Assembly (NCBI GenBank): GCA_964489065.1 | Contig: CAZAXH010000003.1 | Location: 127,104 to 191,103 of the forward strand | From: an uncultured Planctomycetales bacterium | Lineage (GTDB): Bacteria > Omnitrophota > Gorgyraeia > Zapsychrales > JANLHA01 | DNA length: 64,000 bases | Reading direction: 5' to 3' | The notes under the pieces: generated by a model | Database searches by the model: none | Seen by the model: the letters and a program-made list of their open reading frames with translations, nothing else | Told to the model about the DNA's origin: nothing | Shown: positions 1 through 64,000 of the stretch, piece by piece | How the letters are laid out: each line of letters starts with the position of its first letter | Numbering within the stretch: the stretch's first letter is position 1 | Program-made: the position numbers and the translations under genes

Positions 1-104
1 TTTTTTTCCAACGGAAGCGGATGCCCTCAAGCAGCTTTCTGGCCTCGGGAAGAAGGGGTAAGGCTGTGAAAGTGGGAACGGAATTTTAACGGGATTAAGC
101 AGAG

Positions 105-135
105 CCCTGATTCTCAGGTAGAATCAGGGTTTTTT
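105..135 (+). terminator. Rho-independent terminator (9-bp stem ccctgattc/gaatcaggg, 7-nt loop, T6)
   Basis: Perfect inverted repeat 105-113/121-129 followed by tttttt 130-135; read directly from sequence. Confidence 0.7.
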
Positions 136-322
136 GTGGGCGGTCCAGGTGGCTTTTGAGGAAAACAGAACAGGTGTCGAGGGCCCGTATAAAGATTGGA
201 CTGTAAGAGCATTTGGGGGTTGTTAATTTTTCCCCTATGATATAAACTGAAGCTGATAAGCCGGGGCTTGGGAGGGGAAAGTGACCGGCCGTGTTAGTTT
301 TCTTTTGTAAAAAACAAAGAGG

Positions 323-1234
323 ATGTTTATGCCGACGATGACTTTTGACGGGGTGTTTGAAGGCGGGGGCGTGAAAGGAATCGCTCTTATCGGGGCTTTA
401 AAGCGGCTGGAAGAAGAAAATATTTTGTTTAGCCGCGTAGCCGGGACATCGGCCGGAGCGATTACTGCCTCTTTGTTTGCGGCTGGATACTCGGTTGCTG
501 AATTAAAAGAGATCATATGGAAAAAGGATTTTAATGATTTCGCGGACATGTCGTTGTTTAAGCAGGGCCTTTGGAAATTTGTTTTTAGCGCAAATGTGTT
601 GCGGCTGTGGTCTGTTTTGTCCCGTCAGGGCGGGTATGGCTTATTTTCAACGGGAGCGTTGTATAAATGGATCAAGGGATTGTTAAAGGATAAAGGCGTC
701 ACCGATTTTAAATCCGCCGGACGGTATCTTCGCGTTTTCGCCGTGGACATCGTTCATCAAGCCTTGGTGCGGTACGATCAAGACGCTACTCCGGAGGTCG
801 AGGTCGCCGAAGCAGTCCGCCAGTCCATGAGCCTTCCCTTGTTTTTCCGGGGGAGATTTTTTAAAAATTATTCTTTTGTCGTTGACGGCGGCGTTCTGGC
901 CAATTACCCCATTGATACATTTAACGACCGGGGCGGGCTCACATCCACGATCGGACTCAAACTCATATCAGACGAACAAACCCTTCCACCCAGGGTTCCT
1001 GGGAATGTTTTTGCCTATATATTGCGTATTTTTGAAACCATGCAGGTGGCGCATGAAAGACTTCATGTGGAAGAGGCGCAATGGGCCAGGACAATTCCCA
1101 TTCCCACGGGTAAAATTTCAACGATTCATTTTGACCTCTCAGAAGAAGACAAAAAATTTTTATGGGATGCTGGGTATGCGGCGGCCGAGAAAGCCATACA
1201 AGAGGGGCTGTTGACGCCCCAGGGACGAGCCTAA
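323..1234 (+). CDS. Patatin-like phospholipase
   Basis: GGGVKG oxyanion motif, GTSAG (GxSxG) nucleophile motif and DGG motif near the C-terminal half; 303 aa. Confidence 0.85.
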   Translation: MFMPTMTFDGVFEGGGVKGIALIGALKRLEEENILFSRVAGTSAGAITASLFAAGYSVAELKEIIWKKDFNDFADMSLFKQGLWKFVFSANVLRLWSVLSRQGGYGLFSTGALYKWIKGLLKDKGVTDFKSAGRYLRVFAVDIVHQALVRYDQDATPEVEVAEAVRQSMSLPLFFRGRFFKNYSFVVDGGVLANYPIDTFNDRGGLTSTIGLKLISDEQTLPPRVPGNVFAYILRIFETMQVAHERLHVEEAQWARTIPIPTGKISTIHFDLSEEDKKFLWDAGYAAAEKAIQEGLLTPQGRA

Positions 1235-1248
1235 TCCGATACAAGCTT

Positions 1249-1275
1249 TTCCCCTGATTGGGGAACGGCTTTTTT
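1249..1275 (+). terminator. Possible intrinsic terminator after the patatin gene (6-bp stem ttcccc/ggggaa, T6 after a 4-nt spacer)
   Basis: Inverted repeat 1249-1254/1260-1265, tttttt 1270-1275. Confidence 0.45.
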
Positions 1276-1292
1276 GTCCGAAATAAAAAGGA

Positions 1293-1982
1293 GTGATTAT
1301 GAAAAAAATATTCGTCTTGACTATTTCCGTTATAGCCGCGGTCGTGTTTTCCCTTTCTTCTCCGGCGAACGGGCAGGAAATGAAACCGATCCAGCTTCTC
1401 CCCCCCGGGACAACCGGCGGCATGCCCTTGATGCAGGCTTTGAAGGAAAGAAGAAGTTCCCGGGAATTCAGTCCGCGAGAACTGCCTTTACAGGTTTTAT
1501 CTGACCTGCTTTGGGCGGCGAACGGGATGAACCGCCCGGAAACAGGGCACCGTACGGCGCCAACTGCTATGAATATGCAGGAGATCGATATTTATCTGGC
1601 TAAACCCGACGGGCTGTATCTGTTTGACGCAAAAAACAATATGTTGCAGCCGGTCTTAGGCGAAGATATCCGGGCCCTAACCGGCCAGCAGGGCTTTGTT
1701 AAAGACGTTCCGGTGAACCTGATTTATGTGGCGGACCTTTCCAAAGTCAGGAGACTGTCCGGCCCGGACATCGATTTTTATACGGCGATGGATGCGGGTT
1801 TTATCGGGCAGAACGTTTATTTATACTGTGCTTCGGTAGGGCTAGTGACGGTTGTGCGCGGTGCGATCGACAGACCGGCCTTGACCCAGGCGATGAATTT
1901 ACGCGAGAATCAGAAGGTCCTTCTCGCGCAGTCGGTAGGGTATCCGAGAGACGCCTCCCCCGCCGGACCGTTGGAGCCTTAA
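1293..1982 (+). CDS. Nitroreductase-family (SagB/ThcOx-like) protein with N-terminal signal peptide or signal anchor
   Basis: Hydrophobic N-terminus MIMKKIFVLTISVIAAVVFSLSSPANG followed by a nitroreductase-fold region (LWAANGMNRPETGHRTAPTAMNMQEID...). Confidence 0.65.
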   Translation: MIMKKIFVLTISVIAAVVFSLSSPANGQEMKPIQLLPPGTTGGMPLMQALKERRSSREFSPRELPLQVLSDLLWAANGMNRPETGHRTAPTAMNMQEIDIYLAKPDGLYLFDAKNNMLQPVLGEDIRALTGQQGFVKDVPVNLIYVADLSKVRRLSGPDIDFYTAMDAGFIGQNVYLYCASVGLVTVVRGAIDRPALTQAMNLRENQKVLLAQSVGYPRDASPAGPLEP

Positions 1983-2061
1983 TAGCGCGGGAAACCGTTG
2001 GGGATTCAGCGGAAATTCAGCAAGGCCGCCGGTTTGGCGTGTTAAAACGGGATCGGGGACT

Positions 2062-2835
2062 ATGGAAGTGAGCGGCCGATGTCTGGTAGAAGAATCCTCC
2101 CCGGATCAAAAGAGACAAAAAGGACACGTGAACGCCGTGAAAACGAAATCGCTTATTTTGATTGTTGAAGACGAACAAGACATCGTCAAGATGCTGGAGT
2201 ATAACCTTCAGAAGGAAGGATACCGCACGGCATCTGTTGGCAACGGCACGGACGTGGTTCAAACGGCCCTTCACGAGCACCCGGATCTTATTCTTCTTGA
2301 TCTTATGCTCCCCGGAATGGATGGCTTTTCTGTTTGTCAGGAACTTCGCAAGCAAGGTCTAACGGCGTCCATCCCGATCATTATGCTGACGGCCAAGAGC
2401 CAGGAAGCGGATAAAATTATCGGGCTTGAGCTGGGAGCCGATGATTATGTGACTAAACCTTTCAGCCCGAGAGAGCTGTCGGCCCGGGTTAAGGCTGTTT
2501 TGCGCCGCAGCCACAGGCAGTGTCATCTGCCGGAAACGTTATGGTTGGGGGACTTGATGATTGATTTTTCAAAGATCAGGGTGACGTTTAAGGATAAAGT
2601 TGTCGAGCTGACGGCCAAAGAGTTTGAATTGCTTAAAACATTAATTCAGGCCAAAGGCCGGGTTCTGTCCCGGGATTACCTTTTGGATACCGTCTGGGGC
2701 CTTGATCACGCCGCCGAAATCCAGACGCGCACGGTGGATGTTCATATCACGACATTACGCAAAAAACTTTGTGCTGCGGCCGGACACATTGTTACAGTCA
2801 AAAATTACGGATATCGATTTGATTCCGAGCGTTAA
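2062..2835 (+). CDS. phoB: OmpR/PhoB-family response regulator (phosphate regulon regulator)
   Basis: Receiver domain (LILIVEDEQDIV...DLMLPGMDG...MLTAK) plus winged-helix output (VDVHITTLRKKL). Directly upstream of phoR-pst-phoU. True start may be an internal GTG (about 2128/2137). Confidence 0.85.
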   Translation: MEVSGRCLVEESSPDQKRQKGHVNAVKTKSLILIVEDEQDIVKMLEYNLQKEGYRTASVGNGTDVVQTALHEHPDLILLDLMLPGMDGFSVCQELRKQGLTASIPIIMLTAKSQEADKIIGLELGADDYVTKPFSPRELSARVKAVLRRSHRQCHLPETLWLGDLMIDFSKIRVTFKDKVVELTAKEFELLKTLIQAKGRVLSRDYLLDTVWGLDHAAEIQTRTVDVHITTLRKKLCAAAGHIVTVKNYGYRFDSER

Positions 2836-2851
2836 TTTTATCACCCGAGCC

Positions 2852-4633
2852 ATGAAAATCATCCCAAGTCTTACCCTGAAACTGATTTTGTCCTACCTTT
2901 TGATTATCCTCATTTCCTTTGGTTTTGTCGCTGTTTTTCTGGAAAGGAATCTTGAAAAGGATATGCTGCAGGAAAGAAAGGCGTTCCTTATTCATCATGC
3001 CGCGTTGCTTTCAAATCAAATTCCCCGGCGAAACTTTGTCCTTGAAGACGTCCGGTGGCTGGAAAATTTTGTGGTGCAGCAAAGCGCGCAATCTGGCTGC
3101 CGGATTACGCTTGTTTCGAAGACGGGGAAGGTTTTAGCCGATTCGGAAAAACGGCCGAAACAGCTTTCCGGGATGGACAGCCATGCTAACCGCCCGGAAA
3201 TCCGGTTCGCTTTATCAGGAGGAACCGGGGTCGAGGCCCGGTATTCTCTTACATTGAAAAAGAACATGCTTTATGTCGCCGTCCCTTTTCAGGATGGTGC
3301 CGGGATTTTAGGGGTGGTCAGGTTGTCCCTCCCGCTGACACAGGTTGAGAACACGGTGGTTCTGATCAGAAAAACGGTTGTGTCCGGGGGATTGATTGCG
3401 CTGGGCCTCGTGTTGATATTGGGATTATATTTTATTACAAGGACGATCCGGCCCATCAAACAGATGATTCAGGTCTCGCAAAAAATATCCGACGGGGACT
3501 TTAGCAGCCGCGTCATCCCCATGTCGCACGACGAAATCAGGGATCTTGCTTTGACCCTCAATACCATGGCCCAGCACATTGAGGATAAGATCAAGGAGCT
3601 CAACACGCGCAATCAACAACTGGCGGCTATTTTTCACAGTATGGGCGAAGGCGTTGTGGTTACCGATAAGGGAGGGCGCATCCTTTCGATTAATCCGGCG
3701 ATTGAAAGAATTTTCGGAATAAATAATTCGGATGTGAGGGGAAGGCCTTTTCTGGAAGCGATCCGAAATAATGACCTGGCCGAGGTTCTCCTCACTGTTT
3801 TGCGGGAAGGAAAACCTGTGTCCCGGGAAATTTATCCGCTTTTACCGGTCCGGAAAACCTTTCAAATGAATGCCGTCCCCATTTTTGAAGGCCGGGTTAT
3901 TAACGGGTGCTTGGCCGTTATTCATGATATCACGGACATTAAGCGCTTGGAGACCATGCGCCGTGATTTTGTCGCTAACGTTTCCCACGAGTTGAAGACG
4001 CCGCTCACGACCATAAAGGGGTTTGTGGAAACCCTCCTGGGCGGCGCTTTGGACGACCGGAAAAATAACCGTGCTTTTTTAAAGATTATTCAGAACCATA
4101 CGGAGCGGCTGCATACGCTCGTGAATGATTTGTTGTCTTTGGCGCTTTTGGAGTCCAAGGCATCCGTTTTTCATCTTGAAAGAACGCCTTTGCGCCCTTT
4201 GGCGGACACCGCCTTGGCCGATGCGCAGCCGCAATGGCAGAAAAAAAGTTTGACGGTTAAGAATGATATCCCTCCGGACCTTTTTGTCCTGGCTGACAAA
4301 GATAAATTGTTGCAGGTTTTCAGCAATCTTATTGAGAATGCGGTTAAATTCAACAGGGATAACGGCGTCTTAACTGTTTTTTGTCAGGACTTGACCGCTG
4401 CTCAGGTCAAGGTGTGCGTGGAAGACACCGGAATTGGTATCCCGGAGAAGGATCTTTTACGGATTTTTGAACGTTTTTACCGGGTTGACAAAGCCCGTTC
4501 CCGGCAGCTAGGGGGGACGGGGCTAGGGCTTTCGATCGTCAAACATATTATTGAAAAGCACCAGGGAAAAGTTGGGGTGGAAAGCACGGAAGGTTTGGGG
4601 TCCCGGTTTTGGTTTACGCTTGCGAAAGCATAG
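2852..4633 (+). CDS. phoR: PhoR-like sensor histidine kinase (2 TM, HAMP, PAS, HisKA, HATPase)
   Basis: HAMP, PAS (IFHSMGEGVVVTDKGGRIL), H-box FVANVSHELKTPLT, HATPase G-boxes (GTGLGLSIVK). The ORF-track start at 2702 overlaps phoB; Met at 2852 (MKIIPSLTL..., TM1) is chosen. Confidence 0.85.
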   Translation: MKIIPSLTLKLILSYLLIILISFGFVAVFLERNLEKDMLQERKAFLIHHAALLSNQIPRRNFVLEDVRWLENFVVQQSAQSGCRITLVSKTGKVLADSEKRPKQLSGMDSHANRPEIRFALSGGTGVEARYSLTLKKNMLYVAVPFQDGAGILGVVRLSLPLTQVENTVVLIRKTVVSGGLIALGLVLILGLYFITRTIRPIKQMIQVSQKISDGDFSSRVIPMSHDEIRDLALTLNTMAQHIEDKIKELNTRNQQLAAIFHSMGEGVVVTDKGGRILSINPAIERIFGINNSDVRGRPFLEAIRNNDLAEVLLTVLREGKPVSREIYPLLPVRKTFQMNAVPIFEGRVINGCLAVIHDITDIKRLETMRRDFVANVSHELKTPLTTIKGFVETLLGGALDDRKNNRAFLKIIQNHTERLHTLVNDLLSLALLESKASVFHLERTPLRPLADTALADAQPQWQKKSLTVKNDIPPDLFVLADKDKLLQVFSNLIENAVKFNRDNGVLTVFCQDLTAAQVKVCVEDTGIGIPEKDLLRIFERFYRVDKARSRQLGGTGLGLSIVKHIIEKHQGKVGVESTEGLGSRFWFTLAKA

Positions 4634-4653
4634 GGGGGCCGGTGCGGAAAAAA

Positions 4654-4675
4654 TTTACAAAAATTTAACATGTTA
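4654..4675 (+). promoter_or_regulatory. Candidate Pho box upstream of pstS: TTTACA-N5-TTAACA direct repeats overlapping the palindrome TAACATGTTA
   Basis: TTTACA 4654-4659, TTAACA 4665-4670 (11-bp period, like PhoP/PhoB TT(A/T)ACA repeats). Perfect 10-bp palindrome 4666-4675. Lies about 110 nt upstream of the pstS start. Confidence 0.4.
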
Positions 4676-4783
4676 TTAACTTCCTTTTATTTCATATAAG
4701 CGAAAATGCTTTCTGCTGAGCGAGTTGATAACATCCCAGGAACCGATGTTGTGTGCCCGGATTATTCACGTTGAGGAGGGATT

Positions 4784-5638
4784 ATGTTCAAAAAACGATT
4801 TATAGCCATCATTCTGCTGTCATTCCTGTTGGCATCCTGCGCTACGTCGGAAACCAATTCAATTCAGATTAAGGGGTCGGACACGATGGTGAACCTGGTT
4901 CAGGCTTGGGCGGAAAAATATATGGAAAAAAGCCCGGGCGCTTTTGTGGCCGTCACCGGAGGGGGGTCGGGGACCGGGTTGTCCAGTTTGATCAGCGGGA
5001 CCTGCGATATCGCCATGAGTTCCCGGAATATCAAGGACAAGGAACTTGCTTTAGCGGAAAAGCAAGGGATTCATGCCTACGAGATTAAAGCGGCTTTAGA
5101 TGGCTTGGCGGTCGTGGTCAACCCCCAAAACCCGGTTGATCGTTTGACCCTGGATCAACTCGCCGCCGTTTTTACCGGAAAGATTGTCAATTGGAAAGAA
5201 TTAGGCGGCACCGACGAGAGGATCGTGCTCCTTTCCCGGGAGGTGAATTCCGGAACACATGTTTATTTTAAGGAACATGTGTTAAGAAAGAATAACCCTG
5301 ATTCCCAGGAGGAGTTTGCCCCGAGCGCCTTGATGCTTTCTTCTTCCCAAGCCATCGCGGATGAGGTTGCCGGGAACTCCGCCGCCATTGGGTATTACGG
5401 CATGGGTTATGTTTCCGCCAGCCAAAAACCGGTTGCGGTCGCGCAGGAGACCAGCGGGGAATATGTCTTGCCTTTGATCGAAAACGTTATGAACGGGACG
5501 TATCCGATTTCCCGGCCGCTTTTTCTGTATACCAACGGTACCCCCTCGAGTTTGGTCGGGGCATTTATCGATTTCGCGCTTTCCCCGGAAGGGCAGGACA
5601 TTGTGCGTGTCATGGATTTTGTCCCGCTTGCGGAATAA
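4784..5638 (+). CDS. pstS: Phosphate ABC transporter substrate-binding lipoprotein PstS
   Basis: Lipoprotein signal LLASCA; PstS/PBP-type fold motifs (GSDTMVNL..., SGTH); first gene of the pstSCAB order. Confidence 0.85.
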   Translation: MFKKRFIAIILLSFLLASCATSETNSIQIKGSDTMVNLVQAWAEKYMEKSPGAFVAVTGGGSGTGLSSLISGTCDIAMSSRNIKDKELALAEKQGIHAYEIKAALDGLAVVVNPQNPVDRLTLDQLAAVFTGKIVNWKELGGTDERIVLLSREVNSGTHVYFKEHVLRKNNPDSQEEFAPSALMLSSSQAIADEVAGNSAAIGYYGMGYVSASQKPVAVAQETSGEYVLPLIENVMNGTYPISRPLFLYTNGTPSSLVGAFIDFALSPEGQDIVRVMDFVPLAE

Positions 5639-5641
5639 TGT

Positions 5642-6505
5642 ATGCGTAAATTCAAAGAATTTATTATAGAAAAGCTTATTTTGGCCTGTGGCGTGGCTTC
5701 GATTTTTTTTGTCGTTTTGATTTTTCTCTTTTTGGTTAAAGAAGGGCTGGCTGTTTTTAAGTCTGTGAGTTTTTCGCATTTTTTGTTGGGACATAAATGG
5801 TATCCTATTTCCGAACCTCCCCAGTTGGGAATCCTCCCCCTTGTCTTGGGCTCCATTCTCGTCACGGTCGGCGCTGCTGTCATCTCGGTTCCTATCGGCG
5901 TCGGGTGCGCCGTTTATATCGCGGAAATTGCCCCTGTGCGGGTCAAAGAAGGTCTGAAGGCAGGCATTGAATTGCTGGCGGCGATTCCCAGTGTGGTCCT
6001 CGGTTTTGTCGGCATGGTTACGCTTGTTCCTTTGGTTAAAAACGTCTTTCATCTTCCGACGGGGTTGACGGCGTTATCCGGATCGATCATGCTGGCGTTT
6101 ATGGCCATGCCGACGATCGTTTCTATCGCGGAAGACGCTTTGTATTCGGTTCCTAAAAATTATAAAGAGGGCGCGTTTGCCTTGGGGGCTACGCACTGGC
6201 AGACCATTTGGCGCGTCATGTTGCCGGCGGCGTCCAGCGGGATTTTGGCCGCCGTCATGCTGGGGATCGGCCGCGTGATCGGCGAAACTATGGCGGTTAT
6301 GATGATCACGGGCAATGCCGCGATCATCCCCAAAAGTATTTTAGTCCCGGTCCGGACTCTGACGGCGACCGTCGCGGCGGAGATGGGGGAAGCCGTCGTG
6401 GGCAGTGAGCATTATTTTGCACTTTTTGCCATCGGGATTGTCCTGTTTGTGATCAGTTTTATGATTAATGTAACGGCGGATTTATTCCTGCATAAAAGGC
6501 CGTGA
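5642..6505 (+). CDS. pstC: Phosphate ABC transporter permease PstC
   Basis: 6-TM permease with EAA-like loop (AFALGATHWQTIWRVMLPAASSGI); position after pstS. Confidence 0.85.
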   Translation: MRKFKEFIIEKLILACGVASIFFVVLIFLFLVKEGLAVFKSVSFSHFLLGHKWYPISEPPQLGILPLVLGSILVTVGAAVISVPIGVGCAVYIAEIAPVRVKEGLKAGIELLAAIPSVVLGFVGMVTLVPLVKNVFHLPTGLTALSGSIMLAFMAMPTIVSIAEDALYSVPKNYKEGAFALGATHWQTIWRVMLPAASSGILAAVMLGIGRVIGETMAVMMITGNAAIIPKSILVPVRTLTATVAAEMGEAVVGSEHYFALFAIGIVLFVISFMINVTADLFLHKRP

Positions 6506-7353
6506 TGAAAAATCCTTATCGCACACAATCTATTGCATTCTTTTTCCTGCTTTTAGCCACGTTGCTGATCGTGGTGCCGGTCGGGCTCGTTGTGGTCATT
6601 ATTGTTCAGAAAGGCTTGCCGGCCATCCATTGGACGTTTCTGTCCGACATCCCGCGGCAGGGCATGCGTGCGGGAGGCATTTTCCCGGCCATCGTCGGAA
6701 CGTTTTATTTGGTCAGCGGCGCCATTGTTTTTGCCCTGCCGATTGGTCTTTTGGCCGCGGTCTATTTGACGGAATATGCTAAAGACAATTTACTGACGAG
6801 GATCATCAAGCTGGCGATCGTGAACCTGGCCGGGGTCCCTTCGGTTGTTTACGGGTTGTTTGGTTTGGCGCTTTTTGTTGTGTTTTTTAAGCTCGGGGCC
6901 TCGATCCTTTCGGGCTCGTTGACGCTGGGGATTATGATTTTACCGATCATCATCACAACCTCGCGGGAAGCGCTTGAAAGCGTCCCGGCTTCGTTCCGGG
7001 AAGTGAGCCTGTCTCTGGGAGTCAGCAAGTGGCAGACGATCCGGCATATCGTTTTTCCAAATGCGATCCCCGGAATCTTGACAGGAACGATTTTGGGTTT
7101 GGGACGGGCCGCCGGGGAAACGGCGCCGATCCTTTTTACCGTCGCGGCCTTTTATCTGCCGCAACTCCCGGGTTCGATTTTTGACCAGGTCATGGCTTTG
7201 CCCTACCATTTATATGTTATCTCGACGCAGGTCCCGAATGTTGACGAAAAAATCCGTTACGGGACGGCGTTTGTTTTATTGGCGCTGGTCTTATTTATGA
7301 ATCTCATCGCGATCGTGATCCGTTCCAAATTCCGAAAGAAAAAGAAATGGTAA
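6502..7353 (+). CDS. pstA: Phosphate ABC transporter permease PstA
   Basis: Permease with EAA loop (SLGVSKWQTIRHIVFPNAIPGI); ATGA overlap with pstC. Confidence 0.85.
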   Translation: MMKNPYRTQSIAFFFLLLATLLIVVPVGLVVVIIVQKGLPAIHWTFLSDIPRQGMRAGGIFPAIVGTFYLVSGAIVFALPIGLLAAVYLTEYAKDNLLTRIIKLAIVNLAGVPSVVYGLFGLALFVVFFKLGASILSGSLTLGIMILPIIITTSREALESVPASFREVSLSLGVSKWQTIRHIVFPNAIPGILTGTILGLGRAAGETAPILFTVAAFYLPQLPGSIFDQVMALPYHLYVISTQVPNVDEKIRYGTAFVLLALVLFMNLIAIVIRSKFRKKKKW

Positions 7354-8093
7354 AATTTGATGTTAAGAATTTGAGCGTCCATTTCGGGCAGATTCAGGCT
7401 TTAAAGCAGGTTAGCTTGGCTATTCAGGCTAACGAGATTTTAAGCATTATCGGCCCTTCCAACAGCGGGAAGACGACTTTCTTGCGGATGTTGAATAGGC
7501 TCAATGAACTTCACGTACATTTTCGGATGGAGGGGGCGATACGAATCGGCGAGGAAGATATCTTGCGGATCGATGTGGAGCTGTTAAGAAAAAAGGTCGG
7601 GATGGTGTTTGCCTTGCCCCTGCCGTTGCCGTTTTCGGTGTATGATAATGTGGCTTACGGGGTGCGCATGCATGGCGAAAGGAATAAAAAGAAGGTCACC
7701 GAAAGAGTGCGCGTGGCTCTTCAGGAGGCGTACCTTTGGGAGGAAGTGAAAGACCGGCTGGAGGAATCCGCCTTTAAGTTGTCGGGCGGCCAGCAGCAAC
7801 GATTGTGCATCGCCCGGACATTAGCGGTGGAGCCGGAAGTGATTTTGTTTGACGAACCCTGTTCCGGGCTTGACCCTATTTCAACGGCCAAGGTTGAGGA
7901 CGCTATGCTTAAGCTTAAAACTCGGTACACGATTGTCCTGGTAACCAACAACGTAAAGCAGGCCGCCCGTGTGGGCGACCGGACCGCTTTTTTCTTGGGC
8001 GGGGAGTTGATCGAACTGGATGGGACAGAAAAAATATTTACGGCGCCCGGCGACCAGCGCACGGACGATTATATCCGGGGGAAATTCGGTTAA
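7347..8093 (+). CDS. pstB: Phosphate ABC transporter ATPase PstB, copy 1 (H-loop His replaced by Asn)
   Basis: Walker A GPSNSGKTT, signature LSGGQQQRL, Walker B ILFDEP. H-loop region reads VLVTNNVKQAARV where PstB normally has VTHNMQQAAR. Confidence 0.85.
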   Translation: MVKFDVKNLSVHFGQIQALKQVSLAIQANEILSIIGPSNSGKTTFLRMLNRLNELHVHFRMEGAIRIGEEDILRIDVELLRKKVGMVFALPLPLPFSVYDNVAYGVRMHGERNKKKVTERVRVALQEAYLWEEVKDRLEESAFKLSGGQQQRLCIARTLAVEPEVILFDEPCSGLDPISTAKVEDAMLKLKTRYTIVLVTNNVKQAARVGDRTAFFLGGELIELDGTEKIFTAPGDQRTDDYIRGKFG

Positions 8094-8848
8094 TGTCGGA
8101 AATTGTGGCGAAAAATTTGAATCTGTGGTACGGGTCGTTCCACGCACTCAAAGACGTTAACGCGTCATTCGGGGAAAAGCGCATCACGGCCATCATCGGC
8201 CCTTCGGGATGCGGTAAATCGACGCTTTTGAGGGTTTTTAACCGGATGAACGATTTTGTGGACGGGGTGCGTATGTCAGGAGAGGTGGTCATCGAAGGCA
8301 AGAATATTTTGAGCGGCCGCACGGACCTGGTGGCGCTGCGTAAAAAAGTCGGCATGGTTTTTCAGCGGCCCAACCCTTTTCCTCTGTCGGTGTATGAGAA
8401 TATCGTCTTCGGGGAAAGAATCCATGGCGGGCCATTGTCGAAGAATTTTTTGGATGCTATCGTAGAGAAAAGCTTAAAGAGCGTTTTGTTGTGGGAGGAG
8501 CTTAAAGACAGGCTGCGCGCATCGGCGTTGTCCCTGTCTCTCGAACAGAAACAGCGGTTGTGTGTGGCTCGTCTGATCGCGGTCAAGCCGGATGTTCTGC
8601 TTATGGATGAGCCCTGTTCGACCCTGGATCCGCAGGCGACCACTCGCATTGAAGAATTGATGAGGGAACTGAAAAGCGAATATTCGATCATTATCGTGAC
8701 GCACAACATGCAGCAGGCGGCTCGCGTTTCGGATGACACCGGGTTTATGTTGCTGGGAGAATTAATAGAGTTCGGGAAAACCACTGAAATTTTTACCGCG
8801 CCTCAAGACCGGCGCACGGAAGAATACATAACCGGACGGTATGGTTAA
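8093..8848 (+). CDS. pstB: Phosphate ABC transporter ATPase PstB, copy 2 (degenerate signature motif)
   Basis: Walker A GPSGCGKST, Walker B LLMDEP, canonical H-loop VTHNMQQAARV. Signature reads LSLEQKQRL instead of LSGGQQQRL. Confidence 0.85.
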   Translation: MSEIVAKNLNLWYGSFHALKDVNASFGEKRITAIIGPSGCGKSTLLRVFNRMNDFVDGVRMSGEVVIEGKNILSGRTDLVALRKKVGMVFQRPNPFPLSVYENIVFGERIHGGPLSKNFLDAIVEKSLKSVLLWEELKDRLRASALSLSLEQKQRLCVARLIAVKPDVLLMDEPCSTLDPQATTRIEELMRELKSEYSIIIVTHNMQQAARVSDDTGFMLLGELIEFGKTTEIFTAPQDRRTEEYITGRYG

Positions 8849-8863
8849 AAATAGGAGGATTGA

Positions 8864-9538
8864 ATGGAACGACATTTTGATCATGAATTAAAGGAATTAA
8901 ATAATGATATTTTGCGAATGGGGGCTTTTGCGGAAGAAGCTATTTATAAATCCGTTGAGGCCCTGAAAAACCGCGACAGGGCGCTGGCCCAGGACGTCAT
9001 TAATAATGATACGAATGTTGATCAGCTTGAGTTAGCCATTGATGAAAAATGCATCGATCTGATCGCCCGTTATCAGCCGATGGCGAAAGACCTTCGTTTT
9101 ATCACAACGGGCATGAAGATTAATAACGAACTCGAGCGCATCGCCGATATCGCTGTTGATATTGCCCAGCGAACGCTGGAGATTGTTGATAAGCCTTTGC
9201 TCAAACCCCTCGTTGATATCCCGAAGCTCACCCTTGTCGCGCAGAATATGATTAAGTCTGCCATCGATTCTTTTGTGAAAGGAGACATTTCGCTGGCCCG
9301 GAACGTGTTGCTCTCCGACACGGAGGCGGATCAGTTACGGAACCTTATTCAAAAGGAGCTGATCGAAGATTACATGGTCAAAGATGGAGCCACCGCGCCC
9401 CGTGCGGTGCAGCTGTTGCTTATTGCCCGGTTTTTGGAACGGATTTGCGACCATGTCACGAATATCGCCGAAGACGTTATTTATATGATTCAAGCGAAAG
9501 TCGTGAAGCATCATCCTGAACGGCTTCAGGATAAGTGA
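8864..9538 (+). CDS. phoU: Phosphate transport system regulator PhoU
   Basis: 224 aa; two PhoU-repeat helical halves (E/D-x-x-x-D motifs: DQLELAIDEKCIDLIA..., ICDHVTNIAEDV); follows pstB. Confidence 0.85.
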   Translation: MERHFDHELKELNNDILRMGAFAEEAIYKSVEALKNRDRALAQDVINNDTNVDQLELAIDEKCIDLIARYQPMAKDLRFITTGMKINNELERIADIAVDIAQRTLEIVDKPLLKPLVDIPKLTLVAQNMIKSAIDSFVKGDISLARNVLLSDTEADQLRNLIQKELIEDYMVKDGATAPRAVQLLLIARFLERICDHVTNIAEDVIYMIQAKVVKHHPERLQDK

Positions 9539-9574
9539 TTTTTAGAAATTTTATGGATACTCGTGATGTGTCAA

Positions 9575-9604
9575 AAAGCCCTTATGGAGAATAAGGGCTT
9601 TTTT
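9575..9604 (+). terminator. Rho-independent terminator after phoU (11-bp stem, 5-nt loop, T6)
   Basis: aaagcccttat/ataagggcttt inverted repeat 9575-9585/9591-9601, then tttttt; ends the pho operon. Confidence 0.75.
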
Positions 9605-9679
9605 GTCGGAGGCCATCCCGATGGGCCTCGTGAAAATATTGAATTGTGTGCAAGCCGGATTCAATGGTACAATCAACAA

Positions 9680-10501
9680 ATGCGGAAGCCCGAGATGGAT
9701 GCCGGAAAAAAATTAAGACGTCTTCGTTGTTTGCTGGCCCGGATGGACTCGGCGGTCGTGGCCTTCTCCGGAGGGGTCGACAGCACGTTTTTAGCGGCGG
9801 TGGCCGGGGAGACGCTTGGGAAAAAAGTGTTGGCTGTGACGGTTCTCACGCCGTTTGTGACCCGACAGGAGCAGCAGCGGGCAAAAGAGGCGGCACGGCA
9901 GTTGAAGTTAAAGCATGTTTTTAAACGCTTGCCCTTTCCCTCGGACATTTTGCGAAATCCCAGGAACCGCTGTTATCTTTGCAAGAAGCATATTTTTTCC
10001 TGTTTAGCGCGGCTGCGGGCTCAAGCAGGGTATGTCTGTTTGATAGAGGGCTCCCATCAGGATGATTTAAAGGAAGCGCGCCCCGGGAAAAAGGCGTTGA
10101 AGGAATTAAAGGTGCGTAGCCCTTTGGAGGAGGCGGGGTTGACGAAGGCGGATATCCGCCGGTTATCAAAGGCCCTGAGCCTTCCGACCTGGAATATCCC
10201 GTCCGCTCCTTGTTTGGCAACCCGGTTTCCTTTTGGACAGGCCATTGATTCGAAGCACTTGAAATATGTCACCCGGGCAGAATCTTTTTTGCAAAAATTA
10301 GGGCTTAGGTCCGTCCGCGTCCGGGTGCATGGTTCCGTGGCCCGGGTGGAAACGGACCCATGCCGGTTTTATGTTTTGCTGCGAAACCGTCTTGACATCG
10401 TCAGGCGTTTAAAAAGGCGGCCGGTGGCGTATGTTTGCTTTGATTTGGAAGGATATCGCAGCGGATCTATGAACGAGGAGTTGCCATGGAAAAATTTTTG
10501 A
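9680..10501 (+). CDS. larE: LarE-like PP-loop ATP pyrophosphatase (sulfur transferase of the nickel-pincer cofactor pathway)
   Basis: PP-loop SGGVDS, conserved PCLATR cysteine region plus an extra CxxC (RCYLCKKHIFSC). The ORF-track start at 9563 would span the phoU terminator, so Met 9680 (or 9695) is chosen; an extended -10 (TGGTACAAT, 9665-9673) sits just upstream. Confidence 0.7.
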   Translation: MRKPEMDAGKKLRRLRCLLARMDSAVVAFSGGVDSTFLAAVAGETLGKKVLAVTVLTPFVTRQEQQRAKEAARQLKLKHVFKRLPFPSDILRNPRNRCYLCKKHIFSCLARLRAQAGYVCLIEGSHQDDLKEARPGKKALKELKVRSPLEEAGLTKADIRRLSKALSLPTWNIPSAPCLATRFPFGQAIDSKHLKYVTRAESFLQKLGLRSVRVRVHGSVARVETDPCRFYVLLRNRLDIVRRLKRRPVAYVCFDLEGYRSGSMNEELPWKNF

Positions 10502-11229
10502 TAAAGGAAGTTTTAGAAGACGTGCAGGGCGGCCGGCTGTCCGTTGAGGCGGCGATGGATCGTTTGCGCGTCCTGCCGTATGAGGATCTCGGGTTTGCTA
10601 AGGTTGACCATCACCGGACGCTCCGGACGGGCTTCCCGGAGGTGATTTTGTGCCAGGGGAAGACGCCGGAGCAGATTGAGGAAATTTTTAAAACGCTGTC
10701 CGCGAAGAATAGACGGCTGTTGTTAACCAGGGCCGAGGAGCATGTCTATTCCAGGATTAAGGCGATTCATCCCCGGGCGCAGTATAACCGGCAGGCGAAG
10801 ATCGTCGTTATTGATGAAAAGCGTATTCCCGCGAAAGGACGGGTGAGCGTTGTTTGCGCCGGGACCGCAGATATTCCGGTGGCGGAGGAGGCGGCGGTTA
10901 CGGCGGAAATGATGGGCAGCCGTGTGGTGCGGGTTTACGACGTGGGTGTCGCCGGGATTCACCGCTTGCTAGAAAACCTTGAAGAGATAGCCGCCAGCCG
11001 TTGTGTCGTTGTGGTGGCGGGCATGGACGGGGTTCTGCCTTCGGTCATCGGAGGTCTGGTGCCGTGCCCGGTGATCGGCGTTCCGACGTCCGTAGGCTAT
11101 GGGGCGAATTTTAAAGGGGTCGCCCCGCTTTTAACGATGCTTAACAGCTGTGCGGCGGGTGTGACAGTCGTTAATATCGATAACGGGTTTGGCGCCGGTT
11201 TTGCCGCCGCCCGTATAAACAGGAGATGA
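10486..11229 (+). CDS. larB: LarB-like (PurE-like) pyridinium-3,5-biscarboxylic acid mononucleotide synthase
   Basis: N-terminal LarB-specific region (RTGFPEVILCQGKT) plus PurE/AIR-carboxylase-like fold (SVVCAGTADIPVAEE...VVVAGMDGVLPSVIGG). Confidence 0.75.
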   Translation: MEKFLIKEVLEDVQGGRLSVEAAMDRLRVLPYEDLGFAKVDHHRTLRTGFPEVILCQGKTPEQIEEIFKTLSAKNRRLLLTRAEEHVYSRIKAIHPRAQYNRQAKIVVIDEKRIPAKGRVSVVCAGTADIPVAEEAAVTAEMMGSRVVRVYDVGVAGIHRLLENLEEIAASRCVVVVAGMDGVLPSVIGGLVPCPVIGVPTSVGYGANFKGVAPLLTMLNSCAAGVTVVNIDNGFGAGFAAARINRR

Positions 11230-11230
11230 C

Positions 11231-11569
11231 ATGGATTCTCAAAAACCTTTGTGTGCCCGGTGTGCCGGGGCGGAAAAATTTACCCGGCTACTGTCCGGCC
11301 GGCCGGTGACCGCCGGAATGAAATCCGGGTATGTGACGTTGCCGCCGGGCGAGGCCGTGGGCGAACATGTGACCAGCGGCCGGGAAGAGGCGATTTTGAT
11401 CTTGGAGGGGCGGGCGGATATTTTTTGTGGCGGTAAAAACATTTTTTCTGCTGATGCGGTGAGCCTGGTGTATATCCCGCCGGAAACCCTTCATAATATC
11501 CGGAACGCCGGCCCGGGCCGGCTTTGTTATGTTTACGTCGTCAGCCCGGTTGTGGCTTCGCCGGACTGA
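11231..11569 (+). CDS. Cupin-domain protein
   Basis: 112 aa with cupin-2 beta-barrel motifs (GEHVTSGREEAILILEG...LHNIRNAG). Confidence 0.6.
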   Translation: MDSQKPLCARCAGAEKFTRLLSGRPVTAGMKSGYVTLPPGEAVGEHVTSGREEAILILEGRADIFCGGKNIFSADAVSLVYIPPETLHNIRNAGPGRLCYVYVVSPVVASPD

Positions 11570-11583
11570 CAGGGAGGAACCCC

Positions 11584-12468
11584 ATGAATTCGGCCTTTCA
11601 TTGGATTTATTTTTTTTTGAAAGTGGGCTGGCTGTTGGCGGCGGGAAAAAAAGTGCCGGCCAGCACGATTACGGATGATTATAATGAACTCGCCAGGATG
11701 TATGATGAATTTTTTTCCGTGTATATGGCTCCCCACGCCAGGCACCTGGCGCAAAAGCTGCCCCTCTCTTCCGGGGGGGCGCTGAACGCTCTGGACCTCG
11801 CTTGCGGAACAGGAACTTTGACACAGGCCTTAAGCGAACGCCTTGCGGCAGCCGGCGTCTTGACCGCGGTGGACCTTTCAGAAAAAATGATGGAACAGGC
11901 CAAAAAGAAGCTGACCCGGCCGGTGATATTCCGGGTGGAGGACATGATGCGTTTTCTCCTTCAGCAGACAGCGTCGTCTTACGACGCTGTGACCTGCGGC
12001 TGGGCGATCGGGTACTCCCGCCCGCAGTCTCTGATCAAAGAAATGCATCGGGTTTTGACGCCGGGGGGCGCGGTCGGCATTATAGAGAACCGGCAAAACA
12101 CGCTTTTCGAAATCCGGGAAACCGCCATGAAGGTTATGATGCGTTATCCGCAGCATATCCGCCGGACGATGGATTTGACGTTTCGCCTGCCCAGGGATAA
12201 AGATCATTTAAGTCTCTGGTTTCGTAAGGCGGGGCTGAAAGTCAAGGAGATATGGGACGGACAGATAGAGTTTTGTTTCAAGAACGGGGTGGACGTGTTA
12301 AACTGGGTTCTGCACACCGGGGCTAGCGCCGGGTTTGACCGCGTGATGGACCCGGACGCCAAATATGTGTGTGACCTGGCTTTTATTCAGATTATAGAAA
12401 AAGATTATAGGCGTGACGGCCAAATTAAAACAGCGCACCGCTTTGTCGCCGGAGTGGCTCAAAAATGA
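11584..12468 (+). CDS. Class I SAM-dependent methyltransferase
   Basis: Motif I LDLACGTGTLT; GGAGG RBS before Met 11584 (the ORF-track start at 11524 overlaps the cupin gene). Confidence 0.75.
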   Translation: MNSAFHWIYFFLKVGWLLAAGKKVPASTITDDYNELARMYDEFFSVYMAPHARHLAQKLPLSSGGALNALDLACGTGTLTQALSERLAAAGVLTAVDLSEKMMEQAKKKLTRPVIFRVEDMMRFLLQQTASSYDAVTCGWAIGYSRPQSLIKEMHRVLTPGGAVGIIENRQNTLFEIRETAMKVMMRYPQHIRRTMDLTFRLPRDKDHLSLWFRKAGLKVKEIWDGQIEFCFKNGVDVLNWVLHTGASAGFDRVMDPDAKYVCDLAFIQIIEKDYRRDGQIKTAHRFVAGVAQK

Positions 12469-13682
12469 AACAGCTGACTGGGCTGCAGAGAGATAGCGTT
12501 TTGTTTTTTCACGGCCGGACTCCCGAATTCCGCCGGCTGCCGTTTTCCGTGCAGTGGGCGATCCACCGTACCCTGAGAAACGAAAAGATCACGGCCCTGA
12601 ACGGGGATTATGTGATCAATTCTTTTTTTCCCCCGCTGCGTTCCGCTGCTTACCGGGAGATGGTTAAAAGTACGATCGCGATCTATCAGAAAAAACCATA
12701 CCCGTATTCGGCGTATTGCGCGGTGACCAGCCGGTGCGGATATCATTGTTGGCATTGCAGCAGAACAAAACGGGCGGAAGAAGAGCTGGATACGTCCGCA
12801 TGGCAGAAGATCGTCGGGCGTCTGCAGGAGGCCGGGGTTAGTATGATCGGGTTCACCGGCGGGGAGCCTTTATACAGGGCGGATCTGGAGGATATCCTCC
12901 AGGTGATCTGCAAGGACCGGTCCGCCAGCATCCTGTTTACGAGCGGAGAGGGGCTGACCCGGGAGCGGTTGGCTTCTTTGCGGGACGCGGGGCTTGATTA
13001 TGTGGCGGTCAGCCTGGATCATTATGAGCCGTTGCCGCATAATCAAATGCGCGGTCATCCGGATGCTTTTACAACGGCGCTGGAGGCGATTGGGGTGTGT
13101 TTAACGGCCGGGGTTTATACGGCTGTTCAGGTGATGGTCCGCCGGGAGCTGCTGGTTAGAAATCAGATGGAGCGGTTTGTCTCTTTTGTCCGGGACCTGG
13201 GCGTGCCGGAGATCCGGATCATTGAGCCGATGCCTACGGGAGAACTGTTTTGGGGGAGGGACGATGTGCTTCTGGATAACCCAATGCGGGCGGGCCTGAA
13301 AAAATTGCATAGGGCGGTCAACCAGAGACCCTCTGGTCCCAAAGTCGCGGCGTTCGCTTATATTGAAGACGGGCAACAATACGGATGCGGGGCGGGGATA
13401 CAGCATATGTATATCGACGCCTCCGGGAATCTGTGCCCGTGCGATTTTACCCCGCTGTCTTTCGGCCATATCCCCACGGAAGGTTTTGACGTCTCCTTTG
13501 GGCGGCTGCGGGCGGCGTTTGCTCGCCCGGCGCGGCAATGTTTTCTTTTGCGTCATCAGGAGGCTCTCCGGGAACATTATAAAGGGCAGCTGCCTTTATC
13601 TTACCCGGACAGCCTGCAGATTTGCCATAGCTGTCCTGCCGGGCCGGTTCCGGATTTTTACCGTCATTTGGGATGGACGTAA
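12465..13682 (+). CDS. Radical SAM enzyme with C-terminal SPASM/twitch domain (possible peptide or cofactor maturase)
   Basis: CGYHCWHC (CX3CX2C) radical-SAM motif after a roughly 95-aa N-terminal extension; GGEP motif; seven C-terminal Cys including a CPC and a CHSC pair; ATGA overlap with the methyltransferase stop. Confidence 0.8.
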   Translation: MKQLTGLQRDSVLFFHGRTPEFRRLPFSVQWAIHRTLRNEKITALNGDYVINSFFPPLRSAAYREMVKSTIAIYQKKPYPYSAYCAVTSRCGYHCWHCSRTKRAEEELDTSAWQKIVGRLQEAGVSMIGFTGGEPLYRADLEDILQVICKDRSASILFTSGEGLTRERLASLRDAGLDYVAVSLDHYEPLPHNQMRGHPDAFTTALEAIGVCLTAGVYTAVQVMVRRELLVRNQMERFVSFVRDLGVPEIRIIEPMPTGELFWGRDDVLLDNPMRAGLKKLHRAVNQRPSGPKVAAFAYIEDGQQYGCGAGIQHMYIDASGNLCPCDFTPLSFGHIPTEGFDVSFGRLRAAFARPARQCFLLRHQEALREHYKGQLPLSYPDSLQICHSCPAGPVPDFYRHLGWT

Positions 13683-13701
13683 TTTTGGAATGGGGTAAGT
13701 T

Positions 13702-14115
13702 ATGACTTTGGAACGGGTAAAATATATTTTTTTGACAGTCAGCGTTCTGTGCGCGGGGGCGCTGAGTTGCCTCTTTATCTTGATGGGGGTTCGGATGGCT
13801 CTTGCGGGCGGACTGTTTTCTCCTCCGGTGGCGCTGCCTCTGTTTTGGTGGGGAGAGTGGGGAGTCTGCTGGGGTGGGTTTTGCGGGTGGCTGTGGGGTA
13901 AAAAACTTTTTCGCGCGTTGGGCCGGGATTCCTGTCTGGACGCAGGGATGAGGTATGGGCTTTACGCTGGTTTGATGATTGGGACTGTTAATGCCGCGTT
14001 AACCGGGACTTTGCCGTTTGGTTTTGTTTTGGGTATTTTTTTGGGCCCGGCCTTTGGCGTTCTTATGACTGTTTTCGGGAAAAAGATGCTCGCCCGAATT
14101 TCAAGGAGCATTTAG
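13702..14115 (+). CDS. Small Trp/Gly-rich integral membrane protein
   Basis: 137 aa, about 4 hydrophobic segments; unusual WWGEWGVCWGGFCGWLWGKK segment. Confidence 0.5.
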   Translation: MTLERVKYIFLTVSVLCAGALSCLFILMGVRMALAGGLFSPPVALPLFWWGEWGVCWGGFCGWLWGKKLFRALGRDSCLDAGMRYGLYAGLMIGTVNAALTGTLPFGFVLGIFLGPAFGVLMTVFGKKMLARISRSI

Positions 14116-14237
14116 TTTACACGACCAAAGGGAGTGTAAACTAAAAATGCGAATTGATCCTTCAGCGCGAGAGAGCTAAAGCGAACGAGCCGAAGGATGG
14201 TGGTTTAATACCCCGTAGCTTGCTCTGGAGGCTATCC
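14107..14237 (+). repeat. Intergenic structured repeat family R1, copy A (contains a 12-bp perfect stem tttagtttacac/gtgtaaactaaa)
   Basis: Near-identical to copy B over about 110 nt (14107-14215 vs 14338-14447); related copy at 47077-47199. Confidence 0.8.
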
Positions 14238-14337
14238 TTTGATTGTTATGTGGTTGAGGCGCCGGATTGTTTACGGAAAAGACTAAAAGTATGCTTCTGG
14301 GTTGTGTTGTGATATAATCAAAATCCAAATTATTTAA

Positions 14338-14497
14338 TGAGCATTGATTTTACACGCCCCAAGGGAGTGTAAACTAAAAATGCGAATTGATCCTTCAGCG
14401 CGAGAGAGCTAAAGCGAACGAGCCGAAGGATGGTGGTTTAATACCTCGCAGCTTGCTTTGGTTCATTAAATTTAGAGTTTGCTCCGGGGTTTATGCC
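14338..14497 (+). repeat. R1 repeat copy B, with a 3' extension carrying two small CTTG/TTTG-loop hairpins and a GGGGTTTAT tail
   Basis: Direct repeat of copy A; its 3' part matches copy C (ggttcatt...agcttgct...ggggtttat); about 35 nt upstream of glnS. Confidence 0.8.
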
Positions 14498-14533
14498 GCT
14501 GATTTTAAAAATTGATAAAAACAGGAACCCAGC

Positions 14534-16288
14534 ATGTCGTCCCATGAAAATTTTATAAAAAATCCGGGAAAAGATCCTTCCCCGGATTCAACACAATCGA
14601 AAAGCTCCGCGGATTTTATACGGGGCATTGTCGCGGAGGACATCGCCTCCGGGAAACACGGAGGAAAAGTCGTAACCAGGTTCCCTCCGGAACCCAATGG
14701 GTATTTGCATATCGGGCATGCGAAGTCGATTTGTCTGAACTTCGGCATTGCCAAAGAAAACAACGGAATTTGTCATTTGCGTTTTGATGACACTAATCCG
14801 TGCAAGGAAGAAGATGAATACGTGCAGTCTATCCAGAACGATGTGCGCTGGCTTGGGTTTGACTGGAAGGACAAGCTTTTTTTTGCCTCCGATTATTTTG
14901 AACAGTTATACCAATACGCGGAGCAACTGATTAAGCTCGGTCGGGCTTATGTGGACAGCCAGAGCGCGGAAGATATCCGGCGGACCCGGGGAACCCTGAC
15001 AGACGCAGGGCAGGAGAGCCCTTACCGGAACCGTTCGGTTGAGGAGAATCTGGATTTGTTTCGGCGGATGAGGCGCGGTGAATATGAAGAAGGGCAGCAT
15101 GTGGTGCGGGCGAAAATAGACATGGCGTCTCCCAACATCAATATGCGGGACCCGACGATTTTCCGCATTCGAAAGGCGTCTCATCACCGCACCGGGACGC
15201 AGTGGTGCGTTTACCCTATGTATGATTTCGCGCATTGTCTTTCCGACGCCATAGAAGGGATTACTCATTCGATCTGCACTCTGGAATTTGAAAACCACCG
15301 TCCCCTGTATGACTGGTTTCTGAATGAGCTGAAGACGCCTTGCCATCCGCAGCAGATTGAGTTTGCCCGGCTGAACCTGACGTATACCGTTATGAGCAAA
15401 AGAAAATTGCTCGAACTCGTATCCGGGCGATATGTCAGCGGGTGGGACGATCCGCGCATGCCGACTTTGTCAGGGTTGCGCCGCCGGGGATACACTCCGG
15501 CGGCGATTCGGACTTTCTGCGAACGCATCGGGGTCGCGAAAATGGAGGGAACCGTGGATGTCAGCTTCCTGGAACATTGCCTGCGGGAAGACTTGAATAA
15601 AAGGGCTTTGCGCGTCTTTGCGGTTTTGCACCCCTTGAAAGTCGTGATCACGAATTATCCTGAAGGGCAAACTGAAGAACTGGAAGCCGTGAATAACCCG
15701 GAAGACCCCCAATCCGGGACGCGGCGGGTGCGTTTTTCCCGGGTCCTTTATATTGAGAAAGACGATTTCCGGGAAAATCCCCCGCCTAAATTTTACCGTC
15801 TTTCTCCCGGGCAGGAGGTCCGCCTGCGATATGCTTATTTTATTACCTGCCAAGAGGTGATTAAAGACAGGAATGGGGAAGTGACGGAGCTGCGGTGCAC
15901 CTACGACCCGGCCTCTAAGGGAGGGGATTCTCCGGATGGACGTAAAGTCAAGGCGACCCTGCATTGGGTTTCGGCTGAGCACGCTTTTGATGCCGAGGTT
16001 CGGCTGTACGACTATCTTTTTTCAAAACCCGATCCGTCTGACACCGAAAATGGGCAGGATTACAAAGAGAACCTTAACCCGAACTCATTAGAAATTTTAC
16101 GGAATTGTAAAATGGAAGAGTTTTTACGCCAGGCCCAGGCGGGTGTTTCTTACCAGTTTGAACGGCTTGGCTATTTTTGTGTTGATCCCGTTGACGGCAC
16201 TTCCGGCCGGCCGGTTTTTAACCGCACCGTCACGCTGCGGGATTCCTGGGCCAAAATTGAAAAATCTCAAAAAAATAATGGTTTATAA
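14534..16288 (+). CDS. glnS: Glutaminyl-tRNA synthetase
   Basis: Class I aaRS HIGH motif ([14 protein letters not shown]) and VMSKR (KMSKS); close match to the known GlnRS N-terminal region ([13 protein letters not shown]...[15 protein letters not shown]). Confidence 0.9.
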
Positions 16289-16389
16289 AGGCCTGTTGCC
16301 AGGGGGTTGCGGGTGAGGAGGCCTCGCCGAAAAAAATTCAGGAACAGAATGCCATATCAAATGAGATTTGATATAATGACACCTAGCTT

Positions 16390-16956
16390 ATGAAAAAATC
16401 TCTGGGCCCCAAAACTTTTATTTATCCCACGCCCGTTTTAGTCATCGGGACGTATGACCGGGAGGGTGTCCCCAACATGATGACGGCCGCGTGGGGAGGT
16501 ATCTGTTGCTCTTCCCCACCCTGTATCGCGGTTTCTCTGCGGGAGGCGACATATACTTACGGGAATTTAATGTTAAAAAGGGCCTTCACGGTCAATATCC
16601 CTTCACAAAAATATATTAAGGAAGCGGATTATTTAGGGATGGTTTCCGGGCGGGATGAAAACAAGTGCAAAGCCTTGTCTCTGACGGTGGTTGGCAGCGA
16701 CCTTGTTGATGCGCCGTATATCAAAGAGTTCCCGGTCATTTTAGAATGCCAGGTGGTCCAGACCGTCCCGATCGGCGGGCATACCCAGTTTATAGGGGAA
16801 ATCAAAGATGTTAAGGCGGAAGCGTCGTGTCTGGACTCGGCCGGGGTCCCGGATGTGGAAAAGGTAGCGCCTTTTATGTTTTCTCCGGGGGACCGGAGGT
16901 ATTTTGCTGTCCGGCAGTGTTTAGGAAAGGCGTTTGCGATTGGCCGGGAGAAATAA
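16390..16956 (+). CDS. Flavin reductase-like (FMN-binding split-barrel) domain protein
   Basis: 188 aa; flavin-reductase-family N-terminal pattern (FIYPTPVLVIGTYDREGVPNMMTAAWGG). Confidence 0.65.
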   Translation: MKKSLGPKTFIYPTPVLVIGTYDREGVPNMMTAAWGGICCSSPPCIAVSLREATYTYGNLMLKRAFTVNIPSQKYIKEADYLGMVSGRDENKCKALSLTVVGSDLVDAPYIKEFPVILECQVVQTVPIGGHTQFIGEIKDVKAEASCLDSAGVPDVEKVAPFMFSPGDRRYFAVRQCLGKAFAIGREK

Positions 16957-17012
16957 TATTTTTAAATCCCGGCTTTTGCCATGAGAAACGAGAGAGAAAA
17001 GAAAGGGTGTTT

Positions 17013-17375
17013 ATGAAAAAAATTTTACTGATAGAAGACAGTAAAACTATCATGAAAGCCTTGGCCGCGATGCTGGAAGCGAATGGCTTTCAGCCGATCA
17101 CGGCAGGGGATGCCGAGTCGGGAATTGAAAAAGCCCTTTTCGAGAGGCCGGATTTGGTTATTTTGGATACGGTTTTACCTGGCATGAACGGTTTTGACGC
17201 TTGTCAGACCATTAAAGCGAAAATGGGAGACAATCCCCCTCCGATTATTGTTATGACCGGGGATATTGGAGCGATTAATTCCTCCAAGGCCAGGGCCTCC
17301 GGCGCCGATGAGTATGTTGCCAAAACGTCTGATTTTTCTCTTTTATTCGACGCAATCCGGAAATTGATAAAGTAA
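17013..17375 (+). CDS. Single-domain (CheY-like) response regulator receiver protein
   Basis: KILLIEDS...DLVILDTVLPGMNG...VMTG receiver motifs; Met 17013 with RBS chosen over the upstream ORF extension. Confidence 0.75.
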   Translation: MKKILLIEDSKTIMKALAAMLEANGFQPITAGDAESGIEKALFERPDLVILDTVLPGMNGFDACQTIKAKMGDNPPPIIVMTGDIGAINSSKARASGADEYVAKTSDFSLLFDAIRKLIK

Positions 17376-17465
17376 ACACGCGTTTTCCCCCGCCGTTGCC
17401 CCTGGTTTCTTTTAAAAATACTTTAAAGTCGGACTTTCAAGAATGTTTTTCCCCGTTATGGCCTT

Positions 17466-18362
17466 TTGAGAGACATGGATAAAGCGAATCAAAAAGCGTA
17501 CCGCATTACTCTTATTGGCATTGTGATTAATGTCTTTTTGTCCGGAATTAAGTTCCTTGCCGGAATTTTTGGCCATAGCGGGGCGATTATTGCGGACGCG
17601 CTGCATTCTTTGTCCGACCTTACAACGGATTTTGCCGTATTGATTGGGTTTAAAGGGGCGGAAAAGCCCATCGATAAGTCCCACGATTACGGCCATGGAA
17701 AAATAGAAACGCTTGTCGCCGCTTTTATCGGGATTATTTTGTTTTTGGTGGGGGGGAAGATTTTGCTTCAGGGGGGACAGGATGTGGCGGCTTTTTTACG
17801 GGGGGAAATGATGCCGGTCCCCGAATGGTTCACTTGTTTGGCGGCGGCGATTTCTATCGGCATGAAGGAGGTCCTTTACCGCAAAACAGTTTCTGTTGGG
17901 CAGGAAATTAAGAGCCGGGCCATTGTCGCCAATGCCTGGCATCACCGTTCCGACGCCCTGTCGTCTGTCGCGGTTTTATGCGGGATCGCCGGCGCGATTG
18001 TTTTGGGCCCGCCGTGGAGGGCGCTGGATCCTTTGGCCGCTATTTGCGTGAGCCTTTTGATTATGTACACGGCGTTTTCGGTTCTAAAAGAGAGCCTCAA
18101 TGAATTAATGGAGGCGTCTCTCGATGATGAGGTTGAAGATGAAATCATTGCGATCATCGGGAATATCCCGGGAGTGAAATATCCGCATAATCTTAAGACA
18201 AGACGCATCGGCAGAAATATTGCTATCGATATCCATATTAAAGTTTCCAAAGACTTGAATATTATGGACGCGCATAACATCTCTACCTTGGCGGAAGAAA
18301 AACTCCGGCGACGCTTCGGCAAAGAAATTTTTGTTTACGTTCATGTTGAGCCGGCTTTGTAG
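17466..18362 (+). CDS. Cation diffusion facilitator (CDF) family metal efflux transporter
   Basis: HSLSDLTTD and HGKIE CDF signature regions; 6 TM plus a C-terminal cytoplasmic domain. Confidence 0.8.
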   Translation: MRDMDKANQKAYRITLIGIVINVFLSGIKFLAGIFGHSGAIIADALHSLSDLTTDFAVLIGFKGAEKPIDKSHDYGHGKIETLVAAFIGIILFLVGGKILLQGGQDVAAFLRGEMMPVPEWFTCLAAAISIGMKEVLYRKTVSVGQEIKSRAIVANAWHHRSDALSSVAVLCGIAGAIVLGPPWRALDPLAAICVSLLIMYTAFSVLKESLNELMEASLDDEVEDEIIAIIGNIPGVKYPHNLKTRRIGRNIAIDIHIKVSKDLNIMDAHNISTLAEEKLRRRFGKEIFVYVHVEPAL

Positions 18363-18378
18363 CGGCCATAAAATATAT

Positions 18379-19923
18379 ATGAAACCTATTCCCCTGTCTC
18401 CTCCTTTTTTAAAACGGCTGGCTCTCCAAGCTTTTCCTTGGGTGCTTTTTTTGTCTTGCCTGATTGTTCGGACCTGTTTCATCAGCCGGGGGCCGTATCA
18501 TGTCGACACTTTAAATCTTGTCATTCAGGCCCAGGCCACCTTAAAAGACCACCAGGTGCATTTTTTGTTTGGCTTCGGGTATCCGCTTACTGTGCTTCTA
18601 GCCGCGGGTTTTATTTGGGTAGGAGAGAGGCTCGGGCTGGAGGACCCGGTCCTGGCCGTTAACGCGATGAGCGTGTTTTTCAGCTCGGTAACGGTTTTGC
18701 TCACATATTACATGGGCAAGGCGCTTTTTAACGCGTCGGCCGGCGTTGTCAGCGCCCTGGTGTTATCGGTTTCCCCGATTTTTTTGGGACTTTCTGTGTA
18801 TGGGCAGAGCCAGATGCCGGCGCTGTGTTTTTTAATGGCCGGGATGTTTTTTTTAATCCGGGATTACAATCATCGTCCCCAGGATTCTTTTTTTATATCG
18901 GCGTATTTTTTGGGGTTGGCGGGAGCCGCGCGGATGCAGGATGCTTGCCTAATGTTGCCGGCGCTGTTGTTTTTGTTTTTTGTGCCTCCGGCGGCCGGCC
19001 GGTTGGACCGGTCGCCCTTTTTGCTTTCCCAGTTTTGGTTATGGGCCGGGACAGCTTTGTTTGTGGCCGTTGCGTTTCATGTCCCGTTTCTTTTTCAGGC
19101 GAACCGGGATGTCTATCTGAGCCAGCTTAGGCGTTTCTGGGCGGCGGGGCTCACGCAAAATTACCTTGGCTTAGACTCTTCCCGCTTGTTGTTGAGCGGG
19201 GTGTATCTTGTTAAATCAATGACCGAGACGGGGATGTTTTTGTCTTTCCTGGGACTGCTTGCCCTCACGCGTCGGCGGTGGCGCACGGCTGTTTTCCTCC
19301 TTTTATGGTTGCTCGGCCCGGTGCTTTTCTACGGGAACCTTAACACCACCTCCACCTCCCGTTTTTTTCTCCCGGCCCTGCCGCCGTTATGTTTGGCTTT
19401 AGGATTTTGTTTGTCGGCCCTTGTCCGGAAAGGGAAGGTTTTTCTGCTTGCCGGAGCGGCGGTTTTAATCATTATGATCAGCTTAATGGTCCAATATATG
19501 TTCCCCAAATTATGGTTTCGTCATACGACGGCCGCTTTGCCGGGATACAGCCTCTGGGCTGGCCGTCTTACCGAGCCCAACGCCGTGATTATAGCCGGAG
19601 ACGAGGCTTTGTTTATGATTTATTATTCAGGGCGTGAGACGCTGGTGCGGCCGCAGAGCTTGGAAGTCTTGTCCGAAATTCAATTGGAAAAGTTTAAGCA
19701 AACTGTCAATGATTTAATCTTCCAGGGGCGGCCGGTTTATATCACGGCGCCGGCGTTGTATTCCCATGATAAAGACAAACATTTTTCCGGAGCCATGGGC
19801 GCTATGTTCCGGTTTGTCCCGGTCGGCCAGCATATTTACGAAGATTGGCATCTGGGGCCGATGACTTTACAAATTCATCATTTTGCTTTATATAAAGTAG
19901 AGAGGAATGCCTCTGCGCCGTAA
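18379..19923 (+). CDS. GT-C-fold (ArnT/PMT/DUF2723-like) polytopic membrane glycosyltransferase-like protein, paralog 1
   Basis: About 515 aa, multi-TM; N-terminal GPYHVDTLNLVIQAQ...GYPLTVLL and C-terminal PVYIT...HFSG...YEDWH blocks shared with 36336..37889. Confidence 0.55.
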   Translation: MKPIPLSPPFLKRLALQAFPWVLFLSCLIVRTCFISRGPYHVDTLNLVIQAQATLKDHQVHFLFGFGYPLTVLLAAGFIWVGERLGLEDPVLAVNAMSVFFSSVTVLLTYYMGKALFNASAGVVSALVLSVSPIFLGLSVYGQSQMPALCFLMAGMFFLIRDYNHRPQDSFFISAYFLGLAGAARMQDACLMLPALLFLFFVPPAAGRLDRSPFLLSQFWLWAGTALFVAVAFHVPFLFQANRDVYLSQLRRFWAAGLTQNYLGLDSSRLLLSGVYLVKSMTETGMFLSFLGLLALTRRRWRTAVFLLLWLLGPVLFYGNLNTTSTSRFFLPALPPLCLALGFCLSALVRKGKVFLLAGAAVLIIMISLMVQYMFPKLWFRHTTAALPGYSLWAGRLTEPNAVIIAGDEALFMIYYSGRETLVRPQSLEVLSEIQLEKFKQTVNDLIFQGRPVYITAPALYSHDKDKHFSGAMGAMFRFVPVGQHIYEDWHLGPMTLQIHHFALYKVERNASAP

Positions 19924-19954
19924 TGACAAGGAGTGCCGGGAAGGAAGGGAAGGG

Positions 19955-20593
19955 ATGAAACGGCAAAAAGAAATTTTAAGCGTTTTTATTATTGTGGCGT
20001 TCGTCGGGCTGATTGGCCTGGTTCGGTGGGCGAAAACACAACGCGCTCGGGATACCGTGAGTCCGGCACCTGTTTCTAAAACGCGTGGTAATCCTGGTGC
20101 CCTGGTTCACATTATCGAATATTCTGATTTTCAGTGTTCCGCCTGCGCTAAAGGGCAGGGGATTTTGAAGGAATTTTTGGCTAAGGAGGCGGACCGGATT
20201 TTTCTGGAATTCCGGTATTTTCTGATTGAAGAAATTCATCCCCAAGCGTTTCGCAGCGCCGTATATGCGGAATGTGCGGCGCGCCAGAAACATTTTTGGT
20301 CTTTTCATGACTTTTTGTTTTCTGAACAAACTGAATGGAGCCGGGCCGGTGAGGGCGCGGAAACATATTTTAAGGCCTATGCCCGGTCTTCCGGTCTTGA
20401 CATGGGGCAGTTGGATGCTTGTGTTCAGGACAGCACCGTTGCATCCGCCATAGAGAGGGAGATCGTGGAAGCCCGTTTTCGCGGCGTGTCCGCGACCCCC
20501 ACGTTTTTTATAAACGGAAAAATGGTCATTGGGACAACGGCCCTGCGGAACGCCTTGATCCAGTTGTTTCCTGGTTCGGATGGCAATAGATAG
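19955..20593 (+). CDS. DsbA-like thioredoxin-fold thiol:disulfide oxidoreductase, membrane-anchored
   Basis: N-terminal TM anchor, CxxC active site (FQCSACAKG), DsbA-like C-terminal region; RBS before Met 19955. Confidence 0.7.
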   Translation: MKRQKEILSVFIIVAFVGLIGLVRWAKTQRARDTVSPAPVSKTRGNPGALVHIIEYSDFQCSACAKGQGILKEFLAKEADRIFLEFRYFLIEEIHPQAFRSAVYAECAARQKHFWSFHDFLFSEQTEWSRAGEGAETYFKAYARSSGLDMGQLDACVQDSTVASAIEREIVEARFRGVSATPTFFINGKMVIGTTALRNALIQLFPGSDGNR

Positions 20594-20652
20594 CGGACTT
20601 TTTTGTTAAAATAAGAGGATATCCCTTTATCTTTTAAAGGATCGTTTGTATA

Positions 20653-21603
20653 ATGACCCAGGCACAGGAAGAACAACGAAAACCCGTAAAGAGCATGAAA
20701 CAAAAAATTTTATTAGTTGACGATGCCCGGGAAATCCTTGACCTGATGCAGGCGATGCTGGAAGGGCAAGGATATGCGGTGATTGTCGCGACCAACGGGG
20801 TTGAAGGGTTGGCTAAGGCGAAAGAAGACCGGCCGCATCTGATTATCGCCGACGTTTTAATGCCGGAAATGGACGGGTATCTCTTTTTTAAAGAGTTGCG
20901 AAAGGACCCGGTTACCGAACGGATTCCGGTCCTGATTATAACGGCCAGAGCGAAAATGGAAGATTCTTTTCGGGCGATTGGCGTGGACGGATTTTTGGTG
21001 AAGCCGATTGATGCGAACAAACTGTTCGCGGAAGTTGCCCGGGAATTGAGTGTTTTTATTAAAGACAAGGATAACCTCAGCACGCAGGATCTCTCTCCTC
21101 AAACAGTAGAAGATTTGCAGCAAAAGAGCTCGCCTTCTGCGGCGCAGATGAGCGGGGCCTCCTCATCCGGGAAAAGGATTCTTTTGTATGGTTATGAAAA
21201 AAATGTCCTCCGGGAAATGAGCCAGCAACTGGAGCAGAAGCGCTGCGCAGTTACCGTTGCGGAGGACATGCATCAACTCGGCCTTTTGATTGACCGAACG
21301 GACCCGCACATTATTTTTCTGGAGGTGAAGCCAGACGCGGCTGTTTCCCTGGAATCCATTTTGACCTCTGTTCATTCCGTTTTGCAGAGCCGGGATGTTC
21401 AGCACCACGACCCCCGGTTTGTCCCGGATATTATTATCTATAAAGTGCATCATGCGGTCAGCGGGGTGACGGCCATTGCCTCTGACGTCGCTGATACGGA
21501 CAATGTTTTAGCGCAATGCGCGCGGATCGGGTATACGAAATATATCGGGCTGTACTCCCCGTTTACCTTTTATTTAAAGATTAAAGATTTTCTCCGGAAA
21601 TAA
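20653..21603 (+). CDS. Response-regulator protein with one canonical and one degenerate receiver domain
   Basis: KILLVDDA...DVLMPEMDG...LITAR canonical REC; second REC-like half (KRILLYGYE...) lacks the phospho-acceptor context. The start may instead be Met 20695. Confidence 0.65.
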   Translation: MTQAQEEQRKPVKSMKQKILLVDDAREILDLMQAMLEGQGYAVIVATNGVEGLAKAKEDRPHLIIADVLMPEMDGYLFFKELRKDPVTERIPVLIITARAKMEDSFRAIGVDGFLVKPIDANKLFAEVARELSVFIKDKDNLSTQDLSPQTVEDLQQKSSPSAAQMSGASSSGKRILLYGYEKNVLREMSQQLEQKRCAVTVAEDMHQLGLLIDRTDPHIIFLEVKPDAAVSLESILTSVHSVLQSRDVQHHDPRFVPDIIIYKVHHAVSGVTAIASDVADTDNVLAQCARIGYTKYIGLYSPFTFYLKIKDFLRK

Positions 21604-21626
21604 ATAAATTCAGAAGGGGACCGATT

Positions 21627-22187
21627 ATGATCAAGTCATGGCGGCATGACCACTGGATGATATTTGTCATGATGCTGTCTTTAGGCGCGGCGTTGCTGTC
21701 CGGCTGTGATGCTGTATACCGTTTATTGCAGAAAGAAGGCGCGGAAGAGAAAGAGGTTTTGGGTGAAGTGGTGCCCATGGAGCCGAATGTCCGGGTTGCC
21801 GAGGTTCAGAAATTGTTGAAATTGTACGGCTACCGGATCGGCAAAGTTGACGGAATCCTCGGGGGAAACACGAGACAGGCTATCGAAGATTTTCAGCAAG
21901 ATCAAGGCCTGAAAGCGTCCCGATTTGTGGATTTTAAGACCTGGGACGCCCTGACGCGTTTTGAGCGTTTCGGGCTGGTTGTGGATGGGGAGTTAAACGC
22001 CGCGGCCATTCAGACGGCTTTAAAAGAGGCGGGACTTGATCCGGGGCCCATTGACGGCAAGATGGGGAAGAAGACGCAGAAGGCTATTCTTCATTTTCAG
22101 AAACTGGAAGGAATTAAGGCGGACGGGAACATCGGGATCAACACCTTGACGCATCTTGAGATGTACCTCTCGGAAAATCATCCTTAA
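21627..22187 (+). CDS. Lipoprotein with three peptidoglycan-binding (PG_binding_1-like) repeats
   Basis: Lipobox LLSGC; three repeats of the xVxxLQxxLxxxGYxxGxxDGxxGxxTxxAIxxFQ pattern. Confidence 0.7.
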   Translation: MIKSWRHDHWMIFVMMLSLGAALLSGCDAVYRLLQKEGAEEKEVLGEVVPMEPNVRVAEVQKLLKLYGYRIGKVDGILGGNTRQAIEDFQQDQGLKASRFVDFKTWDALTRFERFGLVVDGELNAAAIQTALKEAGLDPGPIDGKMGKKTQKAILHFQKLEGIKADGNIGINTLTHLEMYLSENHP

Positions 22188-22194
22188 CGGCTGT

Positions 22195-24000
22195 TTATCG
22201 AAAGCAGCATATCCGGCCTTTGCCCTCCCTTTTGGCCTGATACAGGGCCTGATCCGTTTTTAAAATAATATCCCGGCGGTCACTGTGCGCCGAATATTCT
22301 CCGGCTCCGACGCTCACAGAAACCGGGCGTTTGCCTTTGAGATTTTTGATGCTCTCGGTCACCTTGCCGGCCACGATTCTCGCCTGCTCAATATTGGTCT
22401 GGGGCAGAATCGCCACAAATTCATCCCCCGCATAGCGGCATACCGTATCGACGGCCCGGAGATTATTTTTAAATACGGTGCTGATCCTTTTGAGCAGCAC
22501 GTCTCCTTCCAGATGCCCAAAATCGTCGTTGTAAGCTTTAAAGTTATCGATGTCGAGCATCAACAGACACATGGGGCTGTGATAGCGGGTGGCCCTTTCG
22601 ATTTCCTTGTCCAGCGTCCGAACGAAATAACGGTAATTATAAATACCGGTTAAAGGGTCGGATACAGACAGGTATTCCAGTTCCCGGTAATTCGTGGCAT
22701 TTTCTATCGACGTGGCCGCCTGCCGGACAATCGTGCATAGGATACGCAGGTCAATGTCTGCGAAAAAAGGGTCATGGGGGTTTTTTTTGTCCGCCACATT
22801 GACGACCCCGACCAGTTTATTTTGGAGCGTGATGGGGGCGATCATGAAGGATTTGTTCTTGTAACCCGGACGGTTTGGGCGGCAGAACTTTTTCCCTTCT
22901 TCAATGTTGTTTATGAGCAACGGCTGTCCTTCCTGAGCGACAATCCCGGCCAAGGGATCCCCTAATTTGATGCGCGTGGACGTGATATGCTCGGGATCCA
23001 CCCCCTTGGCCCCTCGGATCGTCAATTCTTTGCTGGTCGGATCCAGCAGCATGAGGGAACAGCGCTCGACTTCAAGGATTTCCGTGGCTTTTTCAATGAC
23101 AAAATCGACGAGATGGTTTAGATTGCTGATAGACACCATGGTCCGGTCGATGTTCAGGACCTGTTCCAGTTTACGTTTTTCCGTTTCGATTTCCTTGCGA
23201 AGGGCTTCACGTTTGATTTCTTCCTCTTTATTCTTGGAAATGTCTCTTACGAAAGACCACATGCCGGCAGCGTTCCCGGAGTGGTCGTGTAAGAGGTAGG
23301 TCCTCAACTCGACAGGGACAAGGGTGGCGTCTTTGCGGATAAATTCTTTTTCATAAAGCTCGGAATACCCTAGGGCCAAGACCTGTTCTTCCAATATTTT
23401 TTTTTCTTCCGAGTGCCAGTGCGGGGGCGTGATGTCCCAACAGTTCAGCGTTTTGATCTCCGGGGATTTGTACCCCAGCATGTCTTGGAAGGTATGGTTG
23501 AATTCCCGGATATGGCCGTTCATGTCAACCATCACGTACCCATCCCGGCTGGTTTCGTAAAGTTGCCGGTATCGCTTTTCGGATTCCATAATGGCGTGCT
23601 CAGGGCGTTTCCGGTCTGTAACATCAATGGCGTGCTCTAAAATTTGTTTGACACGGCCCTCCTGGTCAAAAACGGGATAGGCATTGATTTCAAAATAGCG
23701 ACGGGAACCTTTTTTGTCGAAATGAACGTGTTCCACGGTAACCGGTTTAAGGGTTTCTTTGATGATCATCAGGGGGCAGGGTAAATTCTGTTCGTGACAG
23801 GGGGTTTCAGATTGATGCATGGCGGTATAGCAGAGACAATCGGGGCCCAATTTGGATTGGCGGGCCGCTTTATTGGCCCCGATGATCCTATGCGTTGCGA
23901 TATCAATAATATAAAAAGGATCTATAATACCATCTATAATTTCTTGTAAATCATACTCGCCGTTTGGGGCGATATTTTTGGTGTGGATGTGCCGGGCCAT
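22195..24000 (-). CDS. PAS-PAS-GAF-GGDEF diguanylate cyclase (A-site variant AGDEF, I-site RxxD present)
   Basis: C-terminal GGDEF domain with RAVDTVCRYAGDEF; upstream GAF and two PAS-like regions; only convincing minus-strand gene in the window. Confidence 0.8.
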   Translation of the reverse strand: MARHIHTKNIAPNGEYDLQEIIDGIIDPFYIIDIATHRIIGANKAARQSKLGPDCLCYTAMHQSETPCHEQNLPCPLMIIKETLKPVTVEHVHFDKKGSRRYFEINAYPVFDQEGRVKQILEHAIDVTDRKRPEHAIMESEKRYRQLYETSRDGYVMVDMNGHIREFNHTFQDMLGYKSPEIKTLNCWDITPPHWHSEEKKILEEQVLALGYSELYEKEFIRKDATLVPVELRTYLLHDHSGNAAGMWSFVRDISKNKEEEIKREALRKEIETEKRKLEQVLNIDRTMVSISNLNHLVDFVIEKATEILEVERCSLMLLDPTSKELTIRGAKGVDPEHITSTRIKLGDPLAGIVAQEGQPLLINNIEEGKKFCRPNRPGYKNKSFMIAPITLQNKLVGVVNVADKKNPHDPFFADIDLRILCTIVRQAATSIENATNYRELEYLSVSDPLTGIYNYRYFVRTLDKEIERATRYHSPMCLLMLDIDNFKAYNDDFGHLEGDVLLKRISTVFKNNLRAVDTVCRYAGDEFVAILPQTNIEQARIVAGKVTESIKNLKGKRPVSVSVGAGEYSAHSDRRDIILKTDQALYQAKREGKGRICCFR

Positions 24001-24345
24001 ATGCCTCCCCTCGCTAAAATTAATAAGACAATAAAATCACTTTTATGCTACTCCTAAAACGGGCGTGAAACAAGAGCTTTGTCCGGCAGAACAGGCCGGA
24101 AGACACGATTTGTTTATCTCGACATTTTAATACTTTGACAAAAAAATATAAATTATATTTATACATTAAAATTTCTGCTTATAATAATAATAACCTTCTG
24201 ATATATAATCATTTCTATACATAATCACAGTAATTTTTACTCTCTTGTTGTTCGAGGGCCGCGGCCATGGGCAAGGGAACCGAGAAATCCTTTAGAATCG
24301 TGAAAGACTTGGCTATGAGGCCGGGAATAAAAAAGGACAGTCCGT

Positions 24346-26142
24346 ATGCACCGAATTAAAGAAATTTTTGAAAGATTAAAATTGTCAGAAAAAATTTGGC
24401 TGGCTTTTGGTTCTGTGAGTTTTGTTTTTCTCCTTTTCTGCGGAGTAGCGATTCACAAGGGTATGGGGGGCTCCAGGAGCGTGGAGTATATCCTTAATAA
24501 CCATATGGAGCAAATCCGGCTGGCGCAAGAGTCTTTGGCGATTGTGGCGGGCATGGAAAGTGCCGTTACTCAATATATTCAAAACTATGATGATAATTTC
24601 GCCAAAACATTTTTTTCATATCATACGCGGCTTTTAAAAAACGGACAGCAGCTCTCTGCCCTGGTTTCGAGCATGGCTGAAGGGGCTTCCCGAGATGAAT
24701 TGTTACGGAAAATAGAGGGATACGGCGCGTCTTTTCAGGAAATGGTTTCTTTGATCAAGAAACGGGGTGTTGATAAAAGTCAGGGGATTTTAGGGCAGAT
24801 GATCGGCGCCGCGCAGGAAGTGGAGGCGGTGGTCAGGAACCAAGGCGTGGATCAGGTGAGCGTGATTTGGTTTCAGATGATCCAGAATGAACAAAATTAT
24901 TATTTGCTGACCGGTGATGAAACGTATATGAAATCAATTCAGCAGAATATTCAGACGATTCAAGACCTGGTCCGGCAGCTCGCCATAGCTGAGAGTGTTC
25001 AGAAATCTCTGGATGCTGTCATGGATAAATATCGGCAGGAAACCATGCGTTTGCTTGATATTGATAAGGAGCTTTTGGTTCGGGAGGAACAACTAGTGAG
25101 CATGAAGGCGGCGTTGGTTTCGCAGATAGAAAGCTTGGCTTCCCAGACAGTTCATAATGTTAACATGAAGAAACAAAAAGTTGTCAAGGATTTAAAAAGC
25201 ACCCTTGCCCTTTTATGGGGTGTTTTCGTTTTTTGCTTGAGTTTTAACTTTTTTTGCGCCAGGGGGTTTAGCCGCGGCATTACCAGGCCGCTGACGGAGA
25301 TTTCCAAAACGTTGGACGCGATTATGACGGGGGATCTGACGATCCGTGTTAATGTCTTGTCTCAGGATGAAATGGGCGACTTTTCCCAGAAGATCAATGC
25401 GTTTATCGCGCAGGTGGCGGATATTTTAAGATGCGTTCAGGTTGCCGTGCAACTGTTTGTGGAGACCTCCCGGGACTTGTCGTCTGTGTCTCAGCAGATA
25501 TCCGAAGGCGCTGAACAGCAGTCCGCGAGCTTTGAGCATATTTCCGGGACGGTCCAGGCGAACGCCATGGATTCCAATCGGGCGAACGACCTTGCCCAAA
25601 GAGCGGCGAAAAATGTTACTGATTCCGGGAAGAATATGGCGAACTCAATGGCGGCGATGGAAGAAATCGCCCGCAGCGCCAAGAATATTAACAATGTTAT
25701 TTCTTTAATTACGGAGATCGCCGATCAGACAAACTTGCTCGCGCTGAACGCGGCCATAGAGGCGGCCAGGGCCGGGGAACACGGGAAAGGTTTTGCCGTG
25801 GTCGCCGACGAGGTGCGTAAATTGGCGGAACGCAGCGCCGCTTCCGCCAATGAGATCACTAAATTGATCATGAACAGCATGAAGCAGGTTGAAAACGGGG
25901 TGAATTTATCGAAGGCGGTCGAAGATAGCCTGAAACAGGTCGTTGAAGATATTAAAAGTATTGCCGAACAGATCCAGGGGATTTCCAGTTCTACAGAAGA
26001 ACAGGCGGCTTCTATGGAGCAAAATTCTTCTATAACAGAAAACTTCGCCGGCACCGCAGAATCCTTGACGATGTCTTCTCAGCAGCTTTATAATAGCGCC
26101 AAAGGGCTGCAGGACATGGTCAGTAAATATAAAATTTCTTAA
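24346..26142 (+). CDS. Methyl-accepting chemotaxis protein (2 TM, periplasmic sensor, HAMP, MCP signalling domain)
   Basis: Highly conserved MCP hairpin [35 protein letters not shown]; HAMP after TM2. Confidence 0.85.
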
Positions 26143-26335
26143 TAACAGGGTGAAAATCGTTCAAGGTACGAAACAAAACGGTTGCGAGGTGATCCTTGGA
26201 AAAAGGGTTCCTCCTTTTTTTCTCCCTTAATTTGCAGTCCTTAGGAGATTGTTTCCCTGAGTGTATTCGCCTTCCCAGAAGACCCCCGGACGCGCCCGTG
26301 AATGAAAGCAGGAGAATAACACGCTTTTTTACTTT

Positions 26336-26415
26336 GGGGATGCACGCCAGTGTTAAGACGTCAGATTATTATGAAGCGAAGAGTTAATAGGTCTAACGCC
26401 CCTGGGTGCGGGGCT
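26336..26415 (+). repeat. Intergenic repeat family R2, copy 1 (GGGGATG...TGTTAAGACGTCAG...GAAGCGAA...TTAATAGG...CGCCCCTGGG...GGGGC)
   Basis: About 80 nt, alignable with 26977-27060 and 48874-48954 in the same orientation. Confidence 0.65.
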
Positions 26416-26452
26416 TCCGTGGCCGAATATCTATAAAAGAACAAGGAGGAGC

Positions 26453-26899
26453 ATGATGAAAAAAATGCCGTTTATCTTGATATTATGGGTGTTTTTCTTT
26501 ATGGCTGCCACGGGTGCCTGGGCAGAGCAATCCCTTGGAGACGCCCTCCGGGGGCTCGTTCTGGAGGGATTACAGGCGACCGAAAAGGAGGATATCGCTG
26601 CAGTGTTGCAGACCATCCATTCGCAGTCCCCGGCGTATAATAAAATAGGCCAGCAGCTTCCCCGGATTTTTGAGGATTATGATTTAAAATATGCGCTGTT
26701 GTCTTATGTGTTTTTAGGGACGGATGATGAGTATGCTGTGGCTCGGATCACGCAAACAACCGAGAAGGTCAACCAAAAAACCGATACCCCTCCTTTTCAA
26801 GGCAATCGGGTGGATATCATTCAGATTTTCCGAAAAGAGAAAGAAGCCTGGAAGTTCTGGAATCAGGTGATTTTGGAATTTGAGCTGTCGGAGGAATAA
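26453..26899 (+). CDS. Hypothetical exported protein
   Basis: Signal peptide MMKKMPFILILWVFFFMAATGAWA; no recognisable catalytic motifs. Confidence 0.55.
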   Translation: MMKKMPFILILWVFFFMAATGAWAEQSLGDALRGLVLEGLQATEKEDIAAVLQTIHSQSPAYNKIGQQLPRIFEDYDLKYALLSYVFLGTDDEYAVARITQTTEKVNQKTDTPPFQGNRVDIIQIFRKEKEAWKFWNQVILEFELSEE

Positions 26900-26933
26900 T
26901 GGGTGGGGCCGGCCAGCCGGCGGAACTGTAAAA

Positions 26934-26960
26934 AGGGGAGGCAAAACGCCTCCCCTTTTT
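26934..26960 (+). terminator. Rho-independent terminator (8-bp GC-rich stem ggggaggc/gcctcccc, loop aaaac, T6)
   Basis: Perfect inverted repeat 26934-26941/26947-26954 followed by tttttt. Confidence 0.8.
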
Positions 26961-26976
26961 TGTCCGCCTTTTGTTT

Positions 26977-27060
26977 CGGGGATGATCGCACGCATGTTAA
27001 TACGTCAGCTCATTTCGTGAAGCGAATTATTCATAAGTATCACGCCCATGGTCGGCAAGC
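26977..27060 (+). repeat. R2 repeat copy 2
   Basis: GGGGATGATCGCACGCATGTTAATACGTCAGCTCATTTCGTGAAGCGAATTATTCATAAG...CACGCCCATGG aligns with copy 1. Confidence 0.65.
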
Positions 27061-27315
27061 GGTTGTCGGGTTGAGCCTGGCTTTAATGTCTTCTTCGGCT
27101 TTCCTTGCTAGTCTGATTGGAAATTTTTCGACTAGGATTTGAAGCACTGCAAGAGAAATCCATGCCAGCAAAGTCGGCCCGGCGCAGATGTCTTTGATCT
27201 CCTAAAACAAAAATTTTTATAATGATGATGTTTTTGTAAGACAAAAATAAGGTATTCAGCCAGAAGGTTGTGTGGTAAAATTTTTCAAGCTTGTAAAAAG
27301 AGGAGACTGTTTCCG

Positions 27316-28413
27316 ATGAAAAAGATGAAAAATATATTTATTTCCTCAATCTATCAGAATGCGGGGAAGACGACGGTTTCTTTGGGGTTGTATCGGACGT
27401 TTCAGGAACGGAAGCTGAAAACGACTTTTATGAAGCCCGTCGGCCAGCAGACAGTGGATTTCTCCGGGCAGACGGTGGATAAAGACAGTTATTTGATCGG
27501 GGAAGTTTACCGCTGTCAGGAAAAAATTAAATGGATGAGTCCGGTCACTGTCGGACGGGGGTTCACGGAAAAATATATTTTTAATCCGCAGCCGGATACC
27601 CTGCGGCAGAAAATTGAACAATGTTTCCTGTCCTTGACCCAGGGCAAGGACGCTATTATCATTGAAGGCACCGGGCACGCCGGAGTGGGCGCTGTCATTG
27701 ATTTGTCCAATGCGGAGGTGGCCAGCATGTTGCACTCCAAGGTTATTATCGTTTCGGAGGGCGGGATTGGCCGCAGCATCGATGAAATCATGCTGAATAA
27801 AGCGTTGTTTGATGCCAAGCAGGTCCCGGTGTTGGGTGTTATCGTCAACAAAGTCCTTCCCCAGAAATATGAGCGGGTTCAGAAAGCCCTCCAGGAAGGG
27901 TTAAAAAAGAAAGGCCTGCCTCTTCTCGGGCTTATCCCCCAGGATCCCATTCTCAGTTCTCCGACTGTCGGGCAATTGATGAAAGATCTCAATCTGCAGT
28001 TGTTGTGCGGCCACACCAGCCTGAACCGCAAAGTCAAAAACACGATTATCGCCGCCATGGAGCCGTACAATATGATCAATTATATTACCGACGGGACGAT
28101 GGTTATCACGTCCGGAGACCGGGTGGATAATATTCTGGCGGCGGTCAGCTCTCACTTGGTTTCTCAGGGGAAAAAAACGCAGGTTTCGGCGATTATGCTG
28201 ACGGGTGGGCTCACCCCCAACGTCAAGATCATAGACCTTTTGGAGAAAAGCCATATCCCTATTTTGATCACCGAGGACGACACGTATAAAGTGGCCGGTA
28301 AAATAGAAAATTTGATCTGTAAGATTCAGAAGACCGATAAAGATAAAATTGCGGAAGCCCGGCAGCTTGTTAAAAAATACGTTGACGTTGAGGCTATTAT
28401 AAATAACATTTGA
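27316..28413 (+). CDS. Phosphotransacetylase N-terminal-domain-like protein (BioD/CobQ-like P-loop plus DRTGG region), no Pta catalytic domain
   Basis: N-terminal P-loop-like ISSIYQNAGKTTVSLGL, 365 aa; resembles the regulatory N-terminal half of long Pta proteins; AGGAG RBS before Met 27316. Confidence 0.55.
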   Translation: MKKMKNIFISSIYQNAGKTTVSLGLYRTFQERKLKTTFMKPVGQQTVDFSGQTVDKDSYLIGEVYRCQEKIKWMSPVTVGRGFTEKYIFNPQPDTLRQKIEQCFLSLTQGKDAIIIEGTGHAGVGAVIDLSNAEVASMLHSKVIIVSEGGIGRSIDEIMLNKALFDAKQVPVLGVIVNKVLPQKYERVQKALQEGLKKKGLPLLGLIPQDPILSSPTVGQLMKDLNLQLLCGHTSLNRKVKNTIIAAMEPYNMINYITDGTMVITSGDRVDNILAAVSSHLVSQGKKTQVSAIMLTGGLTPNVKIIDLLEKSHIPILITEDDTYKVAGKIENLICKIQKTDKDKIAEARQLVKKYVDVEAIINNI

Positions 28414-28414
28414 T

Positions 28415-29575
28415 ATGAAACAGGCCCCTATTTATATCCTTGAAAGCCTGCGGTCGCCGATCGGAAAAACATTTAAAGGATTCAAGTCTGTTTTTCCGCA
28501 CGCGTTAGCGGCTGCCGTCCTGCGGGCCGGATTAAAACAGGGAGGAATTGCCCCAGAGGCCGTTCAGGAAGTGGTGGTCGGTAACGCGGTGTCGGCCGGG
28601 CTGGGGCAGAATCTGCCGCGGTCAATCGCCTTGGTGGCTGGCGTCCCGGATCATGTTCCCGCATACTCTGTCGGTAACGTGTGCGCCTCCGGCCTTCAGG
28701 CTTTTCTTAATATTATTTGCGCCTTGCGGGCTTCTCCTCTTCACCTGGCCGCTGCGGTCGCTGTGGAATCAGCTTCGCATAATCCGGAGATCATCACGTT
28801 GTCCGGGGAGCGCTTGTCCAGTTTACAGGTGGATGGGCTTCAGTGTTCCATGACGGGCCGGCTGATGGGGGACCTGTGCGAAGACCTGGCCCGGGCGCGT
28901 AAAATTTCCCGTGAGGCCCAGGATCAGTACGCGTTTATGAGTCATTCCCGGGCGTTAAGCGCTCAACGGCGGGGCGATTTTGCCGGGGAACTGGTGCCGA
29001 TTTCCCTGGGAGACAATAAAACGCTGGATCAGGATGAGTGTCCGCGCCCGACGATCAACCTGCAGCGTTTGAGCCAGTTGCCGCCGGTTTTTCAGCCGGA
29101 GGGGACGATCACGGCCGGGAACGCCTCGGCTCCGGCGGACGGGGCGTGCGTTGTTTTGGCCGCGTCGGAGGAGTATATAAAAATGTCCCCGCGCCCTCCT
29201 CTGGCGGCCGTCCGCGGATACGCCTGCGTTTATGTGCCTCCGCGGGATATCTTCGGGGCGGCCGGGGAAGCGGTGAAACAATGCTGCCGGGAATGCGGCT
29301 GGCGACTGGGGGATGTTGATGCTTTTGAAATTTGTGAAGCCTTTGCGGCGGCCGCGCTGGCGGCCCGGGACCAACTGGGTATTCCACAGGACAAACTCAA
29401 TGTTAACGGCGGAGATATTGCCCTGGGGCATCCTTTGGGTGCCGCGGGCTTGCGGTGTCTGGTCACGTTAACGCATGTTTTAAAGCGGCGTAAGCAGACA
29501 AAAGGAGTGGTCTGCGTGTGTTTTGGCGGTGGGGGAGCGATCGCACTAGGGATCGAACGGGTTGGTCTGGCTTGA
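28415..29575 (+). CDS. Thiolase-family acetyl-CoA C-acyltransferase
   Basis: N-terminal RSPIGK, active-site region VGNVCASGLQA, C-terminal NVNGGDIALGHPLGAAG...CFGGGGA thiolase signatures. Confidence 0.75.
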   Translation: MKQAPIYILESLRSPIGKTFKGFKSVFPHALAAAVLRAGLKQGGIAPEAVQEVVVGNAVSAGLGQNLPRSIALVAGVPDHVPAYSVGNVCASGLQAFLNIICALRASPLHLAAAVAVESASHNPEIITLSGERLSSLQVDGLQCSMTGRLMGDLCEDLARARKISREAQDQYAFMSHSRALSAQRRGDFAGELVPISLGDNKTLDQDECPRPTINLQRLSQLPPVFQPEGTITAGNASAPADGACVVLAASEEYIKMSPRPPLAAVRGYACVYVPPRDIFGAAGEAVKQCCRECGWRLGDVDAFEICEAFAAAALAARDQLGIPQDKLNVNGGDIALGHPLGAAGLRCLVTLTHVLKRRKQTKGVVCVCFGGGGAIALGIERVGLA

Positions 29576-29679
29576 GCAGCCATCGGAGAGGTCAGGAAGG
29601 AATGCCAAGTCGGCTGCCGGCCTATTTTAAAAAGATTAAAAGCCAGGAATGGCAATACTTTAAAGATATATAATGCGGG

Positions 29680-31041
29680 ATGAACATTATACGGATTCAT
29701 AAAGGCCGGGACATCTGTTTGCCGGGCGCGGCCGAGCGTAAAAAAATATCATTAGCGCTCCCTTCCACGGTCGCGGTGCAGCCTTCTGATTTTTACGGTC
29801 TGTGTTTAAGGCCGGTTGTTAAGGCCGGGGATTCCGTTAAAGTCGGTTCCCCGCTTTTGGAACATAAGGATGACTGGCGGGTCAAAATTGTTTCTCCTGC
29901 CAGCGGAACGGTCTCCGGGATCATGCGGGGGGAAAAACGATCTTTATCGGCGGTTACGGTCCTTTGCGACGGCAAGCAGGACTCGCTTTCTTTCCCTAAA
30001 ATTTCTGCTGCGGAAATCAAAAATGTTTCTCCGGACAGCCTTGTTGAACGGATGCTGGTTGCCGGCGTGTGGCCGTGTCTTCGGCAGAGGCCTTTTTCTA
30101 AAATAGCGGACCCGGGCCGCCGGCCAAAAGCGATTTTTGTGCAGGCGCATATGACCGACCCCCTGTCCCCGGATTTGGATTTTGTCCTGGAAGGGCGCGA
30201 AGCGCGGTTTCATCAGGGCCTGGAGATTCTTAAAAGATTGACTCCTGGAAACGTGTTTGTCTGCTGTTCTCCTGCGGTGCGTTCTAGCGCGATCCGGGAG
30301 GCGAAAGGTGTTTCTGTCGTCGGGTTTTCCGGTCCGCACCCGGCCGGGAATATCAGTACGTTTATTCATCATCTCGATCCTGTCGGGAAAGGTGATCTTG
30401 TCTGGTATATAGGCGCAGAAGACGTTTGCCGCGTCGCGGACCTTATTTTGGAAGGGCGGTTTATCCCGCGGCGGACGATCGCGGTCACGGGAGAAAGGGC
30501 CCCAGCCCGGTTTTACGGCGAAACGATCTTGGGCGCGCCTCTCCGGCATCTCTTTCCCGGGCCACGGCCGGCCGGCTCGCGCTATATTTCCGGGAGCGTG
30601 TTAAGGGGCACGGATGTCGGCCTGGACGGATACGTATGTTTTTACGACCAGCAGGTGACAGCCCTGCCTCAAGGCGGGAACCGGGAGTTCCTGGGGTGGA
30701 TTCGCCCCGGGGGGAACAAATACAGTTTTTCCCGGACTTTTTTTCCGTCTTTATCCAGGAGGACGGCGGCTCCGATATCCCTAGATACCGACATGCACGG
30801 CAGCCGGCGGGCGATTGTTTTATCCCATCTGTATGACGATTATGTGGCCCTGGATGTTTTAACATATTTCTTGGTCCGCGCGATTACGGCGGGGGATATG
30901 GAAGAAGCCCTTCGCCTGGGGCTTTTGGAATGCGCGCAAGAGGATTTTGCCTTATGCTCGTTCGCCTGCGCATCCAAATTTGACGTGGGCGGCGTGATCC
31001 AACAGGGGCTGACACGGCTCGAAAAAGAGGGAGAGGAATAG
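29680..31041 (+). CDS. nqrA: Na+-translocating NADH:quinone oxidoreductase subunit A
   Basis: 453 aa, soluble subunit; first gene of the contiguous nqrABCDEF order. Confidence 0.8.
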   Translation: MNIIRIHKGRDICLPGAAERKKISLALPSTVAVQPSDFYGLCLRPVVKAGDSVKVGSPLLEHKDDWRVKIVSPASGTVSGIMRGEKRSLSAVTVLCDGKQDSLSFPKISAAEIKNVSPDSLVERMLVAGVWPCLRQRPFSKIADPGRRPKAIFVQAHMTDPLSPDLDFVLEGREARFHQGLEILKRLTPGNVFVCCSPAVRSSAIREAKGVSVVGFSGPHPAGNISTFIHHLDPVGKGDLVWYIGAEDVCRVADLILEGRFIPRRTIAVTGERAPARFYGETILGAPLRHLFPGPRPAGSRYISGSVLRGTDVGLDGYVCFYDQQVTALPQGGNREFLGWIRPGGNKYSFSRTFFPSLSRRTAAPISLDTDMHGSRRAIVLSHLYDDYVALDVLTYFLVRAITAGDMEEALRLGLLECAQEDFALCSFACASKFDVGGVIQQGLTRLEKEGEE

Positions 31042-31045
31042 TTCC

Positions 31046-32230
31046 GTGACGTTTCTGGCCCGAAAACTTCAAAGCCTGGGGCGGCATTTTTCCGCCGGCA
31101 GCCCGTTGGCTAAATTTTATCCTGTTTACGAGGCACTGGACACTTTTTTTTTCACCCCCGGAACCAGAACGCCCCAAGCCCCGTTTATCCGGGACTCACT
31201 CGATTTAAAGCGTGTCATGACCTTTGTTGTTATCAGCCTTTTGCCATGCCTGGCGGCCGGGGTTTACAACACCGGGTATCAGGTTCTTCTGGCGCGGGGA
31301 GAGGATATCCGTTTTTGGGCATGCGTGGGGCAGGGGCTGTTGAAAGTCCTGCCGATCATGCTGGTCGCGTACGCGGCCGGTGGTTTCTGGGAGGTGCTTT
31401 TTGCGGTGGTCCGCAAGCACGAGATCAGCGAAGGATTTCTCGTGACGGGGTTGTTGTGTACCCTTATTATGCCGCCCACAGTTCCCCTTTGGCAGGTCGC
31501 GGCGGGCGTCTCTTTCGGCGTGGTGATCGGGAAAGAGATTTTCGGCGGGACGGGATATAATGTTTTTAATCCGGCGCTGGTGTCTCGAGCGTTTTTGTTT
31601 TTTTCTTATCCGGCGCGGTTTTCCGGGGACCGGGTCTGGGTAGCGGTCGACGGGGTCAGCCGGGCCACGCCGCTGGCGGTGTTGTCCGCGGCCGGTCACG
31701 GCGGGCAGGCGGTGTCGGCCCTGCGGGAGGCCGGATACAGTTTTTCAAACATGTTCTGGGGGTTTATCCCCGGGTGTATCGGCGAGACGTCTAAATTCGC
31801 CTGCCTTTTGGGGCTGGTGTTTCTGTTGGTCACCGGCGTTGCCAGCTGGCGGATTGTCGCAGGTTGCGGCCTGGGGCTGCTTGTTACGAGCAGTTTCCTT
31901 TTTCTGTTGCGGGGGCCGGAGGCGCTCGTGTTTTTTTCTCTTCCGCCGTACTGGCATCTGGTGATGGGCGGGTTCGCGTTTGGGGCGGTTTTTATGGCCA
32001 CGGACCCGGTGTCGTCCTGTGCGACAAATCCCGGGCGGTGGATGTTCGGACTGCTGACCGGGGCGCTTGTCGTTCTGATCCGGGTGTTTAACCCCGCGTA
32101 TCCGGAAGGGGTTATGCTGGCCATCCTTTTTATGAACGCGTTCGCGCCGCTGATTGACCATTGTGTCGTGGAGCGCCACATTAAAAAACGCTCCGCGCGC
32201 CTCAAAGTGTTCAGGGAAAAATCCGGATGA
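31046..32230 (+). CDS. nqrB: Na+-NQR subunit B
   Basis: Polytopic; NqrB/RnfD-family FMATDPVS motif (FMN attachment region); GTG start. Confidence 0.85.
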   Translation: MTFLARKLQSLGRHFSAGSPLAKFYPVYEALDTFFFTPGTRTPQAPFIRDSLDLKRVMTFVVISLLPCLAAGVYNTGYQVLLARGEDIRFWACVGQGLLKVLPIMLVAYAAGGFWEVLFAVVRKHEISEGFLVTGLLCTLIMPPTVPLWQVAAGVSFGVVIGKEIFGGTGYNVFNPALVSRAFLFFSYPARFSGDRVWVAVDGVSRATPLAVLSAAGHGGQAVSALREAGYSFSNMFWGFIPGCIGETSKFACLLGLVFLLVTGVASWRIVAGCGLGLLVTSSFLFLLRGPEALVFFSLPPYWHLVMGGFAFGAVFMATDPVSSCATNPGRWMFGLLTGALVVLIRVFNPAYPEGVMLAILFMNAFAPLIDHCVVERHIKKRSARLKVFREKSG

Positions 32231-32943
32231 AAATTAACAAAGACAGCGCCCTTTATACGTTTGGATTTGTCCTGTTGATCTGTGTTGTCTGCAGTTGTTT
32301 GCTGGCCGCGGTTTCCGAAGGCCTGCGGGCCCGCAAAGAACTGAACGCGGCCAATGACATAAAAAAAAATATTCTTAAAGCCGTGGGCCTTAGAGAGCCG
32401 CTGTCTCGCCAGGCTAGCCCGAAGCAGGTCTTAGATGTATTTCAGAAAAAAATTGAAGAGACCGTGATCGACGCGCAGGGCCGTTTCGTCATTGGAAAAA
32501 AGCCGGACGCGATACAGGCGGGTGAAGAATTCTATCCGCTCTATATTTACCGGGAACAGGGAACTATTGTCGCTTATGCCTTTCCCATCGAAGGCAAGGG
32601 CTTGTGGTCTACGCTTTATGGGTATTTGGCCATTGAAGCGGATGGCCGGACGGTGCGGGGCATCACGTTTTATCAGCATGGCGAAACCCCTGGCCTCGGA
32701 GCGGAAATTGAAGAAGACGGGTTTCAGGATAATTTTAAAGGAAAGAAAATATGGGACGCGGCCGCCGGGACTACGGTCCCTGTCACGGTGGTCAAGGGCC
32801 GGGTGAAAGATGTCATCCCGGACGACCGGCAGGGGTTTTATGTGGACGGCATCAGCGGCGCGACGATGACGTGTGGGGGCGTCAATGCGCTTCTGGCCCG
32901 GTGGCTGAAGGTGTACGAACCGTTTTTAAGAAGCCGAAGATAA
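32227..32943 (+). CDS. nqrC: Na+-NQR subunit C (FMN-binding)
   Basis: Single N-terminal TM plus FMN-binding GISGATMT motif. Confidence 0.85.
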   Translation: MKINKDSALYTFGFVLLICVVCSCLLAAVSEGLRARKELNAANDIKKNILKAVGLREPLSRQASPKQVLDVFQKKIEETVIDAQGRFVIGKKPDAIQAGEEFYPLYIYREQGTIVAYAFPIEGKGLWSTLYGYLAIEADGRTVRGITFYQHGETPGLGAEIEEDGFQDNFKGKKIWDAAAGTTVPVTVVKGRVKDVIPDDRQGFYVDGISGATMTCGGVNALLARWLKVYEPFLRSRR

Positions 32944-32967
32944 TTTGAAACTTAAAGGATATCTGTT

Positions 32968-33600
32968 ATGGCGTTTGGTTTAAGCAAAAAAAACCGTCGG
33001 ATTGTCCGGGAGGCTTTGTGGAACAGCAATCCCGTCACTTTTCATGTCCTGGGGATATGCTCGGCCTTGGCGGTGACCGTGCAGTTGAAAACGGCGCTGG
33101 TGATGGGTGCGACGCTGACGTTTGTGCTGTCTTTGTCCAATACGATCATTTCTCTTTTGAGGAATTTTATCCCCGGTAAGATCCGGATTATCGTGCAGCT
33201 TTTGGTGATTTCCTCCATGGTAGTCATCGCGGATCAGGTCTTAAAGGCGTATATGTACGGTGTCAGCAAGCAGTTGAGCGTGTTTGTCGGCCTGATTATC
33301 ACTAATTGCATTGTGATGGGCCGCGCCGAAGCGTACGCCATGCGCAATCCACCTTTTAAATCTTTTCTGGACGGGATCGGCAACGGGCTGGGGTATAGCG
33401 CGGTTTTAATCTGTGTGGCTGTGTTCCGGGAGTTTTTGGGCAGCGGGACGCTGCTGGGCGCGCGCGTTGTTCCGGAACGCTTTTATTCGTCCGGGTATTC
33501 GGATTGCGGGCTGATGGTTTTGGCTCCGGGGGCGTTTTTCCTTTTGGGCGCGATTGTCTGGCTGCAGCGGTATATATCGGGCTATACCGAAAATCCGTAA
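32968..33600 (+). CDS. nqrD: Na+-NQR subunit D
   Basis: 210-aa 6-TM NqrD/RnfE-family membrane protein in the nqr order. Confidence 0.85.
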
Positions 33601-33646
33601 GGACGGTCGCCGGCGTCCAAGCAGGCCCCGGGGAGGAGAATATGTT

Positions 33647-34255
33647 ATGTTAGAGCTGATCAATCTGGGAATTAAAAGTGTTTTTGTCGAGAATATCCTG
33701 CTGGCGTATTTCCTGGGGATGTGTTCCTTCCTGGCCTGTTCCAAGAAAATGGAAACCGCTTGGGGGCTGGGGCTGGCCGTTATGTTTGTGATGGTGGTCA
33801 CCGTGCCGGTTAACTGGGCGGCCAACCATTTTTTGTTAAAAAAGGGGGCGCTGGTCTGGGCAGGACTGCCGGAGGTGGATTTGAGCTTTTTGAGGTTTAT
33901 GGCTTTTATTGCGGTCATCGCGGCGATGGTGCAGATTTTGGAAATGGCCATTGATCGGGTCAGCCCGAAACTATACGCCGCTTTGGGAATTTTTTTGCCT
34001 CTTATCGCCGTGAATTGCGCGGTCTTGGGGGGGGCGCTGTTTATCGCGGAGCGGGAGTATTCTTTGGTGGAATCATGGGTGTTTGGGGCCGGGTCCGGAG
34101 CCGGTTGGGCGCTGGCGATCGTCGCTATGGCCGCCATACGGAAAAAGCTCGGGTATTCCGACATTCCCGTGCCGTTGAGGGGGCTTGGGATCACCCTGAT
34201 GCTGACCGGGCTTATGGCGTTAGGGTTCATGTGTTTTGCCGGAATCCGATTGTAA
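33647..34255 (+). CDS. nqrE: Na+-NQR subunit E
   Basis: 203-aa NqrE/RnfA-family membrane protein; GGGAGGAG RBS before Met 33647 (the ORF-track start at 33554 overlaps nqrD). Confidence 0.85.
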
Positions 34256-34273
34256 AGGAGAAAACAGAACGCG

Positions 34274-35500
34274 ATGGCGTTTTTACCGTTTGTTTTATTG
34301 AGCACCGCGGTCTTTTCGGGGATTATTTTTTGTCTGGTTTTTGTCCTTCATCTGGCGGAGTCGAGGGTCGCCAGAAAAGGGGCTTGCCGGATCACGCTTA
34401 ATGAAGGCAAAAAGACGCTTGTTGTCGGCGCCGGAAAAAAATTACTGATGGCACTGGCCGAAGAGCGTGTCTTCCTGCCTTCGGCCTGTGGCGGCGGCGG
34501 CACGTGCGGGGTGTGCAAGTGCCGGGTCCTGGAAGGCGGGGGAGACATCCTTCCTACGGAAACAGGCCTGTTGACCCGGCGTGAACAAAAAGACCGAATG
34601 CGCCTCGCCTGCCAGGTGAAGGTTCGGGAGGATCTGGTCATCCGCGTGCCGGAGGAAGTTTTTAATATCAGAAAGTTTGCCTGCGCCGTGCGGTCTAACG
34701 CCAACGTCGCCACGTTTATCAAAGAACTGGTGCTGGATGTGCCGGAGCCCTTTGATTTTAAAGCCGGTGCGTACGTTCAGGTTTATGTTCCGCCGTACCG
34801 GCTGAGTTTTCGGTCTTTTGATATTCCTCCTCGGTACCGCCCGGACTGGGACGAGAGCGGGCTCTGGGGGTTGACCGCCGAAAACAACGAGGAAACGTTC
34901 CGGGGGTATTCCATGGCCAATCATCCCGGCGAAAAAGGAAAGCTCGTGCTGAATGTCCGCATCGCCCTTCCGCCGTCCCGGGACATGGGCGTGCCGGCGG
35001 GGATTGTTTCGTCTTATCTGTTTAACCTGAAACCCGGAGACACAGTGGAGGTCAGCGGCCCGTACGGTGAATTTTTTATTAAGGAGACTCAAAGGGAAAT
35101 GATTTATATCGGCGGCGGGGCCGGGATGGCGCCGTTAAGAAGCCATTTGATGTTTTTGTTTCGCGAGCTCAAGACCCGGGACCGCCAGATCTCTTTTTGG
35201 TACGGCGCCCGTTCGTTCCGGGAGATGTTTTATGCGGAGGAGTTTCGCGCCCTGGAGAAGGATTTTTCAAATTTTTCTTATACCGTAGCCCTGTCCGAGC
35301 CGCGTGCCTTTGATAACTGGAGCGGGCCGACCGGGTTTATTCATCAGGTTTTATATGACCAGTATTTAAAAAACCACAAGGAGCCGGAAGAGGCGGAGTA
35401 TTACCTTTGCGGGCCGCCGGCCATGATCGACGCGGTTTTGGGCCTGTTGGATTCACTGGGCGTGCCGCCGGACATGGTCGCTTATGACAAATTCGGGTAA
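34274..35500 (+). CDS. nqrF: Na+-NQR subunit F (2Fe-2S ferredoxin plus FAD/NADH-binding)
   Basis: N-terminal TM, CGGGGTCGVCKC 2Fe-2S motif, RGYSMAN FAD-binding motif and GGGAGMAP NADH-binding motif. Confidence 0.9.
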   Translation: MAFLPFVLLSTAVFSGIIFCLVFVLHLAESRVARKGACRITLNEGKKTLVVGAGKKLLMALAEERVFLPSACGGGGTCGVCKCRVLEGGGDILPTETGLLTRREQKDRMRLACQVKVREDLVIRVPEEVFNIRKFACAVRSNANVATFIKELVLDVPEPFDFKAGAYVQVYVPPYRLSFRSFDIPPRYRPDWDESGLWGLTAENNEETFRGYSMANHPGEKGKLVLNVRIALPPSRDMGVPAGIVSSYLFNLKPGDTVEVSGPYGEFFIKETQREMIYIGGGAGMAPLRSHLMFLFRELKTRDRQISFWYGARSFREMFYAEEFRALEKDFSNFSYTVALSEPRAFDNWSGPTGFIHQVLYDQYLKNHKEPEEAEYYLCGPPAMIDAVLGLLDSLGVPPDMVAYDKFG

Positions 35501-35547
35501 AAGCAGCCGGACAAGCGGTATCCATTTATAAAGGAGAAGGAAACGCG

Positions 35548-36333
35548 ATGCCAAATCATCCTACCGTGACCGCGGTTGTGATCACGAAAAACGAAGAGGC
35601 CCGGATCCGGGCCTGCCTGGATTCCCTGAAGGGCTGGGTCGATGAAATTGTCGTGGTCGATGATATGTCAGAGGACCGCACGGTGGAGATCGCCCGGGAC
35701 GAGTACGGGGCGACCGTGATCCGGCACCCGTTGGAGCAGGATTTTGCCGCCCAGCGCAACCGCGGCATGGCGGCCGCGCGCTCGGAATGGATTCTGGAAA
35801 TGGACGCCGATGAGGTTGTCCCTCCGGAATCCGCCCGGAAGATCAAGGAAGGCCTGGCCGCGGCCGGGGAATGCCAGGGTTTTGTCATCCAGAGGATTAA
35901 TTGCGTTTTTGACCGTCCGCTCAAAAATCCGGGCCGCTCTGACAGCCTGCGCATCGTGAGAAAAAATAAAGGCCAAAGCCGCGGCGTCGTCCATGAATCC
36001 CTTTTTGTCGACGGACCGGTTGGCCGGTTGGAGGCCTGTGTCTATCATTACAACCTGCCTTGTATCAGCCATTTCATCGAGAGGAACAACCATTATTCCG
36101 ATTCGGAAAGCGAAGAGATCGTGTCGACCGAAGGCCGGATTTCCGCCGCGAAGTATAAGAAGCTGATTTTATTTAAGAGTGCGAGGATTTTTTATAAAAG
36201 TTATTTTAAAAATAAGGGCCGCCAGGACGGAATTCACGGGTTTATCCGCGCCGTGCTCCACGCCGTCAAGCCGGTGCTCGTGTGGCTGAAAGTCCTGGAG
36301 CGGGCCATTAAAGACGGGAAGCTGGATCCCTAA
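35548..36333 (+). CDS. Family 2 glycosyltransferase (GT-A fold)
   Basis: AVVITKNEE...VVVDDMSEDRT...EMDADE (DxD) GT2 motifs; translationally adjacent to the GT-C paralog. Confidence 0.75.
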   Translation: MPNHPTVTAVVITKNEEARIRACLDSLKGWVDEIVVVDDMSEDRTVEIARDEYGATVIRHPLEQDFAAQRNRGMAAARSEWILEMDADEVVPPESARKIKEGLAAAGECQGFVIQRINCVFDRPLKNPGRSDSLRIVRKNKGQSRGVVHESLFVDGPVGRLEACVYHYNLPCISHFIERNNHYSDSESEEIVSTEGRISAAKYKKLILFKSARIFYKSYFKNKGRQDGIHGFIRAVLHAVKPVLVWLKVLERAIKDGKLDP

Positions 36334-36335
36334 GG

Positions 36336-37889
36336 ATGGACGTTGTGTTCTCTTTGACTTCAACGCGTAAAAGTTTTTTGCTTTTGGCTGGCGTTTTTAT
36401 TTTCAGCCTGGCTTTAAGGCTCGCTTTGATCAGCAAGGGGCCTTATAATCTCGACACGCTGAACCTCGCGATCCAGTCCCAGAGAACGCTCGAGACCGGC
36501 CGGCTGCATCATTTGTTCGGGACTGGGTATCCGTTGACGGTGTTGCTCGGGGCGCTTTTTATCTTAGCGGCGGATATGTTCACCGCCGCTGACCCTGTTT
36601 TTGCGGTGAACCTGATGAGCGTGGTTTTCAGCGCCGGGGCGGTGGCGCTGATTTATCTTGTCGCCCAAGAGCGCTATGGCCGGACAGCGGCGGCATGGGC
36701 CGCCGCGTCGTTTTCCCTGTGCCCGATTTTTATGTCGCTTTCTGTTTACGGCATGAGCCACGCCCCGGAGATGTTTTTTCTTCTGTTAAGCGTGTTATTG
36801 TTGCAGCGGTTCTTCAAAAGCGGCCGCTTCCAGGACATGGTTCTGTCCGCGGCGTGTTTTGGTGCCATGGGCGCGGCCAGACTGCAGGACATGGTTCTCC
36901 TCTTTCCGGCCGTGTGTTTTTGGGTGACGTTCGGGCAGCCCGCGGCAACAGGGCTGCCCCGTATATCCTTAAAAAGCCGGGGTATACGCCTTGTGGTTTT
37001 TTCCATCGTATCCGTGGGCACAGCGGTCGCGTTTCATCTCCCGTATTTCCTGCAGAATAACCAGATGTATGGCGAAAACCTGTCGCAGTTTTGGCAGAGA
37101 GGGCTTCAGCATAAATATTTGGGGGTTTTGACGCCCCATTTATTGATCGCCGGAGATCATCTGGCGGAAAATTTTACCTGGCCAGGGCTGATTTTAAGCC
37201 TTTTAGGGCTGGCGCTGATCGTCCGCCATGAGGCGACTCGGGGGATATTTTTTTTGCTCTGGATCGCCGGGCCGCTTTTTTTTTACGGGAACCATCGTTT
37301 TATCATTAACCCGCGTTTTTTGTGCGTGATCCTTCCCCCGCTGGTGATCGGACAAGGATATATGATGGTGAAGGTGCTCCGGAAATACCCGGCGGCCCGC
37401 TGGGTGTTGATCCCGGTGTTTGTTCTCATGATTTATGGGACGTTCAGCCGGGTTTATCCGGTATTGAAGTTCCGTCACGAACACGCCCTGTTGCCGGATT
37501 TTGTCCGGTGGGTCGCCGCGAAGGTTGAGCCGGGCGCCCGGATCATCACCGCGGATGAAGCGCTTTTTTATAAGCATTACACGTCGTGCGAGATCTTTCC
37601 TCGGCCTGCGGATGTGCTCCGTTCGGCGCCCGAAGACTTGGCGCGTTTTTACAACACGCTGGACGCGCTCCTGGACCGGGATGTCCCGGTTTATATCACG
37701 ACCGCTTCGCTTTATGCGTATGACCGGGACCGCCATTTTTCCGGTTACTTTAAAAGCCGTTACCCCGGGGAGCGGGTTGGGAGCCATTATTACGAAGATT
37801 GGCACATGGGATCCGCCCAGATCCAGGTCTTTTTGTTTGACTTGTACCGGGTGAGAAAGGAAAGAAAGGAAAGGGACAGTCCCCCATAA
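36336..37889 (+). CDS. GT-C-fold membrane glycosyltransferase-like protein, paralog 2
   Basis: 517 aa; shares GPYNLDTLNLAIQSQ...GYPLTVLL and PVYIT...HFSG...YEDWH blocks with 18379..19923. Confidence 0.55.
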   Translation: MDVVFSLTSTRKSFLLLAGVFIFSLALRLALISKGPYNLDTLNLAIQSQRTLETGRLHHLFGTGYPLTVLLGALFILAADMFTAADPVFAVNLMSVVFSAGAVALIYLVAQERYGRTAAAWAAASFSLCPIFMSLSVYGMSHAPEMFFLLLSVLLLQRFFKSGRFQDMVLSAACFGAMGAARLQDMVLLFPAVCFWVTFGQPAATGLPRISLKSRGIRLVVFSIVSVGTAVAFHLPYFLQNNQMYGENLSQFWQRGLQHKYLGVLTPHLLIAGDHLAENFTWPGLILSLLGLALIVRHEATRGIFFLLWIAGPLFFYGNHRFIINPRFLCVILPPLVIGQGYMMVKVLRKYPAARWVLIPVFVLMIYGTFSRVYPVLKFRHEHALLPDFVRWVAAKVEPGARIITADEALFYKHYTSCEIFPRPADVLRSAPEDLARFYNTLDALLDRDVPVYITTASLYAYDRDRHFSGYFKSRYPGERVGSHYYEDWHMGSAQIQVFLFDLYRVRKERKERDSPP

Positions 37890-38035
37890 GGGACAGGGCG
37901 CTCGTTTGATATAATGACGAAACAGGCGCAGGGTGTTATTATAGGAGCGTAGAAAGAAGCCCTCCCGGCTGGGGCTAATTTAAAATTTTGTTGTTTGGTG
38001 TAAAAGATAAGCACTTTCTCTGGGTATCAGGCGCG

Positions 38036-39625
38036 ATGAAAGGAAATAATGATTTTATATTTTTGTGTCGGGTTTGTTTTTGGTCCCTTGTTGTTGTGTC
38101 GCTGTCCGTTTTGCCATCCCTCACGTTTGCCGCGTTGTCCAGTGTGCCCGATCCCTCGGCCCCGCATAAATTATTCAGTCCTGTCATAAGTGTGGAAAAC
38201 CTCCCTGTGGTTAAAGAGCCGGTCAGGGGCTTGAGCCTTGAGCAGGTGGAGGAGGTCCGCGCACTGTTTAAAAACGAACGGTTTGGCGCGCTGAGCGTCA
38301 TGATGGATAAATATCTGGCCGTGATCGAATCCGATCCGGCCGATGAGTTTTTGATTCATGATTTTCTCTCGATTTTTTCGGAGCCATCCCCTGACTGCGA
38401 GCGCTTGCTTCTTAAATGGAAAGAAACGTTCCCGTATAACTACCAGCCGTATTTGGCCTTGGCCCAGTATTATCATCAGCGGGGATGGGAAAACCGCGGG
38501 TCCAAAATTGTCCAGGAACCTTCGAATGAGCAGTTTCAGAAAATGGAGGACTGTTTTCAGCAAGCAGAGGAAAATATTAAAAAGGTTTTAAAAATGAAGC
38601 CTAATTTGTTGCCCGCGCATGGAATGTTAATCAGCCTTTATGGCGTTTCCAGGCCCGACCGGGAGAAGGAACTGATTACTGCGCGCGCGCTTGAATTGTT
38701 TCCCCATTCTTATCTTATCCGGAAAGAGATCGTGTCTTCGCAAACGCCGCGATGGGGCGGAAGCTATGAACAGATGCAGTCGGTCGCCCGGGATGCGGAG
38801 CCATATAATCGTATCAACCCGAACATGACGAAATTGTATGGTTATATATATGAAGATCAGGCGTGGTATCTGAAGCGGGCCCAGCAATATGATAAGGCGA
38901 TCGACCTGCTGCGGGACGCCTTGGCTTTTGGAGAACGCGCAGCCCTTCATGAGCAGATCGCGGAAATATATTATTATAATTTTAAAGATTCCCCCCGGGC
39001 TTTGGAGGAAATTAACGAAGCAGTCCGGCTCGGCCTGGGAGCATCCTGTTATCTTCTTCGTTCAAAAATATATTATAAGTTGGAAGATTATGCAAATTCG
39101 CTGCGTGATCTGGAAACGGCAATCCGGGTCGATCCATTTTATGACGAAGCGGGGAAATGGGCCCGGGGGGCCGGCCGGGACTTGATGCTTCAGGGGCAGG
39201 AAAAATATAAGTCCAGGCATGTGCGGGCCGCGATTGGCTTGTTTAATGTGTCCCTGAAATTTAATGACCGGGATTACGAAACATTTTACTGGCGGGGGAA
39301 GGCTTTTTTTGACAAAGGGGACGCGGGAGCCGCACTTAAAGATTTTGAGCAGGCGCTGGCCTTGAACCCCGGGGATTTTCAGTCCGTCAGCATGATCAGT
39401 GATATCGCCAGTTCTGAAAGGCAGTTTGATTACAGCCTCGGCTACTGGGAGCGGTTCCTGAAGCTAGAACCAAAGCACGCAGGAGCTTATCTTAAGCGGG
39501 CCAGGGTGTATTACTATAAAAATGATTTTGAGAGTTGTTTGAAAGATTTAAACCAAAGTTGCCGCTTGGGGAACCGGGAAGCGTGCACCCGGATTAATAA
39601 TGTTAAAACCAAGGGCAGGTTCTAA
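38036..39625 (+). CDS. Exported TPR-repeat protein
   Basis: Signal peptide; multiple TPR-like helical repeats (e.g. ALAQYYHQRGW, YYKLEDYANSLRDLETAIRVDP, FYWRGKAFFDKGDAGAALKDFEQALALNP). Confidence 0.65.
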   Translation: MKGNNDFIFLCRVCFWSLVVVSLSVLPSLTFAALSSVPDPSAPHKLFSPVISVENLPVVKEPVRGLSLEQVEEVRALFKNERFGALSVMMDKYLAVIESDPADEFLIHDFLSIFSEPSPDCERLLLKWKETFPYNYQPYLALAQYYHQRGWENRGSKIVQEPSNEQFQKMEDCFQQAEENIKKVLKMKPNLLPAHGMLISLYGVSRPDREKELITARALELFPHSYLIRKEIVSSQTPRWGGSYEQMQSVARDAEPYNRINPNMTKLYGYIYEDQAWYLKRAQQYDKAIDLLRDALAFGERAALHEQIAEIYYYNFKDSPRALEEINEAVRLGLGASCYLLRSKIYYKLEDYANSLRDLETAIRVDPFYDEAGKWARGAGRDLMLQGQEKYKSRHVRAAIGLFNVSLKFNDRDYETFYWRGKAFFDKGDAGAALKDFEQALALNPGDFQSVSMISDIASSERQFDYSLGYWERFLKLEPKHAGAYLKRARVYYYKNDFESCLKDLNQSCRLGNREACTRINNVKTKGRF

Positions 39626-40023
39626 CATTATGAAAACAGGGCTGTTTAAAGCCTGATACGGGGTTATCTGGGGCTTGTGGCCTATTGGAATATGGAAAAC
39701 AAATTTACAAAACAGGTTATATTTATATCTTTTTTTGTGATTTTCATGTACTATATTGCCAATATTGCCTAAGATTCGGCGAATGATAACTAACAGGATA
39801 GAGCAGAGAAAGGACTTCTTTCGAAAGCATTGTTGATAGTCGCGGATGGTCTTGGGGGTTGGTGTTGGGTGGTCAACGGCACGGAGGGTATGGCCGGCCG
39901 TAAACGTCAGCCAATCTTTGTTTGGACTGACGATCGTTGCGGCAGAGTTTTGCCCTAATGGGCCGCGTTGGTTGTTACCGTGGGCAAAAAGAGAAAGAAT
40001 CCTGTAAAAGGAAAAATTTATCA

Positions 40024-41400
40024 ATGACAAGAAATATATTCAATCATAAACCAGAGGCGCTGATTTTTTATAGCTTCCTCTTGGCGATTTTGATCGGTAC
40101 AGTATTGCTGAAGCTGCCTTTTTCCAGCAAGAATAACCCTTTGCCGTGGATTGACGCGCTGTTTATGGCAACGTCCGCTGTTTGTGTTACAGGACTAAGC
40201 GTCGTGGATGTGGGGATGGGCCTGACTTTATTCGGTCAGATTGTTATTTTGTCCCTCATTCAATTTGGCGGATTAGGCATCATGACGTTTTCTTTGTTGT
40301 TTCTTATTTCTATCGGGAAACGGATATCGTTGCATTCCCAGCTTTGTATTCAGGATTTATCGCAGGATATGAGTTTTAGGAATATCCAATATTCGGTATT
40401 TTTGATTTTGGGGATGACGCTCATCATTGAATTTGTCGGGGCGGGGTTATTGTTTTTTAATCTTCGGCCATATCATCCATTACCGTTTGCTGTCTATAGT
40501 TCGATCTTCCACTCGGTTTCGGCTTTCTGTAATGCCGGTTTCAGCCTCTACTCGGATAGTCTGATAGGATTTTCTAAAAATCCGCCTATTATGCTTATTT
40601 TGATGTTTTTAATTATTTTGGGAGGATTGGGATTTATCGTTATTTATGAAGTAGTTAGAATTTTGATGAATAAAACCAGGGACAACAAAAAAATTGCCAT
40701 GAGTTTACACTCCAGAATTGCTTTGACCGGGAGTGTTTTTTTTGTCTTTGGGGGAGCCTTGATCATTTGGTTTCTTGAGAGCCGGGGAACGATGCGCAGC
40801 CTGCCGATAGCATATCAGATTCTTAACTCTCTCTTTTTGTCTGTGACGTCCCGTACGGCGGGTTTTAATACGATTGACACGGCTATGTTATCCAATCCAA
40901 CTCTTTTTTTGGTGATATTTCTTATGTTTATCGGCGCGTGTCCGGGGTCGACAGCCGGCGGGATAAAAATACACACATTTTTATCCGTTGCGGCCCTTGT
41001 CCGCAACAAGCTCAAAGGGCTTGAGATGGCGAGCTTGTTTAAACGGAAAATACCGGAGGCTATCGTCGACAGGGCGTTAACGATATTTATTTCATCCTGT
41101 CTGTTGATATTGATTGCCGTTTTCCTGCTGCAGATGGCCGAGAACCTATCGATTTCGCATACAAAGGTAAATCCCCAAGAAGACTTTCTGGATACACTCT
41201 TCGAAGCCGTGTCGGCCTTTGGGACAGTGGGGTTATCAACTGGCATAACGACATATTTATCTCCTTGGGGCAAGATAATCATAGTCTTCCTGATGTTTAT
41301 CGGCCGTATAGGTCCGCTGACTTTAGGCATAGCGTTACAGACCAGACAAAGCCGTAAGGTGGTTTATGGATTTCCAAACGAAGAAATTGTAGTAAGTTGA
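40024..41400 (+). CDS. ktrB: KtrB/TrkH-family K+ transporter membrane subunit
   Basis: 459 aa, four MPM-type repeats with selectivity-filter-like glycine motifs (LIQFGGLGIMT, FNAGF, AGFNT, GTVGLSTG). Confidence 0.8.
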   Translation: MTRNIFNHKPEALIFYSFLLAILIGTVLLKLPFSSKNNPLPWIDALFMATSAVCVTGLSVVDVGMGLTLFGQIVILSLIQFGGLGIMTFSLLFLISIGKRISLHSQLCIQDLSQDMSFRNIQYSVFLILGMTLIIEFVGAGLLFFNLRPYHPLPFAVYSSIFHSVSAFCNAGFSLYSDSLIGFSKNPPIMLILMFLIILGGLGFIVIYEVVRILMNKTRDNKKIAMSLHSRIALTGSVFFVFGGALIIWFLESRGTMRSLPIAYQILNSLFLSVTSRTAGFNTIDTAMLSNPTLFLVIFLMFIGACPGSTAGGIKIHTFLSVAALVRNKLKGLEMASLFKRKIPEAIVDRALTIFISSCLLILIAVFLLQMAENLSISHTKVNPQEDFLDTLFEAVSAFGTVGLSTGITTYLSPWGKIIIVFLMFIGRIGPLTLGIALQTRQSRKVVYGFPNEEIVVS

Positions 41401-41414
41401 AGGAGGGGTGTTAT

Positions 41415-42074
41415 ATGAAAAATATATTAATTATTGGTCTCGGCCATTTTGGTTGCGCACTTGTGGAAGAATTGAGCAAGAATTCTGTGGAGATTATTGC
41501 TATTGAAGAAGACCAGGCGAAGGCGGACCTTGTCAAGGACAAGGTTGAGCAGGTTGTTGTGGCGAATGCGGCCAATAGGGAGCTTTTATTAAAATTTACC
41601 AAGAATATTGATTGCGCGATTGTCTGCATAAGTGAAAAAATAGACAGCAGTGTGCTGGTAACATATCATTTAAAGGAAATAGGCATAAAGAAGATTATCG
41701 CCAAAGCAACGACGATCGCTCATGGGGAAATTTTAATGTCCATAGGAGCCAGCGAGATTATTTATCCTGAAGAAGAGACGGCTAAAAGGATAGCGAGAAA
41801 TCTTGTCTCCCCGGATATTTTGGATGCGATTAGATTGTCGGATGATTTTGATATTATCGAATCCCCGGTCCCGGAGAAATTTTTGATGAAATCCATAAGA
41901 GATCTACAGTTGCGCAATAAATATGGCATTGACATATTGGCCGTGAAAAATCCTCTCACCGGCCAGACTAAAATCATGCCGCCTTCTGATTATGAATTTC
42001 GACCCGATGATGTCCTGATTTTTATAGGAGAGGCTGGCTCGATTAACAAATTAAATAAACTCCAGGAACCATAA
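41415..42074 (+). CDS. ktrA: KtrA/TrkA-family K+ transporter NAD-binding (RCK) subunit
   Basis: Rossmann IIGLGHFG motif (TrkA-N) plus TrkA-C; 220 aa; AGGAGG RBS; overlaps the ktrB stop. Confidence 0.8.
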   Translation: MKNILIIGLGHFGCALVEELSKNSVEIIAIEEDQAKADLVKDKVEQVVVANAANRELLLKFTKNIDCAIVCISEKIDSSVLVTYHLKEIGIKKIIAKATTIAHGEILMSIGASEIIYPEEETAKRIARNLVSPDILDAIRLSDDFDIIESPVPEKFLMKSIRDLQLRNKYGIDILAVKNPLTGQTKIMPPSDYEFRPDDVLIFIGEAGSINKLNKLQEP

Positions 42075-42379
42075 GGATATGGGGAAAGGAAGAAGTAGGT
42101 GCCAGGCCCCAAAAGGGGACAGGGAGTAAGTAATATTGATAAAGAATGCAATTGATGGAAAGAACATTGTTTTCCATTATCGTCATGTCAATCCCTTTTT
42201 GCTGGTTGCGTTACTCCTTCGGCGTCTGCGTGCCCCGGGTATTTTTATCCTTTTTTTAGAATTATGTCCGGGTATGACCCGTATTGTCACGTTGACGGGA
42301 AAGGGAGGCGTTGGTACAATAACATTTGTTCAGGAAGAGACGGCCTGCGTCTGAATCATTGGCGGAAAGGGTTTTTATA

Positions 42380-42709
42380 ATGAAATTTGGGATTCGCCTT
42401 TTTTGCACGATTTATAATATTTTAGGCCTGCTGGGGCTCAGTGCCTGCGTGTCCAGCGCGGCGGCCCTGTCCCGTTCCCGCAGCCTGGTGATCGGCGAGG
42501 CGGATATGATGCAGATTGTCGCTTATATCGTCGCGGTGCTGTTTTTCTTCTCGGCGTTTCTGCTGATGAAAAGAAAAACCTCCGGATTTCTTCTCCCTAT
42601 TTTTTTGCTTGCCTTTTTTGTGTCCGGAGGGTTTGTCGTCCTTCTGCCTCTTCTGGCGGGGCATATTCTGTTTTTTACCCGCCCCCGCATCAAAGCGCAA
42701 TTTCATTGA
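42380..42709 (+). CDS. Small hypothetical membrane protein (about 3 TM)
   Basis: Hydrophobic 109-aa ORF from Met 42380; no conserved motifs. Confidence 0.4.
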   Translation: MKFGIRLFCTIYNILGLLGLSACVSSAAALSRSRSLVIGEADMMQIVAYIVAVLFFFSAFLLMKRKTSGFLLPIFLLAFFVSGGFVVLLPLLAGHILFFTRPRIKAQFH

Positions 42710-42866
42710 TTTTGTCCTGCGCTTCATCCGGGAACCGCCCGGGCTTCCTGAGTGTCATTGTTTTATTTCATGGAAAAACTGCGGCGCAGGCGCCTTTCCT
42801 TTGTTAAACTAAAGCAAGAAGGGAAACAGGTTTTTCGGGTGTTTGTGTTAACCTAAAGGAGGCCCC

Positions 42867-43391
42867 ATGATTGATCTATTGAGAAAGCGGCGGAGCGTGC
42901 GTGCATATTTGAACCAGCCGATCGAGCCGGAAAAGGTGAGCATCCTGAAAGAGGCTTTGCTGCGGTCTCCGTCGTCGCGTGACATTCAGCCTTGGATGTT
43001 TATTTTTGTGGAAGAGGAGAATGTGCTGAGCCATCTTTCCCGGGTGAAAGTCCACGGCTCCGCATTTTTAGCCGGCGCGCCGATGGGCATAGTGGTTTTG
43101 GGCGACGAATCTGCTTCGGATGTATGGATAGAAGATTGCTCTGTCTCGTCGGTGGTCGTCATGTTAACTGCGACGTCTTTGGGGTTGGGCAGCTGCTGGG
43201 TGCAAATCCGCAATCGCCAGCATTCTCCTTCGGAAAGCGCCGAGAATTATATCCGCAAAATTCTGCGCATCCCGGAAGAATTCCGGGTGGAATCTATTAT
43301 CGCCGTCGGGTATCCGGATGAAGAAAAAAGCGGGATCCCTTTGTCCGAACTGCGTTTTGATAAAATCAAAACCGGGATGTTTTCTGATTAA
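42867..43391 (+). CDS. Nitroreductase-family protein
   Basis: 174 aa; nitroreductase fold (RRSVRAY N-terminus, GLGSCWV motif). Confidence 0.7.
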   Translation: MIDLLRKRRSVRAYLNQPIEPEKVSILKEALLRSPSSRDIQPWMFIFVEEENVLSHLSRVKVHGSAFLAGAPMGIVVLGDESASDVWIEDCSVSSVVVMLTATSLGLGSCWVQIRNRQHSPSESAENYIRKILRIPEEFRVESIIAVGYPDEEKSGIPLSELRFDKIKTGMFSD

Positions 43392-43595
43392 AGCATATCA
43401 GACGGGGCAGGGGTTGCCATGACAGGCGGGCGTCTTTTAAGCGAAAAAATATTCGTCTTCGCAGGAGACCCCAGGCGGACTGCGGATGAATGCGAGAGGG
43501 CAATGGCCAAAGGAAATTTTGCATAAAATAATATTTTGTCGTATATTAATTTAATTGCAGAAACGGGCCATGGGCCCCAAGAACAGGGAGTCGCT

Positions 43596-44843
43596 ATGCC
43601 AAAAAAACGGAACGCCGAGGCCGCTTTAAACATCTCTCATGCGGAAGAGCTGAAGATATTACGACAGATCGTCGATATAACATCTGCGGAGATGGACCTG
43701 GCGCGGACGCTGAAAGAGGTCGTTGGAATTGTCAACGACACGACCCAGGCGGATTCGGTTTTTATCTATCTTTTTGACGAAAGAAAAACAAATTTAACCT
43801 TAATGGCCTCCAAGCTGCCGCACAAAAAAATGCTGGGGCATCTTGTCCTGAAAGTTGGGGAGGGCATTACCGGGTGGGTGGCCCAGGAAAATAAGCCAGT
43901 GGCCATCAGCCAGAACGCCTGCCAGGACGCCCGGTTCAAGAATTTTGATGTTTTGCCGGAAGACCGATATGAAGCCTTCCTGTCCGTCCCTATTGTTTAT
44001 AAGGGGAAGGCGATCGGGGTTATTAATGTCCAGCATAAAAAGCCGCATAATTACAGTGCTCAGACGGTCAATATTATCTGCACGATCGCCAAGCAGGTCG
44101 GGGGGGTGATTGAACACGCTGTTCTTTATGAGCACATTAAGCAGAAAGCCAAGCAGTTTGACAGCCTGGTTAAAGTGAGCCAGTCGATCACTTCGGAAAA
44201 TTATCTGGATGAAATTTTAAACCTGATCGTTGTGGTGACAGCGGAGATGCTGAATTCCAAAATTTGTTCGATCCTCCTTTTGGATGACAGGAAAGAAAAG
44301 GAGCTTGTGATTAAAGCCACGCAGAGTTTGAGTGAGGAATATAAACAGAAACCGAACCTGAATGTGGACCGCAGCCTTTTGGGGGAGGTGATTAAATGCA
44401 AGAAACCGTTGGTGTGTCAGGATGTCCGGCAGGAACAGAAATATTTTTATCGCGACCTGGCGGTGAAAGAAAACCTGACTTCGATGATTGCGGTCCCCAT
44501 GATTGTTAAAGATACCGCGATCGGGGTAATCAATGTATATACCAAAGAGCCGCATGTGTTTACGGATGAGGAAATAGGGGTTTTGCAGATGGTGGCTAAC
44601 CAGGCGGCGGTCGCGGTGGAAAATACCAAGTTGATGCAGGAAGCCCTTAAGGCTAAAGAGGCCCTGGAAACGCGTAAACTTGTCGAGCGAGCTAAAGGCA
44701 TTTTGATGCGCATGAACAATCTTTCCGAGCAGGCCGCGTACCGGTTGATCCATAAAAAGAGCATGGATACCTGCCGTTCCATGAAGGAGATTGCGGAATC
44801 CGTTATTCTCATGGATGAATTGAGCTCCGCAAGCTCCTCATAA
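43596..44843 (+). CDS. GAF-GAF-ANTAR RNA-binding antitermination regulator
   Basis: Two GAF domains followed by a C-terminal ANTAR motif (KLVERAKGILMRMNNLSEQAAYRLIHKKSMDTCRSMKEIAESVI); directly upstream of the amt leader. Confidence 0.75.
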   Translation: MPKKRNAEAALNISHAEELKILRQIVDITSAEMDLARTLKEVVGIVNDTTQADSVFIYLFDERKTNLTLMASKLPHKKMLGHLVLKVGEGITGWVAQENKPVAISQNACQDARFKNFDVLPEDRYEAFLSVPIVYKGKAIGVINVQHKKPHNYSAQTVNIICTIAKQVGGVIEHAVLYEHIKQKAKQFDSLVKVSQSITSENYLDEILNLIVVVTAEMLNSKICSILLLDDRKEKELVIKATQSLSEEYKQKPNLNVDRSLLGEVIKCKKPLVCQDVRQEQKYFYRDLAVKENLTSMIAVPMIVKDTAIGVINVYTKEPHVFTDEEIGVLQMVANQAAVAVENTKLMQEALKAKEALETRKLVERAKGILMRMNNLSEQAAYRLIHKKSMDTCRSMKEIAESVILMDELSSASSS

Positions 44844-44944
44844 AAAGATGTCTTGAGGGCTCCGGAGAAACAGGAAACCGGGGGGCGCGTGGCTGTTGTT
44901 CGTCGTCGGAAATGTAGGGATTTTTTGCTGAAAATAAAAATACC

Positions 44945-44973
44945 TTGACAAAAGATTGCGGAAATATTATATT
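44945..44973 (+). promoter_or_regulatory. Sigma70-type promoter for the amt operon (TTGACA-17-TATATT)
   Basis: TTGACA 44945-44950, 17-nt spacer, TATATT 44968-44973. Confidence 0.55.
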
Positions 44974-45013
44974 TTAACCAGACCATTGACGGTTTATCAT
45001 AACGGGCAAAGAA

Positions 45014-45046
45014 GTCCGGATTCTGTATAAGACTCCGGGCTTTTTT
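45014..45046 (+). terminator. Leader intrinsic terminator T1 upstream of amt (7-bp stem with G·U, 13-nt loop, T6)
   Basis: gtccgga/tccgggc pairing 45014-45020/45034-45040 followed by ttttttattttt. Confidence 0.55.
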
Positions 45047-45063
45047 ATTTTTGGGCATTGATG

Positions 45064-45103
45064 TCCTCTTCATGGCAGGTGTTCTGCGGAAGAGGATTTT
45101 TTT
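45064..45103 (+). terminator. Leader intrinsic terminator T2 upstream of amt (8+4-bp interrupted stem, T7)
   Basis: tcctcttc/gaagagga 45064-45071/45089-45096 with inner gcag/ctgc, followed by ttttttt 45097-45103. Confidence 0.65.
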
Positions 45104-45232
45104 ATGTTTAAAGAGTGGACACAGGGGTCCATCACGAGCAAAGACAGCTTGCGGGTCCGTTGGCGGGGCAGAGTACTTTAATAAAAAAGACGTTGGGTCC
45201 GGGGCAGTCCCGGATCAAGAGGAGGAAAAGAC

Positions 45233-46621
45233 ATGTTTGGAAAAAAGATGAAGACTCTCCCTGTGCTCGCGATTGTCCTGGGTCTTGGGATGATGCTTTG
45301 CGCTGGCTCAGGAATGGCGGAAGAGCCGACCGTAGCCGGTAACGCTGCGGCTTTGGCTGAAAAAAGTGTGGCCCTGGACACCGTGTGGACGCTTATCGCC
45401 GGAATGCTGGTCATGTTCATGCAGGCCGGGTTTGCGATGGTGGAAACCGGGTTTACCCGGGCAAAGAATGCCTGCAATATTATGATGAAAAATTTGCTTG
45501 ATTTTACGGTTGGTGCGGTTATTTACTGGGCTATTGGCTTTGGGATTATGTTTGGGGCCGGGAATTTGTTCTTTGGGACAAGCGGATTTTTCCTGGCTGA
45601 TAGCGGAAGCACGTTTGCTTCTTTAGATTGGAGCAGCGTTTCCTTGGCGTGTAAATATTTCTTTCAGATGGTGTTTGCCGCGACCGCCGCGACGATTGTT
45701 TCCGGGGCCATGGCGGAACGCACTAAATTTTCTGCTTATTTGGTATACAGCGTGGTGATCAGCGCGTTGATTTATCCTGTCGTTGGCCATTGGATATGGG
45801 GCGGCGGCTGGCTGGCGGGAATAGGAATGTGGGATTTTGCCGGGTCAACGGTTGTGCATTCCACAGGGGCCTGGATGGCGCTGGTGGGGGCGATTATGTT
45901 GGGCCCGCGGCTGGGAAAATATCGTGCCGACGGCACTTCCAACGCGATCCCAGGGCATAATATCCCGCTGGCGACCCTGGGGGTTTTTATTCTCTGGTTT
46001 GGGTGGTATGGCTTTAACCCCGGAAGCACGATGGCGGCCGTTCCGGCTATTGGGCATATCGCCATGACGACAACGATTGCCGCGGCGGTCGGCGTTAACG
46101 TGGCGATGGTGACATCCTGGTTTATGTTTTCTAAACCGGATATTTCTATGGCGTTAAACGGTGGGCTGGCAGGCCTGGTGGCGATCACGGCCGGGTGCGC
46201 CTTCGTGTCTCCGGGCAGCGCGGCGTTGATTGGACTGGTGGCCGGTGTCCTGGTTGTCCTGTCCGTGGTTATGCTCGACAAAGTTTTTCATATTGATGAT
46301 CCGGTCGGGGCCGTGTCAGTTCACGGGGTTTGCGGTATCTGGGGCACCCTGGCGGTCGGGCTTTTTGCGCAGGACGTTTTTTCTCCGGGGACGACCGGAA
46401 ACGGGTTGTTTTTCGGCGGAGGAATAAAGTTGTTTATGTCTCAGTTAGCCGGCGTGGGCGCAGTCATGGTTTGGTGTCTTGTTACCGGAATTGTCCTTTT
46501 CTCGGTTATTAAAGCGACAATCGGATTACGGGTGAGTAAAGAAGAAGAATTGCGGGGCCTGGATATTGATGAGCATGGCATGGAGGCTTATTCCGGGTTC
46601 CAGATTTTTACAACGGAATAG
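45233..46621 (+). CDS. amt: Ammonium transporter (Amt family), copy 1, with signal peptide
   Basis: Amt/MEP signature regions ([42 protein letters not shown]); 462 aa. Confidence 0.9.
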
Positions 46622-46627
46622 TCAGAC

Positions 46628-46654
46628 GGGGGCGTCGGGTCTCCCGACGCCCCC
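46628..46654 (+). other. GC-rich perfect hairpin (11-12 bp) between amt1 and the PII gene, no U-tract
   Basis: gggggcgtcggg/cccgacgccccc inverted repeat; read directly. Confidence 0.6.
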
Positions 46655-46704
46655 GGGACAGTGATATAAAAAGACGATTTAAATACGATAAGGAGGAATG
46701 TCCC

Positions 46705-47046
46705 ATGAAATTAATTATTGCCATGATTCAGCCGCATAAGTTGCCGGATGTGAAAAAAGAGCTTTTTGCTGCGGATGTCCATAAAATGACAGTGACAAAT
46801 GTTCTCGGTTGTGGTCAGCAGAAAGGGTATAACGAAACATACCGGGGTGTTGTACACGAGGTGAATTTGCTGAAGAAAGTCCGTTTGGAAATCGCGGTTA
46901 ATGAAAATTTTGTTAAGCCGACGATTGACGCGATTATCCGCGGCGCCAAGACGGGCAAGATCGGAGACGGCAAGATATTTGTACTCGATTTGCCGGAATG
47001 CATCCGGGTCCGAACCGGGGAAAGAGGAAGCGAAGCCATAGGATGA
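46705..47046 (+). CDS. glnK: PII-family nitrogen regulatory protein (amt-linked, divergent T-loop)
   Basis: 113 aa PII fold ([13 protein letters not shown]...[14 protein letters not shown]...GDGKIFV); sits between two amt genes. Confidence 0.75.
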
Positions 47047-47076
47047 TGGAGCGTAAGGCGTCTCCCCATGATTCAA

Positions 47077-47199
47077 TGAGCATTTAGTTTGCACGACCGA
47101 AGGGAGTGAGCCCAAGCGAACGAGTCAAAGGATGTTGGTTTAATACCCAGCAGCTTGCTGCGGTTCATTGAGTCCAGAGCTTGCTCTGGGGTTTATACC
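47077..47199 (+). repeat. R1 repeat copy C, between glnK and amt2
   Basis: Shares the 5' block (gagcatttagttt.cacgacc.aagggagtg), the middle block (agcgaacgag.c.aaggatg.tggtttaatacc) and the 3' block (agcttgct...ggttcatt...agcttgctctggggtttata) with copies A and B. Confidence 0.75.
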
Positions 47200-47234
47200 T
47201 TGATTGGATCAGGACATAACATAAGGAGGGAAGT

Positions 47235-48572
47235 GTGACACACAGGAACCGCGTTAAATTATTGTTGCTGATCGGGGCGGCTTTTTGGGCTGGCCCGGTT
47301 GGCCAGGCCTCGGCAGATGCCGGAACTATTCCCAGCGTTACAGGGCTGGACACCCTGTGGGTGTTGATAACCGCTTTTTTGGTTTTTTTTATGCAGGCGG
47401 GCTTCGGGATGGTGGAGGCGGGTTTTATCCGGGCGAAAAACACCTGTAACATATTGACGAAGAATTTTATGGATTTCTGTATGGCGTCGTTGGGTTATTT
47501 TATGTTCGGTTATGCCATTATGTTCGGGGAGGGGAACGGGTTCCTCGGAGTTAAAGGCTGGTTTTTAGCGGGCGCGGAATCAGGCGCCAGTATCCCTCTT
47601 TATGCCTTTTGGCTTTTTCAGGCGGCCTTTTGCGGGGCCGCAGCCACGATCGTGGCCGGAGGCATGGCAGAACGGATGAAGTTTCAGGGGTACTTGATTT
47701 ATTCTTTTGTCATTTCAGCATTTATTTATCCGATCGTCGGGCATTGGGTTTGGGGCGGCGGCTGGCTGTCGAAGCTGGGGTTTGCGGATTTTGCCGGATC
47801 AACGGTGGTGCATTCCCTGGGCGGTTTCGCTGCGCTGATCGGGACGATGATCCTGAAGCCGCGGACCGGAAAATACAACCCGGACGGATCGGTCAATGCT
47901 ATTGCCGGACACAATATTCCCCTGGCGTCCTTAGGGGTCTTTATCCTGTGGTTCGGATGGTTTGGTTTTAATCCAGGGTCTACGTTGTCTGTCGGGGACG
48001 GCAGTCTGATCGCCCGGGTGGCGATTAACACAAATTTGGCGGCGGCTGCGGGAGGGATAGCGGCGATCATCACGGTGTGGAAAATGTTCGGTAAGCCGGA
48101 TCTGTCCATGGCCATGAATGGCGCCTTGGCCGGGTTGGTTGCGGTTACCGCGCCCTGCGCTTTTGTTGACCCCTGGGCCGCCATTATGATCGGCGCCATC
48201 GGCGGGGTTATTGTCGTGTGCGGTGTTGTTTTTTTGGACCGTCTTCGGATCGATGATCCGGTCGGGGCCGTCCCTGTTCATGGGTTTAATGGTTTTTGGG
48301 GGACCGTTGCCGTCGGGATTTTCGGTCGCCAATCCTTGGGCCTGGCGCACGACGGGCTGTTGTATGGAGGAGGATTGTCTCAACTGGGAATTCAACTCCT
48401 GGGTGTCACGGCGGCTGTCGTTTTTATCTTGGTGACCATGGGGGCGTTGTTCAAGCTGATTGACGCCACTGTTGGGTTGCGGGTTACCGTTGAAGAGGAG
48501 CACCGTGGCCTGGATATCGGCGAACATGGCATGGAATCCTATTCAGGATTTCAGATTTTTACGACATCATAA
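47235..48572 (+). CDS. amt: Ammonium transporter (Amt family), copy 2
   Basis: 445 aa; same Amt signatures ([36 protein letters not shown]). Confidence 0.9.
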   Translation: MTHRNRVKLLLLIGAAFWAGPVGQASADAGTIPSVTGLDTLWVLITAFLVFFMQAGFGMVEAGFIRAKNTCNILTKNFMDFCMASLGYFMFGYAIMFGEGNGFLGVKGWFLAGAESGASIPLYAFWLFQAAFCGAAATIVAGGMAERMKFQGYLIYSFVISAFIYPIVGHWVWGGGWLSKLGFADFAGSTVVHSLGGFAALIGTMILKPRTGKYNPDGSVNAIAGHNIPLASLGVFILWFGWFGFNPGSTLSVGDGSLIARVAINTNLAAAAGGIAAIITVWKMFGKPDLSMAMNGALAGLVAVTAPCAFVDPWAAIMIGAIGGVIVVCGVVFLDRLRIDDPVGAVPVHGFNGFWGTVAVGIFGRQSLGLAHDGLLYGGGLSQLGIQLLGVTAAVVFILVTMGALFKLIDATVGLRVTVEEEHRGLDIGEHGMESYSGFQIFTTS

Positions 48573-48649
48573 ACAAATTGTTTGCTGTTTTTTAGGGAGA
48601 AAACGTCCCGGTTTGAATCTGGTGGCAAGGAGAGGAGGAGAGAAGCGGT

Positions 48650-48790
48650 ATGTTAGCGACGACTATAATGATGGTTTCTTTGGGGGCGCTGTTTTGGGTG
48701 TTTAAAAAATACTTGTGGCTGAAAATGTTTTACACAAAAGAATCTCTCGTCGCTGCTTTAAGAAGAGAGAGCGAAGAGAAGGCAACTTGA
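48650..48790 (+). CDS. Possible 46-aa single-TM micro-protein (MLATTIMMVSLGALFWVFKKYLWLKMFYTKESLVAALRRESEEKAT)
   Basis: Strong RBS (AGGAGAGGAGGAGAG) 8 nt upstream of the ATG; hydrophobic core; below the ORF-track size cut-off. Confidence 0.35.
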   Translation: MLATTIMMVSLGALFWVFKKYLWLKMFYTKESLVAALRRESEEKAT

Positions 48791-48873
48791 ACTAGCCTTT
48801 TTTATCTGTCTTTGAAGAAAACCACGGGCATGCCCGTGGAGGGGTGCGGGAGGGTAACAATGTCCTCTGCTTC

Positions 48874-48954
48874 CGGGATGTTCGTGCATATGTTGAGACA
48901 CTTGATCATTCCGCGAAGCAAGGATTAACAGGGATCGCGCCCGTGGGCGTGGCG
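48874..48954 (+). repeat. R2 repeat copy 3, upstream of glnN
   Basis: CGGGATGTTCGTGCATATGTTGAGACACTTGATCATTCCGCGAAGCAAGGATTAACAGGGATCGCGCCCGTGGGCGTGGCG aligns with copies 1 and 2. Confidence 0.6.
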
Positions 48955-49117
48955 ATCTGTGAAATTCAAGCTTCATAAAAAAGATGGGACGTCGTTAATA
49001 ATGGAACGCGGCGGGCCTGAAAATATTTCCCATTTGGGGGCTTCTGTGTTTTATAATAATCTAATTTTTAGAACGCAGAGAGCTTCGGAATGGATAAATT
49101 AAACATGGAGGAAAAAG

Positions 49118-51223
49118 ATGGAAGAAAGACTCGAACATTTGGGAGGACAAACAGTTTCTGATATTTATGGCCAGAATGTTTTTAGCCTTAAGGCCATGCG
49201 GAATTATCTTTCAGAAAAGGCGTTTCAGTCCTTGAGCAAAACGATCAAAGAAGGCGGGCCGCTTGATCCCGGCATTGCGGATGAGGTGGCTGACGCGATG
49301 AAAACCTGGGCTGTTTCCAAGGGGGCTACGCATTTTACGCACTGGTTTCAGCCGTTAACCGGCACGACCGCGGAAAAACATGACTCATTTATCGTTCCGG
49401 ATGGCGAGGGCGGGGTCCTTCTGGATTTTTCAGGCAAAGAGTTGATTCAGGGCGAGCCGGATGCGTCCAGTTTTCCATCCGGAGGGTTGCGATGGACATT
49501 TGAAGCCCGGGGTTACACGGGGTGGGATCCGACGAGCCCGGCTTTTATTAAAGAAGGGCCACAATGCGCCACACTTTGCATTCCGACCTATTTCATCGGC
49601 TGGAACGGAGAGGCGTTGGATAAGAAGACTCCTCTTTTGCGCTCCATGAAAGCGCTTTCCAAACAGGTTTGTCGGCTGGCCGGCTTGTTCGGCATTGAAA
49701 CCAAAGGCAAACAGGCTTATGCTACGCTGGGCGGTGAACAGGAATATTTTCTTATTGACCGCGAATATTACCTGCAGCGCATTGACCTGATTCAGACAGG
49801 CCGCACGCTTTTCGGGAAGGAACCGGCTAAACATCAGCAGATGGCTGACCATTATTTTGGTGCTATTAAGGGCCGTATTATGGGTTTTATGGAAGATTTT
49901 GACCGGGAGATGTGGAGGCTCGGGGTTCCCACCAAGACGCGCCATAATGAGGTGGCGCCTGGACAATATGAAGTCGCTCCGATTTTTGAGAGCCTGAACC
50001 TGGCTGTGGATCACAATATGCTTTGTATGGAGGTCATGAAACGGGTTGCCGAGCAGCATGGGTTGGTGTGTCTCCTGCATGAAAAGCCTTTTGCCGGGGT
50101 TAACGGTTCGGGGAAACATAATAATTGGGCTATCGTTGGGCCAGACGGAAAGAACTGGCTGGATCCGGGTGATAATCCCCATGAAAATGCCAAATTCCTC
50201 GTTACCCTGTGTGCGGTGATTAAGGCCGTGGACACGCATGCCGGCGTGTTGCGTTCGTCGGTGGCGACAGCGGGTAATGATCACAGATTGGGATCGCATG
50301 AGGCGCCTCCGGCGATTATTTCTATTTTTCTCGGCGAACAGCTTACGGATATTATTGAGCAGATTGAAAAGGGAGAAGCCAAGCATTCTAAATCCGGCGG
50401 AGTCCTTGAGATTGGCGTGGATTCTTTGCCCAACCTCCCGCGTCACGCGACTGACCGGAACCGCACATCCCCGTTTGCTTTCACCGGGTCAAAATTTGAG
50501 TTCCGGGCGGTGGGGTCCAATATGAGTCTAGCCGGTCCGAATATTATTTTGAACACGATCGTGGCCGATGCTATCGGCGATATTTGTTCCCAGTTGGAAA
50601 AAGACTTGAGTGCGAAAAAGGATTTTAACGCCTCTTTGCAGAAAATTTTGAAAAATATCATCAAAACGCACAAACGGATTATTTTTAACGGAGATAATTA
50701 CACGGAAGCCTGGGTGAAGGAAGCCGATCAACGGGGACTCCCGAATCTAAAAAACACTCCGGAAGCCCTGGCCGTGATGAGCGACCCTGAGGTGGCTAGT
50801 CTTTTTGAGCGACACGGTGTTTTAACGAAGAAGGAACTGGCGTCCCGCAACGAGGTGTATCTTGAAGCCTACAATACAACTATTGATTATGAGGCCAAGC
50901 TTTCCGTGGACATGGTCAAGACCCTGATTATGCCTGCGGTGTTTAATTATCAGGAAGATTTGGCGGAGAGTATTAAGTCAGCGGAGTCCGTCAACAAGTT
51001 TAAATCTACGGCGTCCCGTAAACTGCTCGCGGAAATCACCCGGGAGGCGGAAGCGGCATTGAAAAAAACAGATAAACTCCAGGCGGCCATTGATAAAGGA
51101 GCCGCTTTAAAGACGAAGGCAGCCATGGGAGACCTGCGTCTCACGATCGATACTCTGGAAGGCCTGGTTCCGGCTGATTATTGGCCGTTGCCGTCTTACG
51201 CGGAGATGTTGTTTATTGTTTAA
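49118..51223 (+). CDS. glnN: Glutamine synthetase type III
   Basis: 701 aa (GSIII size); GSIII-like N-terminal region and catalytic-domain blocks (NGSGKHNNWA, HEAPPAIISIFLG). Confidence 0.8.
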   Translation: MEERLEHLGGQTVSDIYGQNVFSLKAMRNYLSEKAFQSLSKTIKEGGPLDPGIADEVADAMKTWAVSKGATHFTHWFQPLTGTTAEKHDSFIVPDGEGGVLLDFSGKELIQGEPDASSFPSGGLRWTFEARGYTGWDPTSPAFIKEGPQCATLCIPTYFIGWNGEALDKKTPLLRSMKALSKQVCRLAGLFGIETKGKQAYATLGGEQEYFLIDREYYLQRIDLIQTGRTLFGKEPAKHQQMADHYFGAIKGRIMGFMEDFDREMWRLGVPTKTRHNEVAPGQYEVAPIFESLNLAVDHNMLCMEVMKRVAEQHGLVCLLHEKPFAGVNGSGKHNNWAIVGPDGKNWLDPGDNPHENAKFLVTLCAVIKAVDTHAGVLRSSVATAGNDHRLGSHEAPPAIISIFLGEQLTDIIEQIEKGEAKHSKSGGVLEIGVDSLPNLPRHATDRNRTSPFAFTGSKFEFRAVGSNMSLAGPNIILNTIVADAIGDICSQLEKDLSAKKDFNASLQKILKNIIKTHKRIIFNGDNYTEAWVKEADQRGLPNLKNTPEALAVMSDPEVASLFERHGVLTKKELASRNEVYLEAYNTTIDYEAKLSVDMVKTLIMPAVFNYQEDLAESIKSAESVNKFKSTASRKLLAEITREAEAALKKTDKLQAAIDKGAALKTKAAMGDLRLTIDTLEGLVPADYWPLPSYAEMLFIV

Positions 51224-51250
51224 ACTGGCATGCCTTTGCGAACCAGATTT

Positions 51251-51295
51251 TAGGGCCGGCGTATTGTTTCGCCGGCCCTAAAATTCTTTTCTTGA
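51251..51295 (+). terminator. Probable terminator after glnN (10-11-bp GC stem agggccggcg/cgccggccct, 8-nt loop, T-rich tail)
   Basis: Perfect inverted repeat 51252-51261/51270-51279; tail aaaattcttttctt is interrupted. Confidence 0.5.
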
Positions 51296-51297
51296 AT

Positions 51298-52011
51298 ATG
51301 ATTTTATATATTAAACATATCGGATTGGAAGGGCCGGGGACGCTGGGGACTTTTTTGGCCCAGAAGGGCTTTCTGTCTCAGACGATTGAGGCGTGGGACG
51401 GCGAGCCCTTCCCGGAAGAACTGTCCGGCATTGAGGCCGTGGTATCCTTGGGCGGGCCGATGAATGTCTATGAGGAAAAACAGCATCCTTTTTTGAAGCA
51501 GGATCATCGTTTCATTCAGAAGGTCCTGCAGGAGGGTGTGCCTTTCCTGGGGATTTGCCTGGGGGCCCAGCTTTTGGCCAAGGCCAGCGGGGCCAGGGTG
51601 TCCCGTGCTATGGAGGAAGAGATAGGTTTCTTTCCTATCCGGCTGACGGGGGAGGGGGCTCAAGATCCTTTCTTTCAAGGGGTGCCTTTGGAACTGGATG
51701 TGTTTCAGTGGCACGGGGATACTTTTGATATTCCCTCCGGGGGCGTGTGGCTGGCCCGGGGCGGGTGCCCTCATCAGGCGTTCAGGGTGGGACAATGCGC
51801 GTACGGACTGCAGTTTCATGTCGAGATAACAGGGAAAAATATCCGTGAATGGGCAGAGGCCTATTGGGATTTAGAGGCCCCCGGCTATCTGAACAGGAAA
51901 GACGCCATGCTGTTTCGGTATGAGCAAATAAAGGAAAATTTCCACAGGGCAGGGGAACAGATATATAATAATTTTTCAAAGATCATCTTGGATCATGGGC
52001 GTTCCGATTGA
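51298..52011 (+). CDS. Class I glutamine amidotransferase-like protein
   Basis: GATase1 catalytic Cys context GICLGAQLL and His region LQFHVE; Met 51298 chosen because the upstream ORF extension spans the terminator hairpin. Confidence 0.7.
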   Translation: MILYIKHIGLEGPGTLGTFLAQKGFLSQTIEAWDGEPFPEELSGIEAVVSLGGPMNVYEEKQHPFLKQDHRFIQKVLQEGVPFLGICLGAQLLAKASGARVSRAMEEEIGFFPIRLTGEGAQDPFFQGVPLELDVFQWHGDTFDIPSGGVWLARGGCPHQAFRVGQCAYGLQFHVEITGKNIREWAEAYWDLEAPGYLNRKDAMLFRYEQIKENFHRAGEQIYNNFSKIILDHGRSD

Positions 52012-52060
52012 ATGAAAAAGGGATGTTTTTGAAAAAAGGGCTTTTAAAAAGGACGGCGCG

Positions 52061-53740
52061 ATGATACGTGTGGCGTTGGCGCAGATTAATGCCATGGTGG
52101 GGAGCTTGGAAGGGAACCGGAGGAAAATTTTGCAGTTTATCCTCCGGGCCCGGGAACTGTCCGCGGATTTGATTGTTTTTCCTGAATTGGCGGTTTGCGG
52201 TTACCCTCCGGAAGACCTTTTGTTCAAGGATCATTTTATCCAGGATAACCTGAAGACGCTGAAGGCGTTAAGCCGGGAGATCACCGGGATCACCGCGATC
52301 CTGGGGTTTGTTGACCGGGGTAAAAAAAGAAATATTTTTAACGCGGCAGCCGTGATTCAGGATCATAAAATATGCGGGATTTATCATAAGCAGGAGCTCC
52401 CGAATTACGGCGTGTTTGATGAAAAACGTTATTTTACCCCTGGCACGGGAACCTTGAGCTTCCGGTTGAATGGCGTGGTTTTCGGGCTTAGTATTTGCGA
52501 AGACATCTGGCGGCACGGTCCGCTTTTAGAAGCGCAGATCAAGCAAAAGTTGCCGCTGATCGTGAACCTTTCGGCATCCCCGTATGATTATGACAAGCTA
52601 CAACGGCGGGAGAAACGGTTGAAGGATTGCGCCCGGCAGACGCACGCGTATGTTTGTTACACAAACCTTGTCGGCGGCCAGGATGAACTGGTTTTTGACG
52701 GGGGTAGCCTGGTCATTAATCCGCAGGGCCGCGTGCTTGCTAACGGAAAACAATTTGAGGAGGATTTGGTTGTTCTGGACCTGCCTCTGGCCTCTTCGGG
52801 GCAGAAATACCGGGCGCCGCGGGGATGCATTAATCTTGGGGATAAGACACAAACATTAAAATGCGCCTTGCCTCCTCATAAGGAAGAGCGGTTTTCCCGG
52901 ATGGAGCGCGTTTATCGGGCCCTGGTCTTAGGGACGCGGGATTATGTCCATAAAAACGGGTTTGAAAAAGTCGTCATAGGGTTAAGCGGCGGGATTGATT
53001 CGTCCGTGGTGGCGGCCCTGGCCGCGGATGCGGTTGGCCATGAGAATGTGGTCGGCATTTCCATGCCGTCGAAATATACTTCGGAAGGAACCCAAAGAGA
53101 CGCCCGGGTCCTGGCGCAAAATTTAAGAATCAGGTTTAAGGAAATCCCCATTGACCGTATTTTTCAGACCTATTTGGATGAGCTTGCTCCGGAATTTTCC
53201 GGGTTGCCGTTTGACGTGGCCGAGGAAAATCTCCAGGCCAGGATCAGGGGCAATATCCTGATGAAGTTTTCCAATAAATTTGGCTGGCTGGTTTTAAATA
53301 CCGGGAATAAAAGTGAGGTTGCGGTGGGGTATTGCACGCTTTATGGTGATTTGGCGGGTGGCTTTGCGGTGATCAAGGATATTCCTAAAATACAGGTTTT
53401 TCAACTGGCCAGGTTTATTAACGAAAGACAGCCGGTGATCCCGGATAGTGTTTTGGAGCGGGCGCCGTCCGCGGAATTGCGTTATAATCAAACGGACCAG
53501 GATTCTTTGCCTCCGTATCCTGATTTAGATCCTCTTCTGAAGGGGTATGTGGAAGAACACCTGTCCATAACTCAATTGCAGAAGATGGGCCTGGATAAGA
53601 GTAAAGTCAGGGAAATTATTCTGAAGGTTGATCGGAGCGAATATAAACGCCGGCAATCGCCGCCTGGAATAAAAATTTCGACACGGGCGTTCGGAAAAGA
53701 CTGGCGGTTGCCGATCACGAACGGCTACCGGGAGGATTAA
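52061..53740 (+). CDS. nadE: Glutamine-dependent NAD+ synthetase (N-terminal CN-hydrolase plus C-terminal NadE)
   Basis: 559 aa; nitrilase-like N-domain (IRVALAQINA...ICED) and PP-loop GLSGGIDSS. Confidence 0.85.
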   Translation: MIRVALAQINAMVGSLEGNRRKILQFILRARELSADLIVFPELAVCGYPPEDLLFKDHFIQDNLKTLKALSREITGITAILGFVDRGKKRNIFNAAAVIQDHKICGIYHKQELPNYGVFDEKRYFTPGTGTLSFRLNGVVFGLSICEDIWRHGPLLEAQIKQKLPLIVNLSASPYDYDKLQRREKRLKDCARQTHAYVCYTNLVGGQDELVFDGGSLVINPQGRVLANGKQFEEDLVVLDLPLASSGQKYRAPRGCINLGDKTQTLKCALPPHKEERFSRMERVYRALVLGTRDYVHKNGFEKVVIGLSGGIDSSVVAALAADAVGHENVVGISMPSKYTSEGTQRDARVLAQNLRIRFKEIPIDRIFQTYLDELAPEFSGLPFDVAEENLQARIRGNILMKFSNKFGWLVLNTGNKSEVAVGYCTLYGDLAGGFAVIKDIPKIQVFQLARFINERQPVIPDSVLERAPSAELRYNQTDQDSLPPYPDLDPLLKGYVEEHLSITQLQKMGLDKSKVREIILKVDRSEYKRRQSPPGIKISTRAFGKDWRLPITNGYRED

Positions 53741-53780
53741 GGGTAATAAATTATTTGCAATCAGAAGTTTATACGTCATA

Positions 53781-53820
53781 ATAAGGGCAGACTGCGAAAC
53801 CTGCCCTTATGTTGTTTCTG
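53781..53820 (+). terminator. Possible terminator after nadE (10-bp stem ataagggcag/ctgcccttat, T-rich tail)
   Basis: Inverted repeat 53781-53790/53801-53810 followed by gttgtttctg. Confidence 0.4.
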
Positions 53821-53897
53821 AAGGCTAAACGGGTTTTTATTTTTTATCTAAAGCTAAAATGAGGGGACAGAACCAGATATAAAGGGATTAGGAGAAA

Positions 53898-54386
53898 ATG
53901 AAGGAGGTTGCCGTGAAAAGATGGTGTCTTATTTTTGCAATTATGATGTGCGCTTTCGGCTGTGAACAGAAAAAAGAGGTGAAATTTGAAGCTCCCGTTC
54001 CGCAACCGGCGGCTCATGATTTCATGAAGGACGGGGTTGAGTATTTGGAGCAGGCTAAAGTGCCGGAAGCGATCCGGAGCTTTGATGAAGCGATCAAGCA
54101 GAATCCGGTTGACCCGCAACCCTATCTGGTTCTGGGGCAGACGTATATGCGTATCAACGACTATACCCGCGCGATCGATACCTTTTCTGCGGCGCTGCGG
54201 GTTTCTCCCGACAAGGGGTCATTGCATTATTTGATCGCGGTGAATTACCGGCTCCTGGGAGACCTGGAATTGGCCCGCAAAAACGCGGAAATAAGCATTG
54301 AGTTTTTCCGCCAAAAACAGGATGAAAAAAATTTTTTGATGGCGCTCGCCTTGCTGCAGGAACTTTCCGAAGAGCAAAACAAATAA
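53898..54386 (+). CDS. TPR-repeat lipoprotein
   Basis: Lipobox MMCAFGC; TPR-like repeats (YLVLGQTYMRINDYTRAIDTFSAALRVSP). Confidence 0.6.
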   Translation: MKEVAVKRWCLIFAIMMCAFGCEQKKEVKFEAPVPQPAAHDFMKDGVEYLEQAKVPEAIRSFDEAIKQNPVDPQPYLVLGQTYMRINDYTRAIDTFSAALRVSPDKGSLHYLIAVNYRLLGDLELARKNAEISIEFFRQKQDEKNFLMALALLQELSEEQNK

Positions 54387-54390
54387 CCTT

Positions 54391-54858
54391 TTGGCTGGAG
54401 GCGCCGTTATGGTCCGCTTCTTTTCTTTTTTGAGGGCCGTTGTCATTCTTGCGACGGTATTTTTTCCTTTGTCCAGCGAGTGCGCCGACGAGTCCCCGGA
54501 CATGCAGGAACGGCTGTATAATTTGCGACTGAAGCAGGAAGATGTCAGGGATATTTACCTGAAAAAAAGACAGGAAATGGCGGCGGATTTTCAGGAAAAG
54601 ATGAAGGTTTTGCGGTCCGAAGGGCGCGGTTCGGAAGTTATCCGGGCCGAGATCGGGGATTATCAATATCAGCAGCGGTCGCTTAAGGCGGCTTATCGGA
54701 AAGTCATGAAGGATATTCAGGAGAAAATCAACTCCCTTAAATTGAAAGAGGGGGGGTATTCTTCGGACGTGTCGGTCATTCAGCTTTTGAAGCCCAAGGA
54801 AAATACCTATTGTCCTCCGACGTTATACGAAAGAGTGTTGTTGAATATCCGGTGTTGA
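54391..54858 (+). CDS. Hypothetical exported coiled-coil protein
   Basis: N-terminal hydrophobic segment then a charged helical sequence; no motifs. Confidence 0.45.
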   Translation: MAGGAVMVRFFSFLRAVVILATVFFPLSSECADESPDMQERLYNLRLKQEDVRDIYLKKRQEMAADFQEKMKVLRSEGRGSEVIRAEIGDYQYQQRSLKAAYRKVMKDIQEKINSLKLKEGGYSSDVSVIQLLKPKENTYCPPTLYERVLLNIRC

Positions 54859-54909
54859 TAGTGATGCCCGGCGGCTTGGGGGCGGTCTGATTCAGAATTT
54901 CTGGCACGT

Positions 54910-55242
54910 GTGATGAAACATACAATCCAAAATATATTATCCGGGCTTCCGGAGAGCAGCCAGGAAGAAATATTTACGAGCCTTTTGAAGACCGGGCATT
55001 TTGATTTGGAACGCATTATTTCCACAGGACAAACAACTCCGCCGGGGGAATGGCTTTCGCAAGACAGGCATGAATGGGTGCTGGTTTTAAGCGGCCGGGC
55101 GCGGTTACGTTTTCAGGATGCGGAGAGTTTTCATGAGCTTGAACCCGGCGACGCTGTCTTTATCCCGTCTGGATGTCCTCACCGGGTCGAATGGACCGAC
55201 CCGGCCCAAAAAACCGTATGGCTAGCCCTGCATTACGCATGA
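54910..55242 (+). CDS. Cupin-domain protein
   Basis: 110 aa; cupin barrel motifs (HEWVLVLSGRARLRF...GDAVFIPSGCPHRVE). Confidence 0.6.
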   Translation: MMKHTIQNILSGLPESSQEEIFTSLLKTGHFDLERIISTGQTTPPGEWLSQDRHEWVLVLSGRARLRFQDAESFHELEPGDAVFIPSGCPHRVEWTDPAQKTVWLALHYA

Positions 55243-57425
55243 TTCTTTTTTTTGTCCTTGCGGTGATCGGGACTCTTTCCGCGTTCCCTTCGTTTTTGTT
55301 CCCTTTCGGTTTCTGGCCGGCCGCTTGGGTTTGTCTTATTCCTTTTTTTTTCTGCCTTGCCCGTTCGGGCGCCCTTTACCGCAGGCTTCTGACCGGCGGC
55401 CTGTTCGGCGTCTGTTTTTACGCGCTTTTAATTCGATGGTTTATTTCTTACAGCCTGCCGGGATATTTATTTTTTGTCATTGTGTTGAGTGTCCAGCCCC
55501 TGCTTTTTGCGTTTTTTTTTCCTCCTCCGTTTTCATCCAGGATATTTCGCCTTTTTTATTGGCCGGCTTTGTGGACAGGCAGTGAATATGTCCGGCAGGC
55601 TCTCCTGCGGGGTTTTTCCTGGAATCTCGGGTGTTCTCAGTCCTTTAACCTGTATGTGTTGCAGTGGGCCAGCCTGGGCGGGTCGTTTCTGCTTTCATTT
55701 TTTTTGGTTCTGTGCAACACCTGTTTTTATGAAATGGCGGAGGCGAAGGAGCGGCGGTTATTTTATATAAAAATGCTGGCCGCGGTCAATCTGCTGGCCT
55801 GGGCCGGGGGGGCGGCGCAATATTATTTTTTGTCCGGGGCCCCGGTGCGTGAGCCGCCGGTGCGCGCGGCGGTTGTGCAGGCGGCGGCTGACCCCCGCGA
55901 AAAACTCGACGCCGATCGGGTGAGCCGTTTTGTCGGAGCCCATGTCCGCCTGTCGTTCGCGCGGGACCCTTTTTCCTCCGTCGACATGATCGTGTGGCCG
56001 GAGACCGCGGTTCCGCTGGATCCCCGGCAGGACATTTTCTTGATGGGGACTGTTGTCGAGATGTGCCGCCGTCAGGGTGCCGGCGTCTTAACCGGCATGG
56101 CGTGGGAGGACGATGAAGGCCGTTTGTATAACGGGGCGGCCTGGATTGGCCCGACGGGAGAGTTTTTTGAAGTGTACCGGAAGCAATATTTAGTCCCTTT
56201 TAGCGAGGAACAGCCTTGGCCCGGACGGCGGCTTGGGGCGTTTATTGAAGAGAACTGGGGTAAGAACGCGTATCATTTTACGCGGGGGGAGGGGCTGGGG
56301 GTGTTGCCCTTGTCTTTCATTCGCCCGGGACTGTCCGGATCCGTGGGGCTGGCTATTTGTTCGGAAGACACCGTGAGCGCCCTGTTTCGGAAGTACGCGC
56401 ACGCCGGGGTTGATTTGATGATCGTGCTTCTGAATGATGGCTGGTTTCAAGATTCGACCGCCTTGATTCAGCACGCGCAGAATTCAATTTTGCGGGCGGT
56501 TGAAATCCGCCGCCCGGTTTTACGGGCCGCCAATAGCGGATGGACCTGTCTGATTGATCCTCGCGGACGCGTGCTTCCCCTTTCGGAAACGGGCTTGATG
56601 GAAGCCGGCGCAGGCGTTTTTGAGTTGGTGCCCTTTTCAGGCCGGGCCCCGTATGTTTTTATCGGAGACTCCTTTTGCATTTTATTGACAGCGTTTGTTA
56701 TAATAAGCCTATTATTATCTAGAGTAAAAAAAATAGAGAATAGGGTTATGAGAAAATTCTTAAGCCTGTTGGCGATATCAGTGTGTTGCTTCTCCTTCCC
56801 TTTGTTTTCGGAAGCCGGCGGGGTGGCGGCCCGGAAACAGCAGGGAGTCAGGGTGCATCCCCAGGTTCAGGTTCAGCCGTCTTCACCCGGACGGCCCGGG
56901 GTTTGGCCGGCCAGCTCTTCCGGGAACCAGTCCCAAGAGAGGGAAGAAGCGCAGGCGACCCCCGCGCCGTCATTGATCCCGAAACAATCTTATCCCGAAA
57001 GCCGGGTTTTGACCAGCGCGGCAGGCCGGGCCGGAGGACAGATTATCGGGAGCGTGGCGGCGGACGCGGACATGACTGTTGAAGAAAGTCTGATCCAGCT
57101 TTTGGCCCTGCTGGAGCAATCCAGTGAAATCTGGACGCAAATCAGCGATGTTAATTATAAAGTTCTGGTGGTTTCCCAGCATATAGAACGCTACCGGCAG
57201 GAGGGGACGCTGATCCGTAAACCCCCGGTGTATTACGCGCAGTTTATCACGAGCATGGGGGAAGGGAATCCGGCGCTTTTGTCCCGGCCGTTTTCAGAGC
57301 TTTTACGGCTGGCCGCGATTATGGACTATGACTTTGAGACCGGGCAGAACAAAGACGCGCTGGCGCGCTCAGTCCTCGGCGATGAAATGTACCGGGCTAA
57401 CCGGAAACGGCTGGGGATGCCATGA
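55239..57425 (+). CDS. lnt: Apolipoprotein N-acyltransferase (Lnt) fused in-frame, with no stop, to a C-terminal TM segment plus an exported domain (X1, from about 56749)
   Basis: Multi-TM N-terminus, CN-hydrolase domain with E...K...C triad context (WPETAVP, LAICSEDT) and a terminal TM, then MRKFLSLLAISVCCFSFPLFS plus a roughly 200-aa domain homologous to 59168..59785. ATGA overlap with the cupin stop supports the start at 55239. Confidence 0.7.
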   Translation: MILFFVLAVIGTLSAFPSFLFPFGFWPAAWVCLIPFFFCLARSGALYRRLLTGGLFGVCFYALLIRWFISYSLPGYLFFVIVLSVQPLLFAFFFPPPFSSRIFRLFYWPALWTGSEYVRQALLRGFSWNLGCSQSFNLYVLQWASLGGSFLLSFFLVLCNTCFYEMAEAKERRLFYIKMLAAVNLLAWAGGAAQYYFLSGAPVREPPVRAAVVQAAADPREKLDADRVSRFVGAHVRLSFARDPFSSVDMIVWPETAVPLDPRQDIFLMGTVVEMCRRQGAGVLTGMAWEDDEGRLYNGAAWIGPTGEFFEVYRKQYLVPFSEEQPWPGRRLGAFIEENWGKNAYHFTRGEGLGVLPLSFIRPGLSGSVGLAICSEDTVSALFRKYAHAGVDLMIVLLNDGWFQDSTALIQHAQNSILRAVEIRRPVLRAANSGWTCLIDPRGRVLPLSETGLMEAGAGVFELVPFSGRAPYVFIGDSFCILLTAFVIISLLLSRVKKIENRVMRKFLSLLAISVCCFSFPLFSEAGGVAARKQQGVRVHPQVQVQPSSPGRPGVWPASSSGNQSQEREEAQATPAPSLIPKQSYPESRVLTSAAGRAGGQIIGSVAADADMTVEESLIQLLALLEQSSEIWTQISDVNYKVLVVSQHIERYRQEGTLIRKPPVYYAQFITSMGEGNPALLSRPFSELLRLAAIMDYDFETGQNKDALARSVLGDEMYRANRKRLGMP

Positions 57426-57459
57426 GGGGCCGTGAGGACCGGGAAAGGCCGGGTGTCCG

Positions 57460-59181
57460 ATGAAAAGGCTTGGGAGCGGGCTTCCTCTTTCTGGGGCGTA
57501 TGGTGCGTTTGTCATTATTTTTATTGTTCTGATGACGGTCTGGTTGGCACGGACAACGTATTATATCAACGCCTGGCCGTCGGACTCCGCGGCGTCGTAT
57601 ATTCCAACCGCGGAGAAGCTGTTTGAGATGCGCTTTTTTTCGCAGATGCATGACCTGCATCTGCACGGATTAAGCAAACTTAATATGCGGGGGAAAGAAG
57701 CGCTTGTCGTGGCCATCGCGGTCCTGCAGAGGCTTCTCGGAGACACAAAAAGCCTTTATCCGAATATCCTGCTTTTAATTTTGTCCGCGGGGCTTTCCGC
57801 TGGGCTTCTGTTCCTGATTTTTAAAAGGATTTTTAACGCCGCCGTCGGGTTTGTTGCATTTGTGCTTTTCGCCTGCAGTTTCTGGCCGTATATGTATGTC
57901 CTGCTGGGCGCCCATCAGCCCCTGGTCCTCTGCAATTTTCTTCTTTCATTTTTTTTCCTGCAGCGTGCGGGGCAAAAACGAGTTTATCCTTTTTTGGGCG
58001 GGCTGTTTTTCGGGCTGGTCTTTTTTTCTTCTCCCACGGCCATTATGTATATGCCGTATTACGGGCTGTTGTTGTTGACGGATACTCTGGGCTTCCGTCC
58101 GTCCAGGGTTTTTTCCGCTGAAGCCGGCCGGCATTTTTTGTTTTTTTGCTCCGGCCTGGCCGTCGTGCTGTTGGCGTTCACGCTGCCGCGGCCTTTAGAG
58201 AGCCTGAAGATGTTTATTATTTATGTGTTTTTGAGCCGGGGGGGGAACCATTTTCAGCATTACGGGGATTATCTGAGCCGGTTTTTCCCGGTGCCGGTTT
58301 TTTTCCGGGGCGGCGGATGGCTTTGGATTATTAAATATTTCATGCTGACCATGCCAGTCCTGTTTGCCGCCTGCGGGGGGAGCGTGGCCTACCTTCTGGC
58401 GTGTTCGACCAAACCCCGAAAGACGCTTATGCTGATTCTCCTCGGGCTATCAACGCCCTTGGCGGTGGAGATCATCCAGGTGGCCCAGTTCGGCCGGAAT
58501 TATTTTTCCTGGTTTTTCGGCATGATTTTTTTGGTCTGCGCGGCGGCGGGTCATTATATGGACAGCCATTCCCCTTTTTCCTGGAAAAAACACCGGGCCT
58601 TTTCCGCGATTTTGGCGGTGGTTCTGGCGTGTCACGTTATTTTTAACGCGAAGGTCTTTTTTCAAGATGTCCTGCCGTCCCGTTTGGCCACGACATACGC
58701 GTATGCGTGGCTTTACCAGCGGAACATTGGACAGGTTCTGGTTTACCAGGAGCATCACAGCAACACGTTTGCGGCGGATGTCCTGAATAATCCCAAAGTG
58801 CCGGCAAAAATTAAGTTTTTGGGCATCACGTCTTTTCTACAGGCCCGGGAGGGATATGTCCTTTTGCCGGGGACCAGCGGGACGACGATTTGGAATGATT
58901 GTTCCCGCGGCCCTTTTACCGGCGATCCGGCCCTGCAGGCGATCATTGCGGCCGGGCTTCTGCCGGAATGCGCCGTAGCCCGGTTTCATACGGTGGCGTC
59001 GAGCCGGTACTGGCCGCAGGAAGAAGAAGTCTGTACTTACCGGGACCTTATGCTGGGGCAGGTGTCGGAGGCGGACCGGCGCCTGAGTGAAATTTATATC
59101 CTGGACGTGGCGCGGTTGCGGAAAGTGTACACGGAACAAATTTTAAAAAACAGGGCAGAGGAAAATTATGATAAACAATAA
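57460..59181 (+). CDS. GT-C-fold polytopic membrane glycosyltransferase-like protein, distant paralog 3
   Basis: 573 aa, about 12 TM; middle blocks resemble paralogs 1 and 2 (…FNAAVGFVAFVLFACSFWPYMYVLLGAHQP…). Confidence 0.45.
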   Translation: MKRLGSGLPLSGAYGAFVIIFIVLMTVWLARTTYYINAWPSDSAASYIPTAEKLFEMRFFSQMHDLHLHGLSKLNMRGKEALVVAIAVLQRLLGDTKSLYPNILLLILSAGLSAGLLFLIFKRIFNAAVGFVAFVLFACSFWPYMYVLLGAHQPLVLCNFLLSFFFLQRAGQKRVYPFLGGLFFGLVFFSSPTAIMYMPYYGLLLLTDTLGFRPSRVFSAEAGRHFLFFCSGLAVVLLAFTLPRPLESLKMFIIYVFLSRGGNHFQHYGDYLSRFFPVPVFFRGGGWLWIIKYFMLTMPVLFAACGGSVAYLLACSTKPRKTLMLILLGLSTPLAVEIIQVAQFGRNYFSWFFGMIFLVCAAAGHYMDSHSPFSWKKHRAFSAILAVVLACHVIFNAKVFFQDVLPSRLATTYAYAWLYQRNIGQVLVYQEHHSNTFAADVLNNPKVPAKIKFLGITSFLQAREGYVLLPGTSGTTIWNDCSRGPFTGDPALQAIIAAGLLPECAVARFHTVASSRYWPQEEEVCTYRDLMLGQVSEADRRLSEIYILDVARLRKVYTEQILKNRAEENYDKQ

Positions 59182-59785
59182 CGTTCGTCAGGCGGGCTGG
59201 TGCCTTGAGGTTCTCAGCCTTTGGTGCATGCTGATCATTCTCCTCGTCTTTCTTCAGGGACGGGCTTTGGCCGGCGGTGCGGCGGCTATGAAAAAACAAC
59301 AGGGACCGCAAATGATGCAGCAGAAGATTTTGCAGGAAACGGCGAAGCAGGAACAGGTGGCCCAACAGTATATGGCTTTCCGGGAACAACAGGCCAAGAC
59401 CAGCGTTTTGTCTGCCGAGCAGTTGGGCGTACAGGCGGAAGCGGATTTTTCCGATGTTATTCAGGCTTTATTAAAAACGAGCCGCGCCTGGGCCCTGATG
59501 GTGGACGCGGAGGCGAAAGAAGCGGTGGTTGCTTATTTTTTAAAAGAGTTCCGCGGGAAAGGGATTGTGATTCAGAAGCCGGCGTGGTATTATGTCGGTC
59601 TCATTGATTCGATGTCCCGGGAATCTCCGGACATGCTGACCCAGCCTTTTGACCGGGTGCTGCAGATCGTGGCGATTGTCGAGTATGATTATGAAAACGG
59701 CCAGGATAAGGACATGCTGGCTTATCAGATTTTGGGCAGCAAGGAAGCCGTGATTCAGAACCGGCAGCGGCTGGGGCTTCCCTGA
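59168..59785 (+). CDS. Exported protein X2, paralog of the Lnt-fused C-terminal domain
   Basis: Signal peptide, Q-rich linker, conserved C-terminal block WYYVGLIDSM...QPF...VEYDYENGQDKDMLAYQILG...QNRQRLGLP matching YYAQFITSM...MDYDFETGQNKDALARSVLG...ANRKRLGMP. Confidence 0.55.
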   Translation: MINNNVRQAGWCLEVLSLWCMLIILLVFLQGRALAGGAAAMKKQQGPQMMQQKILQETAKQEQVAQQYMAFREQQAKTSVLSAEQLGVQAEADFSDVIQALLKTSRAWALMVDAEAKEAVVAYFLKEFRGKGIVIQKPAWYYVGLIDSMSRESPDMLTQPFDRVLQIVAIVEYDYENGQDKDMLAYQILGSKEAVIQNRQRLGLP

Positions 59786-59790
59786 TCGGG

Positions 59791-60687
59791 GTGAACAGAA
59801 TGACGGATGAAGGTATTTTAAAAACGCTTTTGACCATTGTTGAGCAGGGCGGGCGTCTGGCCGGGAGCATGATTCATGACAGTCGGCCCTCTTTGAAGCC
59901 GGACCAGTCGGTTTTGACACAGGCGGACAAGGCGGTTTCCGCTCTTACGCGGGACAGTCTGCGAGAATATCTGGCCTCCGGCAATCATGTTTTGATTGAT
60001 GAAGAAGACCCTGCAAGCGCCAGTCTTTTTGACCCGGTGATGTCCGGCGCCTATAAATATGTTTGGTCCCTGGACCCGGTAGACGGAACCAGGGCGTATT
60101 CCAACCAGATGCCGGTCTACGGCGTGTCTTTGGGAATCATGCGGGACGGCCAGCCGTGGATGGGGGCGGTTTTTTTCCCCTCTCTACAGGAATTGTATTA
60201 TTGCGACGGCTCTCGGGCTTTTTTTGTCAGGGATGCTTTTTCTCCCGCGGCCACGGAACACCCGATCATCCCGCTGGATCAGGACATTACGCCGCAATCG
60301 GTTTTCTTGTCTTCCGATCATTTTTTGTGCCGGTACCGGTGGGACCAGGATTTTTGCCAGATTATGATGCCGACCGTGGCCGTGGTGGAGCTATGCTGGC
60401 CCGCGGTCGGCCGGGGGTGCGGCAGTTACTTCGAAGCCAATCTTTGGGATTTTGCCGGGGCCTGGCCGGTGTTTCGAGCCGCCGGTCTGGAGCTCCGTTC
60501 CTGCAAGACAGGCCGGGTTCTGGATAGTTTGCGGAGAGACGCTTTTCGCGGGCAGGGACCAAAAACCTGGCGGATGAGCGGTGATTATATTTTATCTTCC
60601 GGTCGTAATTATCCCCTGATCAAAAAACACATGAAGCCGTTTCCTGCCTGGCTTAGGGCGGCCTGGAAAGCGCCCTGGACAGGATAA
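59791..60687 (+). CDS. Inositol monophosphatase-family (FIG superfamily) phosphatase
   Basis: WSLDPVDGT motif and downstream metal-binding region. Confidence 0.7.
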   Translation: MNRMTDEGILKTLLTIVEQGGRLAGSMIHDSRPSLKPDQSVLTQADKAVSALTRDSLREYLASGNHVLIDEEDPASASLFDPVMSGAYKYVWSLDPVDGTRAYSNQMPVYGVSLGIMRDGQPWMGAVFFPSLQELYYCDGSRAFFVRDAFSPAATEHPIIPLDQDITPQSVFLSSDHFLCRYRWDQDFCQIMMPTVAVVELCWPAVGRGCGSYFEANLWDFAGAWPVFRAAGLELRSCKTGRVLDSLRRDAFRGQGPKTWRMSGDYILSSGRNYPLIKKHMKPFPAWLRAAWKAPWTG

Positions 60688-60804
60688 AATGAGGGGGAAA
60701 AGGGGCGTTTTTGATGATCGAGGGAATTAAAAAGTATCTTTTTAAAAAGCGGAAATAAGTAGTTTTGTCGTCGATAACTAAGCGGGGAGCCTGTGGGATA
60801 ACCC

Positions 60805-60832
60805 TTGACAAAAAGTCTTAAAATGCTATATT
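60805..60832 (+). promoter_or_regulatory. Sigma70-type promoter upstream of carA (TTGACA-16-TATATT)
   Basis: TTGACA 60805-60810, TATATT 60827-60832, about 55 nt before the carA start. Confidence 0.5.
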
Positions 60833-60888
60833 GATGCAGGCTCCCAAAAGAAGGGTCTTGCCTGAATTCCTCAACCTTTGAATCACAC

Positions 60889-62001
60889 ATGAAAGAAGCG
60901 ATTTTATATCTGGAAGACGGTACGAGCTTTAGAGGTCGTACGCTCGGGACCACCGGAGAGACTGCAGGAGAAGTGGTTTTTAACACTTCCATGACAGGCT
61001 ATCAGGAAATTTTAACCGATCCATCCTATGCCGGGCAGATTGTCGTGATGACGTATCCGCTGATTGGCAACTACGGGGTGAATGAGGAGGACGTGGAGTC
61101 CAAGGGCGTTCATGTGAAAGGTTTTATCGTAAAGGAGTTCTGCCGCCGGCATTCCAATTTTCGGGCAAAACAAAGCCTGGGTGACTATCTTGATGAACAC
61201 CGCATTATCGCGATGGAAGGAATAGACACGCGAAAACTAACCCGTCATCTGCGCCTGCGGGGAGCGATGAAGGGGCTTATTTCAACGGAAGATTTTAACC
61301 CGCAGAGCTTAGCGGAAAAATTGTCCAAAGTCCCATCTATGTCCGGCAGTGACTGGGTCAAGGAGGTGTCGGCCCCGGAAAAATATGTGTGGCCGGTTGA
61401 CGCGTCTTCAGGAGGTCCAGGCTGTAGAGTGGCGGCGCTTGACTGCGGGATTAAATTTAATATTTTAAGGATTTTAGCCGGATTGGGTTGTGAGGTCCAT
61501 GTTTTCCCGGCCCGGGCTACTTATGAGCAGATTATGGCTGTCCGCCCGGATGGCCTTTTTCTTTCCAACGGCCCCGGGGATCCGGCGGCCCTGGATTATG
61601 TGATCGGGACCGTGCGTCAATTTATCGGTAAACTGCCGATATTTGGCATCTGCCTCGGGCACCAGATTCTTGGGCTGGCGCTCGGCGGCCAGACTTATAA
61701 GCTGAAATTCGGGCATCACGGCGCCAATCATCCGGTGAGGGACGAGCGGGACAGTCGTATCGGGATTACGTCCCAGAACCACGGTTTTTGCGTGGATTTG
61801 AAGACGCTCCCGCAGGACGATGTGGAGCTTATCGCGTTGAATTTAAACGACCGGACCGTTGAAGGGATCTGCCACCGGAAATTTCCCATTTATTCGGTTC
61901 AACATCATCCGGAGGCGGCGCCCGGGCCGCATGACGCGCAGTACCTGTTCCGGGACTTTGTCGCCATGATGAAGCAGCATAAGGACGCTGTGAATTCGTA
62001 A
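60889..62001 (+). CDS. carA: Carbamoyl-phosphate synthase small (glutaminase) subunit
   Basis: CarA N-terminal domain (LYLEDGTSFRG) and GATase active site GICLGHQ. Confidence 0.9.
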   Translation: MKEAILYLEDGTSFRGRTLGTTGETAGEVVFNTSMTGYQEILTDPSYAGQIVVMTYPLIGNYGVNEEDVESKGVHVKGFIVKEFCRRHSNFRAKQSLGDYLDEHRIIAMEGIDTRKLTRHLRLRGAMKGLISTEDFNPQSLAEKLSKVPSMSGSDWVKEVSAPEKYVWPVDASSGGPGCRVAALDCGIKFNILRILAGLGCEVHVFPARATYEQIMAVRPDGLFLSNGPGDPAALDYVIGTVRQFIGKLPIFGICLGHQILGLALGGQTYKLKFGHHGANHPVRDERDSRIGITSQNHGFCVDLKTLPQDDVELIALNLNDRTVEGICHRKFPIYSVQHHPEAAPGPHDAQYLFRDFVAMMKQHKDAVNS

Positions 62002-62042
62002 AAGATATGCGGCGCAATAAAACTGTTGATATTCAAGTCATG

Positions 62043-64000
62043 AGAAACCGTTATGCCAAAAAGAACGGATATTAAAAAAATTTTGCTTCTCGGGTCCGGA
62101 CCGATTGTGATCGGCCAGGCCTGTGAATTTGACTATTCCGGGACTCAGGCGTGCAAGGCTTTGAAGGAAGAGGGGTTTGAAATCGTATTGGCGAATTCAA
62201 ACCCGGCGACGATTATGACCGACCCGGAGATAGCCGACCACACGTATATTGAGCCTCTGACCCCGGAATATATCGAATATATCATCCGCGAAGAGCGGCC
62301 GGATGCCATTCTGCCCACCTTAGGCGGGCAGACGGCTTTGAATATCGCCATGAAACTTTGTGAAAACGGTGTTCTGGACAAATACAAGGTGATCCTGATC
62401 GGCGCGGATTACGCCACGATCAAGAAGGCTGAGGACCGGGAAGAGTTTAAGAAAGCGGTTTTGCGGGCCGGCCTGGATGTGCCCCGCAGTACGTTCGCCC
62501 GCACCCTGGAGGAGGCCTGGCAGGCTGTCCGGGACCTCGGGTATCCGCTGATTATCCGGCCGTCTTACACGCTGGGCGGGACCGGTGGCGGAATCGCATC
62601 TACGGATGAGGAATTTGAGGCCATTGCTTCTCTGGGGATGGAAAGCAGCATGATTCATGAGATTTTGATTGAGGAGTCCATTGAAGGATGGAAGGAATAT
62701 GAATTGGAAGTTATGAGGGACAATAAAGACAATGTCGTTATTATTTGTTCGATTGAAAATCTTGACCCGATGGGCGTGCATACCGGCGATAGCGTGACTG
62801 TCGCGCCGGCCCAGACTCTGACCGACCGGGAATATCAGAAAATGCGCGACGCCTCTTTAGCCTTGATCCGCGAGATCGGCGTGGAAACAGGCGGTTCCAA
62901 CATTCAGTTCGCCGTGGACCCGGGCAACGGCCGCATGGTTGTCATTGAAATGAACCCCCGGGTGTCCCGGAGTTCGGCTTTGGCCAGCAAGGCGACCGGG
63001 TTTCCTATCGCCAAATTCGCCGCTAAACTGGCGGTCGGTTACTCCCTAGATGAAATTCAGAACGATATTACGCGGGAAACCCCGGCTTCGTTTGAGCCAA
63101 GCATCGATTACTGCGTGGTGAAGGCCCCGCGATTCACGTTTGAAAAGTTTCCGGAAGCCAAAGATATCCTTGGCGTGCAGATGAAATCCGTCGGGGAGAC
63201 CATGGCGATCGGCCGGACTTTTAAGGAAGCCCTGCAGAAAGCGCTCCGGGGCCTGGAGATCGGCCATGCTGGACTGGATAATCGGCTGGATTACCGGAAT
63301 ATCCCGGATGAAAAAATACTCCTGCGCCTGAAGGAACCCAACGCTTCCAGGATTTTTTATGTCAAGTACGCCCTGCAAAAAGGGATGACGGTTGATCAGG
63401 TCGCCGGCATCAGCCGGATTGATCCTTGGTTTATTGACCAGATCGCGCAGATCCTGGATATGGAACGGGAGATCGTCCGGGTGATAAAAGCCGAAAAGGC
63501 TATCCCTGATCCCCTCCTGCGCCGGGCAAAAGAATACGGGTTCAGCGACGTGCAGTTGGCGAAGATGCTGGGGGGCACGGAAGTGGAGGTCCGGCGCCAG
63601 CGCAAGGAAAAAGGGATTGTCGCCACGTTTAAGCAGGTGGATACCTGCGCGGCCGAATTTGAGGCGCACACGCCGTATTTTTATTCAACGTATGAACAGG
63701 AGGACGAGTCGGGTCTGGAGACTCGTAAAGAGGAAGAGACTTCTCGCCGGCCCCGGAAAAAAATTGTTATCTTGGGCGGAGGTCCCAACAGGATCGGCCA
63801 GGGAATCGAATTCGATTATTGCTGCTGCCACGCGGCCTTCGCGTTGAAGGACATGGGGTTTGAAACGATTATGGTGAACTCCAACCCGGAAACGGTGTCC
63901 ACGGATTATGATATTTCCGACCGGTTGTATTTTGAGCCGTTGACCTTTGAAGATGTCATGAATATTATTGATGTGGAACAGCCAGAAGGCGTGCTTGTTC
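62043..64000 (+). CDS. carB: Carbamoyl-phosphate synthase large subunit (5' partial, runs off the window end)
   Basis: [33 protein letters not shown]... ATP-grasp repeats; no stop before 64000, and not listed in the ORF track because it is open-ended. Confidence 0.9.

Follow-up and report, generated by a model that had tools for sequence, protein, structure and literature searches.

The locus at positions 9680-14115 raises the question of whether six closely spaced genes, beginning with larE and larB, serve a single pathway or belong to two gene sets brought side by side. The first-pass annotation had favoured a single pathway, in which the product of the lar enzymes is diverted by a methyltransferase, a radical SAM enzyme and a membrane protein encoded downstream. 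We analyzed the surrounding 64 kb of a 348-kb contig (hereafter, the window) together with related loci in other genomes. In our assessment, the stretch quite probably consists of two functionally independent modules that have become neighbours in one Omnitrophota lineage.

Layout of the locus

All six ORFs of the cluster lie on the plus strand of the 64-kb window and all are real. The gene content described in the first-pass annotation was recovered in full, with LarE and LarB above the cut-offs of their curated equivalog models. The features are as follows:

9574..9605, plus strand: terminator-like hairpin, AAAAAGCCCTTAT-GGAGA-ATAAGGGCTTTTTT, read from the sequence
9680-10501, plus strand: LarE, ATG start; TIGR00268
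10486-11229, plus strand: LarB; NF033503; 16-nt overlap with LarE
11231-11569, plus strand: cupin, 112 aa; Pfam Cupin_2; 1-nt gap after LarB
11584-12468, plus strand: class I SAM methyltransferase, 294 aa; Pfam Methyltransf_25/11; 14 nt past the cupin
12465-13682, plus strand: radical SAM enzyme, 405 aa; PF04055; ATGA overlap with the methyltransferase
13702-14115, plus strand: Gly/Trp-rich integral membrane protein, 137 aa; without a Pfam or NCBIfam match

Module 1 comprises LarE-LarB-cupin (9680-11569), and module 2 comprises the methyltransferase, the radical SAM enzyme and the membrane protein (11584-14115). The hairpin is the end of the upstream pst-phoU operon. It should be noted that an alternative larE frame opens at GTG 9563 and contains this hairpin; the longer start is unlikely, given such a strong terminator-like structure at 9574-9605, and the larE start was therefore placed at ATG 9680. 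At the boundary between the modules, a GGGAGG ribosome-binding site lies 8 nt 5' of the methyltransferase ATG, and no convincing terminator was found in the gap between the cupin and methyltransferase genes. The two modules are probably co-transcribed in the window, and therefore module 2 may have been co-opted by this lineage.

The lar genes and their cupin partner

The identities of the first two genes, as proposed earlier, were confirmed by family models. LarE scored 277.7 bits against TIGR00268 (cut-off 150; residues 11-265 of 273) and matched Lactiplantibacillus plantarum LarE at 1e-37, while LarB scored 302.1 bits against NF033503 (cut-off 175) and aligned almost over its full length (residues 7-246) with the solved LarB 8SOQ/7MJ0 at an E-value of 5e-71. 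The LarE sequence contains an SGGVDS PP-loop, a CYLC motif, and a PC pair one residue past the position of L. plantarum Cys176. The combination of an SGGXDS PP-loop, CXXC, and a third Cys is the pattern of the [4Fe-4S] LarE of the T. maritima type (PMC9283937), and the LarE of the window, known from its sequence, shares all three elements, the third Cys being one residue off L. plantarum Cys176. We classify it by these motifs as the CXXC-C (catalytic) type with a predicted [4Fe-4S] cluster, in contrast to the L. plantarum enzyme, which is of the sacrificial Cys176 type. Because these are equivalog-level matches to families with established biochemistry, individual steps can be assigned. LarB would act as an NaAD C5-carboxylase/hydrolase, with carboxylation of NaAD and release of AMP yielding P2CMN; LarE, as an ATP-dependent sulfur transferase, would turn P2CMN into the dithiocarboxylate P2TMN, probably in a catalytic manner through its cluster.

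The third gene encodes a cupin (PF07883, 36.5 bits, threshold 27.2; 4e-9) with the invariant residues His46, Glu52/Glu53, His88 and Asn92; in motif 1, Thr48 stands in place of the second His. Its AlphaFold2 model is all-beta (pLDDT 87.7) and similar to TM1287/TM1459-type monocupins, and generic monocupins were the only matches in a fold search. The LarE-LarB-cupin triad was present in 9 of the 9 Omnitrophota loci examined, two LarB-cupin fusion proteins were detected (P0203 and P0290, 54% identical to each other), and at least 13 of 44 cupin orthologues are encoded on contigs equal in size to contigs with LarB matches. Upstream of the triad, NikR, OprB and CbiMNQO are encoded in two relatives (L089 and L170), the second of which additionally has two HypA genes in this neighbourhood. 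Given the conserved triad, the LarB-cupin fusions and the adjoining nickel uptake genes, the cupin is assigned to the lar genes, as the third gene of an Omnitrophota LarE-LarB-cupin unit, and its earlier description as a metal-related lar partner holds. The cupin was absent from all 80 other LarB loci searched. With its predicted His/Glu/His metal site, it would be a lineage-specific partner of LarB. From the gene context, we infer that it may handle nickel or a pincer intermediate, e.g., as a nickel donor or holder.

In L. plantarum, the Lar(MN)QO nickel uptake system is linked to the lar genes. The present locus is similar to that operon in having clear LarB and LarE orthologues and, in the two relatives named above, linked nickel uptake. 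It differs in that the 64 kb contain neither larC nor larA, and in that the conserved third gene encodes a small cupin that is sometimes fused to LarB.

The first-pass annotation had reported no LarC or LarA in the flanks, and profile and Pfam checks were negative across the 64-kb window. We built a profile from 26 LarC sequences, all 26 of which it recovered as a positive control. It had no match at E <= 10 in the window translated in all six frames, and none in the six-frame translations of six relatives' loci (L006-L008 and L087-L089); LarC families are also missing from the gene tables for L170 and L172. LarA (PF09861) is likewise absent from the window, where each of the 20 ORFs of at least 370 aa lying beyond the cluster was assigned to another Pfam family.

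It could be suggested that the cupin replaces LarC, either as a nickel insertase or as a sufficient nickel-delivering partner, in LarC-less Omnitrophota. The cupin occupies the slot after LarB that is held by LarC in E-B-C and B-C gene orders (14 of 80 loci), LarC is absent within 10 kb of all nine triads, and the predicted metal site, the adjoining nickel transporter and NikR genes, and the fusions to LarB are consistent with such a role. However, LarC performs a CTP-dependent cyclometallation, and it is hard to see how a cupin of 110 aa could do so. Furthermore, absence from the flanks carries little information, since more than half of ordinary loci have LarC unlinked to LarB: among 23 such LarB loci flanked by 3 kb or more on each side, only 10 include LarC. 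Published gene content also counts against replacement. The relevant identifiers are K06864, K06898, K09121 and K22373, which we take to be larE, larB, larC and larA, respectively. Two Omnitrophota genomes that are fully listed in a KO table (PMC10066038) contain K06864, K06898 and K09121 and lack K22373, and the last of these identifiers appears nowhere in the consulted part of that table. We consider replacement of LarC by the cupin improbable. Because larB, larE and larC occur together in these two listed genomes, the LarC of this lineage is probably encoded elsewhere in the genome. Nickel would most likely be inserted by this LarC, and the user of the completed cofactor would be a protein other than LarA.

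Another possibility is that the cupin itself is the missing cofactor user, i.e., a very small scaffold for the nickel-pincer nucleotide in LarA-less Omnitrophota. There are precedents for other users: LarA-less larBCE genomes encode the aldo-keto reductase NphT (PMC13524815), and an NPAD-dependent ornithine cyclodeaminase is attributed there to Desguin 2025. These systems resemble the present one in combining lar biosynthesis without larA and a conserved non-LarA neighbour, and adjacency to lar genes is how earlier new users were discovered (PMC13524815). The cupin is the sole protein consistently linked to LarB in Omnitrophota, its conserved His residues could ligate nickel, and the Omnitrophota genomes listed in the KO table have larB, larC and larE without larA. 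Unlike the precedents, however, the neighbour is a 110-aa cupin, not a TIM barrel or a cyclodeaminase, and it is devoid of the His/Lys tether motif; position 31 is K, R or H, so that there is no invariant Lys for a covalent tether. It would also be odd for a user enzyme to be fused to an early biosynthetic enzyme, and substrate-related genes are not conserved beside the triad. In addition, a cupin of 38% identity is encoded 3' of a [NiFe]-hydrogenase large subunit gene on a 9.4-kb contig without lar genes. A role as cofactor user is therefore unlikely, and a role in nickel handling beside LarB is preferred.

Distribution of the methyltransferase and radical SAM genes

Relatives of the radical SAM enzyme were sought in 185,579 species genomes, which yielded 403 confirmed stretches, and we compared the neighbourhoods of the best 80 of these 403, which correspond to 75 non-redundant loci. 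Of these 75 loci, 66 have a methyltransferase gene beside the radical SAM gene, mostly directly upstream, and the hosts of the pair span many phyla, among them Patescibacteria, DPANN and Asgard archaea, and Clostridia. Across the 75 loci, LarE, LarB and the cupin were found beside the pair only where the radical SAM enzyme is at least 74% identical to that of the window; in approximately 70 other pair loci, LarB, LarE and LarC are all absent within 10 kb. LarC is encoded in none of the 75 loci. The pair, in turn, is absent from all 80 other LarB loci. The syntenic relative L088 (a 3.36-Mb contig, LarB 73% identical) has the order LarE-LarB-cupin-glnS-flavin reductase-response regulator-cation efflux, without the three-gene module. 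The methyltransferase-radical SAM pair is thus a separately conserved module, and module 2 is considered independent because the pair is conserved with no lar genes nearby and is missing from L088 and from the 80 LarB loci. Homologues of the membrane protein, which have a conserved WG.xWG..CG motif, are encoded beside the pair in L006-L013; the protein had no match among Pfam and NCBIfam families and, within Omnitrophota, makes up a third, clade-specific component of the module.

These distributions bear directly on the alternative in which all six genes form one pathway and P2CMN or P2TMN is modified into a new cofactor or metabolite. The shared strand and tight spacing, with 14 nt between the cupin and methyltransferase genes and no clear terminator, are consistent with such a pathway, as is the persistence of the six-gene order down to 74% radical SAM identity despite a changed upstream context. 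It should be noted that in L006, which has all six genes, about 500 bp separates the cupin from the methyltransferase. The arrangement is, however, limited to one narrow clade, and the lar-free pair loci in many phyla, the syntenic relative without the pair, and the count of 0 of 80 LarB loci with the pair are contrary to a common pathway. The neighbourhood data largely refute it, and we regard it as highly improbable. The proposed diversion of the lar product was accordingly not borne out; comparison of neighbourhoods for co-occurrence of larB/larE and the pair revealed separate conservation of the pair, which is half of what the first-pass annotation had named as speaking against its own proposal. 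The other half, a larC located elsewhere in the genome, holds for the two Omnitrophota genomes that the KO table lists in full.

Candidate chemistry of the second module

Under the two-module reading, module 2 would be a self-contained tailoring unit spread over bacteria and archaea. The methyltransferase is of the BioC/UbiE-like type, passes the Pfam threshold for Methyltransf_25/11 and has a basic, hydrophobic N-terminal helix that is conserved in the family. The radical SAM enzyme scored 68.6 bits against PF04055 (cut-off 29.5), and its CX3CX2C motif (C91/C95/C98) is invariant in 77 sequences; a family-specific N-terminal domain of about 85 aa precedes it. The description of this protein as a SPASM enzyme with seven C-terminal Cys was upheld for the CX3CX2C motif only. 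As a SPASM domain we counted a seven-Cys motif including CX2CX5CX3C (two auxiliary clusters) together with a score above threshold; the window protein scored 19.8 bits against PF13186, below the cut-off of 21.5, lacks the CX2CX5CX3C block, and has six C-terminal Cys (308, 324, 326, 359, 387 and 390). SPASM matches are precomputed for many of its homologues, and the region is related to SPASM but reduced. Only Cys 308, 326, 359 and 387 are conserved in the family, a pattern that suggests one auxiliary cluster.

None of the named radical SAM equivalogs (PqqE, NirJ, AhbD, MoaA, SkfB and others) was matched above its cut-off, the best being PqqE with 94 versus 381 bits; homologues scored 122-132 bits against NirJ2 and AhbD, for which the cut-off is 500. 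The enzyme therefore differs from the SPASM/twitch enzymes (SkfB, anSME, PqqE, BlsE, AhbD/NirJ) in equivalog scores far under the cut-offs, in its four conserved C-terminal Cys without CX2CX5CX3C, and in its own N-terminal domain and class I methyltransferase partner. A search for PADLOC anti-phage systems gave no specific match, only generic core ones to pVip (39 bits) and to the methyltransferase domain of mad2. Among the curated families, solved structures and papers found, none names a substrate for the pair.

The first-pass annotation had offered a second proposal, in which the pair matures a RiPP. An N-terminal RRE of the radical SAM enzyme, the domain by which RiPP maturases bind precursor peptides, would recognize either the Trp-rich protein encoded downstream or a short peptide that escaped annotation. 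The nearest solved structures include the maturases SkfB, SuiB, CteB and PqqE, weak NCBIfam matches point to peptide maturases (WgkB among them), and a CPBP-type protease adjoins the pair in two loci. An RRE assignment was taken to need three strands followed by three helices, together with a conserved adjoining precursor peptide. However, the predicted order at the N-terminus is a strand, three helices and a hairpin; some 35 residues at its start vary among homologues or are lacking, and a search for short ORFs beside the pair found none kept across lineages. The membrane protein is restricted to Omnitrophota and has the appearance of a membrane protein with 3-4 helices, not of a precursor, and the pair is also present in small-genome Patescibacteria and DPANN archaea. 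The RiPP proposal was thus not supported, and we give it very little credence.

For module 2 as a tailoring unit, the radical SAM enzyme would generate the 5'-deoxyadenosyl radical at C91/C95/C98 and use a single auxiliary cluster, and the BioC-like methyltransferase would act on the substrate of the radical SAM enzyme. The BioC/BioH system combines O-methylation of a carboxyl group with subsequent removal of the methyl by an esterase. The alignment of the methyltransferase with BioC spans almost the whole protein, and a BioH/MenH-type alpha/beta hydrolase is encoded 3' of the radical SAM gene, or fused to it, in several lineages. The methyltransferase differs from BioC in its low score against TIGR02072, the model of the malonyl-ACP O-methyltransferase (62.9 bits, and 81.7 for a Clostridium homologue; cut-off 184.95), in a context that is not that of biotin synthesis, and in sharing its unit with a radical SAM enzyme. 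From neighbours that are heterogeneous and similarities that are weak, we would guess that the substrate is a lipid or small molecule associated with the membrane, and not a nicotinate-derived scaffold. The basic, hydrophobic N-terminal helix of the methyltransferase is one such hint of a membrane. Genes for small integral membrane proteins, which belong to several families without relation to one another, follow the pair in tight coupling, alpha/beta hydrolases adjoin the pair (with a fusion in P0058), and in Kiritimatiellae the neighbours of the pair include genes for a lysophospholipid acyltransferase and PlsY.

Gene identities and the start of the operon

Reading of the open reading frames confirmed that the six genes proposed in the first-pass annotation are real, tightly packed and encoded on the + strand.

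Genes of the cluster, with window positions
9680-10501, + strand, LarE: LarE equivalog model, 277.7 bits (cut-off 150)
10486-11229, + strand, LarB: LarB equivalog model, 302.1 bits (cut-off 175)
11231-11569, + strand, cupin: above the Pfam threshold
11584-12468, + strand, class I methyltransferase: above the Pfam threshold; good ribosome-binding site
12465-13682, + strand, radical SAM protein: above the Pfam threshold
13702-14115, + strand, membrane protein of 137 aa: no family matched in Pfam or NCBIfam

The identities of LarE and LarB are secure, both scores being above the curated equivalog cut-offs, and both can be aligned over nearly their whole length with the L. plantarum proteins of solved structure. 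LarE contains an SGGVDS PP-loop and a CYLC motif, plus a Cys one residue past the position of the sacrificial Cys176; judged by these motifs, it is a predicted member of the CXXC-C, catalytic [4Fe-4S] type that has been described for Thermotoga maritima (PMC9283937). A strong, near-perfect intrinsic-terminator-like hairpin (9574-9605) between phoU and larE closes the upstream pst-phoU operon, and for this reason the ATG at 9680 is favored as the larE start. In the ~75 nt from the hairpin to this ATG, there is a TACAAT box, ending 7 nt before the start codon, but no Shine-Dalgarno sequence; thus, the larE mRNA may be leaderless or have a very short leader. The search of the locus for known RNAs, including riboswitches, found none. 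It should be noted that the operon directly upstream of larE has the order pstSCA-B-B-phoU, with two adjacent genes for PstB-like ABC ATPases (7347-8093 and 8093-8848). Elsewhere in the window, a glutamine-dependent NAD+ synthetase with CN_hydrolase and NAD_synthase domains (52061-53740) consumes NaAD, the substrate of LarB.

The methyltransferase-radical SAM pair and the lar genes

Homologues of the radical SAM protein, with full-length coverage, are found in many phyla, and a scan at one genome per species yielded 403 confirmed stretches that code for a relative. Of these, the best 80, representing 75 non-redundant loci, were searched with the six window proteins. Among these 80 stretches are some from Omnitrophota, Kiritimatiellia, Lentisphaerota, Verrucomicrobiota, many Clostridia, Thermotogaceae, Spirochaetota, Elusimicrobiota, Patescibacteria (including Minisyncoccus archaeiphilus), Nanobdellota, Thermoplasmatales and one Asgard archaeon. 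In 66 of the 75 loci, a methyltransferase homologue adjoins the radical SAM gene, mostly directly upstream, and clustering of neighboring ORFs identified the methyltransferase as the only widely conserved partner, often duplicated as paralogues of ~190 and ~290 aa; in Clostridium, the unit comprises three genes, for a small methyltransferase, a long one and the radical SAM protein. LarE, LarB and the cupin were found among the 75 loci only where the radical SAM protein shares 74% identity or more with that of the window. Starting from the lar side, 80 metagenome loci with LarB of 52-63% identity contained no homologues of the cupin, the methyltransferase or the radical SAM protein.

Locus L088, on a 3.36-Mb contig with a 73%-identical LarB, has the order gltX, LarE, LarB, cupin, glnS, flavin reductase, response regulator, cation efflux. 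Both sides of this locus match the window and the related locus L006, whereas the methyltransferase, radical SAM and membrane protein genes are missing in L088, indicating that the interval between the cupin gene and glnS contains either all three genes or none of them. In L006, ~500 bp separate the lar part from the methyltransferase-radical SAM part. The idea of one extended lar pathway survives for the cupin as a LarB partner in a nickel context, but not for the other three genes, and a single six-gene pathway was rejected: the pair is conserved without lar genes and is missing in L088 and in the 80 LarB loci. Likewise, the expected co-occurrence of larB/larE with the pair did not extend past the close relatives of the window. 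Thus, the same strand and tight spacing are insufficient for inferring a shared pathway.

The pair emerges as an uncharacterized two-enzyme unit shared by hundreds of species, among them small-genome Patescibacteria as well as DPANN and Asgard archaea, and its substrate, once known, would annotate a recurrent dark-matter module. In another Omnitrophota genome (locus L009, the same as L001), an AbiEii toxin gene and a DUF6088 gene (12769-14028 of that locus) lie ~1.5 kb downstream of the pair, which hints that the pair resides in variable, accessory-gene territory.

The cupin in a nickel-pincer context

The absence of LarC and LarA, suggested previously for the flanks of the cluster, was found to apply to the whole 64-kb window. 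None of the ORFs of at least 370 aa outside the cluster encodes LarA or LarC (20 of 20 have other Pfam identities), and a LarC profile, built from 26 LarC sequences adjoining LarB in other loci and recovering 26 of 26 controls, had no match in the window translated in all six frames, or in the radical SAM loci. For comparison with other Omnitrophota, we take K06864, K06898, K09121 and K22373 to be larE, larB, larC and larA, respectively. As far as the KO table of PMC10066038 gives genomes in full, both fully listed Omnitrophota genomes contain K06864, K06898 and K09121, as well as NikR and CbiM, and K22373 is absent from both. Flanks without LarC are probably ordinary, because LarC lies within the locus in only 10 of 23 ordinary LarB loci having at least 3 kb on either side, and the genomes of the KO table carry larC. 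The two listed genomes match the known class with larB, larC and larE without larA, which accounts for ~15% of surveyed genomes (PMC11796402); new cofactor users in this class were found via adjacency to lar genes and reported in 2025 and 2026 (PMC13524815).

The order LarE-LarB-cupin was found in all nine Omnitrophota loci examined (triad loci: the window with the near-identical L004, L005 and L007; L006, L008, L087, L088, L089, L170 and L172). In two proteins, P0203 (385 aa) and P0290 (363 aa), which are 54% identical to each other, LarB and the cupin are fused, and at least 13 of 44 cupin orthologues are on contigs that agree in length with contigs of LarB matches. In L089 and L170, NikR, an OprB porin and a CbiMNQO-type transporter precede the triad, and L170 also has two HypA genes. 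A [NiFe]-hydrogenase large subunit gene is followed by the gene of a 38%-identical cupin. Taken together, the triad, the fusions and the nickel uptake neighbors bear out the proposed lar-linked metal protein as a LarB partner in a nickel context, and the lar part of the locus is a new version of the known nickel-pincer system.

The invariant residues of the cupin (His46, Thr48, Glu52, Glu53, His88 and Asn92) include a putative two-His, one-carboxylate site in a monocupin barrel, as modeled. Position 31 is Lys in the window and K, R or H among more distant members; no conserved Lys for covalent tethering of a cofactor was found in the family. Fold and sequence searches against solved structures returned generic monocupin neighbors only, and the literature search for LarB together with a cupin found nothing relevant. 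It is possible, although rather doubtful, that the small cupin found downstream of LarB, or joined to LarB in a fusion, throughout Omnitrophota is an unrecognized nickel-pincer component. In that case, it would donate or insert nickel, in concert with LarC or in its place, or else be a new minimal scaffold for binding and using the cofactor in LarA-less bacteria. Proteins that use or handle the nickel-pincer cofactor in LarA-less genomes are actively sought. With its place after LarB, its occasional fusion to LarB and its occurrence in nickel uptake operons under NikR control, this cupin offers a concrete and testable candidate, and one that comes from an uncultured phylum.

Two further observations were made in these comparisons. 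In L170, the CbiMN...QO nickel transporter operon ahead of LarE-LarB-cupin is interrupted by [FeFe]-hydrogenase-like subunit genes and the two HypA genes (3339-6589 of that locus). In four metagenome loci, including L094 (3362-4636 of that locus), a family of ~423-aa proteins (cluster 11) recurs in the vicinity of LarB and LarC; from the look of the sequence, we take it to be a candidate LOR/SDH-type ornithine cyclodeaminase, a type reportedly linked to nickel-pincer adenine dinucleotide in recent work.

Possible substrates of the pair, and the surroundings of the cluster

The radical SAM domain was confirmed; however, the accompanying SPASM domain is sub-threshold, and the C-terminal cysteines number six rather than the seven proposed, and conservation across 77 family members extends to only four of them (C308, C326, C359 and C387). 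The canonical CX2CX5CX3C block is missing from the window protein. The closest folds to the predicted model (pLDDT 91) are SkfB, anSME, BlsE, SuiB, PqqE and MoaA, with ~280 of 405 residues matched. Sequence and fold searches of solved structures found generic SPASM/twitch neighbors only, and no curated family was reached, including for the Clostridium and Minisyncoccus homologues. We therefore place the second module among the SPASM/twitch radical SAM enzymes, as an uncharacterized family.

A RiPP system with an RRE at the radical SAM N-terminus had also been suggested. In the predicted model, this domain has the order short strand, three helices, hairpin, helix, which differs from that of an RRE, and its conservation is limited to the hairpin and the PPFPS loop after it. 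Beside the pair, no short ORF is conserved across loci, and the RiPP reading was rejected on both counts.

The membrane protein family has a WG.xWG..CG motif and 3-4 predicted helices. An iterated profile search retrieved only the Omnitrophota-type loci L006-L013 and one short Elusimicrobiota fragment, so a universal third component was rejected. In other lineages, different small membrane proteins without a Pfam family are tightly coupled downstream of the pair; in several, an alpha/beta hydrolase takes this place, and is fused to the radical SAM protein in P0058. Kiritimatiellae have, downstream of the pair, a gene for a lysophospholipid transporter-acyltransferase-acyl-ACP synthetase fusion and one for PlsY. 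The methyltransferase aligns lengthwise with BioC, with a score far under the cut-off, and has a conserved basic, hydrophobic N-terminal helix. Because of these membrane, hydrolase and lipid-gene neighbors and the BioC-like methyltransferase with its hydrophobic helix, we tentatively favor a membrane-associated lipid or small molecule as the substrate, with clearly less than even confidence; the chief alternative is that the pair modifies RNA or protein. Membership in the membrane-spanning lipid synthase family was considered, since the pair occurs in Sarcina, Thermotogaceae and Clostridia, and was rejected: the paper on the published enzyme, Tmari_0825, mentions no methyltransferase partner, the family being judged by its description only. 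A known defense system was also rejected, PADLOC matches being generic only, and the literature search on the pair in Patescibacteria found nothing relevant.

Between the membrane protein gene and glnS, two intergenic copies of a ~129-nt element (14100-14228 and 14333-14461; 93% identical, 233 nt apart) each start with a GTTTACAC...GTGTAAAC hairpin, copy 1 having a folding z of -4.75. The window contains no further copies, no Rfam family matched, and a 20-mer from the element core is absent from all compared loci, including a 96%-identical relative. Nearly all genuine-looking ORFs of at least 180 aa in the window (1-64000) are on the + strand, and all 2-kb bins have a positive GC skew, a pattern that fits one leading-strand replichore. 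Over 10-14 kb, the GC content is 55-56%, compared to 49-50% in the immediate flanks.

Follow-up and report, generated by a model that had tools for sequence, protein, structure and literature searches.

An apparently Omnitrophota-restricted family of GT-C-fold membrane glycosyltransferases, and a neighboring GT2 that differs from the donor synthases

GT-C2, a membrane glycosyltransferase encoded in the window (the whole 64-kb stretch of DNA analysed), belongs to a GT-C family so far seen only in Candidatus Omnitrophota. The family-2 glycosyltransferase (GT2) encoded beside it is mismatched to the role of donor synthase, and a GT2 of the donor-synthase type sits elsewhere in related genomes.

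Organization of the locus

29680..35500, + strand: nqrABCDEF operon, directly upstream of GT2 (by the Pfam families of its L001/L002 orthologues)
35548..36333, + strand: GT2, a GT-A-fold family-2 glycosyltransferase (261 aa; PF00535)
36336..37889, + strand: GT-C2, a GT-C-fold integral membrane glycosyltransferase (517 aa; PMT_2)
38036..39625, + strand: exported DUF4034 and TPR protein (the ORF opens at TTG 37988; likely start ATG 38036)
42380..42709, + strand: membrane protein of 109 aa, used as syntenic marker (by tblastn 68-80% identical to its 109-aa counterparts in L001 and L002)

GT2, GT-C2, and the TPR gene lie where an earlier reading of this DNA from its letters alone (the sequence-only reading) had placed them. 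The genes around them are unrelated housekeeping genes. GT2 is preceded by a GGAG-type ribosome-binding site, with 47 nt between the nqrF stop codon and the GT2 start, and the ATG of GT-C2 follows the GT2 stop codon after 2 nt. This junction, together with the 17-nt overlap between the end of the paralogous gene GT-C1 and the DsbA-like gene that follows it, points to co-translation.

Conservation of the GT2-GT-C pair was traced across the loci of the GT-C family. Among about 35 distinct family loci, a WaaE-like GT2 adjoins GT-C only in the window, L001, L002, L009, and L010; it is absent beside GT-C at the roughly 30 others, and L007, which holds a probable positional equivalent of GT-C2, has no GT2. 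The five genomes with the pair are closely related (NqrF 74-92% identical; L002 75% and L001 74% to the window), the pair always follows nqrF, and it is kept in all five while GT-C identity falls to 51%. The pairing is specific to this lineage and lies downstream of the nqr operon; nqrABCDEF is a conserved syntenic anchor that stands outside the glycosylation function. The dS of GT-C (0.445, vs 0.11-0.21 for neighbors) indicates a different divergence history.

The TPR protein (TPR_2 E 2.6e-15; DUF4034 41 bits), read from ATG 38036, has a signal-peptide-like N-terminus with a hydrophobic segment at 8-26, and a signal-like hydrophobic segment likewise opens its L002 orthologue. Orthologues are present in L010 (92%) and L002 (57-58%), and the gene is absent at the L001 locus. 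The placement of the 109-aa marker gene, directly 3' of GT-C in L001 and 3' of the TPR gene in L002, shows that both the TPR gene and trkHA were inserted downstream of GT-C2. The TPR gene, which has lower GC than the GT genes, is a facultative neighbor of GT-C2.

GT-C2 and its family

GT-C2 is a GT-C-fold membrane glycosyltransferase, as the sequence-only reading had suggested. It scores 40.3 bits against Pfam PMT_2 (cutoff 26.1), and it combines some 12 membrane helices with a C-terminal alpha/beta domain (~385-512). With the AF2 model (pLDDT 92.6, pTM 0.92), all 28 of the 28 Foldseek matches in PDB at E<=1e-3 were GT-C enzymes, including STT3/PglB/AglB (5e-9 to 1e-7), ArnT (2e-7; TM-score 0.55-0.57 under either normalisation), ALG9/12, and Pmt4. 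ArnT was also the best sequence-level PDB match, a non-significant one (E 0.37). Residues D40, N92, P130, R182, G291, R327, R380, and W489 are invariant in 46 homologues. D40, the Asp already noticed in the first extracytoplasmic loop, lies just after the first membrane helix and by analogy is the likely catalytic residue.

The family has 397 representatives at E<=1e-30, all of about 500 aa, its size of about 400 being a count of clusters at 50% identity. Every source-named member is from Candidatus Omnitrophota, and genomes carry several paralogs, with tandem duplications. Members bear only generic names ('glycosyltransferase family 39 protein', 'DUF2723'), and literature searches returned nothing specific on the family and no experimental description, in agreement with the earlier view that the system is undescribed. 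We regard it as an uncharacterised and apparently Omnitrophota-restricted subfamily. A second member is encoded in the window, followed by a thioredoxin-like protein.

18379..19923, + strand: GT-C1, true paralog of GT-C2 (PMT_2, STT3, and TMEM260-like above cutoff)
19907..20593, + strand: membrane-anchored DsbA/thioredoxin-like protein with a CSAC motif (Thioredoxin_4, DSBA)

GT-C1 and GT-C2 are 38% identical over 491 aa (E 4e-105) and have the GPY(H/N)xD and YEDWH blocks in common. GT-C1 scores 653 bits with the family HMM and exceeds the cutoffs for PMT_2 (46.6 bits), STT3 (31.5; cutoff 24.5), and TMEM260-like (27.7). The DsbA-like protein (Thioredoxin_4 E 1.5e-25; DSBA 2.4e-13) has a TM segment at 23-41 and the sequence FQCSAC; elsewhere its gene follows GT-C1 only in L012 and L013. 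Elsewhere in the family, an exported STI1-DP protein is encoded directly downstream of GT-C in 10 of the 29 loci with enough flank; in one further case it is upstream of GT-C, and another case is in L052.

Class of the adjacent GT2

The adjacent GT2 belongs to the WaaE/LgtF-SunS-GmaR clade and is not of the donor synthase type. It matches PF00535 (E 7.5e-25), with D86-A-D88 as its DxD motif and D38, D43, D86, D88, H149, and H167 invariant. Its profile matched GmaR (3.5e-39 over positions 4-179) and SunS (7.5e-24) in PDB, and weakly a PglI-type enzyme (1.1e-8). DPMS, ArnC, and GtrB (E 4e-11 to 1e-5; DPMS 3.8e-11, ArnC 1.5e-6) ranked below GmaR, SunS, ThuS, and TarS, and they matched only the N-terminal ~100-140 residues (~100 for DPMS), which form the generic nucleotide-binding half of GT2. 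They ranked still lower by structure: Foldseek with the AF2 model (pLDDT 96) gave SunS/ThuS at 1e-17 and the next match seven orders of magnitude behind, with DPMS at rank 31 and ArnC at rank 41. The C-terminus consists of three amphipathic helices spanning 173-255, and transmembrane prediction found no hydrophobic segment up to the TM threshold.

Neighborhoods were compared for the nearest non-syntenic homologues with informative neighbors. Homologues at 48%, 39%, and 34% identity lie among Glyco_transf_9, MsbA-like ABC transporter, GT4, and Wzy_C genes; JGI labels some homologues '(heptosyl)LPS beta-1,4-glucosyltransferase', and others are named WaaE or LgtF. Two genes away from the closest non-syntenic homologue (55%) is a multi-TM protein whose PMT_2 match is sub-threshold (E 0.014). 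The sequence-only reading had cast GT2 as an ArnC/Ppm-like polyprenyl-P-sugar synthase and had named grouping with enzymes unrelated to lipid-linked donors as evidence to the contrary. Such grouping is what was found, with homologues in LPS-core-like contexts beside heptosyltransferase, MsbA-like, Wzy_C, and GT4 genes, and these contexts, the profile and structure matches to GmaR and SunS/ThuS, and the N-terminal coverage of DPMS, ArnC, and GtrB leave the assignment unsupported.

A DPMS/ArnC-like GT2 at another locus

A 232-aa GT2 encoded at L026, L037, and L052 served as positive control for a donor synthase. DPMS (2.9e-14 over residues 2-207) and ArnC (1.4e-10 over 3-205) match its whole catalytic domain, whereas they match only the N-terminal half of the GT2 beside GT-C2. 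The 232-aa protein is also present in both complete genomes with the nqr-GT2-GT-C locus (P0327, P0328). At L052, the one examined of these two complete genomes of the lineage, its neighbors are a GT-C paralog (488 bits; a third member of the family), an exported STI1-DP-like protein, and a TMTC-like membrane and TPR protein. The proposed combination of a DPMS/ArnC-like GT2, GT-C, and TPR is found in this lineage at L052, with a different GT2 from the one beside GT-C2. Judging from these related genomes, the most likely source of the lipid-linked donor is a distinct GT2 of DPMS/ArnC type at another locus, its presence in the window organism being an extrapolation from relatives (L001, L002, L037). 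L037 and the closest relative derive from one sludge assembly.

Proposed function and alternatives

Our tentatively preferred explanation, held at somewhat less than an even chance, is that GT-C2 and its paralogs act in the periplasm on exported proteins, with a donor from a separate DPMS/ArnC-like GT2, and that the WaaE-like GT2 is not the donor synthase. Donor, acceptor, and sidedness of GT-C are all assigned by analogy. As in all characterised GT-C enzymes, GT-C2 would act on the periplasmic face and take sugar from a polyprenyl-phosphate carrier, supplied by the GT2 at the separate locus. The adjacent GT2 would work at the cytoplasmic face, moving sugar straight from a nucleotide sugar to its acceptor, for which a lipid-linked glycan, LPS core for example, is the most likely candidate. 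Exported proteins are favored as acceptors of the GT-C paralogs (PMT/TMTC/TMEM260-like O-glycosylation). This is among the least certain parts of the explanation, as is the role of the periplasmic protein encoded directly downstream of each paralog, which may recruit the acceptor or be the substrate itself. These partners are of three types (STI1-like, thioredoxin/DsbA-like, and TPR), consistent with a protein-binding module; exported proteins are common, and chance could account for some of the pattern. The 2-nt spacing and the retention of the pair in five genomes argue for some functional coupling between GT2 and GT-C, which this explanation leaves vague.

A coupling of that kind is provided if the pair decorates LPS, which we consider possible but unlikely. 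ArnT and Rhizobium RgtA-D add sugar to lipid A/core at the periplasmic face from polyprenyl-P-sugar. GT2 would be a WaaE/LgtF-like cytoplasmic core glycosyltransferase, GT-C would add a sugar to lipid A/core after MsbA flipping, and the two would be co-expressed, 2 nt apart, as both act on the same molecule. The JGI names and neighborhoods of the GT2 homologues and the ArnT matches of GT-C2 fit this alternative. No second member of this GT2 family occurs in the two complete genomes among the 120 matches listed, so the nqr-linked copy may be the sole one. However, no LPS or sugar-nucleotide genes are present anywhere in the 64-kb window, other paralogs pair with STI1-like, DsbA-like, TPR, and TMTC-like proteins rather than LPS genes, and several paralogs per genome with tandem duplications are unusual for ArnT-type enzymes.

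The genes may also adjoin only by descent in one clade, in unrelated pathways, as an artefact of comparing close relatives. The sequence-only reading described the partner sets correctly (DsbA-like; GT2 and TPR; Lnt and a duplicated domain), but GT2, TPR, and DsbA-like partners are kept among close relatives only (74-92% NqrF identity), with TPR missing in L001. The shared insertion slot of the TPR gene and trkHA, the unrelated housekeeping neighbors, and the deviating dS of GT-C point the same way. The 2-nt junction, the 17-nt GT-C1/DsbA overlap, and the persistence of the pair as GT-C diverges to 51% identity make this quite improbable.

More doubtful again is the ArnC/ArnT-like model of the sequence-only reading, in which GT2 makes a polyprenyl-phosphate-monosaccharide, the coupled GT-C transfers it periplasmically, and the TPR protein is substrate or specificity factor. 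Besides the spacing and retention of the pair, the PMT_2-like neighbor of the 55% homologue agrees with it, and GT2 could attach to the membrane through its amphipathic, basic C-terminal helices; some synthases of the Ppm1 type have no TM helices. Against these stand the generic N-terminal matches to DPMS, ArnC, and GtrB, NCBIfam scores of 27 bits for dolichyl-P hexose transferase and PpgS (cutoffs 370-375), the full-domain DPMS/ArnC match at another locus, and some 30 family loci, as well as L007, without such a GT2.

Least probable is an oligosaccharyltransferase-like role, in which proteins would receive a lipid-PP-linked glycan en bloc from GT-C (PglB/AglB/STT3-like) after PglI-like elongation by GT2: STT3, PglB, and AglB are the top fold matches of GT-C2, GT-C1 exceeds the STT3 cutoff, its thioredoxin-like CxxC neighbor recalls the Ost3/Ost6 subunits of OST, and GT2 has its weak PglI-type match, but WWDxG is absent from GT-C2, whose C-terminal domain is only ~130 aa with YEDWH in that place, the NCBIfam archaeal STT3 model gives 18.5 bits (cutoff 450), no initiating phosphoglycosyltransferase, flippase, or further GTs were found near GT-C2, and the GT2 linked in relatives is of the monosaccharide-carrier (DPMS/ArnC) type.

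The third GT-C protein of the window

57460..59181, + strand: GT-C3, distant GT-C-superfamily membrane protein (PMT_2 27.6 bits)

The sequence-only reading counted three paralogous GT-C loci, which is right for GT-C1 and GT-C2 and overstated for GT-C3, because BLASTP gives nothing significant between GT-C3 and either of them (best E 0.035 over 67 aa). The family HMM does not match GT-C3 at E<=1e-5; it passes the PMT_2 cutoff (27.6 vs 26.1 bits) as a protein, and hhalign aligned GT-C3 to the family profile (probability 64%, E 6.7e-5) over columns 85-370, the membrane core only. By these comparisons GT-C3 is related at the superfamily level and falls outside the GT-C1/GT-C2 family. Lnt is encoded upstream of GT-C3, which is flanked by a domain common to the Lnt C-terminal extension and a 205-aa protein (40% identity, E 1e-21).

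Organization of the Locus

The locus consists of a glycosyltransferase gene (GT2), a membrane protein gene (GT-C2), and a TPR gene:

35548-36333, + strand: GT2, 261 aa (Pfam PF00535, E 7.5e-25)
36336-37889, + strand: GT-C2, 517 aa (Pfam PMT_2, 40.3 bits against a cutoff of 26.1)
37988-39625, + strand: open reading frame of the TPR gene, with TPR repeats and DUF4034 (Pfam); likely start ATG at 38036

A complete nqrABCDEF operon lies upstream of GT2, and trkH/trkA lie downstream of the TPR gene. GT2 starts 47 nt past the nqrF stop and is preceded by an AGGAG-like site, and the GT-C2 ATG is 2 nt past the GT2 stop. The TPR gene is separate from GT-C2, not fused to it, at a distance of 98-146 nt; a start at ATG 38036 would give its product a signal-peptide-like N-terminus. 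Other genes in the window are housekeeping genes (pst/phoU, GlnRS, a CDF transporter, GAF-ANTAR, two amt, GSIII, nadE, lnt, and carA), and no LPS, capsule, or sugar-nucleotide genes were found in the 64 kb. Promoter and terminator scans gave only consensus-level matches that were not clearly above shuffles, and they were left out of the analysis. Among the 57 listed open reading frames of at least 180 aa, the only non-nested ones on the minus strand are at 22195-24000 (a GGDEF/PAS/GAF gene) and 63046-63669, and GC skew is positive in all 2-kb bins of the window. Open reading frame strands and GC skew fit a long leading-strand segment of the chromosome.

Fold and Conserved Residues of GT-C2

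An AlphaFold2 model of GT-C2 was built on 46 homologues (pLDDT 92.6, pTM 0.92) and compared with the PDB using Foldseek. All 28 matches with E<=1e-3 were GT-C glycosyltransferases, including STT3/PglB/AglB, ArnT, ALG9/ALG12, Pmt4, DPY19, AftA, and PIG-U, which is the GT-C-fold subunit of GPI transamidase. Identity as a transporter or other non-glycosyltransferase was rejected, as ClC, APC, and GPCR fold matches had probabilities of <=0.2 and the significant ones were all GT-C. These fold matches, together with the PMT_2 score above cutoff, bear out the GT-C assignment that the sequence-only reading had made for this protein. In the model, D40 (in the GPYNLD motif) lies just after helix 11-30, and it is invariant across 46 family sequences, as are N92, P130, R182, G291, R327, R380, and W489. 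The C-terminal domain is approximately 130 aa and contains the conserved PVYIT and YEDWH blocks. GT-C2 is a member of the GT-C superfamily: it has the GT-C fold, and an acidic residue is conserved behind TM1, in its first extracytoplasmic loop. PDB sequence searches with GT-C2, both as a single sequence and as a profile, returned nothing significant (best match ArnT, E 0.37); judged by these searches, the family is remote at the sequence level from all solved GT-Cs.

Class of the Adjacent GT2

GT2 has no predicted transmembrane segment. As a single sequence, its best PDB matches were GmaR (8e-19, residues 2-177) and SunS (about 1e-13), and DPMS was matched at 1e-5 over the N-terminal 94 residues only. 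A profile of 40 homologues matched GmaR at 3.5e-39 over positions 4-179, which is the catalytic core, followed by SunS (7.5e-24) and ThuS (1.1e-20). The same profile matched DPMS at E 3.8e-11 at positions 2-103 only, ArnC at 1.5e-6 (31 bits) at positions 2-141, and GtrB at 1.3e-5 at positions 3-121, and these DPMS, ArnC, and GtrB alignments are confined to the generic nucleotide-binding half. Foldseek with the AlphaFold2 model of GT2 (pLDDT 96) ranked SunS and ThuS first (about 1e-17), with the next match at 2.7e-10; DPMS was at rank 31 and ArnC at rank 41 (TM-score 0.39). Similarity over the full length of its catalytic domain places GT2 in the WaaE/LgtF-SunS-GmaR clade. Membership in the DPMS/ArnC/GtrB group was rejected on profile coverage and structural ranking, with a GT2 from another Omnitrophota locus (L026) as the positive control.

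The N-terminal domain of GmaR transfers GlcNAc directly to flagellin (PMC9638930). Several GT2 homologues are named "(heptosyl)LPS beta-1,4-glucosyltransferase" by JGI, and GT2 has the same size (about 255 aa) and C-terminal helical tail as these proteins. Loci were retrieved for homologues at 48, 39, and 34% identity, and those with informative neighbors were L015, L017, L018, and L020. Omnitrophota homologues (48 and 39% identity) are located amid genes for a Glyco_transf_9 heptosyltransferase, an MsbA-like ABC transporter, GT4, and sugar-nucleotide enzymes. The Gottesmanbacteria and Nitrospina homologues, each at 34% identity, adjoin Wzy_C and other glycosyltransferases. This LPS-core or glycan-assembly context is a feature of the homologues at 48, 39, and 34% identity, while GT2 of the window itself follows nqrF. 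WaaE/LgtF and GmaR/SunS/ThuS are found in LPS core, flagellar, or glycocin clusters, whereas GT2 lies after the nqr operon and 2 nt before a GT-C gene; GmaR also has a fused TPR, which GT2 lacks.

GT2 and GT-C2 had been likened to the ArnC/ArnT or Ppm/Pmt pairing of donor synthase and transferase. The ArnC/ArnT analogy is not supported for this locus: GT2 belongs to another class, matching GmaR over its whole catalytic core and ArnC in the N-terminal half only. This class, together with the gene context of the homologues, is an outcome that the sequence-only reading had itself named as refuting.

The closest non-syntenic GT2 homologue (55%) is in a run of GT2, methyltransferase, and 583-aa multi-TM protein genes (L014, 5001-8227). 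As a GT-C, the 583-aa protein scores PMT_2 E 0.014, which is sub-threshold, with an hhalign probability of 0.2% and no similarity to the GT-C3 protein of our window (57460-59181). This run may be another GT2/GT-C-like pairing.

The GT-C2 Family and Its Paralogs

GT-C2 has a clear paralog in the window, GT-C1 (18379-19923), with 38% identity over 491 aa (E 4e-105) and GPY(H/N)xD and YEDWH blocks in both proteins. A DsbA/Thioredoxin_4-like protein gene (19907-20593) overlaps the GT-C1 stop by 17 nt, and its product, anchored in the membrane at the N-terminus, contains a CSAC motif. GT-C3 had been proposed as a third paralog. BLASTP gave no significant match of GT-C3 to GT-C1 or GT-C2 (E 0.55 and 0.035), the family HMM did not match it, and hhalign against the family profile gave 64% probability over the membrane core only, so it was rejected as a paralog. 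It passes PMT_2 marginally (27.6 vs. 26.1 bits). The earlier description of three paralogous modules was therefore overstated: GT-C1 and GT-C2 are paralogs, and GT-C3 is only a distant protein of the GT-C superfamily.

A profile search of 1.84 billion representatives found 397 family clusters at E<=1e-30, all approximately 500 aa and matched end to end. All members with a source name are from Omnitrophota and are called "glycosyltransferase family 39 protein" or "DUF2723 domain-containing protein," and the five genome loci retrieved with GT-C2 are all from Omnitrophota MAGs, which assigns the source of the window to Candidatus Omnitrophota as well. Genomes carry several family copies, with tandem duplicates in L003, L026, L037, and L038. 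The family is a GT-C subfamily with a distinctive C-terminal YEDWH domain, and it is apparently restricted to one phylum. Our search of the literature on Omnitrophota glycosyltransferases and bacterial TMTC-like enzymes returned no characterization of the family.

Conservation of the Gene Arrangement

About 35 distinct family loci were assembled, and all of their open reading frames were screened with HMMs from the family and from GT2. The 46-sequence alignment did not have a conserved enough stretch for locus retrieval, so loci were retrieved with two narrower alignments, A2 and A4. Genes in the retrieved loci were called crudely, as open reading frames. Among these loci, a WaaE-like GT2 is next to a GT-C only in the window, L001, L002, L009, and L010. 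The pair is behind nqrF in all five genomes, where NqrF is 74-92% identical. A functional link to Nqr, prompted by this invariant adjacency, was not retained, its only support being synteny in close relatives, which is weak evidence of function.

The window, L010, and L002 carry the TPR gene, L001 lacks it, and a contig end truncates L009. In L001, the gene for a small membrane protein is right after GT-C; in L002 it comes behind the TPR gene, and in the window behind trkHA:

42380-42709 in the window; 9957-10286 in L001; 11622-11951 in L002: 109-aa membrane protein, syntenic marker and original downstream neighbor of GT-C2

The position of this gene indicates that the TPR gene and trkHA are insertions downstream of GT-C. 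The slot at 37890-42709 is insertion-prone: some genomes have gained the TPR gene there, and the window and L010 have gained trkHA. Besides the window, just the two closest genomes show the CDF-GT-C1-DsbA arrangement. At L007, a family member that is more distant has the same larger neighborhood (DRTGG, GAF-ANTAR, amt, and P-II) without nqr, GT2, or TPR, and this gene order suggests that the GT-C is older than its present neighbors.

The GT-C2 gene and its L010 counterpart (5903-7465) encode proteins with 78% identity (dN 0.133, dS 0.445), lowest at residues 161-240, while the surrounding nqrF, GT2, TPR, and trkH are 91-98% identical (dS 0.11-0.21). By these values the GT-C2 gene is a local divergence hot-spot relative to the closest relative, which suggests that only the GT-C has undergone allelic replacement or diversifying evolution.

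Neighbors of the Family at Other Loci

The commonest family neighbor, encoded directly downstream and in the same direction, is an exported protein of 165-210 aa. It combines a signal peptide with a small beta-rich domain, a Ser/Thr/Gln-rich linker, and STI1/HOP DP repeats that score up to 33.6 bits against PF17830. Of the 29 loci with sufficient flanking sequence, 10 have this STI1-like protein downstream; one more has it upstream, and L052 (from a complete genome of this lineage) adds another. Examples are at L005 7560-8075, L039 6469-6969, and nine other loci; the DP repeats are ubiquilin-like, and a periplasmic STI1-like domain is unusual. In L031 the protein is 283 aa, and its open reading frame call is probably over-extended at the N-terminus.

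Seven loci have a convergent gene for a protein of 540-611 aa that is TMTC-like in architecture, with approximately 9-11 membrane helices, "FVLDDFDFI" in the first loop, and TPRs at the C-terminus. At four of these seven loci, a GT2 of 232-274 aa lies between the convergent genes. The example from L026 matches DPMS over residues 2-207 (2.9e-14) and ArnC over 3-205 (1.4e-10), its top NCBIfam matches are ArnC, PgfS, and AglJ, and by sequence it is assigned to the true donor-synthase type. Family paralogs have such a DPMS/ArnC-like GT2 linked to them in L026, L028, L037, L045, and L052. The two complete genomes with the nqr-GT2-GT-C locus also encode this GT2, as P0327 on a 3.35-Mb contig and as P0328 on a 3.36-Mb chromosome. 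In L052, from the first of these genomes, the TMTC-like TPR protein gene is followed by the DPMS-like GT2. These genes are convergent with a third paralog of the family, which scores 488 bits and contains ISKGPYHLD and YEDWH, and behind this paralog is the STI1-like protein gene:

6244-11034 in L052 (ERZ21869602 ctg94842l, 479-496 kb), also in L026, L028, L037, and L045: recurrent module of TMTC-like TPR protein, DPMS-like GT2, one or two GT-C paralogs, and STI1-like protein

None of the DPMS-like GT2, TMTC-like, and STI1-like genes of this module was found in the 64-kb window.

Comparison With Known Systems

ArnT (GT83) resembles GT-C2 in its GT-C fold, similar size (about 520-550 aa), C-terminal soluble domain, Pfam PMT_2 coverage, and adjacent GT2 gene, and the structures match with a Foldseek E of 2e-7 and a TM-score of 0.55-0.57 by either normalization. 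However, the sequence match is not significant (ArnT 5ezm, family profile), GT-C2 has no NCBIfam match, the ArnC partner differs from GT2 of the window, and Ara4N pathway genes are absent from the window. In addition, the GT-C2 family has several paralogs per genome, unlike ArnT.

PMT/POMT (GT39), TMTC1-4, and TMEM260 share the GT-C fold and the NCBI PGAP name "glycosyltransferase family 39 protein" with the family. GT-C1 passes the TMEM260-like Pfam model (27.7 bits, cutoff 24.2), and GT-C2 fails it (16.8 bits). TPR modules accompany TMTC and TMEM260 enzymes (PMC7801869, PMC10214176); in these enzymes they are fused C-terminally, whereas the TPR gene next to GT-C2 is separate and facultative. 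The linkage of the family in relatives to a DPMS-like GT2 and a TMTC-like membrane and TPR protein resembles DPM1/Ppm1-PMT, but GT2 of the window is not DPM1-like. GT-C2 also falls below the PMT model (Pfam PF02366, 19.8 vs. cutoff 22.7 bits). PMT has an Asp-Glu pair and a MIR domain, whereas GT-C2 has a single conserved Asp (D40, followed by T or another residue) and no Pfam MIR match, and the YEDWH C-terminal domain is unique to the GT-C2 family relative to PMT, TMTC, and TMEM260.

STT3/PglB/AglB are the best structural matches of GT-C2 (E 5e-9 to 1e-7), and GT-C1 passes Pfam STT3 (31.5 bits), which GT-C2 does not match. GT-C2 lacks the WWDxG motif, its periplasmic domain is much smaller, and, unlike OST, the locus has no lipid-linked-oligosaccharide assembly genes. 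Ost3/Ost6 are thioredoxin subunits of OST, and the thioredoxin-like partner of GT-C1 recalls them. GT-C2 fails the specific tests for membership in ArnT/GT83, PMT/GT39, STT3/PglB, and fused-TPR TMTC/TMEM260.

Possible Function and Significance

GT2 is of the direct-transfer WaaE/SunS/GmaR class, and a DPMS/ArnC-like GT2 occurs elsewhere in the lineage beside a paralog. By analogy with other GT-Cs, and with indirect support from the DPMS/ArnC-like GT2 beside family paralogs, GT-C2 would use a polyprenyl-P-sugar at the periplasmic face, and this donor may be made by a DPMS-like GT2 encoded elsewhere. The local WaaE-like GT2 would have another acceptor, at the cytoplasmic face, and may belong to the same glycoconjugate pathway.

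Exported proteins are our favored acceptor for GT-C2, at roughly even odds. They are favored because the paralogs are accompanied by periplasmic modules for protein binding or folding (STI1-DP-like, membrane-anchored thioredoxin/DsbA-like CxxC, and TPR) and by a TMTC-like enzyme, a pattern reminiscent of TMTC/TMEM260 with their TPR and of OST with its thioredoxin subunits. LPS or the lipid A-core, glycosylated in the manner of ArnT or Rgt, is a serious alternative, and the WaaE/LgtF family of the neighboring GT2 argues for it. A broader proposal, drawn from gene context only, is that Omnitrophota may have a modular, ER-like system of periplasmic protein glycosylation, although we regard this as rather unlikely. 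One DPMS-like GT2 would supply the donor, and each GT-C paralog would have a separate acceptor-recruiting subunit, either TPR/DUF4034, membrane-anchored thioredoxin/DsbA-like CxxC, or STI1-DP-like; these subunits would parallel the TPR of TMTC/TMEM260 and Ost3/Ost6 of OST. The fast-diverging GT-C gene would tune the surface glycoproteome, and the WaaE-like GT2 would contribute a further step specific to the lineage.

Bacteria of the Omnitrophota are uncultured and often ultra-small and may depend on hosts, and to our knowledge their envelope biology is essentially unknown. A multi-paralog GT-C family named so far only in this phylum, with a different periplasmic protein-binding module beside each paralog, provides a handle on cell-surface decoration. 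If the acceptors are proteins, the family would be a bacterial counterpart of PMT/TMTC/TMEM260/OST logic with recognition modules as separate genes, which would make the rules of substrate selection experimentally separable. For annotation, a GT2 beside a GT-C is not automatically an ArnC/Ppm-type donor synthase; here it is a different GT2 class.

The Lnt-GT-C3 Region

Lnt (55173-57425) is extended at its C-terminus by about 280 aa. The final ~125 aa of this extension share 40% identity (E 1e-21) with the C-terminal domain of an exported 205-aa protein (59168-59785), and this common domain has no Pfam match. The two copies flank GT-C3, and a gene of the inositol-monophosphatase family (59791-60687) then follows.

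Follow-up and report, generated by a model that had tools for sequence, protein, structure and literature searches.

A one-component regulator that carries two GAF sensor domains and an ANTAR RNA-binding domain adjoins, in an uncultured member of the Omnitrophota, an amt-glnK-amt operon that it probably controls by transcription antitermination. The window, meaning the whole 64-kb stretch of DNA that was analyzed, contains between the regulator gene and amt a promoter, several hexaloop hairpins and two intrinsic terminators, T1 and T2 (Table 1). We put at about 75% the probability that nitrogen limitation, sensed directly by the regulator, would lead to RNA binding and hence to read-through of both terminators. 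A preliminary description of this DNA had proposed antitermination by the regulator on the adjoining leader as a control of ammonium uptake, and the proposal is supported computationally by the domains, the RNA-contact residues and the anatomy of the motif, and further by synteny, covariation and strand bias across 59 Omnitrophota loci.

Architecture of the regulator

The protein is ordered as GAF1, a long helix, GAF2, a second long helix and the ANTAR domain, and the two long helices span residues 155-195 and 324-374 in the AF2 model. Pfam GAF_2 matched it in two stretches (E 6.4e-40), the best of which was GAF2; together with the match to the ANTAR profile PF03861, this bears out the earlier reading of a one-component GAF-GAF-ANTAR protein. 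The N-terminus consists of the two GAF domains, and no REC domain was matched anywhere in the protein. Having neither a receiver nor a phospho-acceptor aspartate, the regulator falls outside the response-regulator class of ANTAR proteins represented by EutV, GnfR and PdtaR/Rv1626. There was also no match to a NIT domain in the regulator, and its alignment to NasR (4akk) was confined to the ANTAR part. Its whole predicted fold consists of a helix-linked tandem GAF module, resembling that of PDE2, PDE5 and CyaB2, and then a three-helix ANTAR domain. Relatives with 71-96% identity formed over 100 protein clusters, and wherever a source was named for them it was Omnitrophota. A second ANTAR gene was not found in the 64-kb window or in the 59 Omnitrophota loci.

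The PF03861 match (E 3.2e-20) reached 72 bits against a cut-off of 27.3 and covered profile positions 3-54 of 54; failure of the C-terminal region against ANTAR models had been named beforehand as grounds for rejecting the antitermination proposal. Matches in the PDB were to Rv1626, EutV and NasR, and the ANTAR helices in the AF2 model lie at residues 324-374, 378-392 and 396-413. In the structure of EutV bound to RNA, R142, K149, E160 and Y164 read the fourth loop base (G4), M172 plugs the hexaloop, and the loop containing N173, R175 and R177 contacts the backbone. EutV residues R142, K143, K149, E160, Y164 and M172 correspond here to R360, K361, K367, E378, Y382 and M390. Five of these (R360, K361, K367, E378 and M390) were invariant among the 31 orthologues compared, and residue 382 was Y in 25/31 and H in 6/31; EutV K147 is replaced by R365. 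The backbone-contact loop is unlike that of EutV, with D391, C393, R394 and S395 in the regulator, and the alpha7-alpha8 loop reads MDTCRSM instead of MNKRARM, which counts against the mechanism proposed below.

Each GAF domain most closely resembled a sensor from a different nitrogen-related protein. GAF1 matched the PDB entries 3ci6 (E 1.4e-24) and 3trc (E 2.7e-18), and Foldseek superposed it on 3ci6, the PtsP GAF, with TM scores of 0.85-0.89, rmsd of 2.4-2.6 A and 33-34% identity. Its match to NCBIfam PRK11061 (E 6.9e-39; 133.7 bits, cut-off 583) covered only profile positions 2-169 of 748, and the PEP-utilizing enzyme I domains of PtsP/EI-Ntr are absent from the regulator. GAF2 matched NCBIfam TIGR01817 (nifA) over aa 186-378 (E 1.1e-29; 103.6 bits, cut-off 529) and only at profile positions 2-192 of 534; the AAA+ sigma-54 activator and HTH domains of NifA are likewise absent. 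Weaker NCBIfam matches of the regulator were to the GAF domains of NreA, FhlA and NorR. To our knowledge, family resemblance does not predict the ligand specificity of GAF domains, and identity to the PtsP and NifA GAFs was only 30-34%. The GAF domain of PtsP is described as binding glutamine and as responding both to it and to 2-oxoglutarate (PMC4848567, its refs 22 and 36), and that of NifA as binding 2-oxoglutarate (PMC8219145, refs 14 and 15). With a PtsP-like GAF1 and a NifA-like GAF2, ligand gating of the regulator is plausible.

Anatomy of the amt leader

Table 1 Features of the regulator, the leader and the downstream genes (positions in the window)
Feature	Position	Strand	Support
Regulator gene, 415 aa	43596-44843	+	Pfam; AF2 model; protein clusters
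GAF1, aa 18-176, nearest to PtsP/EI-Ntr GAF	43647-44123	+	PDB, NCBIfam, Foldseek
GAF2, aa 204-342, nearest to NifA N-terminal GAF	44205-44621	+	Pfam, NCBIfam
ANTAR RNA-binding domain, aa 353-404	44652-44807	+	PF03861, E 3.2e-20
Sigma-70-type promoter TTGACA-17-TATATT	44945-44973	+	11/12, best site in scanned region
P1 hairpin AGACC-AUUGAC-GGUUU, 5 bp, A1/G4 hexaloop	44980-44995	+	
P2 hairpin CGGGC-AAAGAA-GUCCG, 5 bp	45003-45018	+	Covariance models R1, R2
Terminator T1, stem 45008-45046, U tract 45041-45052	45008-45052	+	Folding
Single-hexaloop hairpin GGGC-AUUGAU-GUCC	45053-45066	+	Sequence, folding, recurrence
Terminator T2, stem 45063-45097, U tract 45098-45104	45063-45104	+	Folding
Possible third hairpin pair GUGGAC-ACAGGG-GUCCAU + CGAGC-AAAGACA-GCUUG, no terminator	45115-45151	+	
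amt, first gene past leader	45233-46621	+	Pfam Ammonium_transp, E 6.7e-128
glnK (P-II)	46705-47046	+	Pfam P-II, E 1.9e-27
Second amt	47235-48572	+	Pfam Ammonium_transp, E 3e-131

The promoter, already proposed from inspection of the DNA, was recovered at the same place with 11 of 12 consensus bases. It was invariant in the loci L001-L003, and all 29 dual-hairpin leaders had a promoter of 11-12/12 at most 150 nt upstream, a control score of 10/12 being reached by 5% of control segments. P1 begins about 6 nt past the end of the -10 hexamer. Its 5' arm is the extreme 5' end of the transcript, which counts against the mechanism.

P1 and P2 are separated by a 7-nt linker, and T1 takes in the 3' arm of P2 (45014-45018) as part of its own 5' arm. 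The stems, the A1/G4 loops, the linker, the overlap with a terminator and the nearby ANTAR gene are all those of a dual-hexaloop site; judged by its sequence, P1 plus P2 is a canonical ANTAR dual hexaloop over T1, and the hairpin at 45053-45066 is a separate single-hexaloop unit. As defined by Ramesh et al. 2012 (PMC3369931), ANTAR dual hexaloops have stems of at least 3 bp and a short linker, which in E. faecalis measures 5-12 nt; linkers of 3 or 14 nt impair function. The preliminary description had recognized ACC-AUUGAC-GGU (within P1) and GGGC-AUUGAU-GUCC, both of which are present, and had correctly seen that the 3' arm of the second overlaps the 5' arm of T2, where all four of its bases (45063-45066) lie. 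It had, however, treated the 44980 and 45053 hairpins as one dual site, whereas the partner of P1 is P2. The atypical spacing of about 60 nt that it remarked on arose because the hairpins were mispaired and P2 was overlooked, and it vanishes once the P1-P2 pair is recognized; the 57-nt gap between the two hairpins paired earlier is outside the linker range.

The two strong intrinsic terminators also stood where they had been placed. T1, with the core GUCCGGA/UCCGGGC, was calculated at about -20.8 kcal/mol versus about -6 for P2, and the stem of T2, UCCUCUUC/GAAGAGGA, at about -18.1 kcal/mol versus -4.6 for the 45053-45066 hairpin. So large an excess of terminator over hairpin stability is what one would expect of a protein-dependent ON state. 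Both terminators are conserved in L001-L003, and the fold of the leader (44975-45240) had z = -4.9 relative to shuffles. No partner for the T2 hairpin was found within 20 nt; it is the conservation of the T2 unit that suggests a function for it, and over 20 leaders have the same hairpin directly past the T1 U tract. A possible role of terminator apical loops as second A..G.. hexaloops was dropped, as only 6 of 82 predicted terminator loops fitted (6 of 16 hexaloops), those of T1 and T2 not being among them. The possible third hairpin pair was conserved in L001-L003 only, and no match of covariance model R1 (E up to 1) or R2 (E up to 10) covered it.

Statistics and conservation of the hairpin motif

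The stem-plus-loop pattern GG[GA]C-A..G..-G[TC]CC had three matches on the two strands of the window where about 0.67 were expected, at 45004, 45053 and 45117, all on the plus strand. The octamer CATTGAYG was set aside as a window-wide signature because it was not enriched (7 found versus 4.3 expected), and the stem-plus-loop pattern was used instead. In the 59 Omnitrophota loci (531 kb), GGRC-A..G..-GYCC occurred 96 times on the strand of the regulator and twice on the other, and a terminator started in the 3' arm of the hairpin in 81 of the 96 occurrences. When the loop was left unconstrained, G4 was found in 82/83 hairpins across loci, A1 in 62/83 and A5 in 66/83. Read directly, the stem arms were GGGC/GUCC in 59 cases, GGAC/GUCC in 12, GGGC/GCCC in 5 and GGAC/GCCC in 4, the last of which would place A opposite C in the third pair.

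Among 29 homologous sites, the P1 helix was 98% paired, with changes on both sides in 8 of 9 pairs, and its covariation score was reached by none of 500 shuffles. The corresponding counts for P2 (84% paired) are unreliable, as loop lengths of 6-8 nt kept MAFFT from registering its 3' arm. Covariance model R1 matched 44976-45026 with E 3.7e-9. Model R2 was built from distant loci only, leaving out the window and its close relatives; run with filters off, it had the same interval as its top match in the window (20.4 bits, E 9e-4), and the next match scored 12.5 bits. Rfam gave no match at the gathering score across the 64-kb window, and with E up to 10 the best match in 44850-45300 was L20_leader, at 24.3 bits versus a gathering score of 58.7.

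The operon and its counterparts across Omnitrophota

The genes downstream of the leader are amt, glnK, amt, GS-III (glnN), GATase and NadE. Control of GS-III had been part of the preliminary description, but in the window glnN has no ANTAR motif; it lies 545 nt past the second amt, with its own promoter-like region between them. A motif search of the window that took in the R1 repeat copies and the regions upstream of glnN and nadE, which the same description had suggested, gave no further sites. In other Omnitrophota, glnN has its own hairpin-terminator unit. A same-strand amt, glnK, glnN or nadE gene follows the regulator gene in 40 of the 59 loci, and nirB does so in a further 3; the regulator and the RNA site were syntenic in about 43. 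Hairpin-terminator units are also present in the intervals that separate glnK from glnN or amt, remote from the ends of regulator genes. From the sequences of these loci, the predicted regulon includes amt, glnK, glnN, nirB, a porin-like Gcw_chp protein and DUF2934. Across the phylum, single hexaloop hairpins make up more than half of the units.

Proposed mechanism and alternatives

The amt-glnK-amt leader would be transcribed from a strong and, given its consensus match and conservation, probably constitutive sigma-70-type promoter. By default the transcript is predicted on thermodynamic grounds to stop at T1 or, failing that, at T2. The GAF-GAF-ANTAR protein would bind the A-x-x-G hexaloops of P1 and P2 and then that of the 45053-45066 hairpin, as suggested by its family membership, the conserved G4-reading residues and the linkage of gene and RNA. 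The bound protein would stabilize these weak hairpins of 4-5 bp. Their 3' arms (GUCC) form the bottom base pairs of each terminator, adjoining the U tract, and therefore the terminators could not be completed while the arms are held in bound hairpins, allowing RNA polymerase to enter amt. For EutV, antitermination requires the right P1-P2 spacing and is abolished by a 20-nt extension of the linker (PMC8934654), which counts against the mechanism at the T2 hairpin, for which no nearby partner was found. The two serial attenuators may allow the operon to be shut off tightly under nitrogen sufficiency.

The tandem GAF module is proposed to gate RNA binding by reading nitrogen status directly. That high 2-oxoglutarate and/or low glutamine is the ON signal is the weakest step of the mechanism, and we advance it only tentatively, by analogy with the sensors that GAF1 and GAF2 resemble. 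P-II proteins regulate the GAF domains of some NifA proteins, and glnK lies within the controlled operon at most loci, such that contact with GlnK would close a feedback loop; antitermination would then be kept, with GlnK, a redox signal or another small ligand (a cyclic nucleotide, nitrate or NO) as the input. An input other than glutamine or 2-oxoglutarate is also favored by the nearest overall fold, since the tandem GAFs of PDE2, PDE5 and CyaB2 bind cyclic nucleotides, and by the weaker matches to NreA, FhlA and NorR. We think a signal of this kind possible but rather unlikely, since the sequences that match GAF1 and GAF2 best are those of PtsP and NifA in particular, with a margin of many orders of magnitude, and a regulon of general nitrogen assimilation fits a glutamine/2-oxoglutarate read-out instead.

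Other readings would do away with antitermination itself. The regulator could act negatively, binding the hairpins, including the terminator-less 45115-45151 pair, and so repressing translation or destabilizing the mRNA. At locus L025 the 3' arm of a motif hairpin is complementary to the ribosome-binding site, and studies in actinobacteria (PMC8164766; bioRxiv 10.1101/660928) describe ANTAR-mediated translational repression, such negative action being reported for mycobacterial ANTAR targets. We nevertheless regard this as quite improbable, as most motif hairpins extend into the 5' base of an intrinsic terminator, a geometry in which protein binding would act as an antiterminator, and about 70 nt separate the last motif hairpin from the ribosome-binding site and start codon of amt (45220-45235). 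A leader this highly structured might also suggest a metabolite riboswitch, or the target of another factor with the GAF-ANTAR gene a mere neighbor. Riboswitches related to nitrogen exist, but no Rfam family reached its threshold here, the conserved parts are ANTAR-type hexaloop hairpins and terminators with no conserved ligand pocket, and the leader is linked to the ANTAR gene in about 43 of 59 loci with no other ANTAR gene nearby, making this reading very improbable indeed.

Tandem terminators do occur downstream of genes, and T1 and T2 lie 165-260 nt past the stop codon of the regulator, where they could be ordinary constitutive terminators of its own transcript accompanied by chance hairpins. 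This we find scarcely credible: the promoter, conserved in 29/29 leaders, stands between the stop codon and T1, the hairpin motif occurs in clusters, keeps to one strand and covaries, and the units found between glnK and glnN or amt have no regulator gene end beside them.

Antitermination by the GAF-GAF-ANTAR protein therefore remains our preferred reading. A far broader version of it, which we consider doubtful, is that the family is the main nitrogen regulator of Omnitrophota, reading glutamine and/or 2-oxoglutarate through both GAF domains and acting purely after initiation on amt, glnK, glnN, nirB and further genes, from constitutive consensus promoters and mostly at single sites with a fixed GGGC/GUCC stem. 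If this were true, one hexaloop would suffice for ANTAR antitermination in vivo.

Significance

The characterized ANTAR regulators that we know of have only receiver or pseudo-receiver, NIT or PAS-LOV sensors. ANTAR antitermination of nitrogen genes is itself already established. GAF-ANTAR is among the commonest ANTAR architectures, and reviews to 2025 give no signal or target for it (PMC7496416, PMC12591593); our literature search likewise found no published signal or target for any GAF-ANTAR protein. The locus and its 59 relatives would give this architecture a defined RNA site, a regulon and a testable ligand hypothesis, and would provide a first regulatory model of nitrogen assimilation for the uncultured phylum Omnitrophota. 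The roughly 50 natural single-hexaloop attenuators could be used to probe the revised 'single hexaloop' model of ANTAR binding.

Comparison with known systems

Tandem GAF modules of PDEs and CyaB2 are typically parallel dimers that bind cyclic nucleotides. The GAF-A/GAF-B modules of PDE2, PDE5, PDE6 and CyaB2 have the same predicted architecture as the regulator at a low identity of 14-18%, and unlike in those modules nothing points to cyclic nucleotides here. The GAF domains of PtsP and NifA report nitrogen status, as proposed for the regulator, whose output is predicted RNA binding in place of PEP-utilizing or AAA+/HTH domains.

GnfK/GnfR of Geobacter (PMC2995071) also controls nitrogen assimilation or fixation genes by ANTAR antitermination at multiple sites per regulon; GnfR, however, is a kinase-dependent response regulator, whereas no kinase would be required in the system described here, which belongs to another phylum, Omnitrophota. 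In Firmicutes and Deltaproteobacteria, genes for P-II, amt and glutamine/glutamate synthase are preceded by predicted ANTAR sites (PMC3369931). NasR of Klebsiella, a NIT-ANTAR protein acting on the nasF leader (PMC7496416), has the organization proposed for the regulator: it is a one-component, ligand-sensing antiterminator that adjoins a nitrogen-assimilation operon and acts on hexaloops in the leader. In both, the sensor probably autoinhibits the ANTAR domain. The two differ in the sensor (NIT versus GAF-GAF) and in the signal, which is nitrate/nitrite for NasR and presumably general nitrogen status here, and the window leader has two serial terminators, unlike that of nasF.

Another close counterpart is the EutV/EutW system of Enterococcus faecalis, with its eut leaders (Ramesh et al. 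2012, PMC3369931; Walshe et al. 2022, PMC8934654). EutV and the regulator have the same G4-reading residues, and the eut leaders, like that in the window, have dual A1/G4 hexaloops with a linker of 5-12 nt and a P2 shared with the 5' arm of the terminator; each regulon also includes several attenuators. In EutV/EutW the sensor is a phosphorylated receiver with a partner kinase and the controlled genes are for ethanolamine, whereas here a tandem GAF lies in the same polypeptide as the ANTAR domain and the controlled genes are for ammonium uptake. In addition, the stem adjoining the loop is nearly invariant in Omnitrophota (GGGC/GUCC), unlike in the eut leaders, and the majority of units across the phylum have a single hexaloop in place of the eut dual hairpins.

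Domain architecture of the regulator

The gene upstream of amt encodes a tandem GAF protein that ends in an ANTAR domain, as the preliminary description had proposed. Pfam GAF_2 matched the protein over two stretches (6.4e-40), and Pfam ANTAR matched at 3.2e-20 over profile positions 3-54 of 54. The ANTAR part could be aligned to Rv1626, EutV and NasR. In the EutV-RNA structure, defined residues read the flipped-out G4 and plug the loop (PMC8934654); EutV R142, K143, K149, E160, Y164 and M172 are identical in the regulator (R360, K361, K367, E378, Y382 and M390), and K147 is conservatively changed to R365. These RNA-contact residues are invariant in 31 orthologues except for Y382 (Y in 25, H in 6), and the backbone-contact loop reads MDTCRSM versus MNKRARM in EutV. 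The regulator is a bona fide ANTAR protein.

In the AlphaFold model (mean pLDDT 79), a 41-residue helix joins the two GAF folds and a 51-residue helix runs into the three-helix ANTAR domain. In Foldseek, the model as a whole was most like PDE2, PDE5, PDE6 and CyaB2 in their helix-linked tandem GAF modules, and the best single-domain match was the PtsP GAF (TM 0.85-0.89, 33-34% identity). By sequence, GAF1 is nearest to the PtsP/EI-Ntr GAF (3ci6, 1.4e-24; PRK11061, 6.9e-39) and GAF2 to the N-terminal GAF of NifA (TIGR01817, 1.1e-29). The regulator is neither PtsP nor NifA, because its GAF parts alone match.

Relatives of the regulator comprise more than 100 protein clusters at 71-96% identity, from Candidatus Omnitrophota wherever the source gives a name. 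Several records with orthologues 72-77% identical are titled "uncultured Planctomycetales" (loci L006, L011, L012, L015, L018 and others), and protein P0015 is labelled "Pacearchaeota archaeon". Since all other relatives are Omnitrophota, these records are probably mislabelled or misbinned.

Features of the regulator gene, its leader and downstream genes, with sites ahead of further genes in orthologous loci
Feature	Position	Strand	Basis
Regulator, 415 aa	43596-44843	+	Pfam
Promoter TTGACA-17-TATATT	44945-44973	+	11/12 consensus positions
P1 hairpin AGACC-AUUGAC-GGUUU	44980-44995	+	sequence/fold
P2 hairpin CGGGC-AAAGAA-GUCCG	45003-45018	+	sequence/fold
Terminator T1	stem 45008-45046, U tract to 45052	+	predicted fold, -20.8 kcal/mol
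Third hairpin GGGC-AUUGAU-GUCC	45053-45066	+	
Terminator T2	stem 45063-45097, U tract 45098-45104	+	predicted fold, -18.1 kcal/mol
amt	45233-46621	+	Pfam
glnK (P-II)	46705-47046	+	Pfam
Second amt	47235-48572	+	Pfam
GS-III glnN	49118-51223	+	Pfam
Class-I glutamine amidotransferase, NadE	further downstream, after glnN	+	
Sites ahead of further genes	L006 3033; L050 1293, 1342; L058 7005, 7069		
Further such sites	L026, L028, L032, L036 (about 5263-5316); L002, L003, L059		

A predicted dual-hexaloop antiterminator in the leader

The spacer between the regulator gene and amt (389 nt; whole-fold z = -4.9 versus shuffles) holds the sigma70-like promoter, the two predicted terminators and both hairpins named in the preliminary description. 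A further hairpin, P2, had been overlooked. It follows P1 after a 7-nt linker, carries A1 and G4 in its loop, and has its 3' arm entirely within the 5' arm of T1. Ramesh et al. 2012 (PMC3369931) define the ANTAR motif by hairpin stems of 3 bp or more, loops that each have A1 and G4, a short linker and terminator overlap. Because of the 7-nt linker, the A1/G4 loop and the P2 3' arm inside T1, P1 and P2 form, as read from sequence, a textbook ANTAR dual-hexaloop antiterminator by this definition, and the leader RNA has every defining feature of the target motif. The third hairpin, directly after the T1 U tract, is a separate unit. All four bases of its 3' arm also belong to T2, confirming the overlap described earlier; the supposedly atypical 60-nt spacing disappears once P1 is paired with P2 and the third hairpin stands as its own unit. 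The small hairpins fold at about -6 and -4.6 kcal/mol versus -20.8 and -18.1 for the terminators, a predicted energy gap as expected for a default OFF state with protein-dependent read-through.

After T2 lies a possible hairpin pair with a 2-nt linker (GUGGAC-ACAGGG-GUCCAU and CGAGC-AAAGACA-GCUUG; 45115-45151, +). Its loops, ACAGGG and AAAGACA, are ANTAR-like, but it has no terminator, is kept in the close relatives L001-L003 only, and was not matched by either covariance model described below.

Conservation and covariation

The leader hairpins are conserved, overlap terminator stems and covary. Within the 64-kb window, GG[GA]C-A..G..-G[TC]CC had three matches on both strands versus about 0.67 expected, all on the + strand and within 130 nt of the leader. 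Stronger evidence came from relatives, a set of 59 orthologous loci totaling 531 kb. In 40 of these, amt, glnK, glnN or nadE lies downstream of the regulator on the same strand, and in three others a NirB-type nitrite reductase does. The hairpin motif occurred 96 times on the regulator strand versus twice on the opposite strand, with a terminator stem starting in the hairpin 3' arm in 81 of the 96. When the loop was left unconstrained, G4 was present in 82/83, A1 in 62/83 and A5 in 66/83.

A covariance model of the dual hairpin (model R1, 24 seeds) recovered non-seed sites in L039, L031, L026, L024, L033 and L005 at E <=2e-5. Over 29 sites, pairing in the P1 helix is 98%, with two-sided compensatory changes in eight of its nine pairs; the covariation score was reached by 0/500 shuffles, and slid registers all scored far lower. 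With the window and its three close relatives left out of the build (model R2) and filters off, 44976-45026 was still the highest-scoring match across the window, at 20.4 bits (E ~9e-4) versus 12.5 bits for the runner-up. A sigma-70 promoter matching 11-12/12 positions lies within 150 nt upstream of all 29 dual-hairpin leaders, whereas only 5% of control segments reach 10/12.

Single-hexaloop units

In the T2 unit, the hexaloop hairpin stands alone. Of 80 hairpin-plus-terminator units across the loci, only 30-34 include a second hairpin at a distance of up to 20 nt (control rate 3-8%), so about 46-50 are single. EutV can bind a lone hexaloop and the dual motif alike, yet its antitermination needs correct P1-P2 spacing; if the single units work, they depart from characterised ANTAR systems. 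The nearly invariant GGGC/GUCC stem and C-G closing pair may be a source of extra specificity. In a few loci (L005, L009, L011, L032, L036, L051) the terminator apical loop is itself an A..G.. hexaloop. This was rejected as a general feature, since by MFE only 6/82 predicted terminator loops fit (6 of the 16 that are hexaloops).

Downstream genes and the wider regulon

The preliminary description assigned the leader to amt-glnK-amt-glnN. These genes do follow on the same strand, but control of glnN by the regulator is uncertain in the window; glnN has no motif of its own there and lies behind a 545-nt spacer (48573-49117). A pattern search of the 64-kb window found no ANTAR motif in this spacer. 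At least nine other loci have a hairpin-plus-terminator unit of their own ahead of glnN. Such units also precede genes for a NirB-type assimilatory nitrite reductase, a 71-aa DUF2934 protein, a Gcw_chp outer-membrane-like protein and, in L030, an 808-aa protein without a Pfam match. The regulon extends beyond amt, glnK and glnN.

Close relatives carry one leader type ahead of different genes. In L001 (5246-5870) the leader is fused upstream of glnN without amt-glnK-amt, and the region upstream of glnN in L001 shares with the window the sequence that runs from 49020 up to glnN (start at 49117). In L002 and L003 (5237-6460) leader and amt are separated by a 255-aa Gcw_chp porin-like gene. This gene is missing from the window (45150-45232), which retains a pre-RBS hairpin (45196-45216) like the one ahead of the L002 amt gene; two copies of GGGUCCG...GGGGCAG (about 45153-45171 and 45195-45207) are a possible trace of a deletion junction. 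The glnN spacer also holds an 18-nt perfect palindrome (48822-48839) that reads as a - strand terminator, and the amt-glnK gap a very stable GC hairpin without U tract (GGGGGCGUCGGG-UCU-CCCGACGCCCCC, 46627-46655), which may serve intercistronic processing or stability. In L025 (5408-5470), a motif hairpin without terminator (GGGGC-AUUGAG-GCCUU) has a 3' arm, GCCUUG, complementary to the RBS CAAGGAG of the next gene, amt, and may mediate translational control by the same GAF-GAF-ANTAR protein.

An element some 130-165 nt long is repeated between genes (84-92% identity, +) and is probably the repeat called R1 in the preliminary description. One copy occupies the glnK-amt2 spacer (47072-47205), and two tandem copies (14097-14240 and 14342-14500) precede a gene for a class Ic Glu/Gln-tRNA synthetase (14534-16288). 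The element had no Rfam match and a fold z of -2.6, and might represent either a mobile repeat or a cis element related to glutamine. In L003 the corresponding glnK-amt2 spacer has an ANTAR dual hairpin and two terminators in its place.

Proposed mechanism and comparison with known systems

Transcription would begin at the strong promoter, placing P1 at or very near the RNA 5' end, and without active regulator the RNA would terminate at T1 or T2. Under nitrogen limitation, the tandem GAF module would free the ANTAR domains, which would bind first P1 and P2 and next the third hairpin. The bound hairpins would keep the GUCC bases from the bottom of the terminator stem, beside the U tract, so that RNA polymerase would read through into amt-glnK-amt. 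We put the probability of ANTAR antitermination of the leader at roughly 0.75. RNA binding and termination are inferred, and the ligand most of all. By analogy, the signal might be high 2-oxoglutarate and/or low glutamine, a tentative suggestion: glutamine is bound by the PtsP GAF, glutamine and 2-oxoglutarate have reciprocal effects on the autophosphorylation of EI-Ntr (PMC4848567 and references therein), and the NifA GAF binds 2-oxoglutarate (PMC8219145).

The output mechanism is already familiar, and its principle will not surprise a specialist. Earlier work predicted ANTAR sites ahead of genes for P-II, amt and glutamine/glutamate synthase in Firmicutes and Deltaproteobacteria (PMC3369931), and GnfR controls nitrogen genes in Geobacter (PMC2995071). 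The regulator falls outside the REC-ANTAR (EutV, GnfR, Rv1626), NIT-ANTAR (NasR) and AmiR groups. GAF-ANTAR is a listed architecture without a characterised member (PMC3369931; PMC7496416; review PMC12591593); our literature search likewise found no characterised GAF-ANTAR protein, and nothing on regulation in Omnitrophota. What is new is how the sensors are combined, the phylum, the arrangement of a dual and a single attenuator in tandem and the large number of single-hexaloop units. What GAF-ANTAR proteins sense is a long-standing question, and this locus opens it to a direct test.
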